Part shown: piece after piece, positions 1 through 64,000 of the stretch
Position numbering within the stretch: position 1 is the first letter of the stretch
Layout of the letters: the number at the start of each line of letters is the position of its first letter
NCBI GenBank assembly: GCA_964488025.1
Contig: CAZATJ010000002.1
Location: forward strand, 13,840-77,839
Direction of reading: 5' to 3'
Length of the DNA stretch: 64,000 bases
Source of the DNA: an uncultured Bdellovibrionales bacterium
GTDB lineage: Bacteria; Patescibacteriota; Minisyncoccia; Moranbacterales; UBA1568
Program-made: the position numbers and the translations under genes
The notes under the pieces: model-generated
What the model saw: only the letters and a program-made list of their open reading frames with translations
Told to the model about the DNA's origin: nothing
The model's database searches: none

Positions 1-561
1 GAAGATAATGCTAGTTTTGCTCTTTATGAAAATAAAGATTATCTCCCTGTAGCTTCGATGCGAGATATGCGATTTATGAAAGTAAATGATGCTAAATATA
101 TTCTGTCTATTAAAAATTTAAAGAATACAGAGTCCTTATCTTTTTTGCAGAGCTATAATGAGCAGTGGAAACTCTATCTAGAGACGGACTCGAATGATAA
201 GGATTGTGATTCGGTAAAATATTATGAGAATACCCAGACTACCGAGTGTAAGCCAGCAGAAGGTAGGGTGAATCGTGGAGATCTCTCTTATTTGTACAGA
301 AAGACTATTTTTAACGATACACATACGATCTATAACCAATATGCCAATGGTTGGGAAATTGATTCTGATTACATCAAGAAAAATTTTCCGAAAGATGCGT
401 ACACAGTGAATCCTGATGGCAGCATTGATCTTGAGCTGACGCTCTATTTCAATCCCCAATCCTACTTTTATCTTGGCCTTATTGTGTCAGGAATCGCATT
501 GGTAGGGTGTTTGGGATACTTGGGGTATATTGGTATAATAAAGCGGAGAAAGACTGAGTAA
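1..561 (+). CDS. hypothetical protein, C-terminal fragment (reading frame open to window start) ending in a hydrophobic transmembrane anchor
   Basis: Frame 1 has no stop from nt 1 to the TAG at 559-561. The C-terminus YFYLGLIVSGIALVGCLGYLGYIGII is a predicted TM helix. No recognisable catalytic motif. Confidence 0.4.
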   Translation, partial: EDNASFALYENKDYLPVASMRDMRFMKVNDAKYILSIKNLKNTESLSFLQSYNEQWKLYLETDSNDKDCDSVKYYENTQTTECKPAEGRVNRGDLSYLYRKTIFNDTHTIYNQYANGWEIDSDYIKKNFPKDAYTVNPDGSIDLELTLYFNPQSYFYLGLIVSGIALVGCLGYLGYIGIIKRRKTE

Positions 562-605
562 AAAGGGCATTTTGTGTGGTGAGTTGGAAATAATAGTGAA
601 TAAGT

Positions 606-2117
606 ATGGATTTTTTGAAAATATTTGCAAGAATAAAGGTTTTCTTGGGAAAAAACGCTCGTTATATCGGTGTACTTTTATTTTTTGCTATGGTACTTCT
701 GTATGCCATGTCTGTTAATGGAGAAGGAAAAAGAAAAAATGGTTTAAAAAGTATTCCACAAGAGCAGTTAGAGGTTGTTCAAATTCCAGACCTTGATTAT
801 GTCGCACGATCAAAATCGTATTCGGGAGTATTTTCTTCGCAAGCAGGAGAGGCATACCGGGTGATTATTCAGGTGGAAGCGAACAAAGAAACGGATATCC
901 TTGTGTCCGCACGATCTGCCGGTGGCAAAGAGTTGGAGATCGGTTCTTTGAGTCTTCCTGGAAATACATCGACTTTTCGTGAGGCAGTTTTCGTAACCGA
1001 TGGGATGTATCGCGATATTGTCGTGAAGCTGCCGCAGAAGGAAGATGATAGAAGCGCGCAGTGGAACGATACGAGTGTACATATCGAGAAAGTCCTTGTA
1101 ACGCGACTGAATGTCTCTGCCCTCACTCAGGCTAGGGATTTGAAACCGACGGTATTCGGTATGCCTCAGACGGTTGTTTCTTACCTGCCTGCTTTTCGCG
1201 ATGTGGCGAAAGAAGATAGTTTTGCTTTTGCGAAAAATAGGATCGGGCAGTATTTCAAGGCGGATGCCTCGTCGCTTTCGGATGTAAGTTTTCGTGGCAA
1301 TATCATAGGAACAGGAGGGGAGGGGGCATATGAAGTGGAGGTTGGAAAATGCAAGACAGATGTGACGGATTGTGCCATCGGAGATCTTGAAATGGTGAAT
1401 AAAGTCCCATTTACTGCCGTAGATATGGAGCACTATCGGACAGATATATCAAAAAACCTTTATCAGTTTGATATATTTGTGCCACTTGAAGCCGGGGACG
1501 TCTATTATGTCGGCATAAACGCAGCCAATGTCAAGACAGATAAAAAGAATTATCTCGAGCTCAAGCAGTTCGAAGTGGACGGTGTACTGAAAGATTCTTT
1601 CATCGCTATTTCTACCATATTATCTGCTGATAGGGGCAGTGCGGATGGGGCAGAGCAACTGCTTTCTCGTGCGATGATCCAGGATATCGGTGATGCCTAT
1701 TGGTACGAGTATCATATGAGCGGTACGAAAGATGACCTAATCGATGTTCATAGCTCGTTTGGCAAAGTGAAGTTCGATAAGGATTTCGGAGCGCTGACGA
1801 TGCCGCGTGACCGCGATGTGTCGATGACGTTCAAAGTGGATACGTTTTATCCTTTCGAGAGTATGCAGGTCAAGGCTGCCGGATCGGATACCAAGGATAA
1901 CCAGTTCGTTTTGGAATATTCTTTCGATCAGGAGGAGTGGAAGGAGTTATCGTATGTACAACAGGAAAACGGTCCGCAAGTTTTTGATACGAATATTGTT
2001 GCCACACCAGGGAATGAGAAGACTGTTTTCCTCCGGGCGCGATCGACACAAGATGGCAGCAAATCCAAAAATTGGGGATTGAAAGATCTTTCCTTGTCCG
2101 CGTTGTTAAAAAAATAA
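606..2117 (+). CDS. hypothetical exported/membrane-anchored protein (N-terminal signal-anchor helix, large extracytoplasmic domain)
   Basis: 503-aa ORF with N-terminal hydrophobic stretch YIGVLLFFAMVLLYAMS. It is separated by only 6 nt from the next gene (likely co-translated). No family recognised. Confidence 0.45.
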   Translation: MDFLKIFARIKVFLGKNARYIGVLLFFAMVLLYAMSVNGEGKRKNGLKSIPQEQLEVVQIPDLDYVARSKSYSGVFSSQAGEAYRVIIQVEANKETDILVSARSAGGKELEIGSLSLPGNTSTFREAVFVTDGMYRDIVVKLPQKEDDRSAQWNDTSVHIEKVLVTRLNVSALTQARDLKPTVFGMPQTVVSYLPAFRDVAKEDSFAFAKNRIGQYFKADASSLSDVSFRGNIIGTGGEGAYEVEVGKCKTDVTDCAIGDLEMVNKVPFTAVDMEHYRTDISKNLYQFDIFVPLEAGDVYYVGINAANVKTDKKNYLELKQFEVDGVLKDSFIAISTILSADRGSADGAEQLLSRAMIQDIGDAYWYEYHMSGTKDDLIDVHSSFGKVKFDKDFGALTMPRDRDVSMTFKVDTFYPFESMQVKAAGSDTKDNQFVLEYSFDQEEWKELSYVQQENGPQVFDTNIVATPGNEKTVFLRARSTQDGSKSKNWGLKDLSLSALLKK

Positions 2118-2123
2118 GCGCGT

Positions 2124-4322
2124 ATGGAATTTCTGGAACAACAAACGAAAGGGTTTTTTTCTTTTTGGAAATGGGAAATCGGCGGAGTGCTGCTTCTTGG
2201 TTTTGTCGTTGTCATGAACCTTTTCCCGAACGGGTATGTCATCATGGGTGGCGATGTCATGCAGAATATCCATTTGAACGAGAATTATAGCAATCTTTTT
2301 TACGAATGGTTCGGGCGCGTTTCGTTTTTTTATCTCCCGTTTTATCTTTTGGATGTGATGGGCGTTTCCGCAACGGCGCAGCTTTCGTGGTATCTCGGCA
2401 TTTTTTTGGTATCGGCATACGTTTCTTTTTTTGTTTTCGGCCGGCTTTTGTTCTCATATGTCCGGGGAGCGCTTCTGGCTTTCGGTAGTCTTTTCTATGC
2501 CACCAATATCTATACGCTGTATATATTCACTTCGACCTGGGGATTTACGTATTATCAGATACTGTATGTTTTCATTCCGGTACTTACCGGTCTGTATATA
2601 CGATCACTGCAGAGTCGGTCGAGGATTTTCTCTCTCGCATTTCTTCTGGTGGTTTTCTTCGCATCGATGAGTTTCAGCAATCCGGCATTCGCTGTTTCTC
2701 TGGGGATGTATTTTATTCTGTTGACTGCCTTTTTATTTATTTTCCGTTTTGTCGTATGGGATAAGCGAGTACTCGGGAAAATAGCTCTTCTCGGTACTCT
2801 GAGCATCGCACTCAATGCATACTGGATGCTACCGGTACTGCCGCAGATGCGTGCCGGGATCGAGGGTGTCGGATCATCGACTGATATCAATTTGCCTGAA
2901 TCGCTGAGGAAGACTTCGAATGCTATTTTCGATACGCTCCGTCTGGTATCGACGTATGAACACGATATGTTTTATCCCTATAATTTTCCCTATCCGCAAA
3001 TCGAATGGCTGCAAAATCCGATTCTTGCGCTCACGTTCGCTCCTTTCTTTCTGATCCTTATTGGGTTTATGTTCATCAAGAAAAATGAGAATGTTCTGCG
3101 TTCTTGGTATCTGGTCTTTTTTGCGCTTCTGGCTGTTTTCACTGCTCTTGTAGCGCACGTCCGATATCCGTTCGATGTATTCAATAATTTTTTCTTCCAG
3201 CTTCCTGGATTCAACGTATTGCGCGGATGGGATAAGATGGCGATATTTACGCCGTTTCTCATCGTAACGCTTTTTTTCATTATGCTTGTTTCTCAGCAAG
3301 GGAAGAAATATTATCGATATCTTCTGGGGAGTTCTTTCGTGCTTGTTGTTTTGCTGGCATTGCCTTTTTATTTCGGTGGCATTCAGACGAAGATGAGCTA
3401 TATCCTGCAGGGGAATGATGAGAAAGACTATCGCGAGTCGCGCTACAGCGCCTTGGTCAAGATACCGGAACCGTACTATGATATCCAGGAAATTTTGAAA
3501 AAGGATACGGCAGATAACAAGATTTCGACGTTGCCTTTTTCGCCCGGATCGAGCGTGGGGCGCGTCGATCTTCCGAAATGGAAAGTCAATGCGCCGCACG
3601 TGATACCGTTTTTGTATCAGAAGAGCTATGTTGAACCGAACCAGCCGTATATCGGCGACCTGCGGTTTGCCAAAGAATATAGCGATATCCACCTGAATCC
3701 GGAAACGATTATCGACGTCTACGGGCTTTTGGGTGTGAAATATATCGTTTACCAGAAAGATGCTGATTCGGAAAGAGTGCAGAAATTTGGGCGCGCGCGG
3801 GCATTTCTCGAAGAAAAATCGGCGATACAGATGATTGCCGATAGCGAATGGATATCGCTGTATACGGTTGATGACAGCCGCGTGTTTCCTTATATGTATG
3901 TCAGCGATGAAGCATTTTCTTTTGATTCGGATCAGGAAAATATGTCTAGTGGAATACGGGCGTTTCAGGAAACCGTTTCACCGGTATCTTACGAACGGAA
4001 AAATCCGAAAGAGATTGTTATTCAGGTGACGACGGATATTTCCAGGAATTCCTTGGTGTATCTCAATGAAAAATATGATACTCTCTGGCAAGCAGTATAT
4101 GTATCCAAAGATGGTAAGAGAGTTTCTCTTGCAAGAGAGGATACTGTCAATTTCGCAAATGCGTGGAAAACTGATTATGTCGCGGCTGGAGGGAAAATAG
4201 AGATATCGCATCGGTCATTCCGGCTTCTGCGTGTGGGGCTTATGATTTCTGGTATAGTGCTTCTGGCTGTCATCTCTTTTTTGATGTATCGTATATTTAC
4301 AAGAAAATATGGAAAAAACTGA
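2124..4322 (+). CDS. large polytopic GT-C-like membrane protein (YfhO-like candidate lipid-linked sugar transferase)
   Basis: 732 aa with more than 10 predicted TM helices in the N-terminal two thirds, a soluble C-terminal domain and a final C-terminal TM helix. It is adjacent to GtrA-like and GtrB-like genes, the architecture of three-component glycosylation systems. Confidence 0.45.
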   Translation: MEFLEQQTKGFFSFWKWEIGGVLLLGFVVVMNLFPNGYVIMGGDVMQNIHLNENYSNLFYEWFGRVSFFYLPFYLLDVMGVSATAQLSWYLGIFLVSAYVSFFVFGRLLFSYVRGALLAFGSLFYATNIYTLYIFTSTWGFTYYQILYVFIPVLTGLYIRSLQSRSRIFSLAFLLVVFFASMSFSNPAFAVSLGMYFILLTAFLFIFRFVVWDKRVLGKIALLGTLSIALNAYWMLPVLPQMRAGIEGVGSSTDINLPESLRKTSNAIFDTLRLVSTYEHDMFYPYNFPYPQIEWLQNPILALTFAPFFLILIGFMFIKKNENVLRSWYLVFFALLAVFTALVAHVRYPFDVFNNFFFQLPGFNVLRGWDKMAIFTPFLIVTLFFIMLVSQQGKKYYRYLLGSSFVLVVLLALPFYFGGIQTKMSYILQGNDEKDYRESRYSALVKIPEPYYDIQEILKKDTADNKISTLPFSPGSSVGRVDLPKWKVNAPHVIPFLYQKSYVEPNQPYIGDLRFAKEYSDIHLNPETIIDVYGLLGVKYIVYQKDADSERVQKFGRARAFLEEKSAIQMIADSEWISLYTVDDSRVFPYMYVSDEAFSFDSDQENMSSGIRAFQETVSPVSYERKNPKEIVIQVTTDISRNSLVYLNEKYDTLWQAVYVSKDGKRVSLAREDTVNFANAWKTDYVAAGGKIEISHRSFRLLRVGLMISGIVLLAVISFLMYRIFTRKYGKN

Positions 4323-4677
4323 TATGAATCATAGCGATATTGACCAAGTAAGGTATTTCCTCAAGACAAGAAAGAAAGATGTCATTTTTCTTGGTATAGG
4401 GCTCTTCATCGGAATCGTGTTGAATTGGGATCTCGCCGAAATTTTTATATTCGAGGTTTTGATTTGGTCTATCCTGGGGCCGATTTCTAGTCAAATCCTG
4501 GCCGGCATAGCTCTTTTTTTCCTTGCATCGACACCGATACTGCTTTTATTTGGGCGCGACGCCCAGGCAGAACAATATGCTGTGTATGCCTACTATTTCC
4601 TGGTAATGGCCGTCATTCGGGGGATTATTGAGGTGAGAGGAAAGAAAAACGATGGTGTAATGGAAAATGAGCCCTAA
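4309..4677 (+). CDS. small multi-TM membrane protein, GtrA-like candidate (flippase component for polyprenyl-P-sugar)
   Basis: 122 aa with 3-4 hydrophobic helices. It overlaps the upstream gene by 14 nt and precedes a GtrB-like GT2. Size and context fit the GtrA family, but no diagnostic motif was seen. Confidence 0.35.
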   Translation: MEKTDMNHSDIDQVRYFLKTRKKDVIFLGIGLFIGIVLNWDLAEIFIFEVLIWSILGPISSQILAGIALFFLASTPILLLFGRDAQAEQYAVYAYYFLVMAVIRGIIEVRGKKNDGVMENEP

Positions 4678-4730
4678 TTTGCCAGTTTTGGCTCTCTGGA
4701 CTAAAATAAAGATACATAATCAATTTCAGT

Positions 4731-5675
4731 ATGAATGAAAATCAGCCGTATTTGTCGGTCGTTGTTCCGTTGTATAACGAAGAAGGAAACGTGAGGGAGC
4801 TCCATCGGAAAATTCGCGAGGCGGTCGAGAAGATTGGACGGCCGTTTGAAATTATTTTCGTGGATGATGGATCCAAAGACGGGACACTCGAGGCGGCCAA
4901 GGGACTGACTCCGCTCAAGCTCATTGCTTTCCGTAAGAACTTTGGTCAGACCGCCGCTTTTGATGCCGGTTTCAAGGCGGCAACGGGGGAAATCATTATT
5001 ACACTTGACGGTGATTTGCAGAACGACCCGGCTGATATCCCGCTTTTGCTTGAGAAAATGGCCGAAGGGTTTGATGTGGTGTCCGGCTGGCGCCATAAGC
5101 GTCAGGACCCGTGGAGTAAAAAGATTCCGTCGCGTATCGCCAACCTGCTCCGCAAGTTTCTCATTCACGATGATATCCATGACTCCGGATGCAGTCTGAA
5201 GGCCTATAAGCGCGAGTGTTTCAAGGACGTGGACTTGTTTGGTGAGATGCATCGCTTCATCCCGGCTATTTTGCAGCTTGATGGCTACCGGGTAGGTGAG
5301 GTGAAAGTGTCGCATCATCCACGCATCCACGGAGTGACCAAATATAATTGGAAGCGTGGCTTCAAAGGACTGGTGGATATGATTTCCATCTGGTTCTGGC
5401 GCAAGTATTCCAATCGACCGCTGCATCTTTTTGGGGCGAGCGGGGTCATCTTGTCCTTTGTCGGTACGGTTATTTTGGTCTGGATGATGATTGAAAAATT
5501 CTACTTCGGCGCCTCTATTTCCGAGCGCCTGTGGCCTCTGGTGGGTATCTTTTTTGTCCTGGTGGGTGTGCAGCTTTTTATTTCCGGTCTCTTGGCCGAT
5601 ATCATGGTACGCAACTACTACCAGGGTCGGGAGCGTATGAATTACAACATAAAACAAATAACAGAAAACAAATAA
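4731..5675 (+). CDS. GT2 family polyprenyl-phosphate glycosyltransferase (GtrB/DPM1/ArnC-like)
   Basis: Motifs: LSVVVPLYNEEGN, VDDGSKDGT, TLDGDLQNDP (DXD), two C-terminal TM helices. The last 10 codons (NYNIKQITENK) and the stop are encoded by the downstream CAAATAACA repeat. Confidence 0.85.
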   Translation: MNENQPYLSVVVPLYNEEGNVRELHRKIREAVEKIGRPFEIIFVDDGSKDGTLEAAKGLTPLKLIAFRKNFGQTAAFDAGFKAATGEIIITLDGDLQNDPADIPLLLEKMAEGFDVVSGWRHKRQDPWSKKIPSRIANLLRKFLIHDDIHDSGCSLKAYKRECFKDVDLFGEMHRFIPAILQLDGYRVGEVKVSHHPRIHGVTKYNWKRGFKGLVDMISIWFWRKYSNRPLHLFGASGVILSFVGTVILVWMMIEKFYFGASISERLWPLVGIFFVLVGVQLFISGLLADIMVRNYYQGRERMNYNIKQITENK

Positions 5676-5724
5676 CAATCAACGAAGAACGGGGAGCAAA
5701 TAACAGACAGCAAATAGCAATCAA
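5654..5724. repeat. four tandem degenerate 14-15-mers CAAATAACAnnnnnn / CAAATAGCAATCAAC immediately 5' of the four-helix-bundle gene
   Basis: Direct reading: caaataacagaaaa, caaataacaatcaac, caaataacagacag, caaatagcaatcaac. Confidence 0.7.
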
Positions 5725-5729
5725 CAGAA

Positions 5730-6089
5730 ATGTCACAAGATGTCTTGAAGGAAAAGATGGACGAGCTTGCTAAGGGCGTATATACCGTCACCAAGGTTTT
5801 TCCTAAGGAGGAAATATATGGGTTAACCTCACAAATACAGCGAGCATCACTGTCGGTTATCCTAAACTATATTGAAGGCTTTGCACGAACGGGGGATAAA
5901 GAATTTAAAAACTTCCTACAGATTTCCTATGGTTCATTAAAGGAAACCCAATATCTTCTTTTCTTTTGTACTCGTGAAGAATATATTAAAAAGGGAGACT
6001 ATGAGAAACTTATGAAGTTGTCAGACGAAATTGGGGCTATGCTTTGGAAAAGAATCAAAACCGTAAAAGAAAAAATCGCTAATAGTTAG
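5730..6089 (+). CDS. four-helix-bundle protein (23S rRNA intervening-sequence protein family, TIGR02436-like)
   Basis: Strong family match: YGLTSQIQRASLSVILNYIEGFAR and FLQISYGSLKETQYLL, the hallmark block of IVS-encoded four-helix-bundle proteins. 119 aa. Confidence 0.85.
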   Translation: MSQDVLKEKMDELAKGVYTVTKVFPKEEIYGLTSQIQRASLSVILNYIEGFARTGDKEFKNFLQISYGSLKETQYLLFFCTREEYIKKGDYEKLMKLSDEIGAMLWKRIKTVKEKIANS

Positions 6090-6112
6090 TTGCTGGTTGT
6101 TTATTGTTAATT

Positions 6113-6121
6113 GTTGATTGT
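6113..6121. repeat. GTTGATTGT, inverted copy of ACAATCAAC (5675-5683 and 5718-5725) flanking the four-helix-bundle gene
   Basis: Seen directly. The reverse complement of 6090-6124 (cataagacaatcaacaattaacaataaacaaccagcaa) mirrors the 5' flank aacaaataacaatcaacgaag. Confidence 0.6.
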
Positions 6122-6124
6122 CTT

Positions 6125-7435
6125 ATGAAAGTCACTTTTCTGGGGACCGGATACGTTGGTCTGGTGTCGGGTGCTTGTATGGCGGAAATCGGCCATGAGG
6201 TCATTTGTGCCGATATTGATAAGAAGAAGATTGCTCTCCTCAAAAAAGGTGGCATTCCGATTTATGAAATCGGTTTGGAAGAAATCGTGGAGCGTAATGT
6301 CAAAGAAGGACGCCTGACCTTTACCACAGATTTGAAAAAGGCTATCGAAGAGTCGGAAGTGGTTTTTATGGCGGTTGGAACCCCGGAAGACAAGGTGACT
6401 GGTCAGGCTGACCTGCAGTACGTGTTTGCGGCGGCGGAGACGTTTGGCAAACACCTGAACGGCTTTAAAGTTTTCGTTGACAAATCAACCGTGCCGGTCG
6501 GAACCGCTGAGAAGGTGGAGGAGATTATTAAGAAGGCATCAAAGGGGAAGCATCCGTTCGAAGTAGTGTCGAATCCGGAATTTTTGCGCGAAGGAGCGGC
6601 GGTGAAAGATTTTTTGAATCCGGATCGCGTGGTGGTGGGAGCGAAATCGGCCAAGGCTAAGAAGCTCATGGAGCAGGTTTATCGCCCGCTTGCTCGTGCC
6701 GGACGACCGATCATGTTTACCGACGTGCGTAGTGCCGAAATCATCAAGTACGCGGCCAACGCGTTTCTTGCCATGAAGATTACCTTTATGAACGAGGTGG
6801 CAAATTTCTGCGATGTCGCTGGAGGCAACGTCAAGGAAGTGGCCAAGGGCCTTGGTTACGACAACCGTATCGGAGGACGGTTCCTGTATGCCGGTATCGG
6901 GTACGGCGGATCGTGTTTCCCTAAGGACGTGAAGGCTTTCATTGAAACGGGGAATGAGTACAATTCTCATTTTCACATCATTGAGACCGTGAGTGAAGTG
7001 AACGAAGCTCAGCGAATCAAGCCATTCGTGAAATTGAAAGAAACGTTCGGCGGGAAATTAAAGAATAAAACCGTTGCCGTGTGGGGACTGGCTTTCAAGC
7101 CGCGTACCGACGACGTGCGGGAGGCACCGGGAATCGAGAACAGCAAGCTTTTTCTCGAAGAGGGTTGCAAGGTACGTGTCTTTGATCCGGTGGCGATGGA
7201 AAATGCCAAGAAAGTGCTTGCACATAAGAACCTGACCTATGCCAAGAAGGCACTGGATACCCTGAAGGGCGCTGATGCTCTGGTGATTTGCACGGAGTGG
7301 GATGAATTTCGAGTGGCGGATTATAAAGATATGAAGAAACTCATGAAGGGTGATTGTATCTATGATGGGCGTAACGTGCTTGAGCGTTCCGAGGCCGAAG
7401 CGAACGGATTTACTTATTATGGCATCGGAGTTTAA
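6125..7435 (+). CDS. ugd: UDP-glucose 6-dehydrogenase
   Basis: N-terminal Rossmann motif MKVTFLGTGYVGLVSG and catalytic GGSCFPKDV Cys motif. An in-frame upstream ATG at 6104 (MLIVDCLM) is supplied by the repeat module. The start at 6125 is favoured by homology. Confidence 0.9.
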   Translation: MKVTFLGTGYVGLVSGACMAEIGHEVICADIDKKKIALLKKGGIPIYEIGLEEIVERNVKEGRLTFTTDLKKAIEESEVVFMAVGTPEDKVTGQADLQYVFAAAETFGKHLNGFKVFVDKSTVPVGTAEKVEEIIKKASKGKHPFEVVSNPEFLREGAAVKDFLNPDRVVVGAKSAKAKKLMEQVYRPLARAGRPIMFTDVRSAEIIKYAANAFLAMKITFMNEVANFCDVAGGNVKEVAKGLGYDNRIGGRFLYAGIGYGGSCFPKDVKAFIETGNEYNSHFHIIETVSEVNEAQRIKPFVKLKETFGGKLKNKTVAVWGLAFKPRTDDVREAPGIENSKLFLEEGCKVRVFDPVAMENAKKVLAHKNLTYAKKALDTLKGADALVICTEWDEFRVADYKDMKKLMKGDCIYDGRNVLERSEAEANGFTYYGIGV

Positions 7436-7494
7436 GACAATAATCAATCACCAGTCAGCAATCAGTGGTGAGTAAATAGCAAGAGAACAAAAGA

Positions 7495-7983
7495 ATGAAA
7501 ACGGTGGTATATATTGATGGTGCAAATCTTCATCGGGGCACAGTAAATCTTGGCTGGAATTTAGACTATGCCCGTTTTCGAGTTTGGTTAGAAGATAAGT
7601 ATAAGGCGGAAGCGGTGTATCTTTTCATTGGGTTGATATCAAAAAACAAAGGTTTATATACTGCCTTGCAAGAGGCAGGATATATTTTGGTATACAAGGA
7701 AGTAACCTATGACGGAAGCGGAAAAGTGAAAGGGAATTGCGATGCTGAGTTGGTATTGAAAATGACTTCTGATTGCTATGAAAATCGTTATGATCAGGCG
7801 ATTTTGGTATCGAGTGATGGGGACTATGCCGGACTGGTGAGTTTTTTGAAAGAGAAGAGGAAATTTCGAGCACTTATTTCGCCGAGCAATAATTGCTCTT
7901 TTCTTTTGAGAAAATTGAATGTCCCCATTATCTATCTTGATACTAAAAGAGAAAAGTTAATGAAAAGAAAAAGCCCCCAATAG
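7495..7983 (+). CDS. NYN domain (LabA-like, PIN-fold) putative ribonuclease
   Basis: YIDGANL N-terminal acidic motif, CDAELVL and LVSSDGDYAGLV blocks typical of NYN/LabA domains. 162 aa. Confidence 0.65.
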   Translation: MKTVVYIDGANLHRGTVNLGWNLDYARFRVWLEDKYKAEAVYLFIGLISKNKGLYTALQEAGYILVYKEVTYDGSGKVKGNCDAELVLKMTSDCYENRYDQAILVSSDGDYAGLVSFLKEKRKFRALISPSNNCSFLLRKLNVPIIYLDTKREKLMKRKSPQ

Positions 7984-8011
7984 GTACGGATCCTACCAGG
8001 GTCTTTTTCAT
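7976..8011 (+). terminator. candidate intrinsic terminator after the NYN gene
   Basis: cccaatagg..cctaccaggg imperfect stem followed by tcttttt. Confidence 0.4.
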
Positions 8012-8058
8012 AGTGATGTCACCATTATACACCCGTTTTTATAGAAAGTCAATACAGT

Positions 8059-9225
8059 ATGAAAATATTGTTTCTCAATTACGAGTACCCGCCAATCGGG
8101 GGTGGGGCGAGCGTCGCGACCGAAGCGATCTTGCGCGAGTGGGCCAAAACACCGGAAGTAGAGGTGCATCTCGTGACCGCGGGTGTCGGCAGTGTTTTGG
8201 AGCACGTGCACGTCGGGGGCAATGTTTTCGTACATCGGCTGCCGATTGGGAAAAATCCGGAAAAGCTTCATTCGCAGTCATTGCGTGATATTTTTGTCTA
8301 TACTTTCAAGGCCTGGCTGTTTCTTGGGAGTTTTGTGCGTGAAGAGAATAAAAAGCAGAGATTCGATATCACCCTGGCATTCTTCACCGTACCTTGTGGG
8401 TTTCTCGCCTATCTTTTGAAGCTGTTTCGCGGTATTCCCTATGCGGTGTCGCTCCGCGGCGCCGATGTGCCGGGCTTCAGTGAGAAGTATGATACATTCT
8501 ATCTTTTCGCCAAACCGCTGGTGCGCTTTCTCTGGAGACAGGCGGAAAAAGTGATACCAAACAGTGTTGGTATCACGGAACTGGCCAAAAAAACAAATGC
8601 GGCTCAAGCGATGGAGATTATCGAAAACGGTGTCGATACGGAAACCTTTTGTCCAAAAAAAGAGAGTCAATCTGGAGAGCGAGTCCTGTTCCTTTCGACG
8701 TCACGCCTCACGCCGCGCAAGGGGATTCACCATCTGATCGAAGCGTTCGCCATAGCGGTGAAGCATGCGACAGTGTCGATGAAATTGCAACTGATCGGAG
8801 AGGGGGAACAGAAGGAATCTCTTGAGGCACGGGTTAAAGAGCTCGGTATCGAAACTCAGGTGGAATTTCTTGGACGAGTCGAACACCAATTATTGCCGCA
8901 GTTCTATCATCAAGCACATGTCTTCGTCTTGCCTTCCAAGAACGAGGGGATGAGCAATGCGGCACTTGAAGGACTGGCTTCCGGGTTGCCACTGGTTGTT
9001 TCTGGGACTGGTGGGATGCAGGAGTTGGTCACTGATGGGGTGAATGGATATTTCATTGACCCGGAAAACGTGGAATCCTTTGCTTCTACACTTGCCGCCC
9101 TCGCCAGCGATCGGGAACGACTGGCCGCCTTTGGTGCCGAGAGTCGTCGTCGGGCAGAGCTGCGCGGTTGGGATAAGGTCGCTCAGAATTTCCGCCGAAC
9201 ACTCGAACAGAGTATCAAAAAATAG
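8059..9225 (+). CDS. GT4 family glycosyltransferase (retaining, group-1)
   Basis: N-terminal KILFLNYEYPPIGGGAS and C-terminal EGMSNAALEGLASGLPLVVSGTGGMQELV (EX7E motif). Confidence 0.85.
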   Translation: MKILFLNYEYPPIGGGASVATEAILREWAKTPEVEVHLVTAGVGSVLEHVHVGGNVFVHRLPIGKNPEKLHSQSLRDIFVYTFKAWLFLGSFVREENKKQRFDITLAFFTVPCGFLAYLLKLFRGIPYAVSLRGADVPGFSEKYDTFYLFAKPLVRFLWRQAEKVIPNSVGITELAKKTNAAQAMEIIENGVDTETFCPKKESQSGERVLFLSTSRLTPRKGIHHLIEAFAIAVKHATVSMKLQLIGEGEQKESLEARVKELGIETQVEFLGRVEHQLLPQFYHQAHVFVLPSKNEGMSNAALEGLASGLPLVVSGTGGMQELVTDGVNGYFIDPENVESFASTLAALASDRERLAAFGAESRRRAELRGWDKVAQNFRRTLEQSIKK

Positions 9226-9290
9226 TTGTCCACATTTGTAAGTGGTCGTGGTGAAATGTGTACAGAGTGAAAATTTTAGAAAAGTAAAAA

Positions 9291-9347
9291 GCCGGGGAAC
9301 GTAGTTATCGTTCACCGGCTCTTGTTTTACCTGACGCGCTGGTCAGG
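9291..9347. terminator. bidirectional terminator pair between convergent genes
   Basis: gccggggaacgtagttatcgttcaccggc hairpin, preceded by aaaaa and followed by tcttgtttt. Then CCTGACgcgctgGTCAGG, a perfect 6-bp hairpin. Confidence 0.6.
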
Positions 9348-9353
9348 CGGAGT

Positions 9354-10271
9354 TCAGAAGAACTCGGGATGCTGGTAATCCGCCATCACGCCGCCCTTGA
9401 GGAATGACAGTTCCGGATCGGTGTGCTCCGCTTGCGCAAAGTAGCTCTGGCGGATGAACTTGGTGCCCATCTTGTTCACATGCCGCACGTAGCCCTCGGG
9501 GTCCAGCTTTGGATCGGGAGCCTGCCAGATTTTCGTGCCAACGCCACGGGGGAGGATGGGCGCGATACACGGGCCAAAGGTCCGGATGAGCCGGATGAGT
9601 GGCGTGATCTCCTCGACACCCGCGTTGTCGTAGACGTAGAAGAGTTTGCCCTTGTCCCAGGCTTCCGCACGGGACTTGATGGGCGCCTCCTTCTTCGGCT
9701 TGGCACTGCGGAGGTCGAAACCGCCGACCTGCATGAGCGACATGAGGTGCCACATGGCGAAGGTGTTCGCGATGCGGCCTTCCATGATGCTCTTGGTCAG
9801 TTCCGTGATGGCGAGGCCAGTCGCGAGCGCACCGGCTTCGGCGGCTTGGACGAGGTCTTCGGCAGCTTCGGGTGTGAAGTACGCTTCGGCTTCCTTCGAC
9901 AGGATGACACCGTAGTCGCACCCGGCCCGGAGCAGCTTAGCCGTGCCGTAGTTGAGCAGCCCGACGAAGATGTCGCCGTGGCGTACTTCGGACACGTATA
10001 CGTTCTTCCAGCCGGCTGTGGCGATGGCTTCGCGCAGCTGGGCAGCGGTTTCGCCGCAGTCCTTCTCGACGTAGTCCGGGTCCATGGGGACGAGGATCTC
10101 GACGCGTGAGATGAAAGCGCGGTCACCGACGGTCACCGACAGCATCCGTTCGACGCTCGCGAGGGCAAGCGTAACGGCGTTGTCGACGAGTTGCGGTTCG
10201 CGGGCGAAGCAGCGAACGATGGCGCCGATCTTTTTGGAATGCAGCAGTGACGACATGATGAATCTCCGCAT
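9354..10271 (-). CDS. hypothetical protein encoded in a GC-rich island
   Basis: 305-aa ORF at about 60% GC in a 45-48% GC context. No family confidently recognised. Its start lies in a 15-bp tandem duplication. Confidence 0.5.
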   Translation of the reverse strand: MRRFIMSSLLHSKKIGAIVRCFAREPQLVDNAVTLALASVERMLSVTVGDRAFISRVEILVPMDPDYVEKDCGETAAQLREAIATAGWKNVYVSEVRHGDIFVGLLNYGTAKLLRAGCDYGVILSKEAEAYFTPEAAEDLVQAAEAGALATGLAITELTKSIMEGRIANTFAMWHLMSLMQVGGFDLRSAKPKKEAPIKSRAEAWDKGKLFYVYDNAGVEEITPLIRLIRTFGPCIAPILPRGVGTKIWQAPDPKLDPEGYVRHVNKMGTKFIRQSYFAQAEHTDPELSFLKGGVMADYQHPEFF

Positions 10272-10283
10272 GATGAATCTCCA
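10254..10283. repeat. 15-bp tandem duplication covering RBS and start codon (minus-strand GGAGATTCATCATGY x2)
   Basis: Plus strand: catgatgaatctccg catgatgaatctcca. This creates two in-frame ATGs (M1 and M6) with duplicated GGAGA. Confidence 0.7.
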
Positions 10284-10447
10284 GTTGGTAAGCTCTCGGG
10301 GTTCTGTTCCCTTTGAGCATCCCGGTTTTCAAACCCAACCTTGCGGTTGAGGGACATGTCAGGCGTTTTATCCTGACCGACCATTATAGCAGAAAAATAA
10401 TGTATTGTCAATATAAATAAAGAAAAGTGGCTTATATAAAAGAAAGA

Positions 10448-10485
10448 AGCCGACCGTGCGCTATGCGCTTGGTCGGCTCTTGTTT
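10448..10485. terminator. intrinsic terminator (bidirectional)
   Basis: GCCGACCgtgcgctatgcgcttGGTCGGC stem followed by tcttgttt on the plus strand and ttctttctttt on the minus strand. It lies just 3' of the minus-strand stop at 10506. Confidence 0.6.
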
Positions 10486-10505
10486 GGCTCCTTGGGAGCC
10501 GGGGT

Positions 10506-10964
10506 CTAGACGGGAACGATGACGTTCACACCTTGGCGGAAGGGACGGATGTTGTTGTCTCGACACAAGATGACGTGGGTCATCCCCGGGTGTTTGCCCT
10601 GGGCAATCTCGTCAAAGAGTGTCCACTTGTCCCCGCCACCCGGTTCGTAGTCATCCCGTTGCACACTTTCGTGCTTGGCGAAGAGACGGATTCCATCTTC
10701 GAGAGTGAACAGTTCGCCACCGCAGAAGTGCGTGGGCGATTCGTTGACGGGGTCACTCTTGAGGCCGACCATCTTCTGGGTCTCATGGTCCATCACCTGG
10801 GCCACGTACTGGGTGTAGAACCGGAAGGACCAGGCCTTCTCGGGGATCTTCAGATCCTCGGTCGAGCGGTCAGTCGTCAGTCGGTCCCGGTTGTGGCTTT
10901 CGAGATTGCCGTAGAAACGGACATACGTCAACTTTTCGTAGTCGGTCATGTTTGCAAGCATGGT
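10506..10964 (-). CDS. hypothetical protein (GC-rich island)
   Basis: The start at 10964 is chosen because AAGGAG lies 7 nt upstream. The track ORF extends to 11024 without an RBS. No family recognised. Confidence 0.5.
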   Translation of the reverse strand, partial: TMLANMTDYEKLTYVRFYGNLESHNRDRLTTDRSTEDLKIPEKAWSFRFYTQYVAQVMDHETQKMVGLKSDPVNESPTHFCGGELFTLEDGIRLFAKHESVQRDDYEPGGGDKWTLFDEIAQGKHPGMTHVILCRDNNIRPFRQGVNVIVPV

Positions 10965-11022
10965 GCGCTCCTTGTGCGGTTTGGTTGGGGGGAAAGAACT
11001 GGTTGCGGATTGGCAACTGTTC

Positions 11023-11051
11023 ATTGTAGCATAGAATTATGGAAAAGTCAA
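11023..11051 (-). promoter_or_regulatory. sigma70-like promoter (TTGACT-17-TACAAT) for the minus-strand island gene
   Basis: Minus-strand reading: ttgacttttccataattctatgctacaat. Confidence 0.5.
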
Positions 11052-11127
11052 TAGTCATTCGTTGGCTTGAAATAGGAAAAAGGAGGGATTTGTGGTACAG
11101 TAGAGCTGAAATCGAACTTGTTTTACT

Positions 11128-12057
11128 ATGCGGAAAAATCTGTGGACGTTAGGGAAAGTGGTCGTGACCTTAGCGCTAGTTTTTTGGCTGATCGAACGGG
11201 TGGATTGGGCGGGGGTGCGAACGGAATTGGCGGGGGTATCTTGGCTTTTTTTGGTGCTGTATGTGGTTTTCCAATTGACCGGGAACCTCATTTCGGCCAA
11301 AAAATGGCAGATTATCGCCTCATACAAGGAATTGCATTTTACCCTAAAGGAAGGGTTTTTCACCTATATGACGGGGGCGTTTATCAATAACTTCCTGCCT
11401 TCGACTATTGGGGGCGATACCTACCGGGGCTTGTGGCTCGCCAAACGCTCGGGAGCACGCGCTGCAGCCCTTTCCACCGTGGTCTTTGATCGATTCATCG
11501 GTTTGTGGACAACGGCCCTTCTAGCCCTTATTTTGAGCTTTACGCTGTGGGACTCTCTCAGGGAAAGTTTGCCGCTTTTGGTGACGCTACTGGTTCTGTT
11601 TGGGTTCCTTTTGGTTGATCTGGTGATTACCTTTCTGTACTGCCAGACATGGTTTCGGGAGTTCGTTTCACGAATCACTTTTCAGAAAGTGCGCCGATTG
11701 CTTCAAGAGATTATTTTTTACACGAAAAAAGACATGTGGCTTCGTACCAGTCTCTGGTCGAGCCTCTTTATTTTTGTCGGTATCGGTCTGTCTAACTACA
11801 TGTTGTTTCAGGCGCTGGGGAGCGGTGTCGCTTTCCTACCGTTTCTCTCAGCGATACTTTTGGTCGCGGTGGTTTCGAGTCTCCCGATATCGATCAACAA
11901 CATCGGCGTCAAGGAATGGGCCTACGTGGCCTTTTTCGGATTGATCGGGGTAAGCGTCGAGACCGCGGTGACCGCGGCGCTTCTTTCCCGTTTCATTCAG
12001 ATGATTCTTTCCTTTATTGCCGTGCCGCAGTATTTGAGAAAAGAAAGCGGAGAATAG
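11128..12057 (+). CDS. flippase-like / lysylphosphatidylglycerol-synthase TM-region family membrane protein
   Basis: 309 aa, about 8 TM helices, conserved NFLPSTIGGDTYRG block (PxxxGGD/ExxR) typical of PF03706/TIGR00374 proteins. These often accompany glycosyltransferases. Confidence 0.65.
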   Translation: MRKNLWTLGKVVVTLALVFWLIERVDWAGVRTELAGVSWLFLVLYVVFQLTGNLISAKKWQIIASYKELHFTLKEGFFTYMTGAFINNFLPSTIGGDTYRGLWLAKRSGARAAALSTVVFDRFIGLWTTALLALILSFTLWDSLRESLPLLVTLLVLFGFLLVDLVITFLYCQTWFREFVSRITFQKVRRLLQEIIFYTKKDMWLRTSLWSSLFIFVGIGLSNYMLFQALGSGVAFLPFLSAILLVAVVSSLPISINNIGVKEWAYVAFFGLIGVSVETAVTAALLSRFIQMILSFIAVPQYLRKESGE

Positions 12058-12063
12058 ATATTT

Positions 12064-13917
12064 TTACTTTGCTATCTTCACTACCTTTACGAAGTTTTCG
12101 GGACGGTTATCGATAAGGAGTTGCCAGGCAGGATGGGACTCGGTATAGGCGGCTGACATCTGCAGATTTTTTTGTTTCTGCCACCGGCTGTGTTCCGGCC
12201 GATAGAGGTTGCGTCCTCGATGGGAGAGCACGGCGTAGTCAAACGGTTGTCCCGCGGCCGCTTCGTATTCCATGGTGACACATTTCCCTTTGAAGAATTC
12301 GCAGATGCCATAATAGTCGCTCCAGACAAGAAGATTTTGAGCATCGGGTAAGGAATTGAGATATTGAGCCGCTTCGTATCCGCCGTAGCCCCAGGAATGG
12401 TGGATGATTTTTTCTTGAGGGAGCAGGAAGTTCGTGTAGTTGAAATAAAATGGAGCGGCACAGGCGGTACTGGTTATGAGTATGAGAATAGTTCCCAGGA
12501 GGAGCCATTTTTGGAATACTTGGGAAAAACCCGCGAGAGCCGAAGCGGCGAGAATAGCGATAATCGGATAGAGGAGTATGAGGTAGCGCGCCGTCGCGAG
12601 GATTTCCGAGAGAAGTATGGCGATGAGGAAAAAGAAAATAAATAAGAGAAGAGAAAAATTTTCGAAATGCCCGGTGGCGATTTCTTCCTGATTTTGAATC
12701 TTACGTGGGAGGATATTGGAGAGGAGTTGGCCAAGAAAAAGAATAAGAGTCAGGGGAGCGATGGAAAAGACCAGCGGGTTCAATTCGAGGAAGATGGCTT
12801 GGATGATGTTCGGAAAATAGGTTTTATCCGGCTTGTCGCTGCTGTAGAGGTCTTTCAGGTCAAACGGAATCTTCGAAAAAATTTCCCATTCCGGGAAGAG
12901 TATTCTTCCGACGATGAGGGTGATAAAGAGTGTAAGGAGTAAACCGGAGACTATTTTTTCGAGTAACGAGAACGCCTGTATCCTTTCTGTGAATTTCAAG
13001 ATGGTGCCAATGATTTTTTCCTTACAGAAAACGACCCCGAGAGAAAATAAAAGAAAAACAGCGAGCGGAAGAAAAGAGAAATAGGCCTCTCCGCCGGAGA
13101 GGAGATCCCCCAGTATGGAAGGGTTAAGCCAGAGAGCGGGAAGAAAAAGAGTCATAATCAGCATTCCGATTACTATGACAGACAGGAGGAAAATGATATT
13201 TTCTTTCGCCATCTTTCTGATGGTTTCCGGTGTTTGATCCTTTTGGAAAAAAAGATTGGCTATGATAAGAAAGGTAAAGAATGGCAGGAGAAAACTCCCG
13301 ATGTACTTTGAAAGAATTGCAAAACCGAGCAGGGCGCCGGAGAGAAAAATAAATTTTTTCTCACGAAACTTCAAAAGGGCGAGAAACGAAAGGAGGGTAG
13401 CTGTTCCGAATGACCAGAGGAGCGAGTCCGGATTCACGATTTGCGTCATCCCGATGAGAATGGGTGAGAGTGTAATAAAAGAGGTCGCCAAGAGGGCGGT
13501 TCTCGCATCGTACAGTTTTGAAAGAATCCAGAAAATATACAAGAGGAGTAAGGTATTGGCTATCAGCAGGGGTAATCTGAATGCCACGAGTGTTTTTTCA
13601 GATCTTATGACATCGCACTGAACGATTTCGGAATCACTTTTCTTACAGAGAGTTTCTGGGTGAGAATCAGAAAGAAGTCCGATGCCGGAAATGAGCGCGA
13701 GAGAAATACCCGGCTTATCATTGATGAGGGTTTTTTTCCATTTGCCGTCGGCGATGGCATCCCAATACTGTGGAATGCGCTCATAGACCCAGTAGTGTTC
13801 GTCCGCGGTGATGAATTTTCCGAGATGCTGGATACCGAAAAAGAAATGCAAAGAAAGAATGATGACAATCAAAATATGCGAATGATATTTTTTCAAAAAA
13901 CTTGTCATAGAAATCAA
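12064..13917 (-). CDS. PMT_2/ArnT-like GT-C family membrane glycosyltransferase (paralog 1)
   Basis: 617 aa, polytopic. First extracytoplasmic loop carries the FITADEHYW DE-motif characteristic of GT39/GT83. Confidence 0.7.
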   Translation of the reverse strand: MISMTSFLKKYHSHILIVIILSLHFFFGIQHLGKFITADEHYWVYERIPQYWDAIADGKWKKTLINDKPGISLALISGIGLLSDSHPETLCKKSDSEIVQCDVIRSEKTLVAFRLPLLIANTLLLLYIFWILSKLYDARTALLATSFITLSPILIGMTQIVNPDSLLWSFGTATLLSFLALLKFREKKFIFLSGALLGFAILSKYIGSFLLPFFTFLIIANLFFQKDQTPETIRKMAKENIIFLLSVIVIGMLIMTLFLPALWLNPSILGDLLSGGEAYFSFLPLAVFLLFSLGVVFCKEKIIGTILKFTERIQAFSLLEKIVSGLLLTLFITLIVGRILFPEWEIFSKIPFDLKDLYSSDKPDKTYFPNIIQAIFLELNPLVFSIAPLTLILFLGQLLSNILPRKIQNQEEIATGHFENFSLLLFIFFFLIAILLSEILATARYLILLYPIIAILAASALAGFSQVFQKWLLLGTILILITSTACAAPFYFNYTNFLLPQEKIIHHSWGYGGYEAAQYLNSLPDAQNLLVWSDYYGICEFFKGKCVTMEYEAAAGQPFDYAVLSHRGRNLYRPEHSRWQKQKNLQMSAAYTESHPAWQLLIDNRPENFVKVVKIAK

Positions 13918-13922
13918 TGACG

Positions 13923-16193
13923 CTATGGTTTGAAACGGAATATTTTCACGTAGTGCGAGGGACGGTCGTTGATGTCGATTTCAAAGACGGGATTGGTGCG
14001 GTCGTAATAGGAAGCGAAATGAATGAGACCGGGTTTCTGTGACAATACGTCGCTTGCGAACATGTTGGTGGTGCGGTTCTTACGCGCCGCCGAAACCACA
14101 ATATAGTCGAGGCCCTCATCGCGGAGTGAGAGGTAGTTGCGGTTGCTGCTCTTGCAGTGGCCGACAAAGAATTTGCAGACGCCATCCTTGTCTGTCCAGA
14201 TGAGCATGTTTTCCGCATCCGGAAGACGGTTAAGGTACATGGCGGCCTCGTAGCTGCCGGGACCCATATCTTTCACGTCGGTATGATACTTGGCGGGAAG
14301 AAAGGAGCTGGCATAGGAGAGGGGGAAGGGAGTTATGATGAGCGAAAAAACACCGAGGATAATGATAATTGATCCAATCATGACCGGCGTAGGGGTATGG
14401 GCAATTTTCAGCCTGCGATGAGCATAGACCAGGAGGTGTTCGAGCGTGATGCCGGCGATGATGGCAGCGAGCGGGAAAAGGATAATTTGGTAGCGGACGA
14501 TAGCGGCGACGTTGTTGACGGTGGTGCCAAGGAAGTAGAGGAGGATGAAGATGATGAAGTAGAAGGAAGTTCGTAGGGCGACGGATTCGGAAAAATGTTT
14601 TTTAAAGAAAAAGAACGGTGTGATAAAGAGGAGGAGGAAAATAAGTGGGGTGACTCCGAAGATGAAGGGGTAGAAGTTGGTCAGGAAGACGCCGAGAAAA
14701 TCACTCCGATTCGCAATGGTTTTCGGAGAGGCGAGCAGCTCTTGGAATGGATAGACGCTCATTCCGGACCAGGTGTTCCAGACGACGAAAAGTATGGTAG
14801 CAAGGAAAAAGAGACCGATGAGTGTGGCGAGTTTATCACGAAAGGTCGTAAGGAGAGTAAGGAGAGCAGAGGTAATGCGTGCTTTGCCGAGCCATTGGTC
14901 GAGAAGAATGAAAGCGATGAGGATAAGAAAGAGCGGCGCCACTTTTTCAAAGGCCTGACTGAGAAGGGTGGAGGTCAAAAGTTTTTCGGGTTTGACCCAG
15001 GTGGCGGGGAAGAAGACGTAGAAAGTGGTCAGGGCGACAAACGTCAGTACCAAGAGGTCAGAGAGGGATTGTTTCAGATGAATGGCGAAGGAACGGATTG
15101 CTGATTTCTCCTGGTAGATGTATTCCAAGAAAATCAAACCGAGGAAAAAGACAAAAAGAATATTGGCTACATACTTAGTGAGCAGGGCGAGACCGAGCAA
15201 TATGCCGGCGAAGACCAGGTAACGGAAAGAACGGCGTCTCAAGAAAACGAGGTAGGAAATAAGGGAAAGCGGGGTGAAGACCCACAAGAGGGAATCAGGA
15301 TTGATAATTTTAGCCATACCGATGAGTACCGGAGAAAGAGCGATGAAGATGTAGCTCGGTAAGGCATTTCGTCTTCCTATCAGGCGCTCGAGGAGGAAAT
15401 AGAAGAGTGGCAGCATGAGGGTGATGGCGAGGAGGAGCGGAAAGCGGAAGGAAAAATAGAAACTTTCTATTTTGGAAGTGGTGCCGATTTCTTCCGGCAG
15501 GTATCTCATCTTATCGAAGCGTTTGGGATCAAAGGAAAAAAGGCCCGGCCAGGTAGTGAGCGCTACGGTGATACCGGGTTTGTCGCTGATGCGAGTGCCC
15601 TTCCAGTCGTGTTCGGCGATATTGTTCCAATATTTTCCGATACGTCCTTCGTACCAGAGAGCTTCGTCGACGGCGGCGAAGCGGGTGAGGTGGTACAATC
15701 CGAAAAGAAAAAAGAGGGCGGTCACGGTAGCGACCAGAATGAGACTGGGGAGACCCTGAGACTGAATCCATGCTTTGGGGCTCTGCGCTTTGGGATCAGC
15801 TAATCGAAGGGCCTGCTCTTTTTTCATATAACGGGAAGAGAGGAGTACTCCGGTCAGGATGACGTAGGCACCGAGAGCGATAGGGAAAATATAATGAAAG
15901 TTCTTGGACTCTATGAGGCCGTAGGTCATGATAAGGGCTCCCGGGAAGGTGACAAGGAGGAGAGTGGTGAGAAATCTTTGCCAGTCGATCTGAGAAGCAA
16001 AGTAGAGGATGCCTCCAAAAATGAGTACTCCAAAAATAAGGAAAGCGGCATAAAAAAATTGGTTATCAAGATTGGAGTCAAACAGGGCGAGCGACGTGCT
16101 TTGTGGGGCGATAAAGAGGAGCGTGGCGATGGCGAGCGCGACAGAGAGAGCGGCATAGACCTTATTTTCAAGACTCTGGAAAAAATCGTGCAT
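13923..16193 (-). CDS. PMT_2/ArnT-like GT-C family membrane glycosyltransferase (paralog 2)
   Basis: 756 aa, polytopic. AAVDEALWYEGRIGKYW loop parallel to paralog 1. Confidence 0.7.
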   Translation of the reverse strand: MHDFFQSLENKVYAALSVALAIATLLFIAPQSTSLALFDSNLDNQFFYAAFLIFGVLIFGGILYFASQIDWQRFLTTLLLVTFPGALIMTYGLIESKNFHYIFPIALGAYVILTGVLLSSRYMKKEQALRLADPKAQSPKAWIQSQGLPSLILVATVTALFFLFGLYHLTRFAAVDEALWYEGRIGKYWNNIAEHDWKGTRISDKPGITVALTTWPGLFSFDPKRFDKMRYLPEEIGTTSKIESFYFSFRFPLLLAITLMLPLFYFLLERLIGRRNALPSYIFIALSPVLIGMAKIINPDSLLWVFTPLSLISYLVFLRRRSFRYLVFAGILLGLALLTKYVANILFVFFLGLIFLEYIYQEKSAIRSFAIHLKQSLSDLLVLTFVALTTFYVFFPATWVKPEKLLTSTLLSQAFEKVAPLFLILIAFILLDQWLGKARITSALLTLLTTFRDKLATLIGLFFLATILFVVWNTWSGMSVYPFQELLASPKTIANRSDFLGVFLTNFYPFIFGVTPLIFLLLFITPFFFFKKHFSESVALRTSFYFIIFILLYFLGTTVNNVAAIVRYQIILFPLAAIIAGITLEHLLVYAHRRLKIAHTPTPVMIGSIIIILGVFSLIITPFPLSYASSFLPAKYHTDVKDMGPGSYEAAMYLNRLPDAENMLIWTDKDGVCKFFVGHCKSSNRNYLSLRDEGLDYIVVSAARKNRTTNMFASDVLSQKPGLIHFASYYDRTNPVFEIDINDRPSHYVKIFRFKP

Positions 16194-16305
16194 AGAGTTT
16201 GTTTCGTTACCAATCTTTGGAAGTATCAGTTACCTCTCAGGGTAACGGTTTTTAGATTTGTAACGGGTTTGCTTGGCGCTTAAAAGTAGCTTAGAATAGA
16301 AGAAA

Positions 16306-18153
16306 GTGCCTTTTAATCCTAGCGTAAAGGGTGAAAAAAAGGAAGTGGTTCATCTTTCCACCAGACAGCTTTTGGGACTCTCTCTGATAGTCATTGTGGC
16401 TCTCGGTTTTTTTCTTCGTGCTTATCATTTTTCCGATTGGTTACACTTTGAGCTGGATCAGGCGCGCGATGCCCGAGTGGTTGATGCGGCGCTTGAGGGA
16501 GGTCCCGGTGAGTTACCGCTTCTCGGACCCAAAGCCGGGGGAACATTTCTCCGATTAGCTCCGGGGTTTTATTATGTGCAGTATTTGGGTGGACTCGTGT
16601 TTGGGGCAACACCGACTGCTTACGCTTTGGTGGTGATGCTTCTTTCAGTAGCTTCACTGCCGTTGTTTTATCTACTCCTTCGACGATTTTTTGCTGTCTG
16701 GATGGCACTCGGATTGACGCTGCTTTTTTCCACGTCTGCCTTTTTTGTTTTGTATGGCCGTTTTTCCTGGAATCCGAACATTCTGCCCTTTTTTATGATT
16801 CTCGGGATGTATGCTCTGCTTCGTTCGGTTGATGAATATGAAAACCGGAAAGAACGATGGTTTTTGCTGGCGGTTATTTCTTTGGTATTAGCTACTCATG
16901 CTCATTTCCTCGCTTTTTTGGCCGTGCCGGTCATCGTCTTGGTTTTCTTGATTATCAAGCGGCCGCGGTTTTCGCTCCGTGCTTGGGTGATAGCCCTCTC
17001 TTTCGTGACAATTCTTTACTTGCCGATGGCGCTCAATGAAATCGAAACCGGAGGGAGGAATACTCAAGAATTCTTCGGGGCCATTACGGAGAAATCTACG
17101 AAAGAAGACCACATTCTGCCAGATAAATTTTTCCGTAATACCGCCGAACACGCGCTGGGAGCGCTACTCATTACGACCGGATTCGAAGGCGGGACGTTTC
17201 CGAATATCACCTGGAATGAGGAAAATCGTATCTGGTGGGTGTGCGCCGAAAAGTGCGATCAGGGAAAGTGGTATGGGGTAGCCGCCGCTCTGATTTTTGG
17301 AGTCAGTCTATTTCTTTTGGTTTTTTTCTGGTGGCGGGAACATGAGCATAAGAAAAAGGACGTTCTCCTTCTCTCTGGTATCTGGTTTGCCGTGACCTTC
17401 ATCCTTTTTTTACCACTTTCTTATGGCTTTGCTCCGCGATTTTTTCTTCTGTCGGGGCCACTCTTTATCATTTTTCTTGGTTTGTTCTTGCTGGGTGTAA
17501 AACAAGTGTCGGGGAGTGGTCGAATTGGTACGGTTGTCGTGGGGAGCGTCATAGCGCTTTTGGTTTTCTCCAATCTCTTTTTTCTCTTTGGACGTTTTGA
17601 TGAATTGTCACGAGCAGGAACTGAGGTAGTGAAAAATGCTCCTGACCGTATTTTGAAAGAACGCATTCGAGTGACACTGGGACAGCAGGAGCGTATCGTC
17701 GATATGCTGGAAGCACGTTCCCGGGAAAATAATTTTCCTGTCTATATGTTCAGCGAACCCCAGCATCGGCGAGCGCTCAAATACCTCATGGAACGGCGTG
17801 GTATCGAGAATGCTGTCCTGGGATTCGACGGAGTATATCGACAAGGTGTATATTTTTTAGTGCTGCGAGCGCAGTCCGATCTGGAGGATGCTTTGAAGAA
17901 ATACCGTATCAGTTATACGGTCGGCGAGACGACGTCATTCGGAACGCTTTCAGTCATCGAGCTTTTCCCGAAGCCCGAGGCTATTATTGGTGAACGTCAG
18001 GATTTTACTTTGCCGAAGCTAAGTGATTCTCAGGCACCGCCGCGCTATACTTGGAAGGAATTTTTTGATCGTACTACGCAGACTCCGAGCAGCGAACCGG
18101 ATGGCGGAGCGCTCGAACAGATGGAGGATGTCGAAAAGGATCAGGAGAACTAA
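16306..18153 (+). CDS. PMT_2/ArnT-like GT-C family membrane glycosyltransferase (paralog 3)
   Basis: 615 aa, polytopic. FELDQARDA loop. Divergently transcribed from paralog 2. Confidence 0.65.
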   Translation: MPFNPSVKGEKKEVVHLSTRQLLGLSLIVIVALGFFLRAYHFSDWLHFELDQARDARVVDAALEGGPGELPLLGPKAGGTFLRLAPGFYYVQYLGGLVFGATPTAYALVVMLLSVASLPLFYLLLRRFFAVWMALGLTLLFSTSAFFVLYGRFSWNPNILPFFMILGMYALLRSVDEYENRKERWFLLAVISLVLATHAHFLAFLAVPVIVLVFLIIKRPRFSLRAWVIALSFVTILYLPMALNEIETGGRNTQEFFGAITEKSTKEDHILPDKFFRNTAEHALGALLITTGFEGGTFPNITWNEENRIWWVCAEKCDQGKWYGVAAALIFGVSLFLLVFFWWREHEHKKKDVLLLSGIWFAVTFILFLPLSYGFAPRFFLLSGPLFIIFLGLFLLGVKQVSGSGRIGTVVVGSVIALLVFSNLFFLFGRFDELSRAGTEVVKNAPDRILKERIRVTLGQQERIVDMLEARSRENNFPVYMFSEPQHRRALKYLMERRGIENAVLGFDGVYRQGVYFLVLRAQSDLEDALKKYRISYTVGETTSFGTLSVIELFPKPEAIIGERQDFTLPKLSDSQAPPRYTWKEFFDRTTQTPSSEPDGGALEQMEDVEKDQEN

Positions 18154-18171
18154 TTTTTAGAAAAAGCCTCT

Positions 18172-19698
18172 ATGCAACTGACATGGAAAAAAACTTGGAC
18201 GATACTGCTCGTCATCATCGTTCTTGGCACGGCGCTCCGACTGTATGATTTGGGGAATAATTCTTTCGTGGCCGACGAGTTTCTGGATATGAACTCGAGC
18301 TACGGGTATTTTAAGACGGGAGAGTGGAAAGCCTGGGACTTCAATTTCGGCAGAGAATCCGAGACGAATTTCAACGCCGCTCGCGATGAACGTGCTTTTA
18401 TCTACAAGTGGCAGGTAGCAGGACTCTTCCATCTTCTGCCGCCGACCGAGGCGACGGCTCGTTTGGTAAGCGTGTTCTGGGGGATGGTTTCTATTCTAGT
18501 CATGTTTTGGACCGGGTACTTCTATACGCGAAAGAAAACTGTCGGATTGCTTTCGGCATTTCTGTTTGCGGTGAGCGTTTCCGGGATTATCTTCGACCGG
18601 CGGCTCCGCATGTATGCCATGTTTTTTCCCCTTTATCTGTCTTTGACCACGGTTTTATTCGCTTTTTTCGAGTCGGAGTATCGTGGCAGGATCAATTTCT
18701 TACGGAAAATGTGGGAGCGTTTTGGACTGAACGGTCTGTATCTGCTCCCGCTTATCGTGCTTGCTCTTCTGAGCGCCTTGGTTCACGGATTATCACTTTC
18801 GGTCATTCCGGTTTTCGGGGTCTATGTATTGTGGATGGCGTTTGTTTTCTGGAGAAGGGAGGGGACCCTGAAGAATAAATACGCGGTTACGGTAGGTTTC
18901 GGACTGCTTGGCATCGCTGCCGCCGTCATATTCTTCCCCAGGTTTGTGCGATTGGGGCTGGGGAGTCTTGTTTGGTTCGATAATCACTACTCGTATTTTG
19001 GCTACGTCCTGCGTGATTTCGCTCATCCTCTGCTCGGAGTACTGATGGCCGGTTTCGGTAGCTATGTCTTGGGAAAAAAACTTGGCCAACCGAAAGAAGC
19101 ATTGTGGGTGACTCTTTCGGCGGCGGTGCCCTTGATGCTGGCTGTTTGGTTCTGGCGTCGCAATGCCGGACCGCAGTACATATTTTTCATCCAATCTTTT
19201 GTAATCCTTCTTGCCGCTGTCGGTGTCTATGGGATGTTTCGTTTGGTTCGGGAACATTTTCCGGAACATGGCCGGAAGGGTATTTTCGCATTCCTTCTGT
19301 TAGCCGGGCTGCTTCTTCCGAATTACGGCTATTTTTTGGAAGAAAACAATACCTACCATGAAACCTCTACCGGCGGCAATCCGAATTATCGCAAGGTGTT
19401 TGATTATTTCAAGAAGAACCAACAGCCGGGCGAGGTGCTTATTACCCGAAATTTCCGCAATTATTACTTCTCCGGAGCCAAAGTCCCGGTCTATGATTTT
19501 GGCGGTGAACTTTCAACGAAGAAGTTTTCCCTTGCCGAATTAGAGGTCATTATGGCGGAGTATTCCCATGGCTGGGTCATTGTCTCGACGAATGATTACG
19601 ATTATATTTCCCGTGATGCGGAAGTGTATTTCAAGAAAAATATGGAGCAGGTGAGCAATTCGCAGGTGCGTGGCGCGGTAGAAGTATATCGCTGGTGA
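18172..19698 (+). CDS. PMT_2/ArnT-like GT-C family membrane glycosyltransferase (paralog 4)
   Basis: 508 aa, polytopic. SFVADEFLDM DE-motif loop. Confidence 0.7.
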   Translation: MQLTWKKTWTILLVIIVLGTALRLYDLGNNSFVADEFLDMNSSYGYFKTGEWKAWDFNFGRESETNFNAARDERAFIYKWQVAGLFHLLPPTEATARLVSVFWGMVSILVMFWTGYFYTRKKTVGLLSAFLFAVSVSGIIFDRRLRMYAMFFPLYLSLTTVLFAFFESEYRGRINFLRKMWERFGLNGLYLLPLIVLALLSALVHGLSLSVIPVFGVYVLWMAFVFWRREGTLKNKYAVTVGFGLLGIAAAVIFFPRFVRLGLGSLVWFDNHYSYFGYVLRDFAHPLLGVLMAGFGSYVLGKKLGQPKEALWVTLSAAVPLMLAVWFWRRNAGPQYIFFIQSFVILLAAVGVYGMFRLVREHFPEHGRKGIFAFLLLAGLLLPNYGYFLEENNTYHETSTGGNPNYRKVFDYFKKNQQPGEVLITRNFRNYYFSGAKVPVYDFGGELSTKKFSLAELEVIMAEYSHGWVIVSTNDYDYISRDAEVYFKKNMEQVSNSQVRGAVEVYRW

Positions 19699-20128
19699 GA
19701 ACGGACGAGTAGGGAAGAAAAACCCAGGAGTCCGTGTCGGAGTCCCGGGTGGTTTGTGGCTGTACTCTGAGACGTGGCTTCAGAGGCGTTTCGTGAGCGG
19801 TGTGGTGGAGAGGCTCAAGAGGCGCTGGTAGCCGTCGCTCAGCAGTAATTCGGTATGGGTAACCTGCCGCTGTAGCAGAGCACCTTTTTTGAAGCATTGT
19901 GCCCAGAATTCTATCCAGACCGTTATCGCATCCAAAGGAGTGAACAACATGGTGGGGTTTCCTCGTGCGTTGATAGAAAAATCCTGCACTGGTAGCGCGT
20001 TGCGCCATCGGCAGGCACCCTTTGTTCTTGTCTTAAGTGTAGTCCTCGGGAGCAGAAAGTACAATTTTTTGTCAAGTAAGAAAAAGCCCGACGAATGTGA
20101 TACATTGTCGGGTCTGGCTCGTGAGGGA

Positions 20129-20686
20129 TCAGTCTGGATCGGGTATCGCCACCATGGCAGAGAACGCGGCGTCGAGTTCGCACATGAAGGTGCGCCGCCG
20201 TTTGTGTGGCAGCTTGTGGAAGCGTCTGACTCGTGAAAACGAGCGGTCATCGTCTTGGAGCAATTGGCACATCTTGTCACGATGGTGTTGGCTCCAGTTT
20301 TCCATGAGGACCAGATGCCGCTTGGCGAGGAGGTACTCCACATAGTGGAAATTTCGCACAAACGACCTGGCGGCTGGCACACTGATGCCGGTGGTCAGCT
20401 TGCCATAGACCACGTCGAAAGCCGCGGCGTGGTACTCGATCCAGCGCAGGAAGTGCGCATTGTTCCAGCGCTGACTGCGCGTCTTCCGGCAGCCGGCGAC
20501 CTGGCTTTGGAACAGCATCCGCCGCAGCACTTCCGTACTGGCCTTGGCAGCAGCAACTTGTTTTCGGTGTTCTTCCAGGTCGACGCCGAAACACCTCGCC
20601 AACCAGTCAGTGCCGATCCGTAGTGATTCGAGCCACGCAGGCTGCGCGCTGAAGACGAGAGAAGACGGAGGAAAGGTAACTGTCAT
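20129..20686 (-). CDS. hypothetical protein in second GC-rich block, possibly 3'-frameshifted
   Basis: 185-aa ORF at about 57% GC. A second ORF in another frame (19780-20382) has a protein-like C-terminal half, which suggests a frameshifted or decaying gene. Confidence 0.3.
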   Translation of the reverse strand: MTVTFPPSSLVFSAQPAWLESLRIGTDWLARCFGVDLEEHRKQVAAAKASTEVLRRMLFQSQVAGCRKTRSQRWNNAHFLRWIEYHAAAFDVVYGKLTTGISVPAARSFVRNFHYVEYLLAKRHLVLMENWSQHHRDKMCQLLQDDDRSFSRVRRFHKLPHKRRRTFMCELDAAFSAMVAIPDPD

Positions 20687-20721
20687 AGCAGAGGATTCCT
20701 TCCTATGTGTTACACATTGTT

Positions 20722-20757
20722 AAAAAAACCACACCCGAAGCATATTACATCTTCGGT
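20722..20757 (-). terminator. intrinsic terminator after the wzx-like gene
   Basis: Minus strand: accgaagatgtaatatgcttcgggtgtggttttttt. A 6-bp stem CCGAAG/CTTCGG followed by a T-run. Confidence 0.55.
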
Positions 20758-20812
20758 ATAAACTGTTCATAATTGAAAGTGTATTCCTGTGGGATGAAAA
20801 TGGCAAATCTTG

Positions 20813-22282
20813 TCAGCCACGACCAAAAAACTTGTGGAATGGAGCAAGGTCATCATCGGTGAGTTCACCGAAAAGCCAGAGAAGGATGAAATAGAAGGCA
20901 AAGAGAACGGTTCCGGAAGCGAGAAAACTGTATGTTCCCTCTGGAAGGAAGCGGGAAGAGAAGGCGATGAGAAAGGCACTTATTATCGAGAGAACGGCAG
21001 TTTTCCAGGATATATGAACACGGAAATGTATTTTGGTGTAGGCTAGTATGCCAAGCATGAGCACAAAGGCGGTGAGAGTGGCGGCGAGCGCGGCGCCAGC
21101 GATACCGAAAGATGGAATGAAAAGAAAATTAAGCACAACCATGGCGAGAAAACCAAAGAAGGAGAGTTTCATCGGGACACGAACCAGACCGGCGCCGTTT
21201 AAAGCGAAAGCCAGGACATAAAAGACCGTAAGGAAGCCGACGCCGAGAGAAAAGATGCTCATGGCGTTTTCTGCTCCATCGTAACGGGCACCATAGAAGA
21301 AGTGAAGTATCTGCGGGGCATAGACGATCATAAGAGTGATCATCGGAAAAAGAAGCAGTGTCATGAGACGAAGTGCCTTGTTCACGAGAGATGTGGTTTC
21401 AGTCGCATTGCGTTCGGCTGTTGTTTTGGAGATAGCTGGAAGCATGATCATAGCGAGGGCCGCGAAGAGGTAATAGGGAATACGTCCGATGGTGATAGCG
21501 GCATTGTAGAGACCGGTCAGGTGGTCATCTTGAAGGAGTGCTTTGACGAAATAGAGGTCGACAGTGAGGAGAAGTTCGTAGAAGACCAGGAAGAGTGTTA
21601 GTGGTCCGGCGTAGGCGAGAATCGTTTTGGCTGGAAAATCGAAATCGTGACCCAGGGTTTTTGTTCCGAGACCAAGTTTGCGTTTTACGTAGAATTCATC
21701 GATCAAGAGGGCGGCACCAAAGGTGAGGAGTGGGGCCAGGACATAGCCGGCGACGGCACCATTTAATCCAAAGTAAACGGCGGCGAGGGCGATAAAACCG
21801 ACCCGCGCGAAAGAACGGACGATTTTTACGATGGCTTGGAGTTTGAAAAGGTGGAGACCGGTCAAATAGTGGTGATAGAACGAAGCAGCGGCAAAGGCCG
21901 GAATGATAAACGCGGAAAGTCGGAAGAGCGGGGTGAGCGAGGGATCACGGAGCGCCCAGGAAATAACTGGAGCGAGGAGGAAAAAAAGAACCGTGATGCC
22001 ACCAATGAGAACCACTTGCAAGAGAGCGGCCTTTCTTTTGATGGCGGGAATGTTCTTCGGATCTTTTTCGAGGACTTCGCTCAGGTACTTGGACATCGTG
22101 GTGGGGATGCCGTTGCCGATGAGCACGATGACCATCGTAGTCAGGGTGACCACCAAGCCATAACGTCCATAATCTGCCGGTCCCAAAATGCGTCCGGCAA
22201 CCGAGTGCACCACATAGGCAGCAATGTTGAACACTACTTCGGAAAGTGTCAGCCATACGAGCGCTTGGGAGAATTTTTTCAT
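20813..22282 (-). CDS. Wzx-like oligosaccharide flippase (MOP superfamily polysaccharide biosynthesis protein)
   Basis: About 14 TM helices, length and hydropathy typical of Wzx/MATE-like flippases. The start is taken at MKKFSQ (22282). An alternative upstream ATG lies at 22351. Confidence 0.6.
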   Translation of the reverse strand: MKKFSQALVWLTLSEVVFNIAAYVVHSVAGRILGPADYGRYGLVVTLTTMVIVLIGNGIPTTMSKYLSEVLEKDPKNIPAIKRKAALLQVVLIGGITVLFFLLAPVISWALRDPSLTPLFRLSAFIIPAFAAASFYHHYLTGLHLFKLQAIVKIVRSFARVGFIALAAVYFGLNGAVAGYVLAPLLTFGAALLIDEFYVKRKLGLGTKTLGHDFDFPAKTILAYAGPLTLFLVFYELLLTVDLYFVKALLQDDHLTGLYNAAITIGRIPYYLFAALAMIMLPAISKTTAERNATETTSLVNKALRLMTLLLFPMITLMIVYAPQILHFFYGARYDGAENAMSIFSLGVGFLTVFYVLAFALNGAGLVRVPMKLSFFGFLAMVVLNFLFIPSFGIAGAALAATLTAFVLMLGILAYTKIHFRVHISWKTAVLSIISAFLIAFSSRFLPEGTYSFLASGTVLFAFYFILLWLFGELTDDDLAPFHKFFGRG

Positions 22283-22358
22283 GATGGTATTTTTACAATA
22301 TACGTTCTCATCGGAACTCTCCTTTTCCTTCCCTTTCTTTCCGACGAACATCCCTTCT

Positions 22359-22983
22359 TCAAACGTTTAGTTTTCTTAAAATATCCTGAAAAATACTTTC
22401 TTTACTTTTATTTCCATCGATGACAGTCATATTCCAGGGGATGATTTTCGTTTTGAACAATTCCATCTTGGCGCGGAGGTAGTCGATACCCTGTTCGGGG
22501 GCGCGTTCGCGAGCCATGATGGTTTCCGGAGAGAGGTCAAAGTAGAGGGTGACATCGGCTCTGGGGGTATAACGCGAAAGAAAAATTATTCCCCAATGGA
22601 TCGGCCAGGAGCAAAAGCGGATATTTTTTGCCAGATAGGCCAGATTGATGATGGAATCAAAAAAAGAACGGTCAGAAAGAAGGTAGTCGTAGCCTTGTTT
22701 GCGCAGTGAACTTCGGAGAAAACAGAAACGCATCATATCGATGAGAAGAAATTTTTCTCGAAGGACAAGAGAAAGCCAAGAAGCTTTGGTAACGGCCTTT
22801 TCCTTACCGGGCTCGAAGGTGTCCTGCCTTTTGAAAAGCCGGGCAATCTTGTTGGCCAGGGAAAATTCGACCGCGTGAAAAGTGGTGGTTTTTCTTCCTT
22901 CCCGTTCCAGTTTCTCTTGAAGGAGCTTGAGTTGGGTGGATTTTCCACTGCCATCAACCCCTGAAAAAGTGATGAATTTCATG
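22359..22983 (-). CDS. tmk: thymidylate kinase-like P-loop kinase
   Basis: MKFITFSGVDGSGKSTQ P-loop and LLSDRSFFDSIINLAY (DRY/F..S..AY) block. The start is taken at the MKFITF ATG (22981-22983). Confidence 0.65.
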
Positions 22984-23017
22984 GAGAGGTTACTAAAAAT
23001 ACAGAAAAAACTCCCTT

Positions 23018-24412
23018 TTGGAACCTGCTTATAGTATAGCATTTTTCGCTCTTTTTTGTGCTATTCTTGGTTATATGGACTTTTTCAGACTGTTAAAGTA
23101 TTCTTTTTTCACGTTTCTTTTTCTACTGCCGCTGCAGACGGTTTTTTTGCTGCGCGAGCCGTTTGTTTTGGGGGAGAAGTGGCAGTATGGAACTATCGGG
23201 GTGTATGTCACTGATGTATTGTTGGTGGTCATGTTAGGCGTAGCCTTGTGTACCTGGTTGAGGAGTATAAAGTATAAAGTATCGAGTATAAAGTACGGGA
23301 GATCTGAAGCGGTACTGGTACTGTTTCTTTTGTGGGCGGGACTGTCGGTTGTGTGGGCGGGGGATCAAGTGTTGGCCTTCTCCTTTTTCATGAAATCACT
23401 CTTGGCGGCGGGTGTGTTCTTTTTGGCCCGATCGTTCGAGGAGGTGAGCGCGAAGAAAGTTATCCTGGTTCTTATGGCGGCTGGAATAATCCAGAGCGGT
23501 ATCGGAATAGGGCAGTTCTTGTTTCAACAATCAGTCGATTCCTCGATTCTCGGAACAAATGCCCACGAGGCCTGGCAAGCGGGCTCTTCCGTGCTTAAAA
23601 TCGACGGAGGGCCAGCCTCGCCGAGTCTAGGCGGGCGGTTTTTACGGGCTTATGGGACATTTCCTCATCCGAATATGCTGGGGGGATTCTTGGCTGTCAC
23701 ACTGGTATTCGGTATCGCGTACCAGGTATTATGCACGGCACGGCTGAAGAAAAACGAAAGAACACTCCTCCTTATTGGTTCAGTGATAGTCTTGCTTGGA
23801 TTGATCCTTACTTTTTCTCGTGTAGCTTGGTTGGGGTCAGGCTTTGGAATAGGGACATTGTTTGTATGGAGTTTTTTTTCAGGTGATACGCGAAAACTAC
23901 GGCCGTTGTTTTCGGGTATGTTCAGTAAAACCTTTTTAGTATTGATTGTGGCTGGATTAGTGTTTGTCACAGTGCTTCATGAACAAGTTTTCCCTCGTTT
24001 TGATGGAGCGACTATCAAACATGAAGGGTCGGTATCGGAACGGGTGCAATCTTTTCAGGATGCCGGTATGGTTATCGGTGAAGGAAATATACTGCTTGGC
24101 ACTGGTGTCGGAAATTTCACGGCAGAAGTCATGAGGCTGGAGCCGGAGCGTCCAGTATGGAGTATTCAGCCGGCGCACAATGTTTTTGTCCTGGTGTTTT
24201 CCGAGCTCGGTCTGGTAGGATTGCTGTTCTTCGTATTGTTTCTGTGGAGCGTGCTCCGAAACATGAAAAAACAAAGCGCGATATTCATTGTCGCGCTTTT
24301 CTCGTTACTTCCCATCCTTCTTCTCGACCACTGGCTGTGGACCTCTCACTTTGGACTTTTGCTTCTTTTTCTTCTCATCGGTCTTGCGATACGCCGAGAG
24401 AGGCAGTCATAA
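23018..24412 (+). CDS. O-antigen ligase/polymerase-like (Wzy_C-like) polytopic membrane protein
   Basis: 464 aa, about 11 TM helices with a central periplasmic loop. No unambiguous catalytic motif, so this is a family-level call. Confidence 0.4.
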   Translation: MEPAYSIAFFALFCAILGYMDFFRLLKYSFFTFLFLLPLQTVFLLREPFVLGEKWQYGTIGVYVTDVLLVVMLGVALCTWLRSIKYKVSSIKYGRSEAVLVLFLLWAGLSVVWAGDQVLAFSFFMKSLLAAGVFFLARSFEEVSAKKVILVLMAAGIIQSGIGIGQFLFQQSVDSSILGTNAHEAWQAGSSVLKIDGGPASPSLGGRFLRAYGTFPHPNMLGGFLAVTLVFGIAYQVLCTARLKKNERTLLLIGSVIVLLGLILTFSRVAWLGSGFGIGTLFVWSFFSGDTRKLRPLFSGMFSKTFLVLIVAGLVFVTVLHEQVFPRFDGATIKHEGSVSERVQSFQDAGMVIGEGNILLGTGVGNFTAEVMRLEPERPVWSIQPAHNVFVLVFSELGLVGLLFFVLFLWSVLRNMKKQSAIFIVALFSLLPILLLDHWLWTSHFGLLLLFLLIGLAIRRERQS

Positions 24413-24541
24413 CGAGTCTTTCCAGCCAAATTCGCTATAGAAAACCCCATTTATCGAATGCTCAATGGCTTGTATGAGGAATTCTCGGCATGATGTTTAT
24501 CTTATTCTTATCACCTATCACTCATCTCCTATCATGACTCT

Positions 24542-26065
24542 CTAGTACATGATGACGGAAATGGGCTGGAGTTTGATGACCGGTTTGACGACGGAGTTTT
24601 CAATGACGCTTTCGATGACATCTTCGGCACGTTTGTAGTGCGAGGAATCCTGTTCGATGACCTTAGATGAACGGCCATTGTAGAGTTTGACGCCTTTTTC
24701 GGCGAGCTTCTCATCAAGTTCTGATTTGTTCTGAGGAACGACACTTTCAGTGGTTTTGGCGGCCTTGCCGGCGCCGTGATTGCAAGAATAGAAACTGGAA
24801 TCATTGCCATCCTGGCCGACGCACAGGTAGGCTTCGGTACTCATTGAGGTCGGGATGAAAGCCGGTTCGCCGGTGTCTTTGAAGGTAGGGTGGTCAGCCA
24901 TGCGGCTCGGACCATAGGCTCGGCTGGTGCCGTTCCGATGGACCCAGACATTTTTATTGTAGTGTTCTTCCTGAGAGACTAGGATATGGGGCATATCGTA
25001 GAGCAGGTCGGCTTCGACGAAGTGGCCCAGTACTTTTTCGGCTGTCTGGACGAAGTTATGGGTGATGGTGGCACGATTGGCGTGAGCGAAGTTAGAACAG
25101 GCATTGCGAGCGGCCATATAGAGCTTTCCGTCCTCACCGTCCCCGTCGAAAGTGATGAGTGGTTCTTTCTTACCGAAATCAGAAGCCCTGATTTTTTCAG
25201 CGATTTTTTTGATGGTTTTCTTATAGGGGGTGAACCAGAGGAACCGACCGAGATTCATGAGAATGGCCGTGGAGAAGTGCTCACGCTTCTTGGCGGTGAA
25301 CATGTACATGGTGTACTGGCCAAGAATACCCGAGCCGCAGTGAACCATGAGGATGTACTGGCCAAGGCGTAAGTTAAATTTGGCGGCTACTTCGGGGTCG
25401 ACTACCGCGGTCACCTTCATGAGATCGAGGAAGTGGTTGCCGGCGGCGCCGATGATACCGGCGCGGAATTGGGCGAAAAATAAAAAGAGTGGTGGAATAA
25501 TGTTTCGGATACCTTTGCGAGTGGGAGCTTCTTTGAAAAAATTCCCCCTGTCAATACTATTCTCGGCTTCATGCTTGGTTTTGATGTTCAGGTAGTCGAT
25601 GAGCGGCTGGATGCCCTGGGCACAGATATCAATGATGACGCGAAACGGGAGGACGGTACCGACGTATTTTTTGGTTGGAACGGTTCTGGTGGCTTCTTGG
25701 AAAATCCGGTCGATCTGTTCCGGGGTGACGTTCGTGTCGTCTAGGTTGAGACGGACGAGGCGCATACCGCAGGCCGGGTCGGAGTCGTTCACTTGGGGGA
25801 GAATGAATTTTTCGGAAGTGATGGTAGTGCCGGTGGCATTTTTGCGGCCGGGTTTCGAGTGAACATCGGCCATGGCGGCGACGTGATGGAATATGCAACC
25901 ATTTGCGGCAACGCTTTCGAGCTGTTGCATCGTCTCTTCTCCCGGCATGAGTTTTTCTCCGACATGAAAAATGACCGGCACATTCATTTTGTCGGTCCGG
26001 AATTCACTTTTATGATCCGAGAGCTTGGTGATATCGTTTTCGTACATAGAATGTTGGATGAACAT
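24542..26065 (-). CDS. rtcB: RNA-splicing ligase RtcB
   Basis: HVAAMADVHSKPGR (metal-binding), SCNHGAGK (nucleophile His motif), GNDSSFYSCNHGAG. 507 aa. Confidence 0.85.
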   Translation of the reverse strand: MFIQHSMYENDITKLSDHKSEFRTDKMNVPVIFHVGEKLMPGEETMQQLESVAANGCIFHHVAAMADVHSKPGRKNATGTTITSEKFILPQVNDSDPACGMRLVRLNLDDTNVTPEQIDRIFQEATRTVPTKKYVGTVLPFRVIIDICAQGIQPLIDYLNIKTKHEAENSIDRGNFFKEAPTRKGIRNIIPPLFLFFAQFRAGIIGAAGNHFLDLMKVTAVVDPEVAAKFNLRLGQYILMVHCGSGILGQYTMYMFTAKKREHFSTAILMNLGRFLWFTPYKKTIKKIAEKIRASDFGKKEPLITFDGDGEDGKLYMAARNACSNFAHANRATITHNFVQTAEKVLGHFVEADLLYDMPHILVSQEEHYNKNVWVHRNGTSRAYGPSRMADHPTFKDTGEPAFIPTSMSTEAYLCVGQDGNDSSFYSCNHGAGKAAKTTESVVPQNKSELDEKLAEKGVKLYNGRSSKVIEQDSSHYKRAEDVIESVIENSVVKPVIKLQPISVIMY

Positions 26066-26129
26066 TAATGTTACCGGCCGTTACCCGGGAGCACAGAAAA
26101 AATTCTTTTGAAGAAATGCCGAGCGATTA

Positions 26130-27245
26130 TCATAGTGAGCTATAGATCTCTTCGTACTGTTTGGCGGTGTTTTTGAGATCAAAATGATCCTTGACGAAGC
26201 GTCGAGCGTTTTCTCCGAGAAGGGTTCGTTCTCCTTCATTTTCCTTTAAATAAGCCAAAGATTCGACGAGTTGAGCTCCCGAATCCTTGGGAATGGTAAC
26301 ACAGATATCGTCGTTTGCAAATTCGGAAAACTCCGGGAGGTCAGAGAGAATAACTGGCTTGCCGCAAGCATAGGCTTCGATGATGATGAGGGGGACGTCG
26401 AATTTTCCCTTGAGATTGCCAACCGGAAAAATGACGACGTCACTGGCGTTATACAGACCGGCCATGTCGGAGATGGTATCGGAGAAGGCAATGTAATCGA
26501 GTAGTTTGGCTTCGGCGAATCGTTTGTGAATCTCCTGTTTTTTGTCGGCATCGGCCTGGTTTTTGACACGGCAGGCGAAGACAAAGCGGATATCAGTTTG
26601 GGGATGGGCGCGGAAAAAGTCGAAAAAGGTATCGGAGAGCATATCAGTCGCGCCGAGGCGCGTGTATTCGCCGGGGTAGATGACGACAAAGTCCTTCTCG
26701 GCAAGGCCGAGCTCGGTGAGGATAGCCTGATTTTTTGGTTGCGGACTAAAGTGTTCGAGGTCGATGCCGGGATAAATTCTGGTTACATTGTGGAATCCCA
26801 GGCGTTCCAGTTTCTCTTTTGAGCGGTCGGTGTAGACAACGAGATGGTCGGAAAAGAGGAGTTTTTTGAGTTCATGGGGAGAGTAGAGATCGTCACGAAG
26901 AGTCGCGATTGTCTGGATGGTTTTTTTCTCTGGTTTGGCGAACCATCTGATGAGACGGGTATTTTGTTTGGTCGGTGTAAAGAGGTAGTGGGTGATATCG
27001 AATTTATTTCGAGCGGCGCGGAGATAGGAAAAAAGCGTGCGTTTAGCATGGAAATCAAAGTGGCCGTTCTGAAAAATCGGTTTTTGTTCGACACTTTCAG
27101 GAAGTCCTGGGAGCGGTATGCTGGTCGTGAGAAGGGTAAGTGAGTGATCTCGTACTTCCTTCCCCAAGAAGTAGGCAAAGTTTTTGGAGGCTTCATCCCA
27201 GGGCGGGACGAGCGGACGAGTGGCAAGGAGGACTTTTTTAGACAT
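26130..27245 (-). CDS. GT4 family glycosyltransferase
   Basis: C-terminal IIEAYACGKPVILSDLPEFSEF (EX7E-like) and GT-B architecture. Confidence 0.8.
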   Translation of the reverse strand: MSKKVLLATRPLVPPWDEASKNFAYFLGKEVRDHSLTLLTTSIPLPGLPESVEQKPIFQNGHFDFHAKRTLFSYLRAARNKFDITHYLFTPTKQNTRLIRWFAKPEKKTIQTIATLRDDLYSPHELKKLLFSDHLVVYTDRSKEKLERLGFHNVTRIYPGIDLEHFSPQPKNQAILTELGLAEKDFVVIYPGEYTRLGATDMLSDTFFDFFRAHPQTDIRFVFACRVKNQADADKKQEIHKRFAEAKLLDYIAFSDTISDMAGLYNASDVVIFPVGNLKGKFDVPLIIIEAYACGKPVILSDLPEFSEFANDDICVTIPKDSGAQLVESLAYLKENEGERTLLGENARRFVKDHFDLKNTAKQYEEIYSSL

Positions 27246-27253
27246 AAAATTTT

Positions 27254-27634
27254 TTATCTGTATATTTCCTTCTTCTCTGTTCTCGTGGTGACAATGACGG
27301 AAGTGCGGAGGCCTGGTTGGGGAACAATATTCGGGGTAATCATCTTGGTTTCGCCCGGAGCGACCGTTATCGAGTCGCGAACAGAAATAACATTGTCAGG
27401 AGTGACTTCGTAGGTAGCTTCATAGGAAAACTCACTTTGTTTCGTGTGATTTTCTACGATGAAGACGAGGCTGTTTGGATCTCCTGGCGCTTCAAAGGAA
27501 AGCGTCCACCAGTCTTTCCCCTGATTAGGATCGAGTTCACGCTTATTTTGCCAAAAAAGAAACAAGGCACTCACGGAAAAGAGGAGGAAAAAAAAGACGA
27601 CGAGTTTTTTTTCTGAGAGAGGGGGAAGATTCAT
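27254..27634 (-). CDS. small exported protein (signal-anchor + about 90-aa domain)
   Basis: N-terminal LVVFFFLLFSVSALFLF helix. It overlaps the upstream membrane protein gene by 4 nt. Confidence 0.4.
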   Translation of the reverse strand: MNLPPLSEKKLVVFFFLLFSVSALFLFWQNKRELDPNQGKDWWTLSFEAPGDPNSLVFIVENHTKQSEFSYEATYEVTPDNVISVRDSITVAPGETKMITPNIVPQPGLRTSVIVTTRTEKKEIYR

Positions 27635-29607
27635 TTGGTTCGGGCGTAAATATGAATAGTATCGGAGGCGTAGATGCGCGAGAAGTTATCTGATTTTTCG
27701 AAGGGAGTGATATCGAACCGCGGGTTGACGACCACCAGGTTGGTCCCGGTTTCAGTGTAGCATTTTTCACCGCGGGCGGTATTGGGGACGGAAATCATGA
27801 GGAGAGTGCACTGTTCCCGATTGGGATTGTCTTCATAGCGCTTGAAGAATCCTCGGGAAAGCGGATAGCTGTAATCACGGAGAAAAAAGAGTTTCATCCA
27901 GGCATCACCGACGATATAATTATGATCCTTAAGAACGATATCTTCGGCGGTAATACGAGCGGCGAGATATTGGGAGGCGGCAAAGGTTTGCAGAAGTGGG
28001 AGAGCCTTACTTTCCGGAAGAAGTGTCTGGCTATTGTCGTAAGAGCCGCTGCCCATGCCGAATACCAGAGCGGAGAAAGAGAGTAGTAACACAAGAATGC
28101 TCGGAAGAAAAAACTTCTTTTTTCCCTGAGAGAGGAGCGCGATGGACCCGACTAGGGCAAAAGCGGCGAGGAGGCCGAGAGGAAAAGAGAGATAGGCGCC
28201 GATACGATTGGAGGGGATGTTGATGAAGAGAAAACGGGGGAAGAGCGTCATGACGAGGAGGATGCCGCCCCATCCTAAGAGGAAGGCGCTTCCGTAACGG
28301 GTGCGGGTGGGGAGGAGCGCGATAAGGAACAGTCCGGCGAGACCGAGAGCCACCCGGGCTTCACCGGAAGAGAAAGTAATCTGGTAGAAGGAAAGTCCCG
28401 TGCGGGTGGTCTTGGTTGGCGTACCGAGAGCAGTACCGACTGCATGAGTCTCGATATAGGTTGGCATGGCAACGAAAAAAAAGAAGAAACAGGCGAAAAC
28501 TATCATGATGAACGGCTTGGGTTTGAGAAAGAGCGTGCTCCAGGAACGAAAGGTATAACCAAGAGTATCCCAGTGAAAAGCGAGGTATAAAAGGACGGAA
28601 GCTCCGAGAACGAAAAGGAGCATGAGCGTACTTAAGTGGTGGATGTAGGCGAGGGAAAAAGTCAGAAAAAATCCGAGAGCCAGAAAATCCGATCGTTTTT
28701 CCCGGAAGGCGCGGAGATAAGCGAGCAAGATGAGAGGGATAAAGAGGTTTCCGAGCGTGTTGCCGACGACGCCGCCGGAAACGAATTTTACCTGCGGGGA
28801 AGCAAGCGCGTAGAGAGGGCCGAAGAGAAAGAGGGTGGCGAGGGCGATGTTCTGGGGGTTGAAGACGGATTCCGACAAAAAAGAACTTCGAATATTTTCT
28901 GCGAACGAGCGAGCCAGAACAACGAGAGCCAGTAGTGATAAAAGATTCACCAAAAAGAGAAAGAGAATAGGAAAAGCCGAAAAGAAATCAAGACGGGAAA
29001 AAATATTGATGGCGGCGAAGGGGAGGTGTTCACCGATAATGAAATCGGCGATAGGTTCCGGTTCTGAGATGCGGTACGCGCCATTCGAGTCGGTAACGAT
29101 GTCCTCTTTGGCATAGACGGGAAGCTGTCCGCTTTCGGCCGTCAGTTTGGCCCAATACATATGATGCCCCAGGTCGGTTGAAGTCGGGAGAACGGCATGC
29201 GAGAGGTAGATAGTTTTTATGAGGAGCGTGAGGAAGAGGAGCGTAATGAAGAGCAAGCCTTGATTTCTGGAGAATCGCCAGACAGCTTTTGTCGGTTCTG
29301 ATGCTTCGACGGCGGTTTTGTTACGTAATTGTTTATGTAACAAAAGAGAAATGGCTGTGAGAAGAGTGACTGTGCCAAAGAGACCGAGAGCAATGGTCAC
29401 CGCGGTGAAAGGTATGCCCGCTTGACCCAGGAGAATTATGAGGAAGTTGAGCAGTCCCAGTCCGAGAGCGAACGACAGAATGACGGATTCGAAGGCCGAA
29501 AGCGATGTATTTTTTTTCAGGAAGACACGGAGAAAGAGAAACCCGGGTATGAAGAAAAGGACGCTGACGGTTATGAGGAAAACGATGGTATCGAGAAAAA
29601 ATGACAT
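27631..29607 (-). CDS. polytopic GT-C-like membrane protein (candidate lipid-linked sugar transferase)
   Basis: 658 aa with more than 12 TM helices and extracytoplasmic loops with DLGHHMYW. It sits next to a GT4 and a DPM1-like GT2. Confidence 0.4.
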   Translation of the reverse strand: MSFFLDTIVFLITVSVLFFIPGFLFLRVFLKKNTSLSAFESVILSFALGLGLLNFLIILLGQAGIPFTAVTIALGLFGTVTLLTAISLLLHKQLRNKTAVEASEPTKAVWRFSRNQGLLFITLLFLTLLIKTIYLSHAVLPTSTDLGHHMYWAKLTAESGQLPVYAKEDIVTDSNGAYRISEPEPIADFIIGEHLPFAAINIFSRLDFFSAFPILFLFLVNLLSLLALVVLARSFAENIRSSFLSESVFNPQNIALATLFLFGPLYALASPQVKFVSGGVVGNTLGNLFIPLILLAYLRAFREKRSDFLALGFFLTFSLAYIHHLSTLMLLFVLGASVLLYLAFHWDTLGYTFRSWSTLFLKPKPFIMIVFACFFFFFVAMPTYIETHAVGTALGTPTKTTRTGLSFYQITFSSGEARVALGLAGLFLIALLPTRTRYGSAFLLGWGGILLVMTLFPRFLFINIPSNRIGAYLSFPLGLLAAFALVGSIALLSQGKKKFFLPSILVLLLSFSALVFGMGSGSYDNSQTLLPESKALPLLQTFAASQYLAARITAEDIVLKDHNYIVGDAWMKLFFLRDYSYPLSRGFFKRYEDNPNREQCTLLMISVPNTARGEKCYTETGTNLVVVNPRFDITPFEKSDNFSRIYASDTIHIYARTK

Positions 29608-29608
29608 G

Positions 29609-30709
29609 CTATTTTTTCATGAAAGTTTCCAGAGCTTTGGCATATTGCTTCGAAACGACTTCCCAATGGAAGTGCTCTTTGGTGTATACTCGTGCTCGCT
29701 TTGCTAGCTCATCACGTCTCTGGTCATCAGTGAGGAGCGCGGTGATAACCTGATTAAAAACCATGGAATTTTCTGATTCTACCAGAAGACCATTTTCATT
29801 GTTTATGATAGCATCCTTCAGACCTTCCAGTTCTGATGCCACGACGGGACGACCACAGGCAGCCGCTTCGATGACCGCGATGCCGAAGCCTTCCATATCT
29901 CCAGGAACGCTGATGTTGGGCTGGATGAAGATATCGGCCGTGTTCAGAAGCAGATTACGATCCTCATCGGAGATACGGCCGAGCATCTTGACCCGAGATG
30001 TCGCGCTGGTTTCCTGTATGGCGGCTCTGATGTTCTCTTCTTCTGGTCCGGCGCCGGCAAGGACATAGAGGACGGTTGGCGGCAGCTGCGGTAGTACTTC
30101 GCGGATAAACCAGACCGCTCCTTTGCGCTTCACCAATCGCCCGGCGGTCAACAGTACATACTTTCCGGCGAGATTCTCACCGAGGAGTTGTTCTAGGTCT
30201 GTTCTTGTATAGTTTCCTTGCAAAGCTTCGATATCGATGCCGTTGGGGATCACCATGATGTTCGCTTCGGGGATATTTTTCGCAATGGCAGCGGCACGAG
30301 TCTCCTTGCTGACAGCGATCAGTCCATCAAGTGATGGAAGGAATCGCTTCACCCAGAATGCCTGATAGAAATCATTCTTATAGAGGATATCGAGGCCGTG
30401 GATGATCGATACCACGGACTTTTTCGGATAAAAAAACTTGACGAGAGATCCGGTCAGAGAAAGGACTCCGTCACCCAAAAGGATGACGTCATAGCGGTGC
30501 GCGACAAAAAGTGTCCGTATGGTGACATATGGGATAAAATATAACAGCGCTTTCTTGCCGTGATGATTAGCAATCGTCGTGATCGAAGCAAAGCGTCCGA
30601 GCCAAATGGAAAGCGCGTAGTTCTGATTCTCAATGCCGCCGGTCACCGGAGGATACGCGCGGGAGATGAAGAGGATTTTCATTGATTCTGTCATTGTAAG
30701 ATCTTTCAT
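29609..30709 (-). CDS. GT4 family glycosyltransferase
   Basis: MKILFISRAYPPVTGGIE N-terminus and VIEAAACGRPVVASELEGLKDAI EX7E motif. Confidence 0.85.
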   Translation of the reverse strand: MKDLTMTESMKILFISRAYPPVTGGIENQNYALSIWLGRFASITTIANHHGKKALLYFIPYVTIRTLFVAHRYDVILLGDGVLSLTGSLVKFFYPKKSVVSIIHGLDILYKNDFYQAFWVKRFLPSLDGLIAVSKETRAAAIAKNIPEANIMVIPNGIDIEALQGNYTRTDLEQLLGENLAGKYVLLTAGRLVKRKGAVWFIREVLPQLPPTVLYVLAGAGPEEENIRAAIQETSATSRVKMLGRISDEDRNLLLNTADIFIQPNISVPGDMEGFGIAVIEAAACGRPVVASELEGLKDAIINNENGLLVESENSMVFNQVITALLTDDQRRDELAKRARVYTKEHFHWEVVSKQYAKALETFMKK

Positions 30710-30734
30710 CGAAGCTAAGGAAAGTGCTCGGATG

Positions 30735-31685
30735 TTATTTCTTGTATTTTTCGACTCGCATACGGTAGAGAATCTCTTCGTTGAGTGTCCTCGCTCCTTT
30801 CACCATATCCGCGATCAGGCCGAAAATGACCAGCTGGAGTCCGATCAGGAAGAGTATCGCTGAGGAAAGAAGGTAGTTTTTATACGGGGTGACCTTCATA
30901 TCCGGAAAATACAGACTGAAGAAAACGACTACCAATACCGCGGCGATAAGGACGAGTATTATTCCAGGAGTGGCGAAAAACTTCATCGGACGGATGTCTC
31001 GGAACGCTTTGATGATGATGCGCGCGCTGTTATTCACGTATTTCCAGATCGTTTTTACGACACGCGACTTGCGGCCTTCGAAATAGGTGACTTTTACCGG
31101 AACCCAGGTAAGTTTCAGATTTTTTCCGATAGCATCAATGATGGTTTCCTGGGTATAGGTGAAACCAGCAGGATCGTTCAGCCTGAGGAGTGTTTCACGA
31201 TTGTGACCGCGAAATCCGCATGTGAGGTCGACGACCGGCTTGCCCAAGGCACGACCAACAAGCCATGCTCCCAATCTATTGAGCTTGTCTTTTAGGAAGG
31301 GGATATTTTCGGCGGTGCTTTTAGAAAAACGATCCGCGATGACCATATCCGCCTGGTGAGCGAGAATCGGATCGATGATTTTCTGGATATCGTTCGGGTC
31401 GAATTGTCCATCCGCGTCGATATTGACGAGGATGTCAGCACCATTTTCCAAGGCGCTTTCGCGAGCTGTCCGAAACATCACGCCGAGACCGCGATTGCCG
31501 TCATGGGAAACAATGATATCGGCACCGCCTGTACGAGCTTCTTCCACTGTACGATCCACTGACCCGTCATCAATGATCTGCACGAGCACCTCGTCTATAC
31601 CGTTGAAGGTACGTGGAATCCTGCTGATGGTATTCCGTATCTTGGCTTCTTCATTGAAGGCTGGGAGATTGACGATGAGACGCAT
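30735..31685 (-). CDS. GT2 polyprenyl-phosphate glycosyltransferase (DPM1/GtrB-like) with C-terminal TM helices
   Basis: LIVNLPAFNEE, IIDDGSVDRT, NIDADGQFDP (DXD), C-terminal double TM. Confidence 0.85.
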   Translation of the reverse strand: MRLIVNLPAFNEEAKIRNTISRIPRTFNGIDEVLVQIIDDGSVDRTVEEARTGGADIIVSHDGNRGLGVMFRTARESALENGADILVNIDADGQFDPNDIQKIIDPILAHQADMVIADRFSKSTAENIPFLKDKLNRLGAWLVGRALGKPVVDLTCGFRGHNRETLLRLNDPAGFTYTQETIIDAIGKNLKLTWVPVKVTYFEGRKSRVVKTIWKYVNNSARIIIKAFRDIRPMKFFATPGIILVLIAAVLVVVFFSLYFPDMKVTPYKNYLLSSAILFLIGLQLVIFGLIADMVKGARTLNEEILYRMRVEKYKK

Positions 31686-31813
31686 AATATAATTAGGTAT
31701 TCAAAATTATTTAAAGTTCGCGGGGATTCTTTCGGATCTTTGTCGGGAAGGCAGGAAAGAAGGAGACCCACAAGGCAAAGAATCATTTTTTACTACATAT
31801 ATCTTATTTGAAA

Positions 31814-32095
31814 TCAATTATTCTTCCCCGTCTCGGTGTCCATTGTACCATCTTTTTCCTGTTTCTCGATAATCAGCTTCGGATCGACGCATTTCCAGTC
31901 GCAGGTCTCCTTCGCGCCATCGAGCCCGTTTTTGAGGAGATCTTTGCGGCACGCCGTGAGTTGTTCCTGGCAGACCGCCTTGCGTTCATCGAAGTAGTTC
32001 AGGTTTATCGCGTAACCGAAATGGGGCAGCGCGAAATAAGCGATGACCGTCACGCCGGCAAGCCAGATGATGATTTTGAGGAGGGAAAAAATCAT
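31814..32095 (-). CDS. small membrane-anchored Cys-containing protein
   Basis: 93 aa, N-terminal TM helix and 4 Cys in the soluble part. No family. Confidence 0.3.
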   Translation of the reverse strand: MIFSLLKIIIWLAGVTVIAYFALPHFGYAINLNYFDERKAVCQEQLTACRKDLLKNGLDGAKETCDWKCVDPKLIIEKQEKDGTMDTETGKNN

Positions 32096-32169
32096 ATCAG
32101 CGAACAGTTAACGATTGACGTTTGACGAAAAACGGCCGGTAATCTATATATTGCCGACTATCGGTTTGG

Positions 32170-33456
32170 TTATCGTCCGATACCCCTGTAAATGATTCCA
32201 GATCTGAAGAAGGATTCTTTGTCGAGGCAGTTTTTTCCGTCGACGACGGCCTTAATCCCGTGTTTTTTGAGGAGTGCCGGCGTGAGAACTTCTTTGAATT
32301 CCTTGTGATCCGTAGCGATGACCAGTGCCTGGGATTTTTTGAGTATGGCCTCGAGAGACTTCATCGTGGAGAGTCTTTTGACGTGGGGATCGAATGTTTC
32401 GACTTTGCATCCGTGATCTTTGAGGTGTTCGATGATGATCAGTGCCGGCGATTCACGCAGGTCGTCGATGTTGGCTTTATACGAAAGGCCGAGTACGCCG
32501 ACGACAGTATCTTTCATAGCCATCCGTTTCTCATTGAGCGCGTCCTGAAGACGTTCTACGGTGTACGCGGGCATCGCTTCATTGGTTTCGATGGCGTGCT
32601 TCAGGAAACCATGGTTGAATCCTGATTCTTTGGCTCGCTCGATAAGGTAGTGTGGATCGACGGGAATACAGTGCCCACCGACACCGCAGGACGGATAGTG
32701 TTTCATAAAGGCGAACGGCTTGGTGCCGGCTCCATCGATGACGTCCTTCACGTCGATACCGAGCCTGTCGAACGACATCGCGATTTCATTGATGAAAGCG
32801 ATGTTGATATTACGGAATGAATTCTCGAGAATCTTGGTCGCTTCCGCCTCGCGTATCGATTTCATCGGCCGAATCTCGGCATCGATGACGGAACGATAGA
32901 ACTGGAGGGACATATCGAGACCTTTTTTCTCAAATGATCCGACGACGCGGGGGATGTTAGTGACGTTCCATTTCGGATCGCCGGGGTTGATGCGCTCCGG
33001 ACAGTGCGAGATGAAGATGTCTTTGCCGATGACGAATCCGTGCTTTTCGAATATCGGACGGACGATCTCTTCGGAAACATACGGATTGACCGTGGATTCA
33101 AGGATAATGAGCGAGCCTTTTTTGCAATTCTGCGCGACAATCGTCGAAGCGTCGATGACGGGTACGAGGTCGGGGTGGTGCAGTCGATCGACCGGTGTCG
33201 GTACGCAGATGATGTGGATATCGGCAGGTGTGATGTCTTTCGGATCGTTCGTCACCTTGAACGGATATTTCAGAAGGTTTTCCTTGAGAAAATCATCCTT
33301 AAAGATATGATCGCCTCTTTTCAGCAGAGCCACCTTTTCCTTGTCGATATCGAAACCGATGACGTCATAACCTCTCTCTTTGGCACGTACCGCGAGCGGG
33401 AGTCCGACATATCCGAGTCCGATAACTGATACTGTCTTGAAGTCGTATTTGACCAT
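32170..33456 (-). CDS. nucleotide-sugar 6-dehydrogenase (WecC/TviB-like UDP-N-acetyl-hexosamine dehydrogenase family)
   Basis: VIGLGYVGLPLAV Rossmann motif, CPERINPGD, GVGGHCIPVDP catalytic Cys block. Confidence 0.85.
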   Translation of the reverse strand: MVKYDFKTVSVIGLGYVGLPLAVRAKERGYDVIGFDIDKEKVALLKRGDHIFKDDFLKENLLKYPFKVTNDPKDITPADIHIICVPTPVDRLHHPDLVPVIDASTIVAQNCKKGSLIILESTVNPYVSEEIVRPIFEKHGFVIGKDIFISHCPERINPGDPKWNVTNIPRVVGSFEKKGLDMSLQFYRSVIDAEIRPMKSIREAEATKILENSFRNINIAFINEIAMSFDRLGIDVKDVIDGAGTKPFAFMKHYPSCGVGGHCIPVDPHYLIERAKESGFNHGFLKHAIETNEAMPAYTVERLQDALNEKRMAMKDTVVGVLGLSYKANIDDLRESPALIIIEHLKDHGCKVETFDPHVKRLSTMKSLEAILKKSQALVIATDHKEFKEVLTPALLKKHGIKAVVDGKNCLDKESFFRSGIIYRGIGR

Positions 33457-33533
33457 AGCAAAGCCTTATACTAAGTAATTAACAATTGTTTCTATTGTAG
33501 AGAAAATCGCTGTTTTTGGCAAACATCTGCTAT

Positions 33534-33646
33534 TGACTTTATCTATTTTTTATGCTATCATATGCAGTCAGTATAGATTTTACTGATATAGGTACGTAGT
33601 CCTTGAACAATTTATTTTTTGGTCTAGTGACCAGAAGGAGTAAATC
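33534..33646 (+). promoter_or_regulatory. promoter (TTGACT-16-TATCAT) plus conserved 5' leader, copy 1
   Basis: About 75 nt is near-identical to 34496-34570. The hairpin TCAGTAtagatttTACTGA starts about 7 nt after the -10 box. Confidence 0.55.
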
Positions 33647-34372
33647 ATGACAAACGCTTTTGAAAGACAGGTCCGTTCACTCTATTCATTAGGAGCGACG
33701 ATTCGTCCAGAACACAGCGCCTGGCTAAGCCCACCTTGCAAAAGTCATTTCGTGACCGTGGTGGGCGGAGACGGTGACTTCGCGTATTCAATCATCGAAT
33801 GGCTGATCGAGTATGTGGGCGTGCCAGCCGAACAGATTGTTTTTGTCAGTCATCTCAGCGCTTATCCGAGTTTGAGCGAGGGATATTTTCAAGGCCACTT
33901 CATTGGTGAGAATGCTGACGATGAAGGGAGAGTGGTACGGCAACAAAAGTACGAGAATGTCACTCGACTCAATTCTCTGGGTGGATACTGTATCAATTAT
34001 TACACCGATGACTTGCAGTATCAGCCGGTTCGGGGTACCCATCTGGCTATTATCGCTCTTTCGAAAGGGATCAATTCGATCGATCGTGTGACGTCACCGG
34101 AACCAATTCCAAATTTGGAGAGTGATGATCCGGTCTTCCAACAGCAATACAAGGAGTGGGAAGACAAGATGAAGACGCGTTTTCTTTTGGCGGGCGCCCA
34201 TGACGCCAATGCCAGAATGGATCTGATGCGAGTGCAAGGCGAGCTTACTTCACTGGGTGTTACTACGACAACAGTCGTGGACACGGAGAACTGGCTTCCG
34301 CAGCAGATTTGGCTGAAAGCGCTGTTTGAATGCTACGCATCTCTTTGGAAGCCGGTTTTGCTAGACAAATGA
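33647..34372 (+). CDS. hypothetical protein
   Basis: 241-aa ORF with AAGGAG RBS. No family recognised. Confidence 0.45.
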   Translation: MTNAFERQVRSLYSLGATIRPEHSAWLSPPCKSHFVTVVGGDGDFAYSIIEWLIEYVGVPAEQIVFVSHLSAYPSLSEGYFQGHFIGENADDEGRVVRQQKYENVTRLNSLGGYCINYYTDDLQYQPVRGTHLAIIALSKGINSIDRVTSPEPIPNLESDDPVFQQQYKEWEDKMKTRFLLAGAHDANARMDLMRVQGELTSLGVTTTTVVDTENWLPQQIWLKALFECYASLWKPVLLDK

Positions 34373-34484
34373 AGGGTCGGGACTGACTCTATGGATTGTC
34401 GCCTGGGAACTCACGGGTTCTCAGGCTTTTTTTATGCTTTTTTACAATCATATCCCTTATTTAAGCCAATATCAGTAAAATACC

Positions 34485-34598
34485 CTTGACCATAACTCTT
34501 TTTTATGCTATCATATACAGTCAGCATAGATTTTGCTGATACGGGTACGTAGTCCTTGAACAATTTATTACCCCTTTTGAAGGGGAGAGAGGCAGAAA
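34485..34598 (+). promoter_or_regulatory. promoter (TTGACC-18-TATCAT) plus conserved 5' leader, copy 2
   Basis: Hairpin TCAGCAtagatttTGCTGA shows a compensatory U-A to C-G change versus copy 1. A second hairpin CCCCTTttgAAGGGG abuts the RBS. Confidence 0.55.
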
Positions 34599-35372
34599 AT
34601 GAAGATCAATATGTTTTCCCCCGTATACAACGTGGTAAAACCGGTCGCTCATCTCATCGAAGAATTTGCAGACGTGGCGCTGATGCTTTTGGCGCGTGGT
34701 CATGAATTGAGCGTCTTGCTCATCAATGACAATTCGACTGACGGCACCGCTGAGGTGATTGATGCAGCCAGCAAGAAATATGACTGGCTCGAAGTTCGGC
34801 ACAATGAAAAGAATCTTGGCAATGCCGGCAATATCCTCGCCGGCTATCTCTGGGGTGCGAACTCTAATGCTGACATCGTTGGTTGTATGGATGCTGATGG
34901 TGAGCATTCACCATACGCTTTGATCCGCCACCTCGGCATGATCGAACGCGGTGAATGCGATGGCGTGGCAGGTAGTATTATTTTTCCTGATCACGACGCC
35001 AACCACCACGACCGTAACATGATGCGTTTCTGGGGTGGCATGCAAGCCGCCATGGCCGGCGTCGACGGAATGTTCTATATCCAGTCACCCGGCTATAACC
35101 TCCATCAGCGTCACCGTGTGGCTCAAGCGTTGGAACTCTTCGAGAAATATCAGCAGTTTTTCGCTGAAAATACATCGGAGGCGTTTCCTCGGTGGGGATT
35201 GCACGGCGTGATGATTCATCTCCTCGCTGTCGGAACGGGCGCTCATATCAAGGCCGTTTATCTGGAATGTTTCGGTCATTCGCCGAATCGTACGCCGGAC
35301 AAGCTGCTCTTGCAGGCGAACGCGGCCAATATCCACACCGTGATGCTGGGCAAATTTCTGCCGAAGAAGTAA
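34599..35372 (+). CDS. soluble GT2 family glycosyltransferase
   Basis: FSPVYNVV, LINDNSTDGT, MDADGEH (DXD). No TM segment. Confidence 0.6.
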   Translation: MKINMFSPVYNVVKPVAHLIEEFADVALMLLARGHELSVLLINDNSTDGTAEVIDAASKKYDWLEVRHNEKNLGNAGNILAGYLWGANSNADIVGCMDADGEHSPYALIRHLGMIERGECDGVAGSIIFPDHDANHHDRNMMRFWGGMQAAMAGVDGMFYIQSPGYNLHQRHRVAQALELFEKYQQFFAENTSEAFPRWGLHGVMIHLLAVGTGAHIKAVYLECFGHSPNRTPDKLLLQANAANIHTVMLGKFLPKK

Positions 35373-35378
35373 ACAAGT

Positions 35379-35393
35379 CCTTACAGCGTAAGG
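35379..35393 (+). repeat. stop-proximal hairpin CCTTACagcGTAAGG within the AAGTCCTT family motif
   Basis: 8 nt after the stop of 34599-35372. A paralogous hairpin lies at 35721-35735. Confidence 0.5.
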
Positions 35394-35421
35394 TAATCCA
35401 ACACAGAGAAGGAGTCATGAA

Positions 35422-35712
35422 ATGACCAATAGCAGGATTTCGTTGACTGAAATGGGAAGAATTGACCTCAATCATCGATTTGGGCAGATCATGCTCTTTG
35501 CAGGATTCCTGGTGATGTTCTTCCTCGGAGCCTTCGGTCTGATTGCCTTGATCTGGAGTCATTGCGTAGGCAATCCGATGGAAAGCTGGGTAACACAATG
35601 TACCTGGGGTTTCGCCCTCTTGATCGCATTGGATGCGCGCTTTGAAGAGTACTGGTACCAAAAAGTCTTGACAGGTTACAGAGAAGGGGTGATACCTTTC
35701 GAGTTCGATTGA
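35422..35712 (+). CDS. small two-TM membrane protein
   Basis: 96 aa with two hydrophobic helices. Confidence 0.4.
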   Translation: MTNSRISLTEMGRIDLNHRFGQIMLFAGFLVMFFLGAFGLIALIWSHCVGNPMESWVTQCTWGFALLIALDARFEEYWYQKVLTGYREGVIPFEFD

Positions 35713-35720
35713 TAGCAAGT

Positions 35721-35735
35721 CCTTGCATCGCAAGG
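35721..35735 (+). repeat. stop-proximal hairpin CCTTGCatcGCAAGG (AAGTCCTT family)
   Basis: 8 nt after the stop at 35712. Same architecture as 35379-35393. Confidence 0.5.
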
Positions 35736-36000
35736 CAACAGCAGGGAAGGGATGTAAAAATCCCGACCCTGTTTTTTCTTTGCTTGAAAATAAGTGTACA
35801 ATGAAAAGGTAAACCTTTGATGAAAAAATATAGAAATTGCTTTCGAGAATCCTGCCCGATCTATAGAAAAAAAGAGTCACGAACAACAGGAACAGAAAAC
35901 GAAAATTGTCGTGATGCTCGGCGCGCGTTTTTTTCAAGAAGGAAAAGGTGATGGTCGTTCTCCTAGATTTCCTCTTATCCTCGACTCTCAAAAGGAGGGT

Positions 36001-36705
36001 ATGGCGAAAGAAGTGGTGGGTGGCGACTCGCGGATGCGCGCTCTGCAGCAGCTGTATGAAGAGTATCTCAAAGAGAATCGCAGCTCAGAACAGAATTTCA
36101 AGATATTCACGACAGGTGGGATCGAGAAGATCCAGACTGATTTTGAGGTCTTGGAACTCTCCCGTGCGGAAGAGGCCAAGAAAAAACTTTCTGAAAAATA
36201 CGGACTTCCAGAAGAAATAGTACAGGCGCTTCCCTCGAGTGGTTCAACACTGGGAAATGCCGCAGCCTTGGCAAAATGGATCAATCAGCACCTTGAAACA
36301 ATCGGTGATGTGCACGATATCGAGATCATCACCAATGAGTTTCATATCACGAGAGCGTGGGTTATGTTTGCAACCGCGTTTTATAAGAATGAGTATGGGA
36401 GAAATCTTGAATTAGACCCTGAAGATGTGAGAAGTATAGAGGCTATACTTGATAGCACGCTCGCAGACACAAAGAACGGCGATAAAAATGCCCTCCATCA
36501 AATTCAGGAAATCTACGAAAAATATTTAAAAAATCTCTCTATCAAAGTAAACCCTCTTATCGTAGAAGACATTCTTGCGCGAAGAGGGGAGTCCGGTGAG
36601 AAATATGCCGAACGTATCCGAGGAAATAAATTTGTTTTGGCTACACGGGAGATGGAACGAAATGGGATAAAAGATCTGATACATGGACGATACCAGGTGA
36701 AATAG
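36001..36705 (+). CDS. DUF218/YdcF-like (SanA/ElyC family) protein
   Basis: GSTLGNAAALAKWI and IITNEFHITRAWVMF (YH..RA-like) blocks. AAGGAGG lies immediately upstream of the 36001 ATG. Confidence 0.5.
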   Translation: MAKEVVGGDSRMRALQQLYEEYLKENRSSEQNFKIFTTGGIEKIQTDFEVLELSRAEEAKKKLSEKYGLPEEIVQALPSSGSTLGNAAALAKWINQHLETIGDVHDIEIITNEFHITRAWVMFATAFYKNEYGRNLELDPEDVRSIEAILDSTLADTKNGDKNALHQIQEIYEKYLKNLSIKVNPLIVEDILARRGESGEKYAERIRGNKFVLATREMERNGIKDLIHGRYQVK

Positions 36706-36760
36706 TGCTGGTATAAGCGGTTTTTACTACGTTTCCTCGTCAATACCTTTGCATCACTTG

Positions 36761-36789
36761 AGAGGGTGTATTGACATAGCTACTTATCT
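36761..36789 (+). promoter_or_regulatory. sigma70-like promoter TTGACA-17-TATGAT
   Basis: ttgacatagctacttatctgtgctatgat, about 65 nt upstream of the EamA-like gene. Confidence 0.5.
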
Positions 36790-36853
36790 GTGCTATGATT
36801 CAATGTCAAAATAAAAGGATATACTGTGTACATTACCAACTGAGGAGAAAGCT

Positions 36854-37756
36854 ATGAACTGGATATTACTCGCTGTTCTTGGCGCATTTGCACAGGCACT
36901 TGGTGCGGCGGTCAAGAAAAAGGCATTGCAGACGCCGGGGATGAATAACGTCATCGGCTTCATGTCGTTCGTGGCAGCCGGGATATTTTTCTTGGTACTG
37001 ATGTTTGTCACGGGGTCGACGTGGCCAGAGGATCTGTCTCCTTCATTTTTGCAGGCGATGTTCTGGTACGCAGGACTCAATATCATCGCGGTATGGTTTT
37101 TGTATAAGGCGCTCGATATCGCCGAGCTCAATTATCTGATGCCGTTTATGGTACTGACGAGTCTGTCAATGATTGTTCCGCCGATGATCATACTGGGGGA
37201 GATCCCTTCGCCGGGAAGTTTCCTTGGTATCATCATCATCGTGATCGGGGTTTTGTGGATGAATTATTCCCCGAAGAAAGACCTTTCTCTCGAGGATGAG
37301 AGACGCAAGCGCGACAATCGTCGAGGACTGCTGTATTTCCTGGCGACAGCGGCATGTTTTACAGTAGCGCCGACGGCAGCAAAGATCACCGTGCAAGAAA
37401 CTTCGGTGTTATTCGCATCAATGGTCGTACACCTATTGATCGGGTGCGGCTTCTTGGTCATAGCACTTATCGCCGGAGAACTCAAAAAAGTTTCGGCGGT
37501 CGTAAGAGGTGGGAAATTCGCCGGACTACGAAATGGTATCCTGCTCGCGGGAGTGGCGATTGTCATCGAGAATGGGAGTATCAATGCCGCACTTGAGATG
37601 GCGCCAGTCGCGTCGGTAATGGCGATCAAACGGCTTATGCCATTCTTCGCCTTTCTCATTGGTTACTTCTATTTCAAGGAGCAGACCGATGTGAGGAAAA
37701 AACTCCTGGCGACAGCACTACTCATCGCTGGGGCCGTATTGGTCACGATATTTTAA
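36854..37756 (+). CDS. EamA/DMT family transporter
   Basis: 300 aa, 10 TM helices in two 5-TM halves. Confidence 0.55.
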   Translation: MNWILLAVLGAFAQALGAAVKKKALQTPGMNNVIGFMSFVAAGIFFLVLMFVTGSTWPEDLSPSFLQAMFWYAGLNIIAVWFLYKALDIAELNYLMPFMVLTSLSMIVPPMIILGEIPSPGSFLGIIIIVIGVLWMNYSPKKDLSLEDERRKRDNRRGLLYFLATAACFTVAPTAAKITVQETSVLFASMVVHLLIGCGFLVIALIAGELKKVSAVVRGGKFAGLRNGILLAGVAIVIENGSINAALEMAPVASVMAIKRLMPFFAFLIGYFYFKEQTDVRKKLLATALLIAGAVLVTIF

Positions 37757-37772
37757 CCAGTGGAGGTGTCCC

Positions 37773-38057
37773 ATGAACTTGAAAGCCGTCAAAAAAAATA
37801 GTATTCTCTCGGCCCAGCAGTTTGATCATCTAGTCGCCTATACAGGCGCCTATGATGTGTCTGTTGTAACGGTCATCGAGAAACTCACTGAAATGCGTGC
37901 GGTGGTATGTGCAAGCATCGGTAGCGTTTCTACGGCTATCGAAATGGACGGTATCGATGAATGTACCAGCGCATACGACAAGCTAATACAGGCCTTGAAG
38001 AACAAGGAAGTTTCAGCACAGGACTTGGCAACGCTCAAGACCTTACTACAAAACTAA
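37773..38057 (+). CDS. hypothetical small protein
   Basis: 94-aa ORF with no recognisable family. Confidence 0.3.
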   Translation: MNLKAVKKNSILSAQQFDHLVAYTGAYDVSVVTVIEKLTEMRAVVCASIGSVSTAIEMDGIDECTSAYDKLIQALKNKEVSAQDLATLKTLLQN

Positions 38058-38083
38058 TCTTTCACGTCGATGCTTGTATTGAA

Positions 38084-38124
38084 CTGGGTTCCAACTGTTA
38101 AGTATTGGACCCAGCTTTTTTTTT
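38084..38124 (+). terminator. intrinsic terminator
   Basis: ctgggttccaa..ttggacccag stem followed by ctttttttttt. Confidence 0.7.
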
Positions 38125-38157
38125 ACTTAAATATTGCTGTGATATACTGAAAACACT

Positions 38158-39288
38158 ATGAACATCGGTATCAATGCTTCATTTTTACGGAAGCCTGGCA
38201 CGGGGATTGGTCAGGTAACTTTCAGTTTTTTGGAAAAATTGAAAGAGCTTCCGACGTCTGATGAGTTCTTCATCTATACGGAAGAGGAATATCCGGAAAT
38301 AGGGTATCCCAAGCATTTTCATTTTAGGAACTTTCTTCCGTTTTGGAAACGGGACGATTTGATTCGTAAGTGGCTTTGGGAGCGACAAGTAGCAAGAGAA
38401 GCGAAAAAAGACGGGTGCGATGTATTTCTCAGTCTGTACCAAACAACCACGATTTTTCCGGCGGCTTTTCATCACGTCATGGTGGTACACGATATCATTC
38501 CGAGACTTTTTCCTGAGTATCGTGGAAACATGCGCCAAAAATGGTACTGGCAGGTGGTGGAGCGGGGAATTCGTCAGGCTAACCACATTATTACCATTTC
38601 TGAGGCGACCAAGAAAGATTTGCTTGGGTTCGGTATCGTTCCCGAAAGGATAACCGTTGCGTATCCGGATACCGCTTCGATATTCAAACGGATACCTTCC
38701 AAAGAAGAAGAACAGCGAGTTTTGGAAAAATATTCTCTTAAGCCGGGCTATATCTATCATGGCGGGGGACTTGAGATTCGGAAAAATACGGCTGGACTCC
38801 TCCACGCTTATAAGCAATTAGTGGATCATAATCAGACTGTTCCGCCACTCGTTATTTCCGGAAAGATTTTTTCGGAACAAAATCCGCTCGCAACGCCAGT
38901 AAGAAAAATGGTGCGGGAACTTGGACTGGAGAAGCAAGTACAGCTTCTTGATTTCGTCCCGGAAACGGATTTGCCGACCCTCTATAAAAACGCACTCTTT
39001 TTTATTTACCCGTCTTTTTATGAGGGGTTCGGTTTACCGGTACTCGAGGCGATTTGTATGGGCACACCGGTGCTCGTTTCTGATACCTCTTCGCTTCGGG
39101 AAGTGGCGGGGGAAGCAGCGCTTTACATCGATCCGCACAGCATCGATTCCATAGCATCCGGCATGTCGCGAGTCATAGCTGATGCTTCTCTCTTGGAACC
39201 TTTGCGGAGGGCGACGCAGGGCGGACAGGAACGCTTTAGTTGGCAGAGGTTTGTAGAAGCTGTGATCCATTCTTTGAAGGAAAGATAA
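38158..39288 (+). CDS. GT4 family glycosyltransferase
   Basis: EGFGLPVLEAICMGTPVLVSDTSSLREVAG EX7E block. Confidence 0.85.
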   Translation: MNIGINASFLRKPGTGIGQVTFSFLEKLKELPTSDEFFIYTEEEYPEIGYPKHFHFRNFLPFWKRDDLIRKWLWERQVAREAKKDGCDVFLSLYQTTTIFPAAFHHVMVVHDIIPRLFPEYRGNMRQKWYWQVVERGIRQANHIITISEATKKDLLGFGIVPERITVAYPDTASIFKRIPSKEEEQRVLEKYSLKPGYIYHGGGLEIRKNTAGLLHAYKQLVDHNQTVPPLVISGKIFSEQNPLATPVRKMVRELGLEKQVQLLDFVPETDLPTLYKNALFFIYPSFYEGFGLPVLEAICMGTPVLVSDTSSLREVAGEAALYIDPHSIDSIASGMSRVIADASLLEPLRRATQGGQERFSWQRFVEAVIHSLKER

Positions 39289-39292
39289 GCAT

Positions 39293-40927
39293 ATGTCTCT
39301 TTTTTTCTCTCTGTTCTCTCATTTTCGTCTCAATCGGTTTCTACTTCTTCTGGGAAGCGGAACCGCTTCGGTCGTTTTCATCATTCTCAAGAATATCGGA
39401 GCGTTACCCCTTGATAGCGTCACGTTCTTCTTTTTTTCTTTCATCCTTTTTCTTTTTTCCTTGTACCGACCCGGATGGGTCTTTCTTCTTTTCATCGGAG
39501 TTTTGCCGCTCGAAAGTGTCAACCTTGCTCCAGCGGCGTTTGGCGGGTTGATGCTGCGACCATATCAGTGGCTGACAGGCGTGCTTCTTTTGGCAGTCGG
39601 TATTCGCTTTATTTCAGGAAGACTTCCTTTTCGGATGTTTCAACCTCGGTTTTTTGATGCGTTTCCTCTCGTGATGACTCTGGGAGCCTTTCTTGGCCTT
39701 TTTTGGGCACCGATTCCGACATTGGCTCTGAAGCAGGCTTTGGTGGTAATGTCTTTTGCCTCGGTGTATTTTTTGGGACGGATATTTCTCCGTACCCTCT
39801 ATGACGTGCGCCAAACTATCCCATTTTTTCTGGTTTCGAGTAGTATCGTTTTCGGCTATGCACTTTGGCAGAACGTGCGCTTTCTTTTTGGTCAGGTCAG
39901 CTTTCAGGTAATGGCCGGGCGGCCCAATGGTACGTTCGAAGAAGCGGATTGGTTGGGAATGTTTACTCTGCTCGCTTTTGGAGTGGCTCTGGCACTGCTT
40001 GCTCGGACGCTTCATTTCTTGAGAGAGACAACTGAAAAGACTAAGGCGGTTATTCAACTTACCGGAACCGTTTTCTTCCTGACGCTGACCTTTGTGGTGC
40101 TGATCATTACGGTGGCTCGGAGTGCTTGGCTTGGGGCTGTCGTTCTTATGCTGGTCTTCGTTTCCGGGTTACTTTTCCGACGAGGAATTTCATCGTTCCG
40201 AAAATCTTTTCGTAAGATGTTTTCTTTCTTTTTTCTGATGACCCTTTCGTTTCTTCTTGCTTCAGGAGCGGTGTGGGGCTTTCACCTGAGTCCGTTTCAG
40301 TTTCTGAATCGTATCCAAAGTACGGGAAGTGGCTGGCAAAAAATAACCGTTTCCTGTTTCAGTGCTGATACGGCATTGCCGCAAAAACTGAGCGATATGT
40401 CAGAGCTCGCGCTGAATGGTTGTCGGCACATTCTTTTGGAAGAAATCGGACAAGAAGAACGGGCAGGAAGATTCGTTCAGGAAGTCTATCGTCCCGATCC
40501 TAACGTTTCGATTCGGCAGGAGATTTATGGGAAGGTATGGAGCATTGGGAAAAAACATCCTTTTGCCGGTATCGGTTTTGGAAGCATTTCTTCATTTCTG
40601 GGAACCGATGAGCGTGGAATGGGTCTCAATGCGAGTAATATCTTTTTTGAGGTGTGGCTCGGTAGCGGCCTGATGGGACTGCTTGCCTTGAGCATCTTTC
40701 TCTGTCTTCTGGTGTTCCGATCTTGGCAGTGGTATCGTGAAGCGACAGAGGTCTTGGAGTATCAGTTCGCCCTATTCTTGTTGGCGACACTGTTCGGTCT
40801 CACGGTTTTCAATCTTTTTAATTCTGGTTTGTTGCTTGGGTTTTTCTTCGCTTTTCTTTCCTTCGGGGCGCTGGCGCTTGAGAGGAAGACGGGAGCTCAG
40901 TCCCGCAAAGAAGTATTCTATGAATGA
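39293..40927 (+). CDS. O-antigen ligase/polymerase-like polytopic membrane protein
   Basis: 544 aa with more than 10 TM helices and a large external loop. Family-level inference only. Confidence 0.4.
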   Translation: MSLFFSLFSHFRLNRFLLLLGSGTASVVFIILKNIGALPLDSVTFFFFSFILFLFSLYRPGWVFLLFIGVLPLESVNLAPAAFGGLMLRPYQWLTGVLLLAVGIRFISGRLPFRMFQPRFFDAFPLVMTLGAFLGLFWAPIPTLALKQALVVMSFASVYFLGRIFLRTLYDVRQTIPFFLVSSSIVFGYALWQNVRFLFGQVSFQVMAGRPNGTFEEADWLGMFTLLAFGVALALLARTLHFLRETTEKTKAVIQLTGTVFFLTLTFVVLIITVARSAWLGAVVLMLVFVSGLLFRRGISSFRKSFRKMFSFFFLMTLSFLLASGAVWGFHLSPFQFLNRIQSTGSGWQKITVSCFSADTALPQKLSDMSELALNGCRHILLEEIGQEERAGRFVQEVYRPDPNVSIRQEIYGKVWSIGKKHPFAGIGFGSISSFLGTDERGMGLNASNIFFEVWLGSGLMGLLALSIFLCLLVFRSWQWYREATEVLEYQFALFLLATLFGLTVFNLFNSGLLLGFFFAFLSFGALALERKTGAQSRKEVFYE

Positions 40928-42059
40928 AATACGGGCTATCGATATACGGATTCTTGGAAAAAAGCGTACCGGTGATGAGGCGGTGTTTTTCAATCTGACC
41001 AAGGAGCTTTTGGCACTTGATCAGGAGCATACCTATCTGCTTCTGACTGACGAGCGTGACCCACAGAAGATTGCCTTGCTTCAGGGGCGACTCGGATGTG
41101 TCGGACAAAAAAATGTGCGTTTCGTGCCACTTTTTGGAAAAAATCGTTTTGTCTGGAACCTTGTGACCCTGCCATGGTTTCTTCTGAAACATCGGGTTGA
41201 TACCTATCATACGCAGTACATTCTTCCTTTTTTTGTCCCGAAACGTACTGCCGTGTTGCTTCACATTCATGATGTTTCTTTTCGCGCGTTCCCGTCGCTT
41301 ATCGGGTGGAAAGACCGCCTCTTCCTTTCTCTATTTATTCCGCGATCACTTTCGCGAGCTGACCGCATTCTTGTACCATCACAGTTTACGAAAGACGAAA
41401 TAAAGCGCTATTACGGTACTGCTTTGGAAAAGATCGTCGTTATCCAAAATGCCTTCAGCAAGGATTTTCTCGTTCAGGAGGGAGACTTACCGGCTGTGCG
41501 GAAAAAATATGGTCTTCCGGAGCACTTTATTTTGTATGTCGGGACGCTCCAGCCCCGAAAAAATATCGCCTTCCTTGTTCGAGCTTTTGCCGAGGTAAAA
41601 AAACGTCTTCCTCGTTTTCATCTGGTGCTGGTTGGGGATCGGAAAGGACACCATTTCGACAATGAAATAGAAAACGCCATTCGTGAGCTTGATTTGTCGG
41701 CCAGTGTCTTTTTTCCGGGATACGTCGATCAACGCGACTTGCCGACATTCATCCGTGCCTCGTCAGCTTTCGTTTTTCCGTCATTGTATGAAGGATTTGG
41801 GATCCCGCTTCTTGAGGCAATGAGTCAGGGTGTGCCAGTGGCAGCATCGGACATCCCTTGTTTCCGGGAGGTGGCTGGAGACGCGGCCCTCTACTTCAAT
41901 CCTTTGAGTATTGCCTCATGTGAGGAAAAACTGTATACTCTTCTTACTGATATGAGCCTGAGAGACAACGGTATTTTCCTGGGGAGAAGCCGTCTTTCTC
42001 TTTTTTCTTGGGAAAAAAGCGCGGCATCGCTTAACTCTCTCTACGAGACGCTCGAGTAA
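40920..42059 (+). CDS. GT4 family glycosyltransferase
   Basis: Start MNEIRAID overlaps the upstream stop by 8 nt. EGFGIPLLEAMSQGVPVAASDIPCFREVAG motif. Confidence 0.8.
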   Translation: MNEIRAIDIRILGKKRTGDEAVFFNLTKELLALDQEHTYLLLTDERDPQKIALLQGRLGCVGQKNVRFVPLFGKNRFVWNLVTLPWFLLKHRVDTYHTQYILPFFVPKRTAVLLHIHDVSFRAFPSLIGWKDRLFLSLFIPRSLSRADRILVPSQFTKDEIKRYYGTALEKIVVIQNAFSKDFLVQEGDLPAVRKKYGLPEHFILYVGTLQPRKNIAFLVRAFAEVKKRLPRFHLVLVGDRKGHHFDNEIENAIRELDLSASVFFPGYVDQRDLPTFIRASSAFVFPSLYEGFGIPLLEAMSQGVPVAASDIPCFREVAGDAALYFNPLSIASCEEKLYTLLTDMSLRDNGIFLGRSRLSLFSWEKSAASLNSLYETLE

Positions 42060-42080
42060 ATAAAATAAGCTTAATACTCT

Positions 42081-43301
42081 ATGGATTTCTTCCATAAAAC
42101 CGACCCGGATTCCTTGGGGCAGGGGAAAACAGTCAAAAAGAGGCGTTGGCTGAGAATCGTGCTTTTTTTCTTGGCACTCATTTTTATTGGGGGCGCTGTT
42201 TTTGCCTGGAAAACAGGAATAACCCTCGATAAGGTTTCGCAGGGCAATGCCAATATTTTCAAGAGTCTGGTGAAGTCTTTGCCTGGAGTGGAAAAGACAC
42301 TGAAGGGCGAAAAAGAGGGTCGGGTAAACATTCTTCTCTTGGGTATGCGTGGCGAAGGCGTTGGAGGCGGCAGTCTTTTAGCTGATACTATCATGTTGCT
42401 TTCTATCCATCCGAAAAATGGCGAGACCGACATGAGTAAGGCATCACTTATTTCCATTCCGCGCGATCTGTATGTCAAAGTACCTGGCCGTGACGAGCAT
42501 CGCAAAATCAATGCGGTGTATGCTTTGGGTGAAGAACGTTCTCATGGCGGCGGCATAGAGGATATGCGCACCATCGTTTCCGAGGTGACAGGGCTCGATA
42601 TTCCCTATGGAGTCACCATCAATTTTCAGGGTTTTAAGGATTTGGTCAATGCTATCGGTGGCATCACAGTACATCTTGATCAGCCGTTTGAGGAAGGGAT
42701 GCAATTTCGGGGACTGGAGAAGCGGTGTGATGGCCTCAAGTACACGATTTTTTCAGGAAACTACGAGGAAAAGAGAATCAAGAGAAAAAACGGTACTTAC
42801 TACGCCAATCCGAAGCGGTACCCGCTTTGTTTTGAAAAGATGACACCGGAAACTACGGCAGCGCTGGAGTGTGGCGGCGACTTTAAGATTCCGGCCGGGG
42901 ACAATCTTCTTGATGGCGACAAGGCACTCTGTTATGCGCGGGCTCGTTATACTTCCAGCGACTTTGATCGGGCTCGCCGTCAGCAGGAAGTCATCAAGCT
43001 CATCAAGGAAAAGTCGCTCTCTTTAGGGACACTGACTGATTTTTCCAAAGTGAGCGCCATGCTGGAGAGTTTAGGAAACAATGTCAGTACCAATTTGGAA
43101 GCCTGGGAGATGAAGCAGCTACTGGATCTCTATCAGAAAGCTGGCGATGCGGGGACGATCAATCAGAAGGTGCTCGAAAATTCTGAGGAGGGGTTGCTCT
43201 ATAATCCGCCCCAGACCAAAGAGACCGGCTATATCCTTCTTCCGATTGGGGATAATTATGATCGTATTCATGATTTGTTCAAAAGTTCTCTCAACTATTA
43301 A
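42081..43301 (+). CDS. LytR-CpsA-Psr (LCP) family phosphotransferase
   Basis: N-terminal TM anchor, NILLLGMRGEG...ADTIMLLS and LISIPRDLYV blocks. Confidence 0.8.
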   Translation: MDFFHKTDPDSLGQGKTVKKRRWLRIVLFFLALIFIGGAVFAWKTGITLDKVSQGNANIFKSLVKSLPGVEKTLKGEKEGRVNILLLGMRGEGVGGGSLLADTIMLLSIHPKNGETDMSKASLISIPRDLYVKVPGRDEHRKINAVYALGEERSHGGGIEDMRTIVSEVTGLDIPYGVTINFQGFKDLVNAIGGITVHLDQPFEEGMQFRGLEKRCDGLKYTIFSGNYEEKRIKRKNGTYYANPKRYPLCFEKMTPETTAALECGGDFKIPAGDNLLDGDKALCYARARYTSSDFDRARRQQEVIKLIKEKSLSLGTLTDFSKVSAMLESLGNNVSTNLEAWEMKQLLDLYQKAGDAGTINQKVLENSEEGLLYNPPQTKETGYILLPIGDNYDRIHDLFKSSLNY

Positions 43302-43319
43302 AACTGCTGAACAATCCTG

Positions 43320-44147
43320 GTGATGGAAACGAAAGAGCTTACTATTGCTGTCAATAGCTATAGAAATCCAGAGATTCTCCGTCTCTGCCTTCAGTCTATA
43401 CGGAAAGAGATGTCCCAGACAGCTATTGATTACGAGGTATTGGTGGCCGATAGCGCTACTGAGGAGGACACGGAAATGATGATGCGGGAAGAATTTCCGG
43501 AGATCCGTTTTTTCCCTTTTGTTTCCAATGTCGGATTCAAAACACTGGTCAACACTTCTCTTGATGAAGCTTGGGGAGAATATGTTTTTCTTATCAACAG
43601 TGATATCATACTCAGTCCCGGTGCCGTTCCGGCCATGCTTGATTATCTCAAACAACATCCCGAAGCGGGTGTTTTAGGACCAAAGCAGTTCAATTTCAAC
43701 GGCACTCTTCAGCGGAGCTGTTTTCACTTTTATCGTCCGCAGACGATTCTTTATCGTCGGACATGGCTCGGAAAACTTCCCTTTGCCAAAAAACATCTGG
43801 CCTGGTTCACCCTGGCAGATCAGGATCTTTCCGTACCGATTGCCGTAGACTGGATTATCGGTTCCGCGCTTCTGGTTTCACGAGAAAAGGCGAAACTGGT
43901 TGGACCCATGGATGACCGCTTTTTTATGTATATGGAAGATGTCGATTGGTGCCGTCGTTTTTGGGAAAAAGGATTCAAGGTGATACATTTTCCAGGTGCC
44001 TTTGTGTACCATTATCATGGGAAAGGAAGTGCTAAGGGTGGATTTTTCGGCTCACTTCTCTTTAATCGTCTTACTTGGTATCATATTGAAAGCGCGCTCA
44101 AATATTTTTGGAAGTATTATCGTGAACCATTGCCACCGGTAAGGTAA
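43320..44147 (+). CDS. GT2 family glycosyltransferase (soluble, rhamnosyltransferase-like)
   Basis: ELTIAVNSYRN, VADSATEED, INSDII (DXD-like), DVDWCRRF. Confidence 0.75.
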   Translation: MMETKELTIAVNSYRNPEILRLCLQSIRKEMSQTAIDYEVLVADSATEEDTEMMMREEFPEIRFFPFVSNVGFKTLVNTSLDEAWGEYVFLINSDIILSPGAVPAMLDYLKQHPEAGVLGPKQFNFNGTLQRSCFHFYRPQTILYRRTWLGKLPFAKKHLAWFTLADQDLSVPIAVDWIIGSALLVSREKAKLVGPMDDRFFMYMEDVDWCRRFWEKGFKVIHFPGAFVYHYHGKGSAKGGFFGSLLFNRLTWYHIESALKYFWKYYREPLPPVR

Positions 44148-44154
44148 AATAATT

Positions 44155-45435
44155 ATGTCTCTTATGACTGAAAATCAAGTAGAAGAACAGAATCGTGGAC
44201 ACAAACTCTTCAAACGAGCTTCCCTTTTCTTTTTCATGATATTCCTTTTTTCGGGAGTGTACTGGTTCGGCTATTTGGAGGGGCAGGGGACGAGTAGCGA
44301 AACTTCATCGGAAGTCCTGTCTCCGGACGATGCCATTATCGTCAATAAGAAAGGTGGCGACAGCACGATAGATTTCTCCCTCTTTTGGAAGGTTTGGGAA
44401 ATCCTAAAAGACAAGTATGTCGATAAATCGAAGCTTGACGCGAAGGAGCTTTTTTATGGTGCCATAGATGGTATGCTGGCGGCAACTGGAGATCCCTATA
44501 CGACGTTTTTTAGCCCCAAAGAAAATAAGGAGTTTAATGAAGATATATCAGGCACGTTTGAAGGTATTGGCGCCGAAATGGGCATGAAAGACGACATCAT
44601 CACGGTCATCGCGCCGATTGAGGGAATGCCGGCAGAAAAAGCTGGAATCATGGCTGGTGACAAGATTGTAAAAATTGATGATGTCATCTCCAGTAACTAC
44701 TCTCTTGATGAGGCCGTCAAACACATACGTGGCAAAAAGGGTACTGAAGTGAAACTCACTATTTTCCGCGAAGGCGAGGAAGAGACGCGGGATATTCTTG
44801 TCACTCGGGATGTCATCCTGGTCAAAAGCGTTCGCTTCGAGATAAAGGATGATGGTATTGCCTATATCCGGGTCACTCGTTTCGGTGATGATACCGAAAC
44901 AGAATTCAAGAATGCGGTCAGGGAGACGCTTCAGAAAAAATCAAGAGGGGTAGTCATTGATCTCCGTAATAATCCAGGAGGATTTCTCGAAACTGCTGTT
45001 AATATGGCAAGCCTGATGCTTCCTGCCGGAAAGGTGGTAGTGATAGAAGAGGATGGTTCAGGGAATCGCCGAGAGCTTACGGCGCGTGGCGGCAACATTC
45101 TTGATACTCTCCCGACGGTACTTCTCATCAATCAGGGAAGTGCCAGCGCATCGGAAATTCTTGCTGGAGCACTTCGTGATAATCGCGAAGACGTCGTCTT
45201 AGTAGGGAAAAAATCATTCGGTAAGGGATCGGTTCAGGAACTTATCTCGGTGAGCAAGGAAACAGCAGTCAAGATTACCGTTGCTCGCTGGCTTACTCCT
45301 TCCGGAAAACAGATTCACAATGTCGGTATTTCTCCGGACGTCGAAGTCGGTCTCTCAAGCGATGACGTGAAGGAAAAGCGCGACCCGCAGCTTGAAAAAG
45401 CCATCGAAGAAATAAAGAAGCTTTTGGCAAAATAA
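44155..45435 (+). CDS. ctpA: C-terminal processing peptidase S41 with PDZ domain
   Basis: PDZ GMPAEKAGIMAGDKIVKIDD, S41 blocks VIDLRNNPGGFL and INQGSASASEILAG. Confidence 0.85.
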   Translation: MSLMTENQVEEQNRGHKLFKRASLFFFMIFLFSGVYWFGYLEGQGTSSETSSEVLSPDDAIIVNKKGGDSTIDFSLFWKVWEILKDKYVDKSKLDAKELFYGAIDGMLAATGDPYTTFFSPKENKEFNEDISGTFEGIGAEMGMKDDIITVIAPIEGMPAEKAGIMAGDKIVKIDDVISSNYSLDEAVKHIRGKKGTEVKLTIFREGEEETRDILVTRDVILVKSVRFEIKDDGIAYIRVTRFGDDTETEFKNAVRETLQKKSRGVVIDLRNNPGGFLETAVNMASLMLPAGKVVVIEEDGSGNRRELTARGGNILDTLPTVLLINQGSASASEILAGALRDNREDVVLVGKKSFGKGSVQELISVSKETAVKITVARWLTPSGKQIHNVGISPDVEVGLSSDDVKEKRDPQLEKAIEEIKKLLAK

Positions 45436-45514
45436 CCCATTTTTTGGACTTGCTCAGTAGCCTGACACTCGCTATAATAGAAGCTGCTCGTAATCATTAA
45501 AAGACATACCTGTT

Positions 45515-45796
45515 ATGAAAAAGACACAGATACGACCGTTGGGTGAGAATATTTTGGTACAACCTGAAAGGCCAGAACAGAAAACAGAGGCCGGAATTTA
45601 CCTCCCGGAAACAGCCAAGGAAGAGCGTTCTCAGTTCGGGAAGGTAGTGGCGATAGGGGAAAGCGACAAGATTAAAGTTAAAGCTGGAGACACGGTCATT
45701 TTTCGCCTGTACGGAGGTGAAGAAATAACCGTCTTCGGTGAGAAATACCTTCTTACCAGCTACAAGGATATCCTCGCGGTTATCAATCGGAAGTAG
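45515..45796 (+). CDS. groES: co-chaperonin GroES
   Basis: IRPLGENILVQ...EAGIYLPE...GKVVAIGE. No groEL downstream (a convergent gene follows). Confidence 0.9.
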   Translation: MKKTQIRPLGENILVQPERPEQKTEAGIYLPETAKEERSQFGKVVAIGESDKIKVKAGDTVIFRLYGGEEITVFGEKYLLTSYKDILAVINRK

Positions 45797-45816
45797 GTGA
45801 AAAAGCTGATTTCTGT

Positions 45817-46629
45817 CTATGGTTCGAGAAGGAATATAGATTCCGGTGTCAGGTGGTTATTTCCGCTGAGCGCTTTCGCTGAGAAGATGTTGAGGTCGTA
45901 AAGTCTCACAGCGCCCCGGAAGGATACATATTCGGATTCTCCATAGACGATGACAATGGTAGCGGGAGGAATTTCTTCAAAGCGTTTTTCCAACTGATCA
46001 AGAGGGATGTTCTTTGATCCCTTGATATGTTTTTTCTGATAATTTTGTTCCGATTGAACATCAAGCAAAAAGACGTCTTCTTGAATGTTCAAAAACTCGG
46101 ATTGGGAGATGTAAGTAACCTTTGATTGGTCGATGAACGATTTCGGATCGCCGATAGAAATCGTTTGATTGCCTCCTTTTTTCCATCCCTCGAATCCTCC
46201 TTCGAGGAGGAATATTCGTGCTGATGATTTCTGTTTGAGTGAGTTCTCCACTATTTCGAGCATTTTTGTATCCTGAGAAGAGAAAATAACAACAACCAGC
46301 TCATCCTGTTCCGGAAGGAATGAATCGAGTGCCGAAGGTGAAAGAGAGAAGGAACGCGGGATGTGCTCGATTTTGAAGCTTTCCTGGTCTCTGACATCAA
46401 GAAGACGTATTTTCTCCCGATTGATTATTTTTTGACGAACAGCTTCAGCGGTTATCATGGGCACTTTCCCTGTTTCTTCCTTAGCCGCCTCAGAGGAAGC
46501 TCCGTCAGAACTTTGATTTTTCAAACTATTGTTCCAGAATTTCTGGAACAGGAAAACACCTCCCACTAAGAGGATGCATATTCCGCCAATAAGGACGGCT
46601 TTCGTGTCGCTGTTTCTTTTCGAAAACAT
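45817..46629 (-). CDS. membrane-anchored tandem rhodanese-like domain protein lacking catalytic Cys
   Basis: N-terminal TM helix. Two rhodanese-like modules (HIPRSF, HIKGSKNIP). The active-site positions hold Ser/Gly rather than Cys. Confidence 0.5.
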   Translation of the reverse strand: MFSKRNSDTKAVLIGGICILLVGGVFLFQKFWNNSLKNQSSDGASSEAAKEETGKVPMITAEAVRQKIINREKIRLLDVRDQESFKIEHIPRSFSLSPSALDSFLPEQDELVVVIFSSQDTKMLEIVENSLKQKSSARIFLLEGGFEGWKKGGNQTISIGDPKSFIDQSKVTYISQSEFLNIQEDVFLLDVQSEQNYQKKHIKGSKNIPLDQLEKRFEEIPPATIVIVYGESEYVSFRGAVRLYDLNIFSAKALSGNNHLTPESIFLLEP

Positions 46630-46656
46630 ACCCGCGCTTTTTAATGGAATAGCTCT

Positions 46657-47637
46657 TTACTCGAGGAAACTTCCAATCAGGCTGCTATTGCCGCGGAGAA
46701 ACTCATCGATAGGCATGGGTGATTTCCCTTCGAGTTGGATTTCTTCGAGGAATATGATTCCGGTAGTTGTCTGAACTCCGATTTTTTCCCCGATTTCGAA
46801 TACTTTCCCCAGTGGTTGACTTACCCGGGTGTTATATTTCTGACAGGAAAGAGTGATGAGTTTCATGCGGATCAGTTCACCATTTTTTCTCCAGTAGGTA
46901 AAAACACCTGGCCAGGGCGAGAGTGCCCGATAGCGGTTGTAGATGCTTTCGGCATCATCGGTCCAGATGATATGACCATCCTGCCGTTCTATCATTTGGC
47001 AGAGCGTCGCTTCTTTTTCTTCTTGTTTGATAGGAGTAATCTGACGCTTCACCCAGAGCGGTAAAGTTTCGAGGAGGAGCGTGGTCCCGGTCGCGACGAG
47101 TTTTTCCGTCAGTGTCAGGGTAGTGTCATCAGGAGCGATAGGTACGGGCACTTGCTTTAATATGTCACCCGTATCCATACCTTGGTCCATAAGCATGATG
47201 GTAACACCGCTCATTTTTTCTCCTGCCAGAATAGCATTTTGGATGGGGGCGGCTCCGCGCCACTTCGGAAGGAGTGAGGGGTGAAAGTTGACGCAGCCGA
47301 AGCCGGGGATGTCGAGAACGGCCTGAGGAAGAATCTTCCCATAAGCAGCGACTACGATCAGATCCGGTTTCCAGGCACGAATGTGTTCTATGGCGAATGA
47401 GTCGATTTTTTCCGGCTGTATGATCGGGAGTTTCTGTTCCAGCGCGGCCGTTTTGACGGGATTTTCCGCAATCTCTTTTTTGCGTCCAGCCGGACTGTCT
47501 CTTTTGGTCACAACGCCGACGATATTATACTGCCGCGTGATCAGAGCGGAAAGCAAAGTGGCGGCGAGTGATGGTGTTCCCATGAAGACGACACGAATCT
47601 TCGGGGTTTCATTCGATAGCGGATTGATCGGTGACAT
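46657..47637 (-). CDS. fmt: methionyl-tRNA formyltransferase
   Basis: RVVFMGTP, NFHPSLLPKWRGAAPI blocks. Confidence 0.9.
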   Translation of the reverse strand: MSPINPLSNETPKIRVVFMGTPSLAATLLSALITRQYNIVGVVTKRDSPAGRKKEIAENPVKTAALEQKLPIIQPEKIDSFAIEHIRAWKPDLIVVAAYGKILPQAVLDIPGFGCVNFHPSLLPKWRGAAPIQNAILAGEKMSGVTIMLMDQGMDTGDILKQVPVPIAPDDTTLTLTEKLVATGTTLLLETLPLWVKRQITPIKQEEKEATLCQMIERQDGHIIWTDDAESIYNRYRALSPWPGVFTYWRKNGELIRMKLITLSCQKYNTRVSQPLGKVFEIGEKIGVQTTTGIIFLEEIQLEGKSPMPIDEFLRGNSSLIGSFLE

Positions 47638-47659
47638 AGTTTTTTTGGTGTTTTCGTTA

Positions 47660-48130
47660 TCAGACCATTTTACTCTGCTTGCGAAAACGGTTGATGATAA
47701 GGATACCGTCGAGATGATCTACTTCGTGCTGAATCACGGTGGCGAGAAATCCGGTCGCTCGGAGTTTTTTGGGAAGACCCTTCTCATTGATATAGCGCAC
47801 GGTGACTGTTTCGGAGCGAAGAATGGGAAGAAATTCTCCTGGCAAGCTGAGACAGCCTTCTTCTGAGATAATTTTTTCTTGGGAGGATGAAGTGATACTC
47901 GGGTTAATAAGATAATATATCTGGTTATCCACTTCGGCAACAGCCAGACGCAAGGAAATGCCGATTTGTGGAGCTGCTAATCCGACGCCTCGTTCTTTGT
48001 GCATCGTTTTGACCATCTTCGGCAAAAGAGTTTGTATTTCCGAAGAGAGCGGGTCCGTGACGAGGGCAGTTTTAGTGAGGAGAATTTCTTTCATTTCTCC
48101 GATGACAAGCGGTAACATACGAAAAATCAC
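47660..48130 (-). CDS. def: peptide deformylase
   Basis: GVGLAAPQIG, EGCLSLPG, HEVDHLDG motifs. Confidence 0.9.
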   Translation of the reverse strand: MIFRMLPLVIGEMKEILLTKTALVTDPLSSEIQTLLPKMVKTMHKERGVGLAAPQIGISLRLAVAEVDNQIYYLINPSITSSSQEKIISEEGCLSLPGEFLPILRSETVTVRYINEKGLPKKLRATGFLATVIQHEVDHLDGILIINRFRKQSKMV

Positions 48131-48133
48131 TTA

Positions 48134-50101
48134 CTATTTCAGAGTTATAGGATCGACATCAATGATACAATCTTTTCCGTTTTTTATCAGAATGGAAACA
48201 ATTTCTTCTGAAAGTAATAGGTCAGAAGCTGGCAGACGAATCAGGAGATCGCATTCGAAGAGGGACTGCTTCTTCAGGAGACGGATCGCGCCCGGGGGTC
48301 GTAAACGACAGGTATTCGGAATTACTTCTTTGAGGGCAGCGTACCTCTCCGTTGCTTTTTTTATGACTTCCTTTTCTGTTTTTCCCTGACAAGTAAATGT
48401 GATGAGACGCGCGAAAGGAGGATAAAAAAGTTCCTTTCTCTCCGCCAAGATAGAGGCCAGGAGTTCCGCGCTTCCCATGGTGGAGATTCTTTGGAAGAAG
48501 GCGCTTTCTGGATGAAAGGTCTGAAGCAGGACCTGCCCAAATCGGCCCCTTTTCTTTACCTGACGCGCTGCCCGAGAAAGGTCTTGGAAAAGCCTTTCGT
48601 CGGCTCTGAAATCAGGGAAAAGAAGAAGGCTGTCTGCGTCAATCATAGCAATGAGCGACAGTTTGGGCAAGGGAGGATCCTTAAGAGCCATCTGCGTCCC
48701 GACCAGAACATCAATCTCTCCCGCAAGCCCTTTGAGGGAGAGTATTTCTGCTGTTTTCACGGTACGGAGGGTAGTACTGTCCAGTCGAGATATTTTTTTC
48801 TCGGGGAAAAGTCGAAGTACTTCTCGCTCTACCTTTTCTGTACCGAATCCGATATGACGGAAGGCAAGGTGTCCGCAATTGGGGCAGTTCGGAAAAAGTG
48901 AGGTCTTATAACCGCACGCGGAGCAGCGGAAATATCCTTCCCGAGTCGTTCCAAGCGGGTGCTGACAATTTTTGCAGCGGATGGTATTTTTACAAGCATC
49001 GCAGACGGAAAAGGCGTTCATGCCCTGGCGGTTAATATAGAGGAGCGCTTGATTACCCTCTGTAAGCGTTTCTCGGATAGCTTGGACAAGTGCCTCGGAA
49101 AGCGGTGAAAAATTTTTCCGGTAGCGTTCAAGCTTGAGATTGATGATCGTAAGGGCATTTCCGAGAGGGAGATGCTTCACGATAGGCCTGAGGGGAAGTA
49201 GCTTTTTCTCCTTAATAAGGAAAAGGCTTTCCGTGCTCGGTGTGCCAGAAGAGAGAATGAGTTTGGCTTGGTGAAGCGATGCCAGCATCGAAGCGACGCG
49301 TTTTCCATGGTAACGAGGGCTCATGTCCCATTGTTTGTAGCTTTCATCTTGTTCCTCGGTGACGATAATGGCTCCGAGATTGTAAAACGGAGCGAAGAGC
49401 CCCTGACGAGTAGCAATGATGACAGATGCCTCACCTCCGCGAATGCGTTCCCAAGCGCTAAAGAACGCCCCAGAGGAGAGCTTGCTGTGGAGTATGGCTA
49501 GTTTCTTTTTTTCGAAGAAAGACCCGAGGTACGCCTCCAGGGAGAAAACAAGGGTGATTTCTGGGACAATGATAAGTATCTGCTGTTTTCCTCGGAGACA
49601 TTGCTGCGCGACGAGGTTCCAAAGTTTTTTGGGATCATCAAGGAGCGAGGTGTCGATATAGGTAGGAATTTTTGCCTGAATGAGAATTTCGAGCATTTTC
49701 TGTTCGTCCTCGGTGGCTCGTGGGAAAGGCTTCTTTTTCTTTGAAGACCCCGTTTCTTTTTTCAACCGTTCGTTGGAAGCTTTTGGAAGGAAATGTTTCA
49801 GTGTCTTGCCGAGCGGCGTGAAGTATTCACGACTCACCGTTTCCGCCAGAGCGCACTGCTTTTCGGTCAGAAAACTTTCCCTTACGACGTGAGAAATAAG
49901 TTTCATCCAAGATGGTTTGTTTCCAGGAAGCGCTTGACAGTCAAAAACGACCCCTTCCACCGTCTGTTTTCCGAAGGAAATAGAAACCAGCGAGCCCTTT
50001 CGTACCGAGATGGAGCTGGCGTAGGTAAAATAGGGTGATCGGCTGAGGGGTATGATGACGAGCGGAGCCACCTCAAGACGATAGAGTTGCTTGTTTCCCA
50101 T
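48134..50101 (-). CDS. priA: primosomal protein N' (PriA) homolog with degenerate ATPase motifs
   Basis: Collinear with PriA (3'-DNA-binding N-terminus, Cys4 zinc region CDACKNTIRCKNC...CSACGY...CPNCGH, VLVGTQM, VLLQTFHPE). Walker A GSGKT is replaced by DDPKKL and DEEHD by TEEQD. Confidence 0.7.
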   Translation of the reverse strand: MGNKQLYRLEVAPLVIIPLSRSPYFTYASSISVRKGSLVSISFGKQTVEGVVFDCQALPGNKPSWMKLISHVVRESFLTEKQCALAETVSREYFTPLGKTLKHFLPKASNERLKKETGSSKKKKPFPRATEDEQKMLEILIQAKIPTYIDTSLLDDPKKLWNLVAQQCLRGKQQILIIVPEITLVFSLEAYLGSFFEKKKLAILHSKLSSGAFFSAWERIRGGEASVIIATRQGLFAPFYNLGAIIVTEEQDESYKQWDMSPRYHGKRVASMLASLHQAKLILSSGTPSTESLFLIKEKKLLPLRPIVKHLPLGNALTIINLKLERYRKNFSPLSEALVQAIRETLTEGNQALLYINRQGMNAFSVCDACKNTIRCKNCQHPLGTTREGYFRCSACGYKTSLFPNCPNCGHLAFRHIGFGTEKVEREVLRLFPEKKISRLDSTTLRTVKTAEILSLKGLAGEIDVLVGTQMALKDPPLPKLSLIAMIDADSLLLFPDFRADERLFQDLSRAARQVKKRGRFGQVLLQTFHPESAFFQRISTMGSAELLASILAERKELFYPPFARLITFTCQGKTEKEVIKKATERYAALKEVIPNTCRLRPPGAIRLLKKQSLFECDLLIRLPASDLLLSEEIVSILIKNGKDCIIDVDPITLK

Positions 50102-50159
50102 ATACCCTCATTCTAGCAAGAAATTGATTTTTTGGCTCTTTTCAGCTACGCTTCACAGT

Positions 50160-50708
50160 ATGAACAAAACCAGACGACTTTTTATCGGTTTGCCGCTTTC
50201 TGACGCTTTGCGCAAGCGGCTTGCCTTGGAAATGGAGGCGCTTCCGGGAAGCGCTGTGCTTCCTGTTGCCAAGGATAATCTGCAGGTCACGCTCATGTTT
50301 CTTGGATTCGTCCATGATGAGGATGTTCCGGAAATCTGCGAGCGAGTCAGGGAAGTTGCTGAGGCAACAGACTCTTTTGAGTTGTCTTTTACTGGGATGA
50401 AATTGGTAGAAAGCAAAGAAAATCCGAAGATGATCTCTTTGATAGGGGAGGCGAGCGATGGACTTCGGCACTTACGTGAGGAAATGGAAAAGGCATTTTC
50501 AGCTTTTGTGACGGAAAGAAAAGCTTATAGTCCCAACGTGACTCTGGCAAAAATAAAAAAGAACCAGTGGCTAGCGCTCGATCCGGAGCCAGTGCTCAAG
50601 GAAAAACTTTCTATTTTGGAGGGAATCGATACGGTCGTCGTTTACGAAAGTCTATCTCTGGAAGGAAAGCGCCGCTACGAACCAATTACGACATTTTCGC
50701 TCCTTTAA
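50160..50708 (+). CDS. LigT/ThpR-like 2H phosphoesterase fold protein with both HxT/S histidines substituted
   Basis: RRLFIGLPL...DNLQVTLMFLG and PNVTLAKIK align with the two H-x-T/S motifs of 2',5' RNA ligase, but His is replaced by Gln and Asn. Confidence 0.5.
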   Translation: MNKTRRLFIGLPLSDALRKRLALEMEALPGSAVLPVAKDNLQVTLMFLGFVHDEDVPEICERVREVAEATDSFELSFTGMKLVESKENPKMISLIGEASDGLRHLREEMEKAFSAFVTERKAYSPNVTLAKIKKNQWLALDPEPVLKEKLSILEGIDTVVVYESLSLEGKRRYEPITTFSLL

Positions 50709-50745
50709 ACATCACTGGAGCAGAACATTTCAACGATACTTTACT

Positions 50746-51474
50746 ATGGAATTGTTTGGTGTCACTATCAGTCAATCCTCTCCCGACGAAGTTTTGGCAC
50801 AAGTCGGGAGTTTTTTAAATGAACCGAAGTTTCATCGTATCGCGACGGTCAATCCGGAATTTCTCGTGTTAGCTGAAAAGAATCCGGAATTCAAACAGGC
50901 GCTCCTTGCTGCTGATCTGTGCGTGGCCGACGGGATTGGTATCGTGCTCGCTGGATGCTTTCAAAGGAAAAGAATCACTCGTTTTCCCGGTGTTGATCTG
51001 CTTCACGAAATTCTCACTCTGGCCGAGCGCGATGGTTACGAGGTGTCCCTTGCTATTCGTAAAGATGGCCTGTCTTCGTACGAAGAGATTCGAGCGGCTC
51101 TTTTGAAAAAATATCCACGCCTTGTAGTCACGGGTAAAGACTATACTGTGCAATCTATCACTTCGCCGTCACTTATCCCTTATCCTGCATCACCTATCAT
51201 TATTTGTAATTTCGGTGCGCCCGATCAAGAACTCTTTCTCGAAAGTATCAGGAATAATTCCGGTGAGGTGCGGTTAGTTCTGGGTGTCGGCGGAGCATTC
51301 GACTACCTGACTGGCAAACAAAAACGCGCCCCCAAGTGGCTGCGTGCGATAGGCCTCGAATGGCTCTGGCGTCTCACCCTCCAGCCCAGACGATGGAAGC
51401 GCATCTGGAACGCAGTGGTTGTTTTTCCTTGGCTCGTCTTTCGTTCTTGGCAGAATGCTAGAAAAAGGTTATAA
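50746..51474 (+). CDS. WecG/TagA/CpsF family (GT26) glycosyltransferase
   Basis: IATVNPEFLV, CVADGIGIV, FLGAPDQE-like NFGAPDQELF, GVGGAFDYLTGKQKRAPKWLR blocks. Confidence 0.8.
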   Translation: MELFGVTISQSSPDEVLAQVGSFLNEPKFHRIATVNPEFLVLAEKNPEFKQALLAADLCVADGIGIVLAGCFQRKRITRFPGVDLLHEILTLAERDGYEVSLAIRKDGLSSYEEIRAALLKKYPRLVVTGKDYTVQSITSPSLIPYPASPIIICNFGAPDQELFLESIRNNSGEVRLVLGVGGAFDYLTGKQKRAPKWLRAIGLEWLWRLTLQPRRWKRIWNAVVVFPWLVFRSWQNARKRL

Positions 51475-51489
51475 TTAAGCCACAATTTT

Positions 51490-51519
51490 CGCTAATTGCT
51501 ATTTGTTGATTGTTTTATG
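51490..51519 (+). repeat. solo copy of the right-end motif of the four-helix-bundle module (CGCTAAT...TTGTTGATTGTTTTATG)
   Basis: cgctaattgctatttgttgattgttttatg matches 6085-6127 cgctaat...ttgttgattgtcttatg. It again creates an upstream in-frame ATG (MLFVDCFM) before gltX. Confidence 0.6.
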
Positions 51520-53049
51520 TCAGAAAACGTTCGTGCCCGTTTTGCGCCATCACCGACGGGGTATATGCATGTCGGGAACTTCCGCACGGCGCTGTATACC
51601 TATCTTTTTGCGCACAAGCAAAAGGGGACGTTTATTCTCCGGATTGAGGATACCGATCAAAAACGGTACGTTCAGGATGCCTTGGAGAAATTGATTGGTA
51701 TTTTGGACTGGGCTGGTTTTAAGTATTCCGAAGGGGTCTTTATCGAAAACGGAACGGTCATCCAGAGGGGTGATGTCGGGCCATATATCCAGTCAGAACG
51801 CCTGGATATCTATAAAAAATATGCTCACCAGGCCATTGCCGATGGATGGGCGTATCACTGTTTCTGTACGCCAGAACGCCTGGAAGCAATGCGCAATGAA
51901 CAAACGAAAGCAAAACAAGCACCGATGTATGACCGCCTGTGTTTGCAATTATCTCAGGAAAAACAGGAAAAAAAAATTTCTGCCGGTGAATCATTTGTCA
52001 TACGACAAAAAATCGATACTGAAGGCTCGACCCAGTATGAAGATCTCGTTCGTGGGACAGTGGAAATTAAAAATAGCCTGCTCGATGATCAAGTGCTCAT
52101 GAAATCGGATGGCTATCCGACGTATAACTTTGCCAATGTTATCGATGATCATTTGATGGGCATCACGCATGTGACTCGTGGTGAGGAGTATATATCGAGC
52201 ACCCCGAAATATGTGCAATTGTATCAAAATTTTGGTTGGGAAGTTCCAAAGTTCGCGCATCTGCCACTTTTGCTCAATCCCGATAAATCAAAACTCTCGA
52301 AGCGCCAAGGTGATGTCGCCGTAGAAGATTATATTGCCAAGGGATATCTCAAGGAAGCAATCATTAATTTCGTCATGCTTCTTGGTTGGAACCCCGGGAA
52401 GGGGAGTACCCAAGAGATTTTCTCTTTGGATGAATTAGCGAAAGTGTTCGATTTCGCCCAGATTCACAAAGGCGGGGCGGTGTTTGACCTGAAAAAATTG
52501 GATTGGATGAATGCTGAATATATCAAAAAATTATCCGTCGACGAACTCTATGAGAGGGCGCTCTCCCTCGGCGTGTTCGAGAACGAATTTTTCGCTGCGG
52601 TGCCGGCAGCCAAAAAAGAGGCTTCGTTCATGAAGAGGGTGCTTTCCGTGGAACATGACCGTCTGGTGCGACTCTCCGATATCGGCGTGCAGAACCCTTT
52701 CTTTTTCTCGGATGAGCTTTCGTACGATGGGAAGCTCCTCAGCTGGAAAGAGAATGACGCTGCGCTCACCAGGGCCTCTCTGGAGCAGGCAGAGAAACTA
52801 CTCGGCGCATTCGATGCTGCCACTTGGGAGAATCTCAAAATAATCGAAGAAAAATTATTGGCAGAGGCAGACAGGCGGCCCGACCACAGCCCGGAGGGCA
52901 GTGTGACGGGTAAAGGCGACTTCCTTTGGCCGCTGCGGGCGGCGTTGACGGGTGCTGAGCGTTCCCCGTCACCGGCTCAGGTGGTTTGGGTACTTGGGAA
53001 GAAGGAAAGTCTGATGAGGCTTGAAAATGCGCTTAAAAAGCTTTTATAG
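51517..53049 (+). CDS. gltX: glutamyl-tRNA synthetase
   Basis: HIGH motif PSPTGYMHVGN, KMSKS-like KLSKRQG. Confidence 0.9.
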   Translation: MSENVRARFAPSPTGYMHVGNFRTALYTYLFAHKQKGTFILRIEDTDQKRYVQDALEKLIGILDWAGFKYSEGVFIENGTVIQRGDVGPYIQSERLDIYKKYAHQAIADGWAYHCFCTPERLEAMRNEQTKAKQAPMYDRLCLQLSQEKQEKKISAGESFVIRQKIDTEGSTQYEDLVRGTVEIKNSLLDDQVLMKSDGYPTYNFANVIDDHLMGITHVTRGEEYISSTPKYVQLYQNFGWEVPKFAHLPLLLNPDKSKLSKRQGDVAVEDYIAKGYLKEAIINFVMLLGWNPGKGSTQEIFSLDELAKVFDFAQIHKGGAVFDLKKLDWMNAEYIKKLSVDELYERALSLGVFENEFFAAVPAAKKEASFMKRVLSVEHDRLVRLSDIGVQNPFFFSDELSYDGKLLSWKENDAALTRASLEQAEKLLGAFDAATWENLKIIEEKLLAEADRRPDHSPEGSVTGKGDFLWPLRAALTGAERSPSPAQVVWVLGKKESLMRLENALKKLL

Positions 53050-53082
53050 AAGCCAAAGCAGAATAAATACAGCTATGGTATA

Positions 53083-54339
53083 ATGAAAGATATCATGCTG
53101 AAAATCAACAAAAATTTCAACACATTTTTTCTTTTTGCGATACTTCTTTCCGGGACTATCGCGTCTTCTTTATTGGTTCAAGCGGCTTACACGACCGAAT
53201 CTGACCAAAAAAAGGCGGATGATTTGAAGGATGAGCTCGAAACTATTGATGCTAAGATTAAGGCCTACAATCAGATTATCAACCTCAAGCAACGCCAAGG
53301 AGCCACACTGGCTGATCAGATTGAAGGGCTGCAGGCTCAGACTGACAAACTTGAACTTGAGATAGCTACTACGACCAAACAAATCAGTGAACTTGAAGAA
53401 CAGGTTCAAGGTCTGTCTGTTCGGATCGTGGAAAAGACCAACCTTATTGATCGGCAAAGGACAATCTTATCTGAACTCATGCGAGTGTACTATACTGATT
53501 ATTCAGAAGAAAGTACCCCGACGTTTCTGACTTCAGCAGAGAGTCTCCTGTATTTTAAGAAAGAGAGTTGGACAGCAAATATAAGCGATAAGGTGAGTGA
53601 TCTTTTAGAATCAGTTAAGGCGCTCCGCGACGGTTTAGCAAAGGAACAGAAACTTCTGACTGAAAAAAAGAATGCTGTCGACCTTCTGTATCGTGATCTT
53701 GCTGAACAAAGTAAGAGTCTTGATGCTGCGAGAGCAAGTAAAGCATCACTGCTCGCCAAAACACAGGCAGAAGCGAATCGTTATTCCGGTCTTGTTGATG
53801 ATCTGCAGAAGCAGCGCGATGACATTGAAAACGAAATCCAGGACTTGGAATCCGGATTGTCAACCGAAGGATTGCCGAGCTACTCACATGGTCTGCTCGA
53901 ATATCCGGTCAAAAAAGTGATCTTGACCCAGGGGTACGGCAAGACCAGTTTTTCCAAGAAAGCCTACGCTTCTGGAAAGCATAACGGTCTGGATTTGGGC
54001 GGCGCCTATGGGACATCGATTTATGCTGCCGCTTCCGGTAAGGTTATTGGTACGGGCAATCTCGGAAAATACGCCTATGGGAAATGGATTGCTATCGACC
54101 ATGGAAATGGCATCGTCACATTGTACGGCCATCTCAGTTCTATTGGTGTGAGCAGGGGAGACAAAGTTGATGGAGGAGAAAAGATTGGTAACATGGGCAG
54201 CACCGGATATTCCACCGGTAACCATGTCCACTTCACCGTCTTTTCTGCCCGATCCTACGATGTTGTCCAGTCAAGAGCGGTGAAAGGACTCTACATTCCT
54301 ATCGGTGCAACCGTCAATCCTTCAGTCTACTTGCCATAA
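53083..54339 (+). CDS. M23 family metallopeptidase with N-terminal coiled-coil region (EnvC-like)
   Basis: Signal anchor, long heptad-rich region, C-terminal HxxxD...GNMGSTGYSTGNHVHF M23 motifs. Confidence 0.8.
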   Translation: MKDIMLKINKNFNTFFLFAILLSGTIASSLLVQAAYTTESDQKKADDLKDELETIDAKIKAYNQIINLKQRQGATLADQIEGLQAQTDKLELEIATTTKQISELEEQVQGLSVRIVEKTNLIDRQRTILSELMRVYYTDYSEESTPTFLTSAESLLYFKKESWTANISDKVSDLLESVKALRDGLAKEQKLLTEKKNAVDLLYRDLAEQSKSLDAARASKASLLAKTQAEANRYSGLVDDLQKQRDDIENEIQDLESGLSTEGLPSYSHGLLEYPVKKVILTQGYGKTSFSKKAYASGKHNGLDLGGAYGTSIYAAASGKVIGTGNLGKYAYGKWIAIDHGNGIVTLYGHLSSIGVSRGDKVDGGEKIGNMGSTGYSTGNHVHFTVFSARSYDVVQSRAVKGLYIPIGATVNPSVYLP

Positions 54340-54384
54340 GGGAGGGTTTTGGGTACAGTGGCTGAGGTTAAGAAATGAGCCAGT

Positions 54385-55152
54385 ATGAGAATGAAGAAAC
54401 AAATACATTCTATACGGACGCGGTTTGCCAAAGATATCGTGGCGGAAATTTTTTTTCCGGAGAAGCAGACTGGTAAGGTAGCAGTACTTGCTATCGGAGC
54501 GCCGTCTGGATCGTCCAAAAAAGAACGATTGCAATTCCTGACAGCTCACGGATATGTGGCTGTTCTTCCGCGTTATCGGGGAACCTGGGAAAGTGATGGG
54601 TGGTTTCTTGAACGGTCACCGGCACAGGATATCCGTGACGTTGTCTCTGAATTGGAAAAGAAAAAGTCTGTCATTGATACTTTGACCGGTAAAAAATTTC
54701 CCGTGAAAGTTTCGGCGGTACATTTGTTCGGTGGATCATTTGGCGGTCCGGCAGTGCTTCTAAATACCGATCTGGCAATCGTGAAGAAAGTGGTTACTCT
54801 TTCCCCTGTCATCGATTGGAGTGTAGAGGGGGAGGATGAACCGATTCACGAGTGGATTCGATATTCTCTCTTGGGATATGGTGGCGCGTATCGTACCAAA
54901 CATACGAGAGATTGGCAGAAACCGGTCAAGACTGATTTTTATAACCCTATCGCACATGTGAATAAAATTGATGGCAAGAAAGTGTTCATTCTTCACGCCA
55001 AAGATGATACCAACGTACCGTGTGACCCGGTCATTCCATTTGCCACAGCAACCGGTGCTTCATACTATCTGAAACCACATGGCGGTCACCGTATCAATTT
55101 TGAGCACGGATTTCTTTGGAAAAAAATTGAGGCGTTTTTGAAAAAGAAGTAG
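54385..55152 (+). CDS. alpha/beta-hydrolase fold protein (peptidase S9/dienelactone-hydrolase-like)
   Basis: HLFGGSFGG nucleophile elbow, Asp/His positions near the C-terminus (HAKDD, HGGH). Confidence 0.6.
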   Translation: MRMKKQIHSIRTRFAKDIVAEIFFPEKQTGKVAVLAIGAPSGSSKKERLQFLTAHGYVAVLPRYRGTWESDGWFLERSPAQDIRDVVSELEKKKSVIDTLTGKKFPVKVSAVHLFGGSFGGPAVLLNTDLAIVKKVVTLSPVIDWSVEGEDEPIHEWIRYSLLGYGGAYRTKHTRDWQKPVKTDFYNPIAHVNKIDGKKVFILHAKDDTNVPCDPVIPFATATGASYYLKPHGGHRINFEHGFLWKKIEAFLKKK

Positions 55153-55179
55153 CTACGTACAGATAGGAAAAAATCTCAT

Positions 55180-55220
55180 GAGACTCCCCTGGCGCTTTTT
55201 ATAAAAAAGAGGGGAGTCTC
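55180..55220 (+). terminator. terminator-like long inverted repeat
   Basis: GAGACTCCCCT ggcgctttttataaaaaag AGGGGAGTCTC (11-bp perfect arms). The inner cccctggcgcttttt resembles a rho-independent terminator. Confidence 0.5.
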
Positions 55221-55764
55221 TCTTCTTATAGAATCAATATAGGCGCATCGGGTATGACCATGGGTATTTTTCTCTAAAATACTACTGGGAGAAATTAAGC
55301 GTACGAATCAACAAATCGGGGAGGCATAGACGTATACCCTTTTTATTCAAATGCCTCAGAAACGATTATAAGCATTCGTTTTTGAAAGAAAAGTGATAAT
55401 CGGTGGAGTCCAAGGTTCATTATCCTAGATTCCTTTCTTTAAGCTCTTTCTTTCTATTCAATGTCTCATAAGTTACATTATGAGACATACGGTAAAATAC
55501 TTCTCTCAAACAAAGCCACGAAATCAGAAGATTTCTCATTGCCAATGTAGAGAGAAACAGATCCGCCCTTCCCTTGTTGTTGGTGACTGCAATATTGGTG
55601 GTCCGATTCTTTTTTGAAAATAAAGAAAGAATATAAAAAAATAAATCAGGATTCATACCCGGAACTTTTCCAGCTCCCCTACTAAAATTCGAATCCGGCA
55701 GTGGATTGGAAAAGAAAAAACAGGTGGGGTTGGATAACCCTCACCTGTCGGTGTCGTTCAAGGC

Positions 55765-56727
55765 CTATTGGCATGGTGGTTTGGGCCTGGGAATGACCTG
55801 AATAGCCCGGGTCGCTCGTGCTTCATCGCCACGCGGATAGTAGGACTGCGCCAGGATGCTGTGGTGACATTCTTTCTCCACTGGACAACGTCCGCAACTT
55901 CGCTGATAGCGTCGTAGCGTTTTGGCGTCATTCCAGTCTTCCGGTTCTTCCTTGATAGACCTGGCACAGCCTTCGCGTGAAAGCATGAAGAGCAGGTCGG
56001 AAAATTCCACGGGATGGACGCCGTAGCGATATCTCAGGTACTGTTCAGCTAATTTGTAACCAGCGACTGAGAGCGGGCGTGGACGCCGGAATGATTCGCT
56101 GGCCAGAATCATTTCCGTACTAAGCATGACTCGCAGGTGATGAAAGTCAACCGGTGGCGAAATGTGAATCAGCGGAATCAGCTGGGCATCCATCAGGAAA
56201 TAAGCGAGCATGGCGCATACTTTTTCCTGGAACATGAAAAATCCTTGCTCCTTGAGTGGTAGCTGATAGTCTTTCTTGTTCACGACCCGTTGGCGAAGTA
56301 TGTCGGCTGTAAGCCGACCCCGGAAGACGTTGAGGATGTCACCACCCCAAGCCATCAGGATTTCGGAGTTACGAAACCAGGCTTCACCGTAGCGTTGTGA
56401 TTTCGGCAGCTTCCCGAAAAGCTTCCCGAGCTTCTCTTCCATGATTTCCGGAGAGAGCGTCACGACGTGGCGGGGATCAAAAAGCTTAGGCTCTTCCCGA
56501 TACAGTTTGACCATCTGGGCCACCGCGTACTCGCTTTTGATCCGTCCCCGCATGAAGTGGCAGAGGTAGAAATAAAAGTTTGGCTTTCGGCGGAGTTCTT
56601 TCGGAATACGTCGTTGCGGCAGTCTGTCCAAATTGGCTTGGGTATAGGGAAATTCCCGCGCCCGGTAGGCCGAAATCAGACGCTCAAAGACCCGATAGGC
56701 CTGAGTAGAGTTGGTAAGGATCGTCAT
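55765..56727 (-). CDS. hypothetical protein with C-terminal Cys cluster (C-x2-C-x5-C plus an upstream Cys)
   Basis: 320 aa. RSCGRCPVEKEC resembles the Fe-S loop of HhH-GPD-type glycosylases, but no HhH motif was found. Low-confidence family. Confidence 0.35.
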   Translation of the reverse strand: MTILTNSTQAYRVFERLISAYRAREFPYTQANLDRLPQRRIPKELRRKPNFYFYLCHFMRGRIKSEYAVAQMVKLYREEPKLFDPRHVVTLSPEIMEEKLGKLFGKLPKSQRYGEAWFRNSEILMAWGGDILNVFRGRLTADILRQRVVNKKDYQLPLKEQGFFMFQEKVCAMLAYFLMDAQLIPLIHISPPVDFHHLRVMLSTEMILASESFRRPRPLSVAGYKLAEQYLRYRYGVHPVEFSDLLFMLSREGCARSIKEEPEDWNDAKTLRRYQRSCGRCPVEKECHHSILAQSYYPRGDEARATRAIQVIPRPKPPCQ

Positions 56728-56888
56728 GAAACTCCCCTTTCGGAAGTGGTTTGATTGCCTTCGAGTATACAGGAAACTAGGCTTTTAGCAAGTGTTTACT
56801 TATATTCGAACATGAAAAAACCGGAAGAGCGCGTGGCGCTTACTTCCGGTTCAAAGGATGTCCAACAACCGACCGTAGACCGGAATCG

Positions 56889-57728
56889 CTACTGGAGCGA
56901 CACCTGGTCTTTGGCGATAGCCACTGTGTTGCGGCCGGCAGCCTTGGCCCCGTACATGGCCATGTCGCTCCGGGTACGCGCCTCCTCGATGGCCTGGTTC
57001 GGATCGTCGGGAAATTGGTCCATGTGGACTCGTGCTACCCCGATGCTCACGGTGACGGTGAGGCCTTTGATGTGAAAATCGTGAGCTTCGACACTGCGTC
57101 TGATCCGTTCGGCCGTCGTCTCCGCTTCTTTGGTCGAAGCATTACTCAGGACGACGACAAATTCATCGCCACCGAAGCGAGCCGGGATGTCATCCTCACG
57201 AACCGCCCCCTTGATGATCTGGGCAATCACGGTGAGTACATTGTCGCCGACGGCATGTCCGTATCTATCGTTCACCGATTTGAACCGGTCTACGTCGATG
57301 AAGAGGATGCTGGTTTCTGGCCAGGCGATCTTCGGGCTGTGAGTCTCCTCACGAACCCGGGCGATGGTTCGGCCCACTTCGTGGGCGTGGCGATGAAAGG
57401 CCCGCTTCAAAGTATTCGGTCGGAGGAGCCCGGTCAGGTCATCGCGCCCCAGTTCCTCGCGGAGTTTTTCCAACTCCTCACTGTGGATTTTTTTGAGCGC
57501 GACCATCCATTCCATCACGTTTGTGGCCTGTTCCTGCAGAAACTGCATCGACTGAGCCATTGACTGAACTATCTCTTCGGATGCCGTAAGCATCTCAAAA
57601 AGATCCTTGTTTCTGGCGCGGAGCAATTGGAGCTCTAGCTCTTTCGGGCAGAGCTCCGGCCAGAGCTTCTCAACGAGTTGTTGCACCGCTTGGCCAATCT
57701 TCTGGCGCAGTGAGACTACTTTCTTCAT
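56889..57728 (-). CDS. GGDEF-domain diguanylate cyclase with N-terminal coiled coil
   Basis: RFGGDEF active-site motif, DVDRFKSVND, RIRRSV inhibitory-site-like RxxD. The start is taken at MKKVVSL (AAAGGGGA RBS). Confidence 0.8.
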   Translation of the reverse strand: MKKVVSLRQKIGQAVQQLVEKLWPELCPKELELQLLRARNKDLFEMLTASEEIVQSMAQSMQFLQEQATNVMEWMVALKKIHSEELEKLREELGRDDLTGLLRPNTLKRAFHRHAHEVGRTIARVREETHSPKIAWPETSILFIDVDRFKSVNDRYGHAVGDNVLTVIAQIIKGAVREDDIPARFGGDEFVVVLSNASTKEAETTAERIRRSVEAHDFHIKGLTVTVSIGVARVHMDQFPDDPNQAIEEARTRSDMAMYGAKAAGRNTVAIAKDQVSLQ

Positions 57729-57957
57729 GGAAATCCCCTTTCTTGGGAGGTTGGATTTTGGACAAGTATTTTCAAGGTACGCTGTCCATGATAGCACAAA
57801 ATATACTTTTTGTCAACCCTGCTTGGCAGGGAATTCTCTGCTACAATGAAAACATGATGAGTGATGCTAGATAGAGAAACAGCATGACTTGCCTCGATTT
57901 TTCTTAGGTATTTCATATCATTTATCCTGTATCACTTATCTCTTATTATCTTCGAAT

Positions 57958-59115
57958 ATGCGCATCTCTTATTCCAGTGTCGGGACGTACCAGACATGTC
58001 CGCTCAAGTATAAATATCAGCACGTTGACCGTATTCCGGAACCAAAATCCAAGGAGGCGGTATTTGGGACGCTCATTCATGCGGTCATGAAGTATATCCA
58101 CACCCCGAGCCTTCTCTCCCCTTCTGTTGATCAAGCGCTCGACTATTTCGCTAAGGGCTGGAACAGTGAAGTGTACGAGGACGAGATGGAAGAGCGCGCC
58201 GCTTTCTCGCAGGGCGTGACCATCATCCAGAATTACCTGGCGCGCAACAAACCCAATGATTTCACTATCGTCGACCTGGAAAGTCGCTTCGCGATCGAAA
58301 TCGGTGATGAGGAGCATGGCAAGCACATCGTCTCTGGTATTATCGACCGAATTGACAAGACAGCCGATGGTTATGAGATTATTGATTACAAGACGACCCG
58401 CAAAATGCCGTCGCAGGACAAAGTCGATAATGATCTCCAGCTTTCCATTTATCTCAAGGCATTTCTCGCTCGCTATCCCAAGGAAGTTGAGCATCTCGAT
58501 AAGATCACGGTCAGTCTCTACTACCTGAAGCATGGCGTGAAACTTTCAAGCGCGCGCACCTTGGAGCAGTTGGAGCGGGTCGATCAGACCTTTCTCGACG
58601 TCATCAAATCGATTGAAGAGGCAAAATTCGAACCCATCCTCTCGCCACTGTGCGATTGGTGCGGGTATCAGAAAATTTGCCCTCTGTGGAAGCATAAATT
58701 TACCGAGACTCACCGGCTCGAAACCGAAGAGGTTAAGACTGCCATCAGCGAATATCTCGATCTGAAAGGTAAGATGAGCGAAGAAAAACAGCACTTGGGA
58801 AAATTGCAGGCACTGATTCTCGAGTATATGGAGCAGGAGGGCGTGGACCGGGTCTTTGACGAACAGGGCATCATCGGAAAGTCGCTTCGCAAGACCTACA
58901 AATACGATGAAGAAAAATTACGAGCTATCCTGGAACCGCTTGATAAGTGGGAATCGATTTTGAAAGTAGACGGCATCGCGCTTCGCACCATCCTCGCTAC
59001 TCTCCCCTCCTCCCTTCAGGAATCGGCTGAAAAAGCGAAAATGCTCGACAAAGAAAGCGTCAGCCTTTCGGTCAAGAAAAACAAAATCGAAGTGGATGAT
59101 GACTTGTCACTTTAA
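57958..59115 (+). CDS. PD-(D/E)XK nuclease superfamily protein, Cas4/RecB-like with Cys4 cluster
   Basis: N-terminal YQTCPLKY Cys, IVDLE / IDRID / EIIDYKT nuclease motifs, C-terminal CDWCGYQKICP (three Cys). Confidence 0.65.
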   Translation: MRISYSSVGTYQTCPLKYKYQHVDRIPEPKSKEAVFGTLIHAVMKYIHTPSLLSPSVDQALDYFAKGWNSEVYEDEMEERAAFSQGVTIIQNYLARNKPNDFTIVDLESRFAIEIGDEEHGKHIVSGIIDRIDKTADGYEIIDYKTTRKMPSQDKVDNDLQLSIYLKAFLARYPKEVEHLDKITVSLYYLKHGVKLSSARTLEQLERVDQTFLDVIKSIEEAKFEPILSPLCDWCGYQKICPLWKHKFTETHRLETEEVKTAISEYLDLKGKMSEEKQHLGKLQALILEYMEQEGVDRVFDEQGIIGKSLRKTYKYDEEKLRAILEPLDKWESILKVDGIALRTILATLPSSLQESAEKAKMLDKESVSLSVKKNKIEVDDDLSL

Positions 59116-59127
59116 CGCACGGAAAGA

Positions 59128-59589
59128 TCAGCGATCGAGTTCGGAACTGTCTGGACAAGGGGCAAATGCGCATGTGGGACCGGTTCTGCCGACAAAGCTA
59201 CCGTCGGGGCAAAGCTTCACCTCTTGGGTGCAGAGTACTTTCTTGTTCGTTTTTTCAACCAGCGCCTCTTTCTGCGTAGGCTTGGTAGGAACTTTTTCTA
59301 TCGGTACTTCAAATGGTTCTTCGGTAATGCCTGGCCTATTAGGAAGATTATCGTGAGGACAAGGAGCAAACGCGCACTGCGGACCGGTTCGTGTCACCGC
59401 GCTCCCGTCGGGACATATTCTGGCTTCTTGTGTACAGGCCCTCATTCCTTGTCCCAAGGAAAAATCTTTGGAGTAAACGGAAAAAAAAGCAATCAGAAGT
59501 GAGAAAAAAACAACGAGCGCCGCAACAAGAGCGGTATCGGGGTGGAGAGGATATTTTTGCATAACGTTTTCTTTTTCTTCAGTATACAC
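59128..59589 (-). CDS. secreted Cys-rich protein with two 27-aa repeats (C-x5-CPDGS-x-V-x-RTGP-x-CAFAPCP)
   Basis: N-terminal TM/signal. Repeats CTQEARICPDGSAVTRTGPQCAFAPCP and CTQEVKLCPDGSFVGRTGPTCAFAPCP. Confidence 0.5.
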   Translation of the reverse strand: MYTEEKENVMQKYPLHPDTALVAALVVFFSLLIAFFSVYSKDFSLGQGMRACTQEARICPDGSAVTRTGPQCAFAPCPHDNLPNRPGITEEPFEVPIEKVPTKPTQKEALVEKTNKKVLCTQEVKLCPDGSFVGRTGPTCAFAPCPDSSELDR

Positions 59590-59618
59590 CCTACCCGAAG
59601 GGCTGTAAATTTTTAACG

Positions 59619-59645
59619 GCTGAGGACATGGGACGAAGTTGGAAC
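59619..59645. repeat. 27-bp array repeat, copy A (GCTGAGGACATGGGACGAAGTTGGAAC)
   Basis: Matches the consensus GCTGAGGCTCTGGGACGAAGTTGGAAC at 24 of 27 positions. Confidence 0.75.
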
Positions 59646-59650
59646 TTTTA

Positions 59651-60193
59651 TTACCTCAGGTTTTTGAAGCAATTCAACCAAGTTGGCCACCAAGGAATTG
59701 AAACAAAAGCAATTATTAAGCTTGTTAAGCTTGTGATGATGAGAATATGTTTTTTTATGTATTCTAATGTTTTATTAGAAGTCTTGTTTTGAATATTTCT
59801 TCCCTCTTCTTTTTGAATACTATTGATTTTTAGGTTTTCAAGCGTTATTGAGTGCCCACTAATTTCTTTGATTTTTCCTGATATCTTAATTTTTGTTTTT
59901 TGGTGTAATGTTTTTAATTCAGGGTTTTCTTCCAGACTGATCGAGCCATAGATGGAAGGGTAAACACCATTGAGATCAACCATAGTCACCCAAAAGAGTT
60001 CATCTTCAGGAGAGGGGTCTTTGTCATACGGAAAGGAGGGATGGTTTTCTTTATATGGATTATACAAACTTCGAAAGAGAACTGTCCATTCACATTGAAG
60101 ACCAATATATCCTTTTTCAGCTTCCTTTTGGAGATATACTGGCATTTTAGAGACAGCATTGATAATCTCAATTGGGTTGGGTTTTATATTCAT
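59651..60193 (-). CDS. hypothetical protein with C-terminal TM helix
   Basis: 180-aa ORF at low GC. No family. Confidence 0.4.
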   Translation of the reverse strand: MNIKPNPIEIINAVSKMPVYLQKEAEKGYIGLQCEWTVLFRSLYNPYKENHPSFPYDKDPSPEDELFWVTMVDLNGVYPSIYGSISLEENPELKTLHQKTKIKISGKIKEISGHSITLENLKINSIQKEEGRNIQNKTSNKTLEYIKKHILIITSLTSLIIAFVSIPWWPTWLNCFKNLR

Positions 60194-60453
60194 AAAAAAA
60201 TACGGCGAAAATATTATGTGCTGGGAAAGAAGGGAGGTCTCGCTGCTCTCCGCCGGTTGGCGGATGCGCTCTATAGGGCTTCCCTGCCCGAAGTGCTACA
60301 TCGTTGCAGGCGGGCGCCCTCTAGCCCGGCAAAGCCGGTCACCTCAAACGGACAAACGGGTGTTTTCCCGACCCCTCTTCTCGTTCGATCCCTTTACCTC
60401 TACAGAATAAAAGAAAATCACCATACCCACAAGGGGCATAGCGATTTTTCTTA

Positions 60454-60480
60454 GCTGAGGCTCTGGGACGAAGTTGGAAC
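60454..60480. repeat. 27-bp array repeat, copy B (consensus)
   Basis: gctgaggctctgggacgaagttggaac. Confidence 0.8.
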
Positions 60481-60503
60481 GTATTTACGGAATCAAGCGG
60501 TTT

Positions 60504-61544
60504 TTAAAAGTTGATGATTACATCCTTATTCTTTGTGTTTATTTGAACGGGCATGCCGTAGGGTATGGGAATTTGTGGGTCCGTATGGCCAAAATCTAAA
60601 TTTTGTACAATGGGTGCGGTCTTATTATACTGCCGTATGATTTGTAGAGTAGTTTCTCTTTGTCTTTTTCGATATTCTTCTTTTTCTTCGCTACTTTTTT
60701 GATTATCGAATTCCCATGCCTTGGGCCGCCCAACAAGAAAACCCTTGATCCTTTCTAAGATCCCCCGTTCCCCCATGGCTCTATAAATACGCCTAACATA
60801 ATCCGGCGAAGGTATTTCCTCAGATGTTTCCGTTAGTAAAATGATATTTTCAAAATCTTCAAGTGACGGCATAGGAATAGCATGGCGGAGCAATTCATCA
60901 ATTGATTCAAGGCAACCTCCCCAAGTTACGCCCTCTGCATTTTGGTTACCATCCCAAAACCAACCAGCATTGGGCTCGTAGGACTTATTCTTTCTCAGGT
61001 TTTCTGGGTCATCCCAACTTAAACCTTGATCGCAGTATGCATCGCTGGCTTGAATCTTTACTTCACCTTGCTGAAAGAGTGCGAGTTCTAAATACTTGGC
61101 CGTATATTTGTTTATTTTTCCTGACTCGGCAAACTGGGTAAAGAGTGCCCCTCCGTAGTAGGAGGGAATTCCATTGAGCCACAGGAAATTCATAAAGTGA
61201 GTATTATCACTATACCCGAAAAACGGCTTTGGATTGTCTATGAATGGCTTCGAGGGAAGATCTTTTATATATGTTACTTGGTCGTCACCACCCAGAGAAG
61301 AGATGATTGCTTGTATGTTCTTATCTTCAAATGCAGCTATCAAGTCTTGAGCCCTCTCATTTTTAGAGGCACCTATCTTTTTTGTTGTTGGAAATTCTAC
61401 AGGCTCTAATTGAAAATTTTCTCTCAGTCTTTTTAGTCCAAGTTCGTAAACATGAGGCCATTTTCCGGGAGCAGCAAATGATGGCGACAAAATGGCAACC
61501 TTGTCACCTCCTGTTAACTTTTTAAGTTGAGTGAAATTTTGCAT
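60504..61544 (-). CDS. S66 family LD-carboxypeptidase (LdcA/MccF-like)
   Basis: GDKVAILSPS, GYSDNT (Ser nucleophile), FGHTD (His). 346 aa. Confidence 0.75.
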   Translation of the reverse strand: MQNFTQLKKLTGGDKVAILSPSFAAPGKWPHVYELGLKRLRENFQLEPVEFPTTKKIGASKNERAQDLIAAFEDKNIQAIISSLGGDDQVTYIKDLPSKPFIDNPKPFFGYSDNTHFMNFLWLNGIPSYYGGALFTQFAESGKINKYTAKYLELALFQQGEVKIQASDAYCDQGLSWDDPENLRKNKSYEPNAGWFWDGNQNAEGVTWGGCLESIDELLRHAIPMPSLEDFENIILLTETSEEIPSPDYVRRIYRAMGERGILERIKGFLVGRPKAWEFDNQKSSEEKEEYRKRQRETTLQIIRQYNKTAPIVQNLDFGHTDPQIPIPYGMPVQINTKNKDVIINF

Positions 61545-61554
61545 AAAACTATGT

Positions 61555-61581
61555 GCTGGGGCTGTGGGACGCTGTTGGAAC
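61555..61581. repeat. 27-bp array repeat, copy C (gctggggctgtgggacgctgttggaac)
   Basis: 23 of 27 match to the consensus. Confidence 0.7.
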
Positions 61582-61595
61582 TTATTTGTCTTATT

Positions 61596-61874
61596 CTAAA
61601 GCTTTATAGTTGCTATAATCTTTTCAAAAATATCCACGTTATCTTGGTTATCACCAGGGTAAGAGGCTACAATTGTATTAAATCCATTACTTATCAATGT
61701 GTCAACCCACAACTCTCCCGCATACGCTCCCCTATAGGATGTTTGTGTGGCTACAAGATTACCAACTTTTACTGTTTTTTGAGTGAAATTTTCATGGTTA
61801 TCTGTCTTTTGCTTATTGGTAATACTGCTAATATCTTCTTGTTTTGAATAGATTATGAGTTGGTTCATTATCAT
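61596..61874 (-). CDS. hypothetical small protein
   Basis: 92-aa ORF. Confidence 0.35.
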   Translation of the reverse strand: MIMNQLIIYSKQEDISSITNKQKTDNHENFTQKTVKVGNLVATQTSYRGAYAGELWVDTLISNGFNTIVASYPGDNQDNVDIFEKIIATIKL

Positions 61875-61955
61875 TGCGTCTGGGATACCATTAGGACTAA
61901 TTGTATACAGTCCTAAGATGATATCTTGGCAAGAAGAAATAGCTCCGGGGGTATT

Positions 61956-62759
61956 TTAGTCTAATCCCACTTTTCTTTTTTTCCAATGTTCAATGTTACT
62001 GCTAACCTTAATAATTTTAGGTAGTTTGTTATCATTTATTAGCGATGAGTCTAGGACAGGAACCGGAAGAAATTTGAAACTATTGAGCACAGCTTCAACT
62101 TGTTTTCTCTCCGTTTTATTTATAGTGCCTTTATACGAGATGCTATCTTCATAGTAATTACACTGAGAAAGATCAATTTCTTGATCCTTACGTGTGCAAA
62201 TAGTTTGTTTATTGAACACCATATTGCTTCCGAAGAGAAACCCTGACTCATTCCATACACCGCTAGGATAATTTTCAAAATTCGTTATAGTGGCCCATGT
62301 TGATCTGTTTATAAGAGGATAATCAAAAGAAGCCCTTATTTTTTCAGAAAACTTTACGGTTGAAGGTAATGTTACTCCAGGAATGCCTTCTGTTGATATG
62401 CCCTGGGGAGCAATAAGTACAAATGTCCCCTGGGTAAAGTGGCTAGCCCCATTGGCGTTATCAAAAGGATTGTCAGGGCTATTCTTATAGAAAATGATTA
62501 CCGGGTCGGAACCCCTATCAAATTCTTTGTATGTCCAACCATTTGGAAGGACTACTTGAAAATAATATTTTGTATTTGTATATATGTTATTTTCAAAACG
62601 ACTTATAACTTCTTTTTTTGAAGTTTCGGCGGGCGTTATTGTTAAATTTACATGGTCCTTTTTAGGAGTTGATATTTGTAGAGAAAAAAGAGCAACTATT
62701 GTTGCTAAGATTAAAATTATAAAAATGGCTAAAGATGAATTTATTTTTCTGTAAAACAT
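61956..62759 (-). CDS. hypothetical secreted protein (signal anchor)
   Basis: 267 aa, N-terminal LAIFIILILATIVALFSL helix. Confidence 0.4.
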   Translation of the reverse strand: MFYRKINSSLAIFIILILATIVALFSLQISTPKKDHVNLTITPAETSKKEVISRFENNIYTNTKYYFQVVLPNGWTYKEFDRGSDPVIIFYKNSPDNPFDNANGASHFTQGTFVLIAPQGISTEGIPGVTLPSTVKFSEKIRASFDYPLINRSTWATITNFENYPSGVWNESGFLFGSNMVFNKQTICTRKDQEIDLSQCNYYEDSISYKGTINKTERKQVEAVLNSFKFLPVPVLDSSLINDNKLPKIIKVSSNIEHWKKRKVGLD

Positions 62760-62811
62760 ATTTTTTTATATCATAACACAAAAGCACCATTTTAGGTGCT
62801 TAAAAGTCTTA

Positions 62812-62838
62812 GCTGAGGCTCTGGGACGATGTTGGAAC
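62812..62838. repeat. 27-bp array repeat, copy D (gctgaggctctgggacgatgttggaac)
   Basis: 26 of 27 match. Confidence 0.8.
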
Positions 62839-62871
62839 CTATTTATTGCAAGAATTACCCTAATTAAAGCC

Positions 62872-63654
62872 TTATTCTGTAAATTTGTCTATCCAATTGA
62901 GAAATAGGCTTCTTATCTCCCCTAAATGTTCCTTTTCTCTGAAGGTATGTGGTGCGTTTTTGATAACATGAAACTCTTTTTCTCCTGGCAAAGCATTAAA
63001 CAGGATCCCTACTTGGTCTGGTGGAGTAGCAGTGTCATTCTCCCCAACAATGAGGAGGACGGGCATGGTAAGTTTTGAAGCCTTTGGAAGCAAATCGTAT
63101 TGTAATCTATCGATAATATGTGTCCACGGGAGTCTTTTGATAACCCCTGGTCTGGAAACGCTTTGCTCTTCTTTCCATCCTGTCTTCTCCCATCTCATGA
63201 AGTCATCTGGCTTAAAACGTTTGTGAGCCTCAACGCTCAGTTGACCAGATACAACAGGAGAAATCGGCGCGAGCGCTAAAACTTTTTCAGGATATCTTTC
63301 TGCAAAGAGTGCTGTGCAGATACCGCCTAAACTATGACCAGAAAGGGCAAAGAGCTCTTGATACCACACCTGATCTTTCGCCCAAGAAATCACATCCTCC
63401 AGATCCTCGTAGTAGTTCGTAATAGTGGCATCTTCGTATTTTCCGTCACTCTCACCGAAGGTATTGGTTGTATCAAAGCGTACAACAGTAAATCCTCGTT
63501 CCTGGAAGGCGTTTGCAATAGTGATAATATGATTTTGTTCCTTGAAACCACCAAGTCCGTGCATGACAAAGGCCAATCCGTTCTGATTCTCAGTTTGTTC
63601 AACAATCACAGAAACATTCTGTTCTTTGCGATTTTTGATAAAAAGTTTTTGCAT
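62872..63654 (-). CDS. alpha/beta hydrolase
   Basis: HGLGG oxyanion region and GHSLGG nucleophile elbow. 260 aa. Confidence 0.75.
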   Translation of the reverse strand: MQKLFIKNRKEQNVSVIVEQTENQNGLAFVMHGLGGFKEQNHIITIANAFQERGFTVVRFDTTNTFGESDGKYEDATITNYYEDLEDVISWAKDQVWYQELFALSGHSLGGICTALFAERYPEKVLALAPISPVVSGQLSVEAHKRFKPDDFMRWEKTGWKEEQSVSRPGVIKRLPWTHIIDRLQYDLLPKASKLTMPVLLIVGENDTATPPDQVGILFNALPGEKEFHVIKNAPHTFREKEHLGEIRSLFLNWIDKFTE

Positions 63655-63664
63655 AGATTTTCGT

Positions 63665-63737
63665 GCTGAGGCTCTGGGATTTATCCGCCTCGGGAGGACG
63701 AAGCCCGCCTGAACGATTCATTCGGGCAAGTTGGAAC
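63665..63737. repeat. array repeat, copy E, long form with about 48-bp internal insertion
   Basis: gctgaggctctggga + tttatccgcctcgggaggacgaagcccgcctgaacgattcattcgggca + agttggaac. The insert contains a GCCCG...CGGGC hairpin. Confidence 0.7.
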
Positions 63738-64000
63738 CTATTTTAAGTCCATTAACCAGATTTGACCCTTTTCTCCGTCTGGAGCGATTGCTACCCCAAC
63801 CCTCCTAAATTCGGAGTTGTCATGAAACCCCCAAGAGTCTTGGTGGGTGACTCCACTGAAAAACACCGCTTCTTGGTATCCTTCTTTTTTTGCCTCATCA
63901 ACTTGTAAGTTTCGTAACGCAGTCCCAATTCCTTTTCCTTGATATTTCGCTGCTACCACGTAGAATTCGATGACCTTGTCGGTTTTTGTATACTGCTTCA
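63738..64000 (-). CDS. GNAT family N-acetyltransferase, C-terminal part (N-terminus beyond window end)
   Basis: QGKGIGTAL acetyl-CoA binding motif A. The ORF is open to the window edge. Confidence 0.6.
   Translation of the reverse strand, partial: KQYTKTDKVIEFYVVAAKYQGKGIGTALRNLQVDEAKKEGYQEAVFFSGVTHQDSWGFHDNSEFRRVGVAIAPDGEKGQIWLMDLK

Follow-up and report, generated by a model that had tools for sequence, protein, structure and literature searches.

What is a gene of the rRNA intervening-sequence family doing in the spacer between two protein-coding genes? Family PF05635, whose members go by "23S rRNA intervening-sequence protein", "S23 ribosomal protein" or "four helix bundle protein", is abundantly represented in Cyanobacteria, Bacteroidota, CPR and elsewhere, and to our knowledge no function has been assigned to these proteins since the intervening-sequence (IVS) reports of the 1990s. 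In the DNA analyzed here, a 64-kb stretch from Candidatus Moranbacteria (CPR) that we refer to in full as the window, one such four-helix-bundle (FHB) gene lies between a GT2 glycosyltransferase gene and ugd, with short repeats on either side (Table 1).

Table 1. Features of the GT2-FHB-ugd locus and the solo array elsewhere in the window
Feature	Position (nt)	Strand	Basis
Promoter-like site upstream of GT2	4679..4707	+	TTGCCA-17-TAAAAT
GT2 (GtrB/DPM1-like) glycosyltransferase gene	4731..5675	+	Pfam PF00535, E 3.3e-34
Left arm, ~11 in-phase heptamers AACAnnn (e.g., AACAAAT AACAGAA AACAATC)	5646..5729	+	TRF period 7/14, 5.1 copies
FHB protein gene, 119 aa	5730..6089	+	PF05635/TIGR02436 (23S rRNA IVS protein, Avd-like)
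Right arm, 6 heptamers TTGTnnn (TGTTRAY family)	6083..6124	+	TRF period 7, 4.1 copies; inverted repeat pairs
ugd, UDP-glucose 6-dehydrogenase	6125..7435	+	Pfam PF03721/PF00984/PF03720
Terminator-like site	7988..8004		
Solo array of right-arm family (CGCTAAT TGCTATT TGTTGAT TGTTTT)	51490..51516	+	blastn, 17 nt at 94%; third ACAATCAAC match

The initial annotation had placed the gene in the IVS family, and profile searches agree: the protein matches PF05635 over residues 8-106 (E 7.5e-31, 106.9 bits against a cut-off of 33.8) and TIGR02436 at 107 bits (cut-off 24). Its sequence relatives in the PDB are 2GSC (E 1.3e-16) and 2RLD, with five chains per deposited entry, and a homopentamer has been stated for this family (PMC4990558). 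The profile search detected only PF05635 and PF22296, and no nuclease or recombinase domain is recognizable in this helical protein. Neither the window nor any of 19 related loci matched an Rfam family, rRNA included. Between GT2 and ugd we found no promoter-like or terminator-like site, suggesting that GT2-FHB-ugd(-NYN) is probably a single transcript.

Around the gene, inverted 9-mers and four tandem 15-mers had been noticed; what was missed is that the flanks are heptamer arrays and that this architecture is family-wide. The A/C-rich left arm, interrupted by CGAAGAACGGGGAG, terminates at the FHB start codon, and the complementary G/T-rich right arm terminates at the ugd ATG. Ending just before a start codon is also common among the TAACTGA/STRR-type intergenic heptamer repeats. 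The 9-mer ACAATCAAC does occur at 5675-5683 (forward strand) and 6113-6121 (reverse strand), but the supposed second left copy reads GCAATCAAC, matching at 8 of 9 positions; CAATCAACA at 5718-5726 finds its exact complement at 6112-6120. Tandem repetition is likewise present, with CAAATAACA at 5655, 5669 and 5697, but with a period of 14 (two heptamers) rather than 15, and repeat-finding also gives a left-arm family with spacing 14. Three matches were found for CAAATAACA against 0.38 expected, and three for ACAATCAAC against 0.63 expected in the window (at least three were reached in 4 of 100 shuffles).

Both neighboring genes were thought to have had their ends rewritten by the repeats, which proved correct for the C-terminal end of GT2 but not for the N-terminus of ugd. 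The GT2 ORF ends at 5675 and does read 10 codons into the left array (5646-5675, ...NIKQITENK and stop), giving a tail, ...NYNIKQITENK, that differs from the canonical ...NYNIREVREQ of orthologs without an array; in the junction alleles compared, the replaced segment begins within the final 5-7 codons of GT2. The extra in-frame ATG proposed for ugd does not exist. The upstream in-frame codon, at 6104, is a TTG that merely extends the ORF through the right arm, and the gene's actual start codon is the ATG at 6125 (MKVTF...), as all orthologs start MKVTF/MKLSF at the aligned ATG.

The flanks are able to form the stem that had been suspected: the MFE fold of 5640-6135 closes by long-range pairing of 5648-5690 with 6090-6127, although the fold of the whole module is unremarkable (z = -0.71). 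The arm-arm duplex (-27.4 kcal/mol, z = -2.1) is equaled by 27 of 1000 dinucleotide shuffles and by 4 of 303 other window segments. These within-window statistics are modest, and the strong support comes from related loci.

Ten independent relatives, at 68-96% identity, all carry the gene between GT2 and ugd; relatives at this junction go down to 63% identity (63-96%), and the cassettes found there form one monophyletic clade. FHB and GT2 protein identities fall in step (85/85, 79/79, 66/70 and 63/70%), and synonymous sites are saturated. FHB pN is 0.06-0.16, the same as for GT2, with pS of 0.71-0.89, which points to strong purifying selection on the protein. The number of repeat units varies freely between these orthologs. 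Despite the saturated synonymous sites, the window, L007, L030, L048 and L147 agree in every one of the final 14 nt of the right arm, TTGTTGATTGTCTT. On the conserved synteny, monophyly, co-divergence with GT2 and synonymous saturation, we reject a recent insertion in this genome.

The junction is nevertheless polymorphic. Among species genomes seeded by GT2 and blind to FHB, the gene was absent from 12 of the 14 that are closely related and from 9 of the 10 that are more distant, so that 3 of 24 junctions are filled. Those without the gene hold short spacers, ORF-less heptamer hairpins (L021, L022, L027, L029, L031, L032) or a right-arm remnant: L020 retains only three right-arm heptamers, and L032 still has its two arms, which are of the L040/L014 type and enclose a short loop. 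FHB remnants in the hairpin loops were marginal only (L027, 8 aa, E 0.03), and we do not count them as evidence. Filled and empty junctions occur even within the pairs L048/L023 and L007/L027, whose flanking coding DNA, where shown, is ~97% identical and which differ by the whole module. The gene and its complementary flanks behave as one unit, and of the proposal that the module is an inserted or mobile element, its discreteness and the polymorphic junction stand, while its recency in this genome does not. Sporadic presence among close relatives, in ORF-containing and ORF-less forms, is also found for IVSs. An insertion sequence or MITE was rejected: there is no transposase and no second copy in the window, neither of two allele boundaries shows a target-site duplication, and the arms are unlike at every locus.

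The cassette is one member of a widespread class, co-oriented in the spacers of unrelated operons. Across 73 PF05635 homolog loci in unrelated operons, most genes lie between tandem arrays, inverted relative to each other and built of 7- or 8-nt units, with ~4-5 units per arm and the upstream array a median of 14 nt before the FHB ATG. Their neighbors are diverse housekeeping genes, co-oriented upstream in 46/55 cases and downstream in 50/56. The arrays are inverted at 44 loci and direct at 5, and the polarity is A-rich upstream and T-rich downstream at 39 loci versus 5. The two flanks of one gene have a median of 7 reverse-complement 7-mers in common, compared to a mean of 0.98 for mismatched flanks (p = 8e-33) and 1.5 in neighboring ORFs (p = 2.5e-18 versus own flanks); 15 of the 73 loci lack complementarity by this 7-mer test. 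By duplex energy, only 41% of loci score better than 95% of the mismatched pairs, but this control is weak, since many loci share A-rich/T-rich units, and the k-mer statistics are more informative. Folded example loci have predicted inter-arm stems of 20-35 bp. Thus, by MFE stem, duplex and family-wide complementarity of own flanks, complementary borders enclose the element, as they do an IVS.

The repeats are also tied to the protein. The array period is only ever 7 or 8, is the same in both arms at 23/23 loci, and is shared with the nearest protein relative in 62/67 cases (Mantel p <= 0.0005). Both period and unit sequence go with the protein phylogeny and not with genomic context, with the arm family shifting gradually along the FHB tree across differing contexts; two paralogs on a single contig each have a private unit. 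We note that this clade-unit link could come partly from host relatedness. Plasmid matches to PF05635 fall in Cyanobacteria and Bacteroidota, and arrays lie on both sides of the FHB gene in plasmids of Anabaena sp. 90, Riemerella and Geminocystis; in Nostoc punctiforme the upstream array is clear and its downstream complement only partial. Among open-access papers and bioRxiv, we found no publication describing arrays that flank PF05635 genes.

With a probability of roughly 0.45, we read the locus as a self-contained IVS-like cassette outside rRNA, in which a PF05635 gene sits between complementary 7-nt arrays that serve looping and protein recognition. Such a cassette would have entered the GT2-ugd spacer long ago and then been inherited with its neighbors, repeatedly lost or replaced. 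Having no promoter of its own, it would be transcribed with the operon, where the A-rich 5′ arm could pair with the U-rich 3′ arm, looping out the FHB cistron like an rRNA intervening sequence and placing the GT2 stop beside the ugd start. The fold predicts that the AUG of ugd is paired with GT2-tail codons, a pairing that GT2 translation would open. The FHB protein, presumed pentameric and Avd-like, probably recognizes its own repeats, at about one unit per subunit (4-5 units per arm), which would explain why repeat period and sequence follow protein phylogeny. The long arm duplex would be a plausible RNase III substrate. The comparisons establish the architecture, its generality, the joint inheritance of protein and repeats, the polymorphic junction and purifying selection on the protein; RNA pairing, protein binding and processing we infer. 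Weighing against the reading are the moderate complementarity of the window's own arms, the 15 loci lacking complementarity and the 5 with direct arrays, and arrays in 23% of other spacers on the same contigs, which make such repeats not exclusive to FHB genes.

The wobble test favors neither RNA nor DNA as the level at which the arms act. The stems hold 81 mismatches of G·U type and 79 of A·C type (17 and 15 in the strict set), with no bias toward wobble pairs, unlike the prediction for long-term selection on an RNA helix. The lack of G·U bias would suit a DNA-level system resembling RAYT-REPIN, a reading that we consider doubtful. Here FHB would be the cognate partner of heptamer/octamer hairpin repeats; the gene with its inverted copies would be the "autonomous" unit; ORF-less hairpins and solo arrays, perhaps along with ORF-less rRNA intervening sequences, would be non-autonomous copies that FHB maintains or spreads; and complementarity would be kept by DNA processes such as recognition of hairpins or cruciforms and correction of one arm on the template of the other. 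The private units of the two same-contig paralogs, the gradual change of arm family across contexts, and the several hairpin alleles at the GT2-ugd junction are consistent with it. So are arrays found away from FHB genes: at 32 loci, searched to +/-2.5 kb, arrays lying over 150 nt away share 6-mers with the local FHB arms far more than with the arms of other loci (0.34 versus 0.086, p = 3e-9), and ORF-less hairpins of the local arm unit occur, for example at L102 (1034-1093) and L032. Against it, FHB has no recognizable nuclease or recombinase domain, the two allele boundaries lack target-site duplications, a scan of the 64-kb window for TTRAY units did not rise above shuffled expectation, and on pANA02, of which 50 kb were scanned, the array family appears only beside the FHB gene.

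It is unlikely that FHB is instead a TRAP/HutP-like translational regulator, a pentamer wrapping single-stranded arrays in mRNA leaders (its own, those of ugd and gltX, and others) with arm complementarity as a secondary, anti-operator feature competing with protein binding. This would fit arrays that abut start codons, both before FHB and at the right arm, which ends at the ATG of the next gene, as well as ~4-5 units per arm alongside five chains per PDB homolog entry, and a period specific to the protein clade. Heptamer repeats immediately before start codons, with a proposed translational role, are known from Beggiatoaceae, Cyanobacteria and Bacteroidetes (PMC4679880). A search of the window for further copies of the module returned no second FHB gene or identical module. 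The right-arm motif does recur in the solo array, which abuts the gltX start codon at 51517, with no FHB gene or complementary arm nearby, and this too would fit a regulator. It is not a general upstream motif of this genome, as only ugd and gltX carry TTGTTGATTGTyTTATG. The regulator reading leaves unexplained the 44:5 excess of inverted over direct arrays and the ORF-less hairpins, and an array and its complement could not be bound with one specificity.

We consider it very unlikely that the repeats are non-functional by-products of replication slippage and quasi-palindrome template switching in A/T-rich spacers, with FHB a conserved operon gene of unrelated role. Arrays do occur in 23% of other spacers on the same contigs, mismatches look random as to wobble, and unit number is free to vary among orthologs. 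However, arrays are found in 58% of the spacers next to FHB genes, a 2.5-fold enrichment, and the by-product reading does not account for complementarity specific to the gene's own flanks, arm periods that match at every locus compared and follow protein clade, the polarity bias, or the conservation of the TGTTRAY unit and of the last 14 nt of the right arm despite saturated synonymous sites. Finally, although CPR genomes are rich in diversity-generating retroelements (DGRs) and FHB weakly matches bAvd PF22296 (34.7 bits) and NF033474 (33.3 bits), we rule out that it is a DGR Avd accessory subunit, a highly improbable identity given scores under the cut-offs (40 and 80 bits), no reverse transcriptase among the called neighbors of the gene in the window or at more than 10 orthologous loci, and, on pANA02, GTGACAG-family arrays that flank the stand-alone FHB gene only and not the genuine DGR avd.

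A broader view, which we advance tentatively, is that PF05635 proteins and 7-8 nt tandem arrays are cognate pairs, each lineage recognizing, and perhaps maintaining or spreading, its own family. The gene bracketed by inverted arrays may then be autonomous, with hairpins, solo arrays and possibly ORF-less rRNA IVSs as its dependents. If true, such pairs would make up a genetic element of a new class, uniting repeat and protein, a RAYT-REPIN analog with a non-enzymatic Avd-like pentamer; the "IVS protein" family would gain a function, and the heptamer repeats of STRR/TAACTGA type an origin. The analysis links two puzzles, PF05635 genes and the intergenic heptamers of the same phyla, and yields concrete, testable hypotheses on how the protein recognizes repeats, on looping or processing of the RNA, and on how the element spreads. 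It also explains the recurrence of PF05635 genes within unrelated operons, cas operons among them, in which such genes have been counted as "associated".

Among known systems, DGR Avd shares a homologous fold, a pentameric, positively charged four-helix-bundle barrel, and binds RNA stem-loops (bioRxiv 10.1101/2023.10.23.563531), whereas the cassette has no RT, TR or VR partner and its Avd profile scores are sub-cut-off. The TAACTGA-type repeats in spacers of Beggiatoaceae, Cyanobacteria and Bacteroidetes, their function unexplained there, are likewise tandem heptamers, often ending 0-2 nt before a start codon (PMC4679880). The units are similar (TAACTGT/TAATTGT here, TAACTGA there), and the phyla overlap with the PF05635 plasmid matches in Cyanobacteria and Bacteroidota. 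That paper describes direct repeats, with no mention of PF05635 genes or of inverted bracketing of a gene.

The ORF-bearing 23S rRNA IVSs of Coxiella burnetii and Leptospira (S23p/PF05635) encode the same protein family within the element. Like an IVS, the cassette is probably part of a host transcript, is sporadic among close relatives, and exists in ORF-containing and ORF-less versions at one site (PMC4990558; 10.1101/2024.02.27.582315). Complementary borders and RNase III cutting are described for IVSs with this protein family (PMC4990558); the arm duplex of the cassette would be a candidate for such cutting. An IVS sits in a helix of a 23S or 16S rRNA gene and is removed by RNase III with no re-ligation of the transcript; the cassette lies in an mRNA operon spacer between GT2 and ugd. 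Its arms are tandem 7/8-nt arrays, which are not reported in the published IVS descriptions compared, and its protein is under strong purifying selection, whereas the Coxiella IVS ORF is decaying.

With REPIN-RAYT systems the cassette shares a single protein gene between inverted copies of a short repeat family, a repeat family particular to each protein lineage, hairpin doublets of that family in other intergenic spacers, and mostly vertical inheritance with losses. RAYTs are homologs of HuH/Y1 (IS200/IS605-like) transposases, and REPs are 20-30 nt palindromes; FHB, in contrast, has no catalytic domain, and its repeats are tandem heptamers. Dispersal of cognate repeats through the genome is only partly borne out here: it is supported within +/-2.5 kb of 32 loci, is not significant in the 64-kb window, and does not extend beyond the gene's own flanks in the scanned part of pANA02. 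In its logic, RAYT-REPIN is the closest analogy to the cassette.

PF05635 four-helix-bundle (FHB) genes are mostly bracketed by complementary arrays of 7- or 8-nt units that co-vary with the protein, a general pattern of which the gene between the GT2 glycosyltransferase gene and ugd in the window is one instance. We refer to the arrays as the left (upstream) and right (downstream) arms, and to the arms plus the gene as the cassette. The module noticed in the initial annotation is real and its 9-mers are present in the window, although the repeat period is 7/14 by TRF, with a spacing of 14 in a repeat search, rather than the 15 nt proposed. The window has a G+C content of 47%, and the names of the homologue matches indicate Candidatus Moranbacteria, a CPR lineage. 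Profile models for Avd, the FHB-homologous accessory protein of diversity-generating retroelements (DGRs), scored the FHB protein under their cut-offs.

Features of the window and, where named, of related contigs
Feature	Position	Description
GT2 gene, upstream of FHB	4731-5675	
Left arm	5646-5729	about 11 in-phase heptamers, AACA core
FHB gene	5730-6089	119 aa; PF05635/TIGR02436, 106.9 and 107 bits, well over cut-offs
Right arm	6083-6124	six heptamers, TTGT core, complementary to left-arm core
ugd, downstream of FHB	6125-7435	
Spacer upstream of NYN gene	7436-7494	A/C-rich; heptamer-like units AGCAATC, AGTAAAT, AGCAAGA
NYN-domain gene, downstream of ugd	7495-7983	predicted RNase
TATCACC array	24509-24534	between convergent Wzy_C and RtcB genes
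93-aa ORF	31814-32095	minus strand
TTAACGA TTGACGT TTGACGA	32108-32128	spacer between 93-aa ORF and second ugd; unit similar to FHB arm family
Second ugd paralogue	32170-33456	minus strand
84-nt direct repeat	33533-33616, 34486-34569	89% identical
Solo array	51490-51516	CGCTAAT TGCTATT TGTTGAT TGTTTT; FHB right-arm family
ORF-less hairpin	57854-57950	GATGAGT GATGCTA GATAGAG ... TATCACT TATCTCT
PD-(D/E)XK nuclease gene	57958-59115	directly downstream of hairpin
Start of called FHB product, L010	6001-6054	within left array
Second PF05635 gene, L151	3262-3360	after ugd
(CTGTCAC)4 right arm, pANA02 (L142/L152)	44157-44186	inside annotated 5′ end of cas4

As the earlier description of a stem-flanked element implied, a long-range stem (5648-5690 × 6090-6127) closes the MFE fold of 5640-6135, and it includes the ugd AUG. 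The statistics from the window by itself are modest, with z = -2.1 for the arm-arm duplex (27 of 1000 shuffles equal or better) and z = -0.71 for the whole module. The last ten codons of GT2 are array-encoded, in agreement with the initial annotation, and in several lineages array sequence has supplanted the end of GT2, which reads ...IKQITxNK instead of ...IREVREQ before the stop. The extra in-frame ATG ascribed to ugd was a misreading: a TTG codon stands at 6104, and all orthologues start at the ATG matching 6125.

We scanned metagenomes with the FHB protein alignment and obtained 80 loci of 38-66% identity, 73 of which had complete flanks and were analysed. The two flanks of a gene share a median of 7 reverse-complement 7-mers, compared to a mean of 0.98 for mismatched flanks (p = 8e-33) and 1.5 for neighbouring ORFs (p = 2.5e-18). 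The arrays are inverted at 44 loci, direct at 5 and mixed at 9, and the flanks of the other 15 are not complementary in the 7-mer comparison. Only periods of 7 or 8 occur, both arms have the same period at 23/23 loci, and the median number of units per arm is 4-5; in clear cases the arms co-fold into stems of 20-35 bp. The A-rich arm lies upstream and the T-rich arm downstream at 39 loci versus 5 (p = 1.4e-7). Neighbours are unrelated housekeeping genes (e.g., pheT, glyA, rpmA, prfA, groES, der, pth and ftsW), mainly co-oriented with the FHB gene, and the arrays occupy the gaps of ~50-60 nt. Arrays are found in 58% of FHB-adjacent spacers, against 23% of the remaining spacers of these contigs; for coding segments the figure is 0.5%.

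On the protein tree, period and unit sequence are clade-specific despite differing genomic contexts. The nearest protein relative shares the period in 62/67 cases, and flank k-mer similarity correlates with protein distance (Mantel p ≤ 0.0005, with the GT2-ugd site entered by one representative). Two FHB paralogues on one contig each have their own, differing unit. More distant arrays on the same contig, some of them ORF-less hairpins, resemble the local FHB arms in 6-mer content more than they resemble the arms of other loci (0.34 vs 0.086, p = 3e-9). Across 11 orthologues with saturated synonymous sites, the left arm retains RTYAACA units and the right arm TGTTRAY units at variable copy number, and five lineages agree in all of the final 14 nt ahead of the ugd ATG. 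In the L010 relative, the called 141-aa FHB product has an array-encoded N-terminal extension (MKKRRQRQTTNNSQRNTN...), and the conserved start is an internal ATG.

Several cultured organisms have plasmids with the same arrangement: Anabaena sp. 90 (GTGACAG/CTGTCAC, with the FHB gene between cas6 and cas4), Riemerella anatipestifer (AAGGTTT/AAACCTT) and Geminocystis (GGGAAAA/TTTTCCC). Nostoc punctiforme has an upstream GAGTCAG array and only a partial downstream complement; two other plasmid loci do not fit, Nostoc PCC 7120 having a downstream array only and Calothrix none. The 50 kb scanned of the Anabaena plasmid pANA02 contain three heptamer arrays, two of which are the arms of its stand-alone FHB gene, and the plasmid's genuine DGR avd lacks inverted arms. 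The right arm there would encode TVTCHLSPVT, suggesting either a mis-annotated cas4 start or an intrusion of the array into the coding region.

The comparison of filled and empty gtrB-ugd junctions envisaged at the outset found both states. The window's module is present on identical contigs from six samples, and each of nine more FHB relatives (68-85% identity) is likewise flanked by GT2 and ugd. A GT2-seeded search blind to the FHB gene found GT2 next to ugd in 24 species genomes, of which only three (L030, L048 and L040) carry the gene; it is absent from 12 of the 14 closest genomes (GT2 identity 81-89%). Empty junctions are of three kinds: a 20-31-nt spacer; an ORF-less hairpin of 97-127 nt whose heptamer-array arms differ in unit by allele class (TTAG/CTAA, AGTAT/ATAC, AAAG/CTTT); and, in L020, the nearest relative of the window, merely three right-arm heptamers. 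L032 has a short loop between both arms of the L040/L014 type. Filled and empty junctions are intermixed on the ugd tree. The pairs L048/L023 and L007/L027 are ~97% identical in the displayed flanking coding DNA and diverge from within the last 5-7 GT2 codons to ugd codon 5 and to the ugd ATG, respectively. The cassettes of this junction group in a single clade, pairwise FHB identity follows GT2 identity, and FHB pN (0.06-0.16) equals that of GT2 with pS saturated. We conclude that the cassette here is old and not a recent insertion: it was acquired once, long ago, then inherited vertically and repeatedly lost or replaced by other alleles. In L151, a Moranbacteria relative, there are two cassettes in the operon.

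A promoter-like site precedes GT2, a terminator-like site follows the NYN gene, and a scan of the GT2-ugd interval found neither, so GT2 through NYN is likely a single transcript. The region between ugd and the GT4 gene (7436-7983) varies among relatives: the NYN gene occurs in the window and L020 only, an unrelated ORF of 288 aa takes its place in L007, and nothing lies there in L010 and L014. An Rfam scan of the whole 64 kb returned nothing at gathering score, tRNA included.

Other repeats occur in the window. The solo array, of four heptamers, abuts the gltX start codon, yields a spurious ORF extended to a TTG (MLFVDCFM), as happens at ugd, and could be a lost-cassette scar or a functional leader. 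The ORF-less hairpin and the TATCACC array belong to one different heptamer family. The 84-nt repeat, without a match in Rfam, lies upstream of two consecutive genes (a 241-aa ORF of unknown type and a GT2 gene); it begins promoter-like (TTGAC...TATCAT), contains a hairpin with paired substitutions (CAGTA..TACTG vs CAGCA..TGCTG), and may be a shared promoter and leader RNA.

Strand polarity and co-orientation with host operons show that cassette orientation matters; neither settles RNA versus DNA. In an RNA helix under long-term selection, G·U pairs are normally enriched. G·U-type and A·C-type oppositions number 81 and 79 in the aligned arms, and 17 and 15 in stems at least 85% paired; the data thus do not show RNA-level selection on the arms. 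A DNA-level hairpin, homogenisation between arms, or mismatches from unit-to-unit variation alone fit equally well, and the main rival explanation is a DNA-level relationship of protein and repeats resembling that of RAYT and REPIN. We tentatively prefer, at a probability of roughly 0.45, a mechanism in which the cassette would be looped out of the operon transcript like an rRNA intervening sequence (IVS), with a putative FHB pentamer recognising the arrays.

As far as we searched, bracketing arrays around PF05635 genes have not been described, and the pattern appears unreported. Heptamer direct repeats are known ahead of start codons in Beggiatoaceae, Cyanobacteria and Bacteroidetes, with no mention of a PF05635 protein (PMC4679880), and CRISPR surveys record an FHB-family gene within cas operons but not its flanks. 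The IVS analogy drawn in the initial annotation was the right choice: IVSs with PF05635 ORFs have complementary borders, RNase III cleavage and a sporadic distribution (PMC4990558), the family is also found among CPR rRNA insertions (10.1101/2024.02.27.582315), and Avd binds an RNA stem-loop in the DGR RNA (bioRxiv 10.1101/2023.10.23.563531).

Follow-up and report, generated by a model that had tools for sequence, protein, structure and literature searches.

We favor, at slightly better than even confidence, the explanation that the GC-rich interval at 9291-11055 of the DNA analyzed here (a stretch of 64,000 nucleotides, hereafter the window) consists of two autonomous, monocistronic, high-expression units that lie head to tail in a conserved yet variable surface-glycan slot and owe their GC content to codon selection. 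This slot, flanked by an LPG_synthase_TM-family gene and a GT4 glycosyltransferase gene, is part of a cell-surface glycan cluster in a Moranbacteria-like genome, and the neighbors of the two genes are glycan genes. Under this explanation, unit B (geneB) would supply a GT-A-fold transferase whose translation or stability is tuned by a structured leader with a UACCAAC box at the ribosome-binding site, and unit A (geneA) would be a beta-rich, 151-aa, interchangeable accessory cassette. Codon selection tied to very high expression would keep C-ending Phe, Tyr, Ile and Asn codons, AAG and GAA, and in this way generate the GC excess. ORF alleles and whole cassettes would be swapped by homologous recombination between conserved leader/promoter and terminator modules.

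geneA and geneB each have a promoter and a terminator

An earlier reading made from the letters alone (the sequence-only reading) had described the interval as a two-gene unit. The unit A promoter that it reported at 11051-11023, TTGACT-17-TACAAT, is present on the minus strand (11023-11051); it is of the extended -10 type, with a TG ahead of the -10 box, scores 10/12 with the TG, and has homologues among the cassette-unit promoters of L006, L013, L016 and L051 (aTTGACTttt...tgcTAnnAT). The short leader of unit A (10962-11017, minus strand), recognized from sequence and fold, comprises a 5’ hairpin, a CCAACCAAACC tract and the Shine-Dalgarno (SD) sequence AAGGAG at 10973-10968, 6 nt ahead of the ATG at 10961; this SD sequence had also been reported in the earlier reading. 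An equivalent architecture, hairpin - CCACCAAC - AGGAGG, precedes the geneA homologue of L051.

Two signals between the genes are absent from the sequence-only reading. One is the terminator of unit A (10436-10500, minus strand), a short GC hairpin (10486-10500) and a long hairpin (10444-10481) with a U-rich tract, which folds at -33.6 kcal/mol (z=-6.1) and is homologous to the terminator behind the geneA homologue of L051. The other is the unit B promoter (10383-10411, minus strand), a perfect TTGACA-17-TATAAT with TG (extended -10) and the sole site in the 64 kb to score 12/12. Because of this second terminator and second promoter, the interval is made up of two monocistronic transcription units and not one. 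Beyond geneB, a bidirectional terminator (9275-9348) serves geneB on the minus strand and the convergent GT4 gene on the plus strand, with a short hairpin at 9329-9348, a long one at 9287-9323 and U-tracts on both strands; this terminator had been proposed before and proved real, the minus-strand RNA 9275-9353 folding at -30.4 kcal/mol (z=-5.0). The 12-mer CGGCTCTTGTTT is common to the terminators of geneA and geneB.

The two units have a common anatomy: an extended -10 sigma70 promoter, a 5’ hairpin, a strong SD sequence, a GC3-rich ORF (GC3 being GC content at third codon positions) and a two-hairpin intrinsic terminator. In every unit compared, a hairpin directly follows the -10 box, where the transcript is inferred to begin. 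Sigma70 promoter signals as such are not rare in the window, as had been supposed, since 23 sites score at least 10/12.

Predicted proteins of the two units

The larger gene, geneB (9354-10256, minus strand), is predicted to encode a soluble GT-A-fold (GT2-like) enzyme of 300 aa. The sequence-only reading had found this gene and given it 305 aa, the length obtained from an alternative, upstream ATG at 10271; a start at the ATG at 10256 is most likely because homologues start there and because a tandem duplication created the upstream SD and ATG. This 15-nt duplication (GGAGATTCATCATG x2, period 15; 10254-10282, minus strand, copies at 10254-10267 and 10269-10282) doubles the SD and start, and is present in 2 exact copies against 0.01 expected by chance. 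The geneB family counts at least 142 proteins, extends across the Patescibacteria and is named in no sequence database. Our literature search found no description of the family, its leader or its GC pattern.

Neither the geneA nor the geneB protein matched Pfam, NCBIfam, PADLOC or PHROGs, searches with members of their two families were equally negative, and none of 39 geneB family members matched Pfam at E<=1, which places them outside curated GT families such as PF00535. A search of PDB sequences with a geneB profile returned noise only, and no significant similarity emerged when the family was compared by hhalign with two of the window's GT2 proteins or with the cassette proteins of 306 aa and 271 aa. 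The earlier statement that no family match could be made therefore holds for sequence families, but structure prediction assigns geneB a fold, a single Rossmann-like alpha/beta/alpha GT-A domain. The predicted structure resembles GT2-like GT-A enzymes, with PcManGT (Pyrobaculum mannosyltransferase; 6yv7), mannosylglycerate synthase (2bo4) and glucosyl-3-phosphoglycerate synthase (7p5l) among the templates, although identity to the templates is just ~10%. No DxD is invariant among the 39 family sequences. An invariant S120-x-x comes after the strand predicted as beta4 (residues 115-119); we placed this equivalence by reading the secondary-structure string, not by superposing residues. Metal independence occurs in some GT-A families, and three invariant C-terminal residues of the geneB family (K262, K266 and R269) suggest a metal-independent GT-A variant. 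From the modeled fold and its setting, we read the geneB product as a putative transferase dependent on nucleotide sugars, which would lack the canonical DxD and work together with the glycan genes around it. The Patescibacteria (CPR) hold a large share of bacterial diversity, are mostly uncultured and have much unannotated gene content; a fold and a probable surface-glycan role can now be put on this family.

The smaller gene, geneA (10506-10961, minus strand), encodes a soluble, mostly beta protein of 151 aa, one residue shorter than the approximate 152 aa of the earlier reading, in which the gene itself was correctly identified. Its structure was predicted with confidence and gave no fold match. 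The family is small and confined to Patescibacteria: among 5.8 billion clustered proteins we found one identical copy and a few distant relatives, and the only other genome seen to carry a geneA homologue in the slot is L051, where promoter, leader and terminator are homologous too. Judged by this distribution, geneA is one of several interchangeable accessory cassettes of the slot.

A structured leader precedes geneB and neighboring cassettes

The geneB transcript begins with a structured leader of ~120 nt (10257-10377, minus strand), defined by fold and covariation. It contains a P1 hairpin at the inferred 5’ end (10358-10377), a three-way junction (10319-10355), a P3/P4 hairpin with an internal loop (10292-10318) and the conserved UACCAAC box (10284-10290), which abuts the ribosome-binding site; the SD sequence GGAG is at 10279-10282 and its duplicate at 10264-10267. 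Across 12 leaders, 19 pairs were 91.7% paired. Compensatory changes affected 7 pairs, with 13 cells altered on both sides compared to at most 3 cells in slid controls, at a modest covariation depth of 12 to 22 partly related sequences. Conserved structure together with compensatory changes marks the element as a generic structured cis-regulatory leader. Its 3’ core was compared across 22 leaders, and a covariance model of this core (R1) recognized it ahead of geneB in another 18 loci or units and also before neighboring cassettes. Rfam 15 gave no match to the leader at gathering thresholds in the window and nothing relevant at E<=10 with the leaders. A pattern scan of metagenomes recovered one true geneB locus; the other hits were mostly marine contigs with unrelated context, and the family was not enlarged.

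The UACCAAC box followed by a start codon occurred 20 times in the 1.19 Mb searched on both strands, 13 times before geneB homologues, 5 times before neighboring cassettes, and once each before an EamA transporter gene and a response regulator gene of L059. The EamA-family transporter gene (36854-37756, plus strand; 36771-37756 with its signals) has the promoter TTGACA-17-TATGAT (TG) at 36771-36799 and a geneB-type TACCAACTGAGGAG box at 36834-36847, 6 nt before its ATG, and is a possible member of a geneB leader regulon. We rejected the idea that UACCAAC is a general translation signal: the box is almost confined to geneB and cassette genes, and most other genes in the window have no obvious SD sequence. 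A tRNA-derived leader was likewise considered, as the 3’ core resembles the reverse complement of a T-arm and D-loop, and was rejected as a relationship that could be demonstrated, since ARAGORN found no tRNA and Rfam returned none at E<=10.

The leader is similar to riboswitches and other cis-regulatory 5’ leaders in its multi-stem fold, its covarying pairs and its highly conserved unpaired nucleotides at the ribosome-binding site, and in standing also before unrelated neighboring cassette genes. It differs in having no Rfam 15 counterpart, and we identified neither a ligand for it nor an alternative fold or a terminator/antiterminator switch. We infer that the leader controls how well the mRNA is translated, how stable it is, or both, perhaps in response to a ligand or a trans-acting factor. 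As a candidate cis-regulatory RNA with no Rfam entry, it is common to geneB and the unrelated genes next to it.

The GC excess is confined to the ORFs and recurs in relatives

GC content of the interval is 57.5%, compared to 47% for the window (z=3.8 against same-size windows elsewhere, which have a mean of 0.471, an sd of 0.028 and a maximum of 0.545), a composition atypical for the host. The excess stops at the ORF edges, with 0.620 in geneB, 0.566 in geneA and a host-like 0.43-0.47 in the three spacers; the earlier figure of about 60% is therefore right for the geneB ORF and slightly high for the whole interval (0.575). Third codon positions carry most of it. GC3 is 0.81 in geneB and 0.77 in geneA, and all other long ORFs of the window lie below both (0.28-0.67), so that the GC and codon statistics agree with the sequence-only reading in making the interval an outlier. 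ORFs do overlap on the two strands, as had been observed; those on the minus strand are real, as shown by their homologues and by a GC3 pattern specific to their frame. An assembly chimera behind the GC jump was ruled out by identical junctions in five independent assemblies and in syntenic relatives.

Homologues of geneB are at least 5 GC points above their flanks in 17 of 24 species-level loci and show little or no excess in 7 of the 24 lineages. Even in the GC-richest hosts geneB is higher still (0.63-0.65 vs 0.55). Two relatives, L008 and L014, have the gene order LactB-geneB-NusA-YidC in common, with identities between them of 70% for LactB, 80% for geneB, 88% for NusA and 84% for YidC. 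In both, geneB has a GC3 of 0.71-0.77 and the neighboring genes one of 0.32-0.43. Since geneB has diverged together with its flanks in these genomes and both keep the excess, its composition is maintained and not that of foreign DNA yet to ameliorate. The GC excess is thus a codon-level property of the ORFs and no relic of recent transfer.

Codon usage points to selection linked to expression

Highly expressed bacterial genes prefer C-ending codons for Phe, Tyr, Ile and Asn, and GAA for Glu, a preference that is the basis of Sharp's S index; in Patescibacteria-type organisms, codon selection is expected to be weak. The C-ending fraction for Phe/Tyr/Ile/Asn is 0.96 in geneB and 0.85 in geneA, compared to a window median of 0.43. 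In both genes, AAG makes up 0.83-0.88 of Lys codons, and GAG, at 0.36 of Glu codons, remains at the host level. This NNC/AAG/GAA pattern recurs in the cassettes of L006, L057 and L014. A weaker version is seen in ribosomal-protein genes, namely S1 (L056), S20 (L052), and S4 and S11 (L037), all from Patescibacteria lineages other than that of this genome. When ~700 ORFs from 37 loci were ranked by the codon pattern, geneB homologues and their cassette neighbors came out on top.

The bias of geneB and geneA thus matches the selected bias of highly expressed genes in direction and in the codons involved, and it is accompanied by the strongest promoter and SD signals. It differs in being stronger than in ribosomal-protein genes wherever geneB and such genes were both seen, in being borne by enzyme-like and small proteins, and in being missing from the GroEL of one host (C-ending fractions in L008 are 0.25 for GroEL and 0.18 for GroES, against 0.76 for geneB). 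The log-odds of geneB relative to the window median is about 3.5, which is unusually high for slow-growing bacteria with small genomes. Overall, the codon pattern points to expression-linked selection, and the strong promoter and SD signals combined with this codon usage lead us to infer that geneA and geneB are very highly expressed. If so, the two genes, whose expression signals are the strongest and whose codon bias is the most extreme in their genomes, would be prime targets for proteomics and structural work.

Selection might instead act at the level of the mRNA. Coding sequences rich in GC and poor in A/U, together with a 5’ hairpin and a strong one at the 3’ end, would then shield the transcripts from A/U-targeting ribonucleases and give long-lived messages. 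The 5’-terminal hairpin after the -10 box of every unit, the double-hairpin terminators, the avoidance of AAA, UUU, AAU, UAU and AUU codons, and an NYN-domain ribonuclease gene 1.4 kb away all fit such selection. However, GAA is retained, and ribosomal-protein genes have the same codon pattern, which is more simply explained by selection on decoding. We consider mRNA-level selection quite improbable as the source of the excess.

geneB is syntenic in relatives and has exchanged alleles

The sequence-only reading had suggested that the two genes were acquired recently and together; in this account a donor of higher GC content supplied both, and they have yet to take on the composition of the host. 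geneB is, however, found in the equivalent slot of six related genomes (L006, L013, L016, L017/L010, L055 and L057). This conserved synteny largely refutes the proposal, which had itself named such synteny as evidence to the contrary, and geneB is not absent from the same site in relatives as an island gene would be. Within these genomes, the geneB ORF of the window is 82-83% identical to those of L006 and L013, whose flanking LPG-synthase gene is just 42-43% identical to that of the window. L016 is nearest by its flanks (72-73%), yet its geneB is 58% identical. The terminator just past the geneB stop codon is 85-90% identical to those of L016 and L017 and about 50% identical to those of L006 and L013; for the bidirectional element, identity to its L016/L017 counterparts is 85-93%. 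Gene phylogeny is thus at odds with the flanks, the ORF grouping with distant relatives and the terminator with close ones, and this mosaic identity indicates that allele exchange has occurred at geneB.

Recent acquisition would account for the atypical, ORF-precise composition, the rarity of geneA, a geneB codon usage sharply unlike that of GroEL in L008, and the grouping of the geneB ORF with L006 and L013, which are 55% GC hosts, while the flanks group with L016 and L017. Against it, besides synteny, stand the organization as two separate units, the GC excess in 17 of 24 lineages and its persistence through the vertical co-divergence of L008 and L014, a geneB richer in GC than even the GC-richest hosts, and Glu and Gln codons that are not shifted. 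Nucleotide identity between the geneB ORF of the window and its nearest relatives is just ~80%, which makes any transfer of geneB an old one. Mobility signatures (integrase, transposase, tRNA or flanking repeats) were not found at the locus, the window has no tRNA, and the only repeat flanking the genes is the shared terminator 12-mer. Nor did we find homologues outside Patescibacteria-type MAGs, geneB relatives in IMG/VR, or tblastn matches of the geneA and geneB proteins in phage and plasmid collections. What survives of the proposal is exchange, seen in the mosaic geneB and the variable geneA; as an account of the interval, we regard recent acquisition as highly improbable. Because the excess has been maintained over long divergence, expression-linked selection and not foreign origin is its most likely source. 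A sharp, terminator-bounded GC island is a classic signature for calling horizontal transfer. That such an island can turn out to be a codon effect, limited to the ORFs and maintained over time, calls for caution in automated island and HGT detection in MAGs.

Exchange might raise GC by itself if the slot is a recombination hotspot where cassette ORFs are swapped through the module arms and GC-biased gene conversion increases GC3 whatever the level of expression. The mosaic identity, whose breakpoints fall close to the ORF ends, is consistent with this, as are the variable slot content, the near-identical modules of L006, which indicate ongoing conversion, and the independent assemblies of the same strain (L001, L004 and L005) that break at or just inside the unit B -35. 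Four-fold sites are also shifted to G/C, and across bacteria recombining genes are GC-richer independently of codon selection (PMC4450053). The shift is uneven, however: AAG reaches 0.83-1.0 of Lys codons, but in three of four hosts Glu (GAG 0.36-0.60) and Gln codons differ little or not at all from host values. The modules in which conversion is most evident are themselves not GC-rich (0.45-0.47 in a 0.55 host). A GC3 increase of +0.3 to +0.4 is, moreover, far above typical effects of gBGC. Biased gene conversion, or another force that raises GC overall, may add to the excess, but as its main cause the hotspot is an unlikely alternative to codon selection.

The slot holds variable arrays of GC3-rich genes

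In relatives, the slot contains variable arrays of unrelated GC3-rich genes, and in two of them the extra slot genes carry a geneB-type leader. L006 has four tandem units whose promoter-leader-terminator modules are 88-99.5% identical around unrelated ORFs, L016 has a second leader after geneB, and L055, L057 and L058 present further variants of the slot. A phmmer search of three cassette proteins against the PDB returned nothing. In L058, an rve transposase lies beside geneB.

Hypervariable O-antigen and capsule regions, which have atypical GC and replace alleles through recombination within their conserved flanks, resemble the slot in their glycan-cluster setting, in variable content between conserved flanks, and in conflict between ORF and flank phylogenies. 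They differ in that here the GC deviation is upward and ORF-precise, and each gene, instead of being part of a long operon, is a unit of its own that has a promoter close to consensus as well as the shared leader and a terminator. The arrays of the relatives also recall integrons, with tandem, unrelated small genes, repeated module bounds and varying content at one site. Unlike integron arrays, judged from the called neighbors and units, they have no integrase (intI) and no promoterless cassettes: each cassette brings its own promoter and terminator, the repeated module is promoter-leader-terminator and not attC, and exchange appears to be homologous rather than site-specific. Near-identical modules around unrelated ORFs suggest that cassettes are exchanged by homologous recombination, which is relevant to surface variation in episymbionts.

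A further, tentative possibility, which we think improbable, is that the modules (~240 nt) form an undescribed, Patescibacteria-specific cassette system, in which they both drive very high, co-regulated expression of any ORF between them and act as arms for swapping, with the leader as a new riboswitch or protein-binding element. The leader would then sense, for example, a nucleotide sugar or the state of the envelope. Its regulon would include geneB, the 306/288-aa family, the 278-aa and 148-aa proteins and the EamA transporter that shares the box, and geneA and the 271/305-aa family would be fellow occupants of the slot.

Two autonomous transcription units in a GC-rich interval

The interval 9291-11055 had been taken, from the sequence alone, for a GC-rich island carrying a single two-gene unit. 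Its GC-richness was confirmed, with corrections: it measures 57.5% GC versus a mean of 47.1% (sd 2.8, maximum 54.5) for same-size windows in the rest of the 64 kb (z=3.8). The excess is limited to two minus-strand ORFs, geneB (9354-10256; 62.0% GC) and geneA (10506-10961; 56.6% GC), and the spacers that separate and flank these two are at 43-47%. It falls mainly at third codon positions (GC3 of 0.81 in geneB and 0.77 in geneA versus 0.28-0.67 in all other long ORFs of the window), which accounts for the numerous overlapping ORFs on both strands.

The terminator bounding the interval (about 9287-9348), the TTGACT-17-TACAAT promoter and the AAGGAG ribosome-binding site were all as described. What had been missed was a second strong terminator between geneA and geneB (z=-6.1) and a perfect geneB promoter (TTGACA-17-TATAAT, extended -10; 10411-10383, minus strand), the sole 12/12 site in the window, with a leader of ~120 nt downstream. 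The interval therefore comprises two monocistronic units, each autonomous. The larger protein, previously given as 305 aa, most likely has 300 aa, with a start at 10256, where its homologues begin. At 10254-10282 (minus strand) a 15-nt tandem duplication, GGAGATTCATCATG twice and exact, doubles the ribosome-binding site and start codon of geneB, adding an upstream SD and AUG so that two in-frame starts lie five codons apart.

A divergent GT-A family in a variable cassette slot

A collection of 5.8 billion proteins contains 142 geneB homologues, none with a Pfam domain; those with a curated organism name all belong to Patescibacteria lineages (Moranbacteria, Paceibacteria, Kerfeldbacteria), and a scan of species-representative genomes added Falkowbacteria, Doudnabacteria and others. 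The predicted structure has a GT-A fold. Invariant acidic and basic residues are present, an invariant DxD is absent from the family alignment, and no sequence method used gave a link to GT2. We conclude that geneB encodes a divergent GT-A enzyme, probably a transferase that uses a nucleotide sugar to build surface glycans. Neither the geneA nor the geneB protein has a transmembrane segment or signal peptide.

The surrounding DNA is a cell-surface glycan cluster encoding a GT2, a UDP-glucose dehydrogenase, a GT4, an LPG_synthase_TM-family protein and three PMT_2 glycosyltransferases. When relatives were checked for presence or absence, geneB proved syntenic, flanked by the LPG_synthase_TM and GT4 genes in the window and in the related loci L006, L013, L016, L017/L010, L055 and L057. 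The contents of this slot vary: geneB only in L017/L010, geneA and geneB in the window, geneB with a 305-aa protein and an epimerase in L055, geneB with a 288-aa protein in L057, and a geneA homologue with a 271-aa protein, followed by an EamA transporter, in L051. In L058 a rve-family (IS-type) transposase gene (2720-3583) lies directly upstream of the geneB homologue, replacing the LPG_synthase_TM gene. The accessory proteins form recurring families without assigned function. In another lineage (L008, L014) geneB has a metallo-beta-lactamase-fold gene on one side and nusA on the other, and is likewise a lone GC spike there.

L006 carries four tandem units at 8640-12720, whose GC3-rich ORFs (306 aa, geneB at 300 aa, 278 aa and 148 aa) are unrelated. 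Each is preceded by a ~240-nt terminator-promoter-leader module, and the copies are 88-99.5% identical: the regulatory modules have clearly evolved in concert while the genes among them are unrelated. All units in all genomes have a common design, aTTGAC(T/A)-17-(tgc)TAnnAT with a hairpin directly after. These data show a variable cassette slot.

Elsewhere in the window's cluster, low-GC plus-strand genes for a bAvd/23S-rRNA-IVP-like four-helix-bundle protein (5730-6089; 0.37) and an NYN-domain ribonuclease (7495-7983; 0.38) are absent from the equivalent L006 position and look like variable accessory insertions.

Origin of the GC excess

A GC excess of geneB is found in 17 of 24 species-level loci. 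Between L008 and L014 geneB is 80% identical and has co-diverged with its flanks (NusA 88%, YidC 84%), and its GC3 is 0.71-0.77 in both, beside neighbours at 0.32-0.43. Since a foreign neutral segment would drift to host composition over this distance, the composition of geneB has been maintained.

The shift is also non-uniform. C-ending codons for Phe, Tyr, Ile and Asn reach 0.96 in geneB and 0.85 in geneA versus a window median of 0.43, and 83-88% of Lys codons are AAG. Uniform GC pressure is difficult to reconcile with Glu codons at host level (GAG 36%) and Gln codons likewise unshifted while Lys, Phe, Tyr, Ile and Asn codons are shifted. The L006 and L057 cassettes have the same pattern; L014 is also shifted at Glu and Gln. 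The codon and GC check thus bore out that both genes are atypical for the window, but a shift that is maintained, non-uniform and confined to the ORFs is no evidence of foreignness.

Ribosomal-protein genes of other Patescibacteria loci have the same pattern, more weakly: C-ending fractions are 0.67 for S1 of L056 (AAG 0.82, GAG 0.23), 0.78 versus 0.38 for S20 of L052, and 0.97 and 0.94 versus 0.68 for S4 and S11 of L037. The bias of geneB exceeds theirs, and geneB homologues and cassette neighbours mostly top the C-ending ranking of about 700 ORFs from 37 loci. GroEL and GroES of L008 have no such bias. GC-biased gene conversion at a recombination hotspot (PMC4450053) may contribute, as four-fold sites are GC-shifted too, yet the near-identical L006 modules are clearly converting and are not GC-rich. 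Taken together, the codon bias, the strongest promoter, an SD where most genes of the window have none, and presumably stabilising hairpins at both transcript ends make selection linked to a presumed very high expression the simplest reading.

After the interval itself, the window is most GC-rich at 55765-57816 (minus strand), which holds a GGDEF diguanylate-cyclase gene (56889-57797; GC 0.558, GC3 0.67) with promoter TTGACA-17-TATCAT (TG) at 57816-57788, and an adjoining gene for a 320-aa protein without assigned function (GC 0.53). Near the right end, 59600-63000 is low in GC (0.34-0.42 per kb), with several ORFs at GC3 0.28-0.39.

A conserved leader RNA

From 5' to 3', the geneB leader contains a hairpin, a three-way junction, an internal-loop hairpin (GAUGCY...GGG-loop-CCC...RGC) and an unpaired YUACCAAY box abutting GGAG. 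Across 12 Moranbacteria-type leaders the 19 modelled pairs are 91.7% paired, and 7 pairs changed on both sides, far above slid controls. A 3'-core covariance model matched ahead of geneB homologues from distant lineages and, in L006, L016 and L057, ahead of cassette genes next to geneB; elsewhere in 0.3-0.55 Mb of flanking DNA it gave nothing convincing beyond weak matches (22-26 bits) on marine contigs, where the gene that follows is unrelated. A search of 1.19 Mb (both strands) turned up 20 instances of the box with a start codon after it: 13 before geneB homologues, five before cassette neighbours, one before an EamA transporter and one before a response regulator. These data show that the leader is conserved and restricted to this gene set; it has no match in Rfam 15. 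The shorter, distinct geneA leader has the promoter type and 5' hairpin in common, with a CCAACCAAACC tract at the position of the box.

The position of the box, right against the ribosome-binding site, leads us to propose that the leader would control translation or stability through a factor or ligand.

A near-consensus promoter of the extended -10 type (TTGACA-17-TATGAT) precedes the EamA-family transporter gene of the window (36771-37756, plus strand), and 6 nt separate the gene's ATG from a TACCAACTGAGGAG box (36834-36847) as in the geneB leader. The transporter gene may belong to the same regulon; in L051 the EamA gene directly follows the cassettes. In L059 a TTACCAAGGAGGA box (5542-5556) precedes the response-regulator gene, downstream of which comes a distant member of the geneA family. 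This member lacks GC enrichment, which ties the excess to slot cassettes rather than to the entire geneA family. On L040 (6293-6347, minus strand), L043 (9458-9512, plus strand) and six similar marine contigs (52-57% GC), a similar box, GGGAATCGAACCC...ACCACCAACTGGAG, lies in unrelated context, 6 nt upstream of the start codon (ATG) of a gene high in GC (0.67) that encodes a 111-aa Gly/Ala-rich zinc-ribbon protein; in L040 it adjoins a RadC-like gene. The leader's 3' core (GGGAAYAGAACCC ... CUACCAACUG; window 10284-10311, minus strand; L006 9960-9992) resembles the reverse complement of a tRNA T-arm, then D-loop, with UACCAACU complementary to AGUUGGUA; neither ARAGORN nor the Rfam tRNA model found a tRNA there on either strand.

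Exchange of geneB alleles

By its flanks the window is closest to L016 (LPG-synthase gene 73% identical, ORF 18172-19698 72%), yet their geneB genes are only 58% identical. The window's geneB is instead 82-83% identical to that of L006/L013, whose LPG-synthase gene is 42-43% identical. At the nucleotide level the ORF has 75-88% identity with the L006/L013/L014/L008 group, whereas the terminator directly past its stop matches L016/L017 at 85-90% and L006/L013 at about 50%. This mosaic indicates that the ORF allele was replaced between conserved regulatory modules, and the modules may have mediated cassette exchange by homologous recombination. The proposal of recent horizontal acquisition is thus partly supported: the mosaic identity shows that exchange occurred, but this is not a two-gene unit of recent acquisition, as the GC excess recurs in 17 of 24 loci and is maintained in L008 and L014. 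Searches for a connection to phages, plasmids, an integrase or a tRNA found none.

Three independent assemblies of the window's strain (L001, L004, L005) start at positions equivalent to 10411 and 10403, which fall on the -35 hexamer of the geneB promoter or slightly within it, and two others continue into geneA. The three breaks at the -35 suggest that strains differ upstream of the geneB promoter.

Follow-up and report, generated by a model that had tools for sequence, protein, structure and literature searches.

Duplicated promoter and structured 5' leader of a glycosyltransferase gene in Candidatus Moraniibacteriota

Stem-loops at the 5' end stabilise bacterial mRNAs such as those of ompA, papA and the aprE leader, and RppH of B. 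subtilis needs two or more 5'-terminal nucleotides that are unpaired (PMC3997798). The E. coli ompA hp1 and papA elements and the B. subtilis aprE leader begin with a short hairpin at the very 5' end, after which come a single-stranded segment and a strong ribosome binding site, an arrangement that the leader described here would share; they are promoter-proximal, cis-acting and needed as RNA (PMC3997798), which would also apply to the present element with its predicted 5' end. Unlike these elements, to which it has no sequence relationship, the present leader has a 5' end that is predicted and a stabilising effect that we infer, it adds an invariant unpaired box and a hairpin next to the Shine-Dalgarno sequence, and its host belongs to an uncultivated CPR lineage. 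Thermometers of the FourU and ROSE type are likewise two-hairpin leaders, whose U residues base-pair to AGGA within the Shine-Dalgarno sequence, as is found here in copy 1 and the L027 type (related loci are designated by L numbers). Duplicated promoters around inserted genes are a general phenomenon, in which, as at this locus, direct repeats of a resident promoter flank the inserted gene and paralogous copies are homogenised within the genome. The element analysed here is real and undescribed, a fairly ordinary small locus-specific leader of a familiar type.

Patescibacteria (CPR) cannot be grown alone. We know of almost nothing on their promoters, transcript 5' ends or post-transcriptional control, and our literature searches turned up no publication dealing with their transcription starts, promoters or structured RNA motifs. 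The locus offers a clean leader supported by covariation, comprising a promoter, a 5' hairpin, a conserved box and a hairpin adjacent to the Shine-Dalgarno sequence.

The stretch of DNA analysed, called the window, comprises 64,000 nt of contig CAZATJ010000002.1 (assembly GCA_964488025.1, positions 13,840-77,839, forward strand). A repeat search of the window yielded one direct repeat of 84 nt (33533-33616 and 34486-34569, 89% identical), which represents two copies of a sigma-70-type promoter fused to a 5' leader that is lineage-specific and belongs to a GT2 gene of Candidatus Moraniibacteriota. The features of the locus are as follows.

33494..33522, minus strand, divergent promoter-like site of the UDP-glucose dehydrogenase gene (TTGCCA-17-TACAAT)
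33533..33561, plus strand, promoter 1: -35 TTGACT (33533-38), 17-nt spacer, extended -10 TGcTATCAT (33553-61)
33567..33587, plus strand, hairpin P1 of copy 1: GUCAGUA / UAGAUUU / UACUGAU, with the 6th nt behind the -10 box as its first
33602..33610, plus strand, box CTTGAACAA of copy 1, unpaired, conserved in orthologous leaders
33620..33633, plus strand, hairpin P2 of copy 1 (type B): UGGUC-UAGU-GACCA
33647..34372, plus strand, ORFan gene, 241 aa, an inserted cassette gene
34401..34433, plus strand, intrinsic terminator (34401-34426) behind the ORFan gene, with an 11-bp stem and a T-run
34466..34481, plus strand, upstream element CCAATATCAGTAAAAT, which repeats the 3' arm and loop of P1 copy 1 in inverted orientation
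34486..34514, plus strand, promoter 2: -35 TTGACC, 17-nt spacer, extended -10 TGcTATCAT
34520..34540, plus strand, hairpin P1 of copy 2: GUCAGCA / UAGAUUU / UGCUGAU
34555..34563, plus strand, box CTTGAACAA of copy 2, unpaired
34571..34592, plus strand, hairpin P2 of copy 2 (type A): CCCCUU-UUG-AAGGGG (34571-85), then Shine-Dalgarno GAGAGG (34587-92)
34599..35372, plus strand, GT2-family glycosyltransferase, 257 aa (Pfam PF00535, 1.8e-18)

The original prediction had described a duplication of 75 bp. The duplication itself stands, its extent does not, as the repeat already starts at the -35 box; the copy coordinates had been 1-6 nt off, the 70-nt string on which they were based being located at 33547-33616 and 34500-34569. 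A block of 26 nt (GGTACGTAGTCCTTGAACAATTTATT) is identical in both copies, with an expectation of zero for chance matches, and two matches, no more, were found in the 64 kb for the hairpin pattern and likewise for that of the promoter. In a consensus scan both promoters, which are predicted from sequence only, scored 10/12 with a TG extended -10; both copies show the features of sigma-70-type extended -10 promoters (a TTGACA-like -35, a spacer of 16-18 nt, and TGn with a TATAAT-like -10), and the layout recurs in 17 orthologous leaders. A second promoter using TTGAAC as -35 was dropped by eye with no -10 downstream, as was a pause element resembling a -10 box within the loop of P1, which is not conserved.

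Searching for further copies, as had been suggested, gave none beyond the two in the window with the covariance model R2, and over 145 kb from 18 related loci all matches of this model were GT2/ORFan leaders with the exception of one weak match (L027, 3410-3456, minus strand, E 1.9), which was read as noise. No copies of a dispersed repeat or regulon were thus found before other genes, either in the window by sequence and covariance model or in the related loci. When a genome collection, whose representatives exclude the source species, was scanned for the pattern of the promoter/P1 junction, one true relative was obtained (L009, Moraniibacteriota, at an unrelated gene), four other matches being due to chance. 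Rfam 15 gave no match at the gathering score over the whole window, and lowering the threshold to E values of up to 10 brought up chance matches only (two miRNA models, and manA-II with 16 bits where the cut-off is 100). We conclude that the element is the GT2 gene's ancestral leader and not a dispersed regulon motif.

The leader is composed of three parts: a hairpin of 6-7 bp or more (P1), a CUUGAACAA box that stays unpaired, and a short G+C-rich hairpin (P2) directly adjoining the Shine-Dalgarno sequence. The dyad of P1 reads TCAGTA-N7-TACTGA at 33568-33586 and TCAGCA-N7-TGCTGA at 34521-34539, and RNAfold predicts a 7-bp stem for each copy (copy 1 -7.2 kcal/mol, z -2.1; copy 2 -10.4 kcal/mol, z -3.1). 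A T>C and an A>G difference between the copies are partners in this stem. One such compensatory pair has a chance of about 0.03 by our own estimate, made without a tool from 5 differences in about 49 aligned positions; the strong support for pairing is that of the orthologous leaders. P1 is predicted for 16 of 18 GT2/ORFan leaders, and in 13 of 19 the hairpin begins exactly with nucleotide 6 behind the -10 box. The position stays constant while the stem sequence (GUCAGUA, GUCAGCA, GUCCAUA, GUCCGGU, GUCAACA, CUUCACUUC, GCCAACAUAAACA, AUCCG, GUUAAGG) and the loop (3-38 nt) vary. No convincing P1 was found in two distant GT2 leaders (L014 and L018), and the folds of the leaders L007_1, L007_2 and L027 were not significantly better than those of shuffles (p 0.15-0.23).

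As whole-leader alignment by MAFFT with RNAalifold placed P1 wrongly and brought out P2 alone, an arms-only alignment and a covariance-model alignment were used instead. In the arms-only alignment 95.8% of cells were paired, compared with 62.7±3.7% after shuffling (0/500), double changes occurred in 34 cells against 11.5 (0/500), and compensatory changes were found at all six pairs, whereas arms in slid registers paired to 12-40%. The covariance-model alignment of 12 distinct sequences gave 93.8% paired against 76.6% shuffled (0/500) and 15 double changes against 4.3. Taken together the two alignments show compensatory changes at 5-6 pairs, and the covariance analysis that had been proposed for the hairpin yields 94-96% paired versus 63-77% shuffled, values which are biased towards structure because the arms were chosen from per-sequence folds in one alignment and the other was fitted to the model. 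Selection for pairing, as claimed in the original prediction from two copies, is hence borne out and extended to 16-19 leaders.

The same data bear on whether the dyad is read as RNA or as DNA. A dimeric repressor bound to TCAGYA-N7-TRCTGA over the transcription start would repress both promoters, and the overlap of the dyad with the predicted start is indeed the classical position of an operator; a third TCAGTA half-site upstream of promoter 2 (34466-34481, within the element which is 94% complementary to the respective part of P1 copy 1) is kept in L007 as AATATCAGCAAAAT. A palindromic operator is expected to keep its half-site and spacing, but the half-sites differ between the two copies and among orthologs, with arms varying at 6/6 positions and spacers of 3 to 38 nt, and the changes are compensatory with no convergence on one half-site. 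In addition 11 of the 96 cells of the arms-only alignment are G·U pairs, which are meaningless to a DNA-binding protein and, on the opposite strand or within a cruciform, would turn into C·A mismatches, and therefore point to RNA of the sense strand. Compensatory changes with tolerance of G·U, the pairing pattern of stem-loop stabilisers, are thus present in P1, fit a hairpin in the sense RNA and argue against a protein dyad operator, so that the dyad-operator alternative raised originally is considered very improbable. An attC/integron-like hairpin was dropped by eye; P1 occurs where no cassette exists. The idea of a universal 5' hairpin in the lineage was likewise given up, there being a tendency only: 22 other promoters had a mean z of -0.86 for a 5' hairpin (p=0.03), about half of them have one, and EamA leaders are without hairpin.

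Stabilising stem-loops of the 5'-terminal kind begin within about 0-2 nt of the transcript end. From the start of P1 at the 6th nucleotide after the -10 box it follows that the hairpin would begin no more than about 1 nt away from the predicted transcription start, if not at the start itself, and the concrete prediction is a start at the G which is sixth in line behind the -10 box (G33567 and G34520). In the sense RNA P1 would then be a 5'-terminal stem-loop with essentially no unpaired 5' nucleotide, by which the mRNA is proposed to be protected from decay that depends on the 5' end, while the single-stranded box and P2 would set the access of ribosomes. We lean towards this explanation, in which a leader made up of a stabiliser-type 5' stem-loop, the box and P2 was duplicated through the insertion of the ORFan and provides matched expression of both genes. 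With the canonical spacing of 7 nt the start would be located 1 nt inside the P1 stem, and a start at A33570 or A34523 would leave P1 with just 4-5 bp.

The CUUGAACAA box is situated within an A/U-rich stretch and is invariant or nearly so across the leader alignment, with variation in its CCUU part (UCUUGAAAA, CUCGAACAA, CCUGAACAA, CCUAAACAA). A pure stabiliser model leaves its strict sequence conservation unaccounted for. A uORF starting from a UUG in the box was dropped by eye and is not conserved in L007; CCTTGAAAAT in the leader of a GGDEF gene at 57768 is probably a chance resemblance, and an enrichment of A/C-rich box k-mers in other leaders is confounded by base composition. UCCUU, present at 33600-33604 and 34553-34557, had originally been regarded as a sequence sequestering the Shine-Dalgarno. 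This could not be upheld, since the conserved element is CUUGAACAA with a variable CCUU part, and Shine-Dalgarno accessibility did not differ significantly from that of shuffled controls (0.32 vs 0.39, p=0.08).

The box is the only primary sequence kept across leaders whose stems have all changed, and it is found in both copies of the window and both copies of L017. This would agree with a riboregulator, in which a trans-factor (an RNA-binding protein, a small RNA or a small ligand) reads the box between the scaffolds P1 and P2 and switches translation or stability of the GT2 and the gene inserted upstream, which would amount to genuine co-regulation. Confinement of the element to one locus fits such a mechanism, as does a pyrimidine tract 5' of P2 able to pair with the Shine-Dalgarno sequence in several leaders. 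Against it stand the lack of any Rfam family even at E up to 10, of a multi-stem junction or terminator/anti-terminator alternative, of a candidate regulator gene adjoining the locus, of significantly reduced Shine-Dalgarno accessibility, and of an enrichment of the box motif in the window (11 matches versus 9.1 expected). The features of riboswitches or attenuators, a conserved multi-helix aptamer joined to an expression platform (a terminator or an alternative fold that sequesters the Shine-Dalgarno sequence), were not found in the leader, which has two simple hairpins only and no U-tract after P1; z-scores of whole-leader folds ranged from -2.0 to +0.3. We regard a riboregulator as a tentative option with a rather limited chance of being correct.

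The second hairpin is conserved in its pairing as well, ten distinct P2 stems being 94% paired as compared to 47% after shuffling (0/2000). The hairpin abutting the ribosome binding site that had been predicted for copy 2 is present and conserved as CCCC/GGGG, kept in L007, L020, L021, L022, L024 and L025, and the arms of other leader types differ and are still complementary. P2 of copy 1 is homologous to GGCCA-UCG-UGGCC followed by GGAAGGAG of the L027 GT2 leader, and a U-tract of copy 1 (33611-33619) can pair with its Shine-Dalgarno sequence AAGGAG (33635-33640). If P2 together with the U/pyrimidine tract masked the Shine-Dalgarno sequence as in fourU-type thermometers, translation of both genes would respond to temperature. 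For copy 1 folding gives a long helix (UUUUUUGGUC/GACCAGAAGGAG, -11.7 kcal/mol), and analogous pyrimidine extensions to the Shine-Dalgarno sequence occur in L027, L021, L022 and L020. In FourU thermometers the U-run pairs with the Shine-Dalgarno sequence in all members; here copy 1 and L027 have this pairing, but it is not formed in copy 2 and L007_2. Moreover, FourU is a family of Rfam and yet was not matched at E values as high as 10, the masking as a whole does not reach significance by the comparison with shuffles given above, and the type A P2 abuts the best-spaced Shine-Dalgarno sequence and does not cover it. A thermometer is therefore judged improbable.

The ORFan gave no Pfam, NCBIfam or PDB match. 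One other homolog was found in protein libraries of 5.8e9 and 1.84e9 entries, and a profile search of the 1.84e9 representatives returned P0002 alone; its AlphaFold2 model reached a pLDDT of 50.6 and was set aside. Neither an ORFan homolog nor the promoter pattern was found in viral contigs, and homology to a positional analog of 200 aa in L017 was not established (BLASTP E=0.036 over 23 aa). The homologs of the GT2 bear the names Moraniibacteriota or Moranbacteria. In most relatives the UDP-glucose dehydrogenase and GT2 genes are directly divergent, and the ORFan is absent from L020-L028, seven relatives without it representing the ancestral arrangement. Comparison of these loci identifies the 241-aa gene as an ORFan insertion upstream of the GT2 and as the source of the duplication, because the ORFan unit, consisting of leader, gene, terminator and next promoter, separates the ancestral promoter from the GT2; the intrinsic terminator lies between the two repeat units.

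By its sequence copy 1 is chimeric. The 5' half shares 90% identity with copy 2 but 66% with the L007 ortholog, the 3' half resembles another type of GT2 leader (70% identity to that of L027), and in this lineage the 5' half was homogenised with copy 2, probably by gene conversion. The repeat might accordingly be taken for a mere footprint of a recent duplication or gene conversion, with a hairpin that has no function of its own, as copy 1 appears recently homogenised in its 5' half and one compensatory pair counts for little when only two copies are compared. P1 is, however, kept in place despite differing sequences in over 12 independent leaders, some of them from genomes that lack any duplication, and the footprint explanation is disfavoured and given very little credence.

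Returning to the stabiliser-type leader, the ORFan and the GT2 would share the same strong promoter and the same leader, for which reason matched expression of the two genes is proposed. In the distant relative L017 promoter and leader are independently duplicated at this locus too, preceding both the gene at the corresponding position and the GT2, which makes shared control, as claimed originally, plausible; the repressor put forward as one means of this control falls with the dyad-operator model. The locus provides a case from nature in which an orphan gene, once inserted, gained its expression signals by copying the resident promoter and leader.

Another finding was a block of 964 bp shared by two diverged populations, which is 100% identical except for one SNP, with flanks of 55-80% identity. 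It spans from -10 box to -10 box with junctions at 33551 and 34514, the right one being supported by one k=31 contig. The promoter core thus coincides with the exchange boundaries of an identical block, in which the locus differs from duplicated promoters in general. A wider reading, speculative and rather unlikely in our view, would be a new locus-specific regulatory RNA of CPR, in which a trans-factor reads the CUUGAACAA box, linked to a modular exchange of cassettes at the promoter core. If the former were true, a cell-envelope glycosyltransferase would be coordinated with whichever gene inserts upstream. If the latter were true, modules of leader, gene, terminator and next promoter would pass between diverged Moraniibacteriota populations, with the extended -10 core ATGCTATCAT as module boundary, as suggested by the 964-bp block. 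The TTGGCAA...TTGTAC block of the divergent promoter-like site is kept in L007, L021, L025 and L027.

The promoter and leader in front of the ORFan (gene 1, with nearly no known homologues) and of the GT2 glycosyltransferase gene (gene 2) had been predicted to be duplicated. This was borne out by a repeat search of the window, which found one direct repeat of 84 nt with 89% identity (33533-33616 versus 34486-34569, offset 953 nt). It is slightly longer than predicted and begins at the -35 hexamer; the string quoted in the original prediction was located at 33547-33616 and 34500-34569. Both copies carry the promoter TTGACY, 17 nt, TATCAT with an upstream TG, that is an extended -10, followed by a first leader hairpin termed P1. 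Searching the 64-kb window for more copies, by sequence and by covariance model, yielded these two only, and no Rfam family matched the leader in a window search. The features of the locus are:

32170-33456, minus strand: UDP-glucose dehydrogenase gene, divergent from the GT2 side
33567-33587, plus strand: P1 of copy 1, GUCAGUA-UAGAUUU-UACUGAU, a 7-bp hairpin six nt past the -10 box
33647-34372, plus strand: gene 1, ORFan, 241 aa
34520-34540, plus strand: P1 of copy 2, GUCAGCA-UAGAUUU-UGCUGAU, a 7-bp hairpin six nt past the -10 box
34599-35372, plus strand: gene 2, GT2 glycosyltransferase, 257 aa

As a strong intrinsic terminator (34401-34426) separates gene 1 from copy 2, the genes form two transcription units and not a single operon. 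The GT2 homologues, and the sole true match from scanning a genome collection, carry the labels Candidatus Moraniibacteriota or Moranbacteria (Patescibacteria/CPR). The protein of gene 1 had no match among protein families or structures; one other homologue (67% identity) was found in libraries of 5.8e9 and 1.84e9 proteins, and the AlphaFold2 model of the gene 1 protein, with a pLDDT of 50.6, is too poor for use.

The origin of the repeat was approached by comparing the DNA surrounding GT2 orthologues (61-88% identity) and the ORFan homologue. In seven related loci (L020, L021, L022, L024, L025, L027 and L028) no gene lies between the dehydrogenase and GT2 genes, which diverge directly, and the GT2 leaders of these loci have a common order: the -10 box, P1 after about 5 nt, an unpaired box CUUGAACAA (variants CUUAAACAA, CUUUAACAA, CUCGAACAA, CCUGAACAA, CUUGAAAAU and CUUAAAAAU), and a second hairpin, P2, directly adjoining the Shine-Dalgarno sequence (SD). 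P2 occurs as type A, CCCC-loop-GGGG then AGAGAGG (window copy 2, L007 copy 2, L020, L021, L022, L024, L025), and as type B, GGYC-loop-GRCC then GAAGGAG (window copy 1 and the GT2 leader of L027). From this gene order and common leader plan, the window repeat is the promoter and leader that GT2 had ancestrally, doubled owing to insertion of the ORFan upstream of GT2. A search of 145 kb with the leader covariance model R2 matched only GT2 or ORFan leaders, save one weak match at E 1.9; in its full P1-box-P2 form, the leader is specific to this locus.

The U>C and A>G changes between the P1 stems of the two copies are pairing partners, and selection for pairing of this hairpin, as originally predicted, was confirmed on larger sets. 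RNAfold predicted a hairpin at the leader start in 16 of 18 leaders, and in 13 of 19 the pairing of P1 begins exactly at nt 6 past the -10 hexamer. The stems vary widely in sequence, and the loops measure 3 to 38 nt. An arms-only alignment of 16 distinct leaders (outer 6 bp, kept in register starting at the stem base, with a constant linker in place of each loop), biased to structure as the arms were picked from folds, had 95.8% of cells paired versus 62.7±3.7 when 3' arms were shuffled among sequences (0/500), 34 double-change cells versus 11.5 (0/500), and compensatory changes at all six P1 pairs; slid registers gave just 12-40% pairing. A covariance model seeded with nothing but the two window copies aligned, after one iteration, 12 distinct leaders and, with the bias of being fitted to the model, yielded 93.8% paired cells versus 76.6±2.8 in shuffles (0/500), 15 double changes versus 4.3 (0/500) and covariation at five of seven pairs. 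The shuffle among sequences is the decisive control, as it answers exactly this alignment bias. P2 is also maintained, ten distinct stems being 94% paired versus 47% when shuffled (0/2000).

Complementary arms had also been taken to be compatible with a dyad operator recognised by a protein. This reading was rejected, since arm sequences and arm spacing vary among leaders and eleven P1 cells are G·U pairs, which the antisense strand or a DNA cruciform would turn into C·A mismatches; in combination these features argue for P1 as a sense-strand RNA hairpin. Pairing of a UCCUU with the SD, likewise proposed, did not hold up: the conserved element is CUUGAACAA, and its CCUU part varies among orthologues. 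A U/pyrimidine tract directly 5' of P2 is able to pair with the SD and lengthen P2 in copy 1, L027, L021, L022 and L020; window copy 2 and L007 copy 2 are without this extension. Predicted SD accessibility was 0.32 versus 0.39 with shuffled upstream sequence (18 leaders, p=0.08), and SD masking by these leaders is unproven.

Established for this locus are a strong promoter of consensus type, covariation in two hairpins, an invariant box that is single-stranded, the restriction to the locus and a duplication caused by gene insertion. Most likely, transcription would start at the basal G of P1, and from this predicted start the mRNA would begin with a stem-loop, essentially without unpaired 5' nucleotides. 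Stem-loops at the 5' terminus shield bacterial mRNAs such as ompA, papA and the aprE leader from 5'-end-dependent decay, and RppH of B. subtilis requires at least two unpaired nt (PMC3997798). Protection of this kind would require the fixed distance from the -10 box to P1, for which there is no other obvious reason, and the leader would most likely act like these 5' stabilisers. The A/U-rich box probably governs ribosome access together with P2. A regulated leader whose box is read by a putative factor is unlikely; a fourU thermometer and a riboswitch were rejected by their defining features. The predicted co-regulation of both genes is plausible as far as promoter strength and leader properties are shared, which would amount to co-expression by design; no sign of a dedicated regulator was found. 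No literature was found on transcription starts, promoters or structured RNA motifs of Patescibacteria.

Copy 1 is a chimera. Its 3' half is of type B and 70% identical to L027. Its 5' half, from the -10 to the box, is 90% identical to copy 2 and only 66% to its L007 orthologue, which indicates that this half was homogenised in the present genome, gene conversion being the probable route. The P1 stem afterwards acquired, or retained, a compensatory pair. The dehydrogenase-GT2 interval takes up genes repeatedly, with the promoter duplicated each time. In L017, a distant Moranbacteria genome with a GT2 of 61% identity, a 200-aa gene (1674-2276) lies between dehydrogenase and GT2, and 84 nt of promoter plus leader are duplicated (1528-1611 and 2362-2445, 75% identity); a BLASTP match of the encoded protein with the window ORFan (E=0.036 over 23 aa) does not establish homology. 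In L004, which with L005 represents a second Moraniibacteriota population from the same study as the window, a 101-aa gene (2399-2704), inserted 5' of the ORFan, lies between the copies of a 94-nt promoter-upstream duplicate (2218-2311 and 2822-2915, 97% identity) that stops at the -10 box. By eye, a C-terminal stretch encoded directly 5' of GT2 in L026 resembles this 101-aa protein.

The ORFan unit of 964 bp (window 33551-34514, L004 2905-3868, L005 43-1007) is 100% identical save for a single SNP (33631 C>A) that disrupts one pair of P2. It extends from ATGCTATCAT of promoter 1 to ATGCTATCAT of promoter 2, that is from -10 box to -10 box. As it lies between flanks only 55-80% identical to L004/L005, recent exchange between diverged genomes by recombination at the promoter cores ATGCTATCAT is suggested; an assembly chimera is a possible alternative, as the right junction is covered by a single contig (k=31) and L004, assembled at k=141, stops exactly at that -10 box. 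Past its -10 box the L005 GT2 leader is a different P1-box-P2 variant, and a second 100% block (window 35237-35786) covers the GT2 3' end and sequence downstream. Two linked readings are unlikely: that a factor binds the box, and that gene modules at this locus are exchanged at promoter-core boundaries. Just 5' of the promoter 2 -35, CCAATATCAGTAAAAT (34466-34481) repeats the P1 loop and 3' arm of copy 1 in inverted orientation at 94%. L007 keeps this element in the form AATATCAGCAAAAT. A protein site, a rearrangement remnant or, in read-through transcripts, an alternative pairing partner are conceivable roles.

At 22 other strong promoters of the window and related loci, the first 36 nt on average folded better than shuffles, with a mean z of -0.86 (p=0.03), and a downstream control segment had -0.20. 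In about half of them a hairpin begins at the P1 position or close to it, often at a shared RGUC motif, which suggests a lineage-wide tendency to 5'-terminal stem-loops; EamA-gene leaders had no 5' hairpin. The core TGCTAT(C/A)AT is common to many unrelated strong promoters of this lineage, often with RGTC at nt 5-8 past the -10 box, and with a hairpin that begins at this point. EamA and some other leaders have A/C-rich boxes 5' of the SD, for example ACAUUACCAA or UUUACAA, that recall the CUUGAACAA box; their k-mer enrichment is confounded by orthology and base composition.

Window -35 at 10411, 11051, 57816, minus strand; also L004+2283, L009-3598: other promoters with a 5' hairpin
Window 10411, 11051, 57816, minus strand; L004 2283; L005 2293; L009 1903, 3598: promoters sharing the core
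Window 36800-36853; L021 3390-3453; L027 3419-3471; L017 4253-4300: EamA leaders with A/C-rich boxes

On the minus strand, at 10271-10411, a structured leader of about 110 nt lies between a strong promoter and a 305-aa ORF; it contains GUCAGG-AUAAAACG-CCUGAC and CCCUCAACC-GCAA-GGUUGGG and had no Rfam match, and the ORF lies within a higher-GC stretch (8-12 kb, GC 0.52-0.54). Cumulative GC skew climbs steadily over most of the window. Window 24000-46000 holds a large cell-envelope glycosylation cluster with several GT2, GT4 and GT1 genes, O-antigen-ligase-like membrane proteins, EamA and DUF218, in which an LCP protein and an S41 peptidase were identified by eye.
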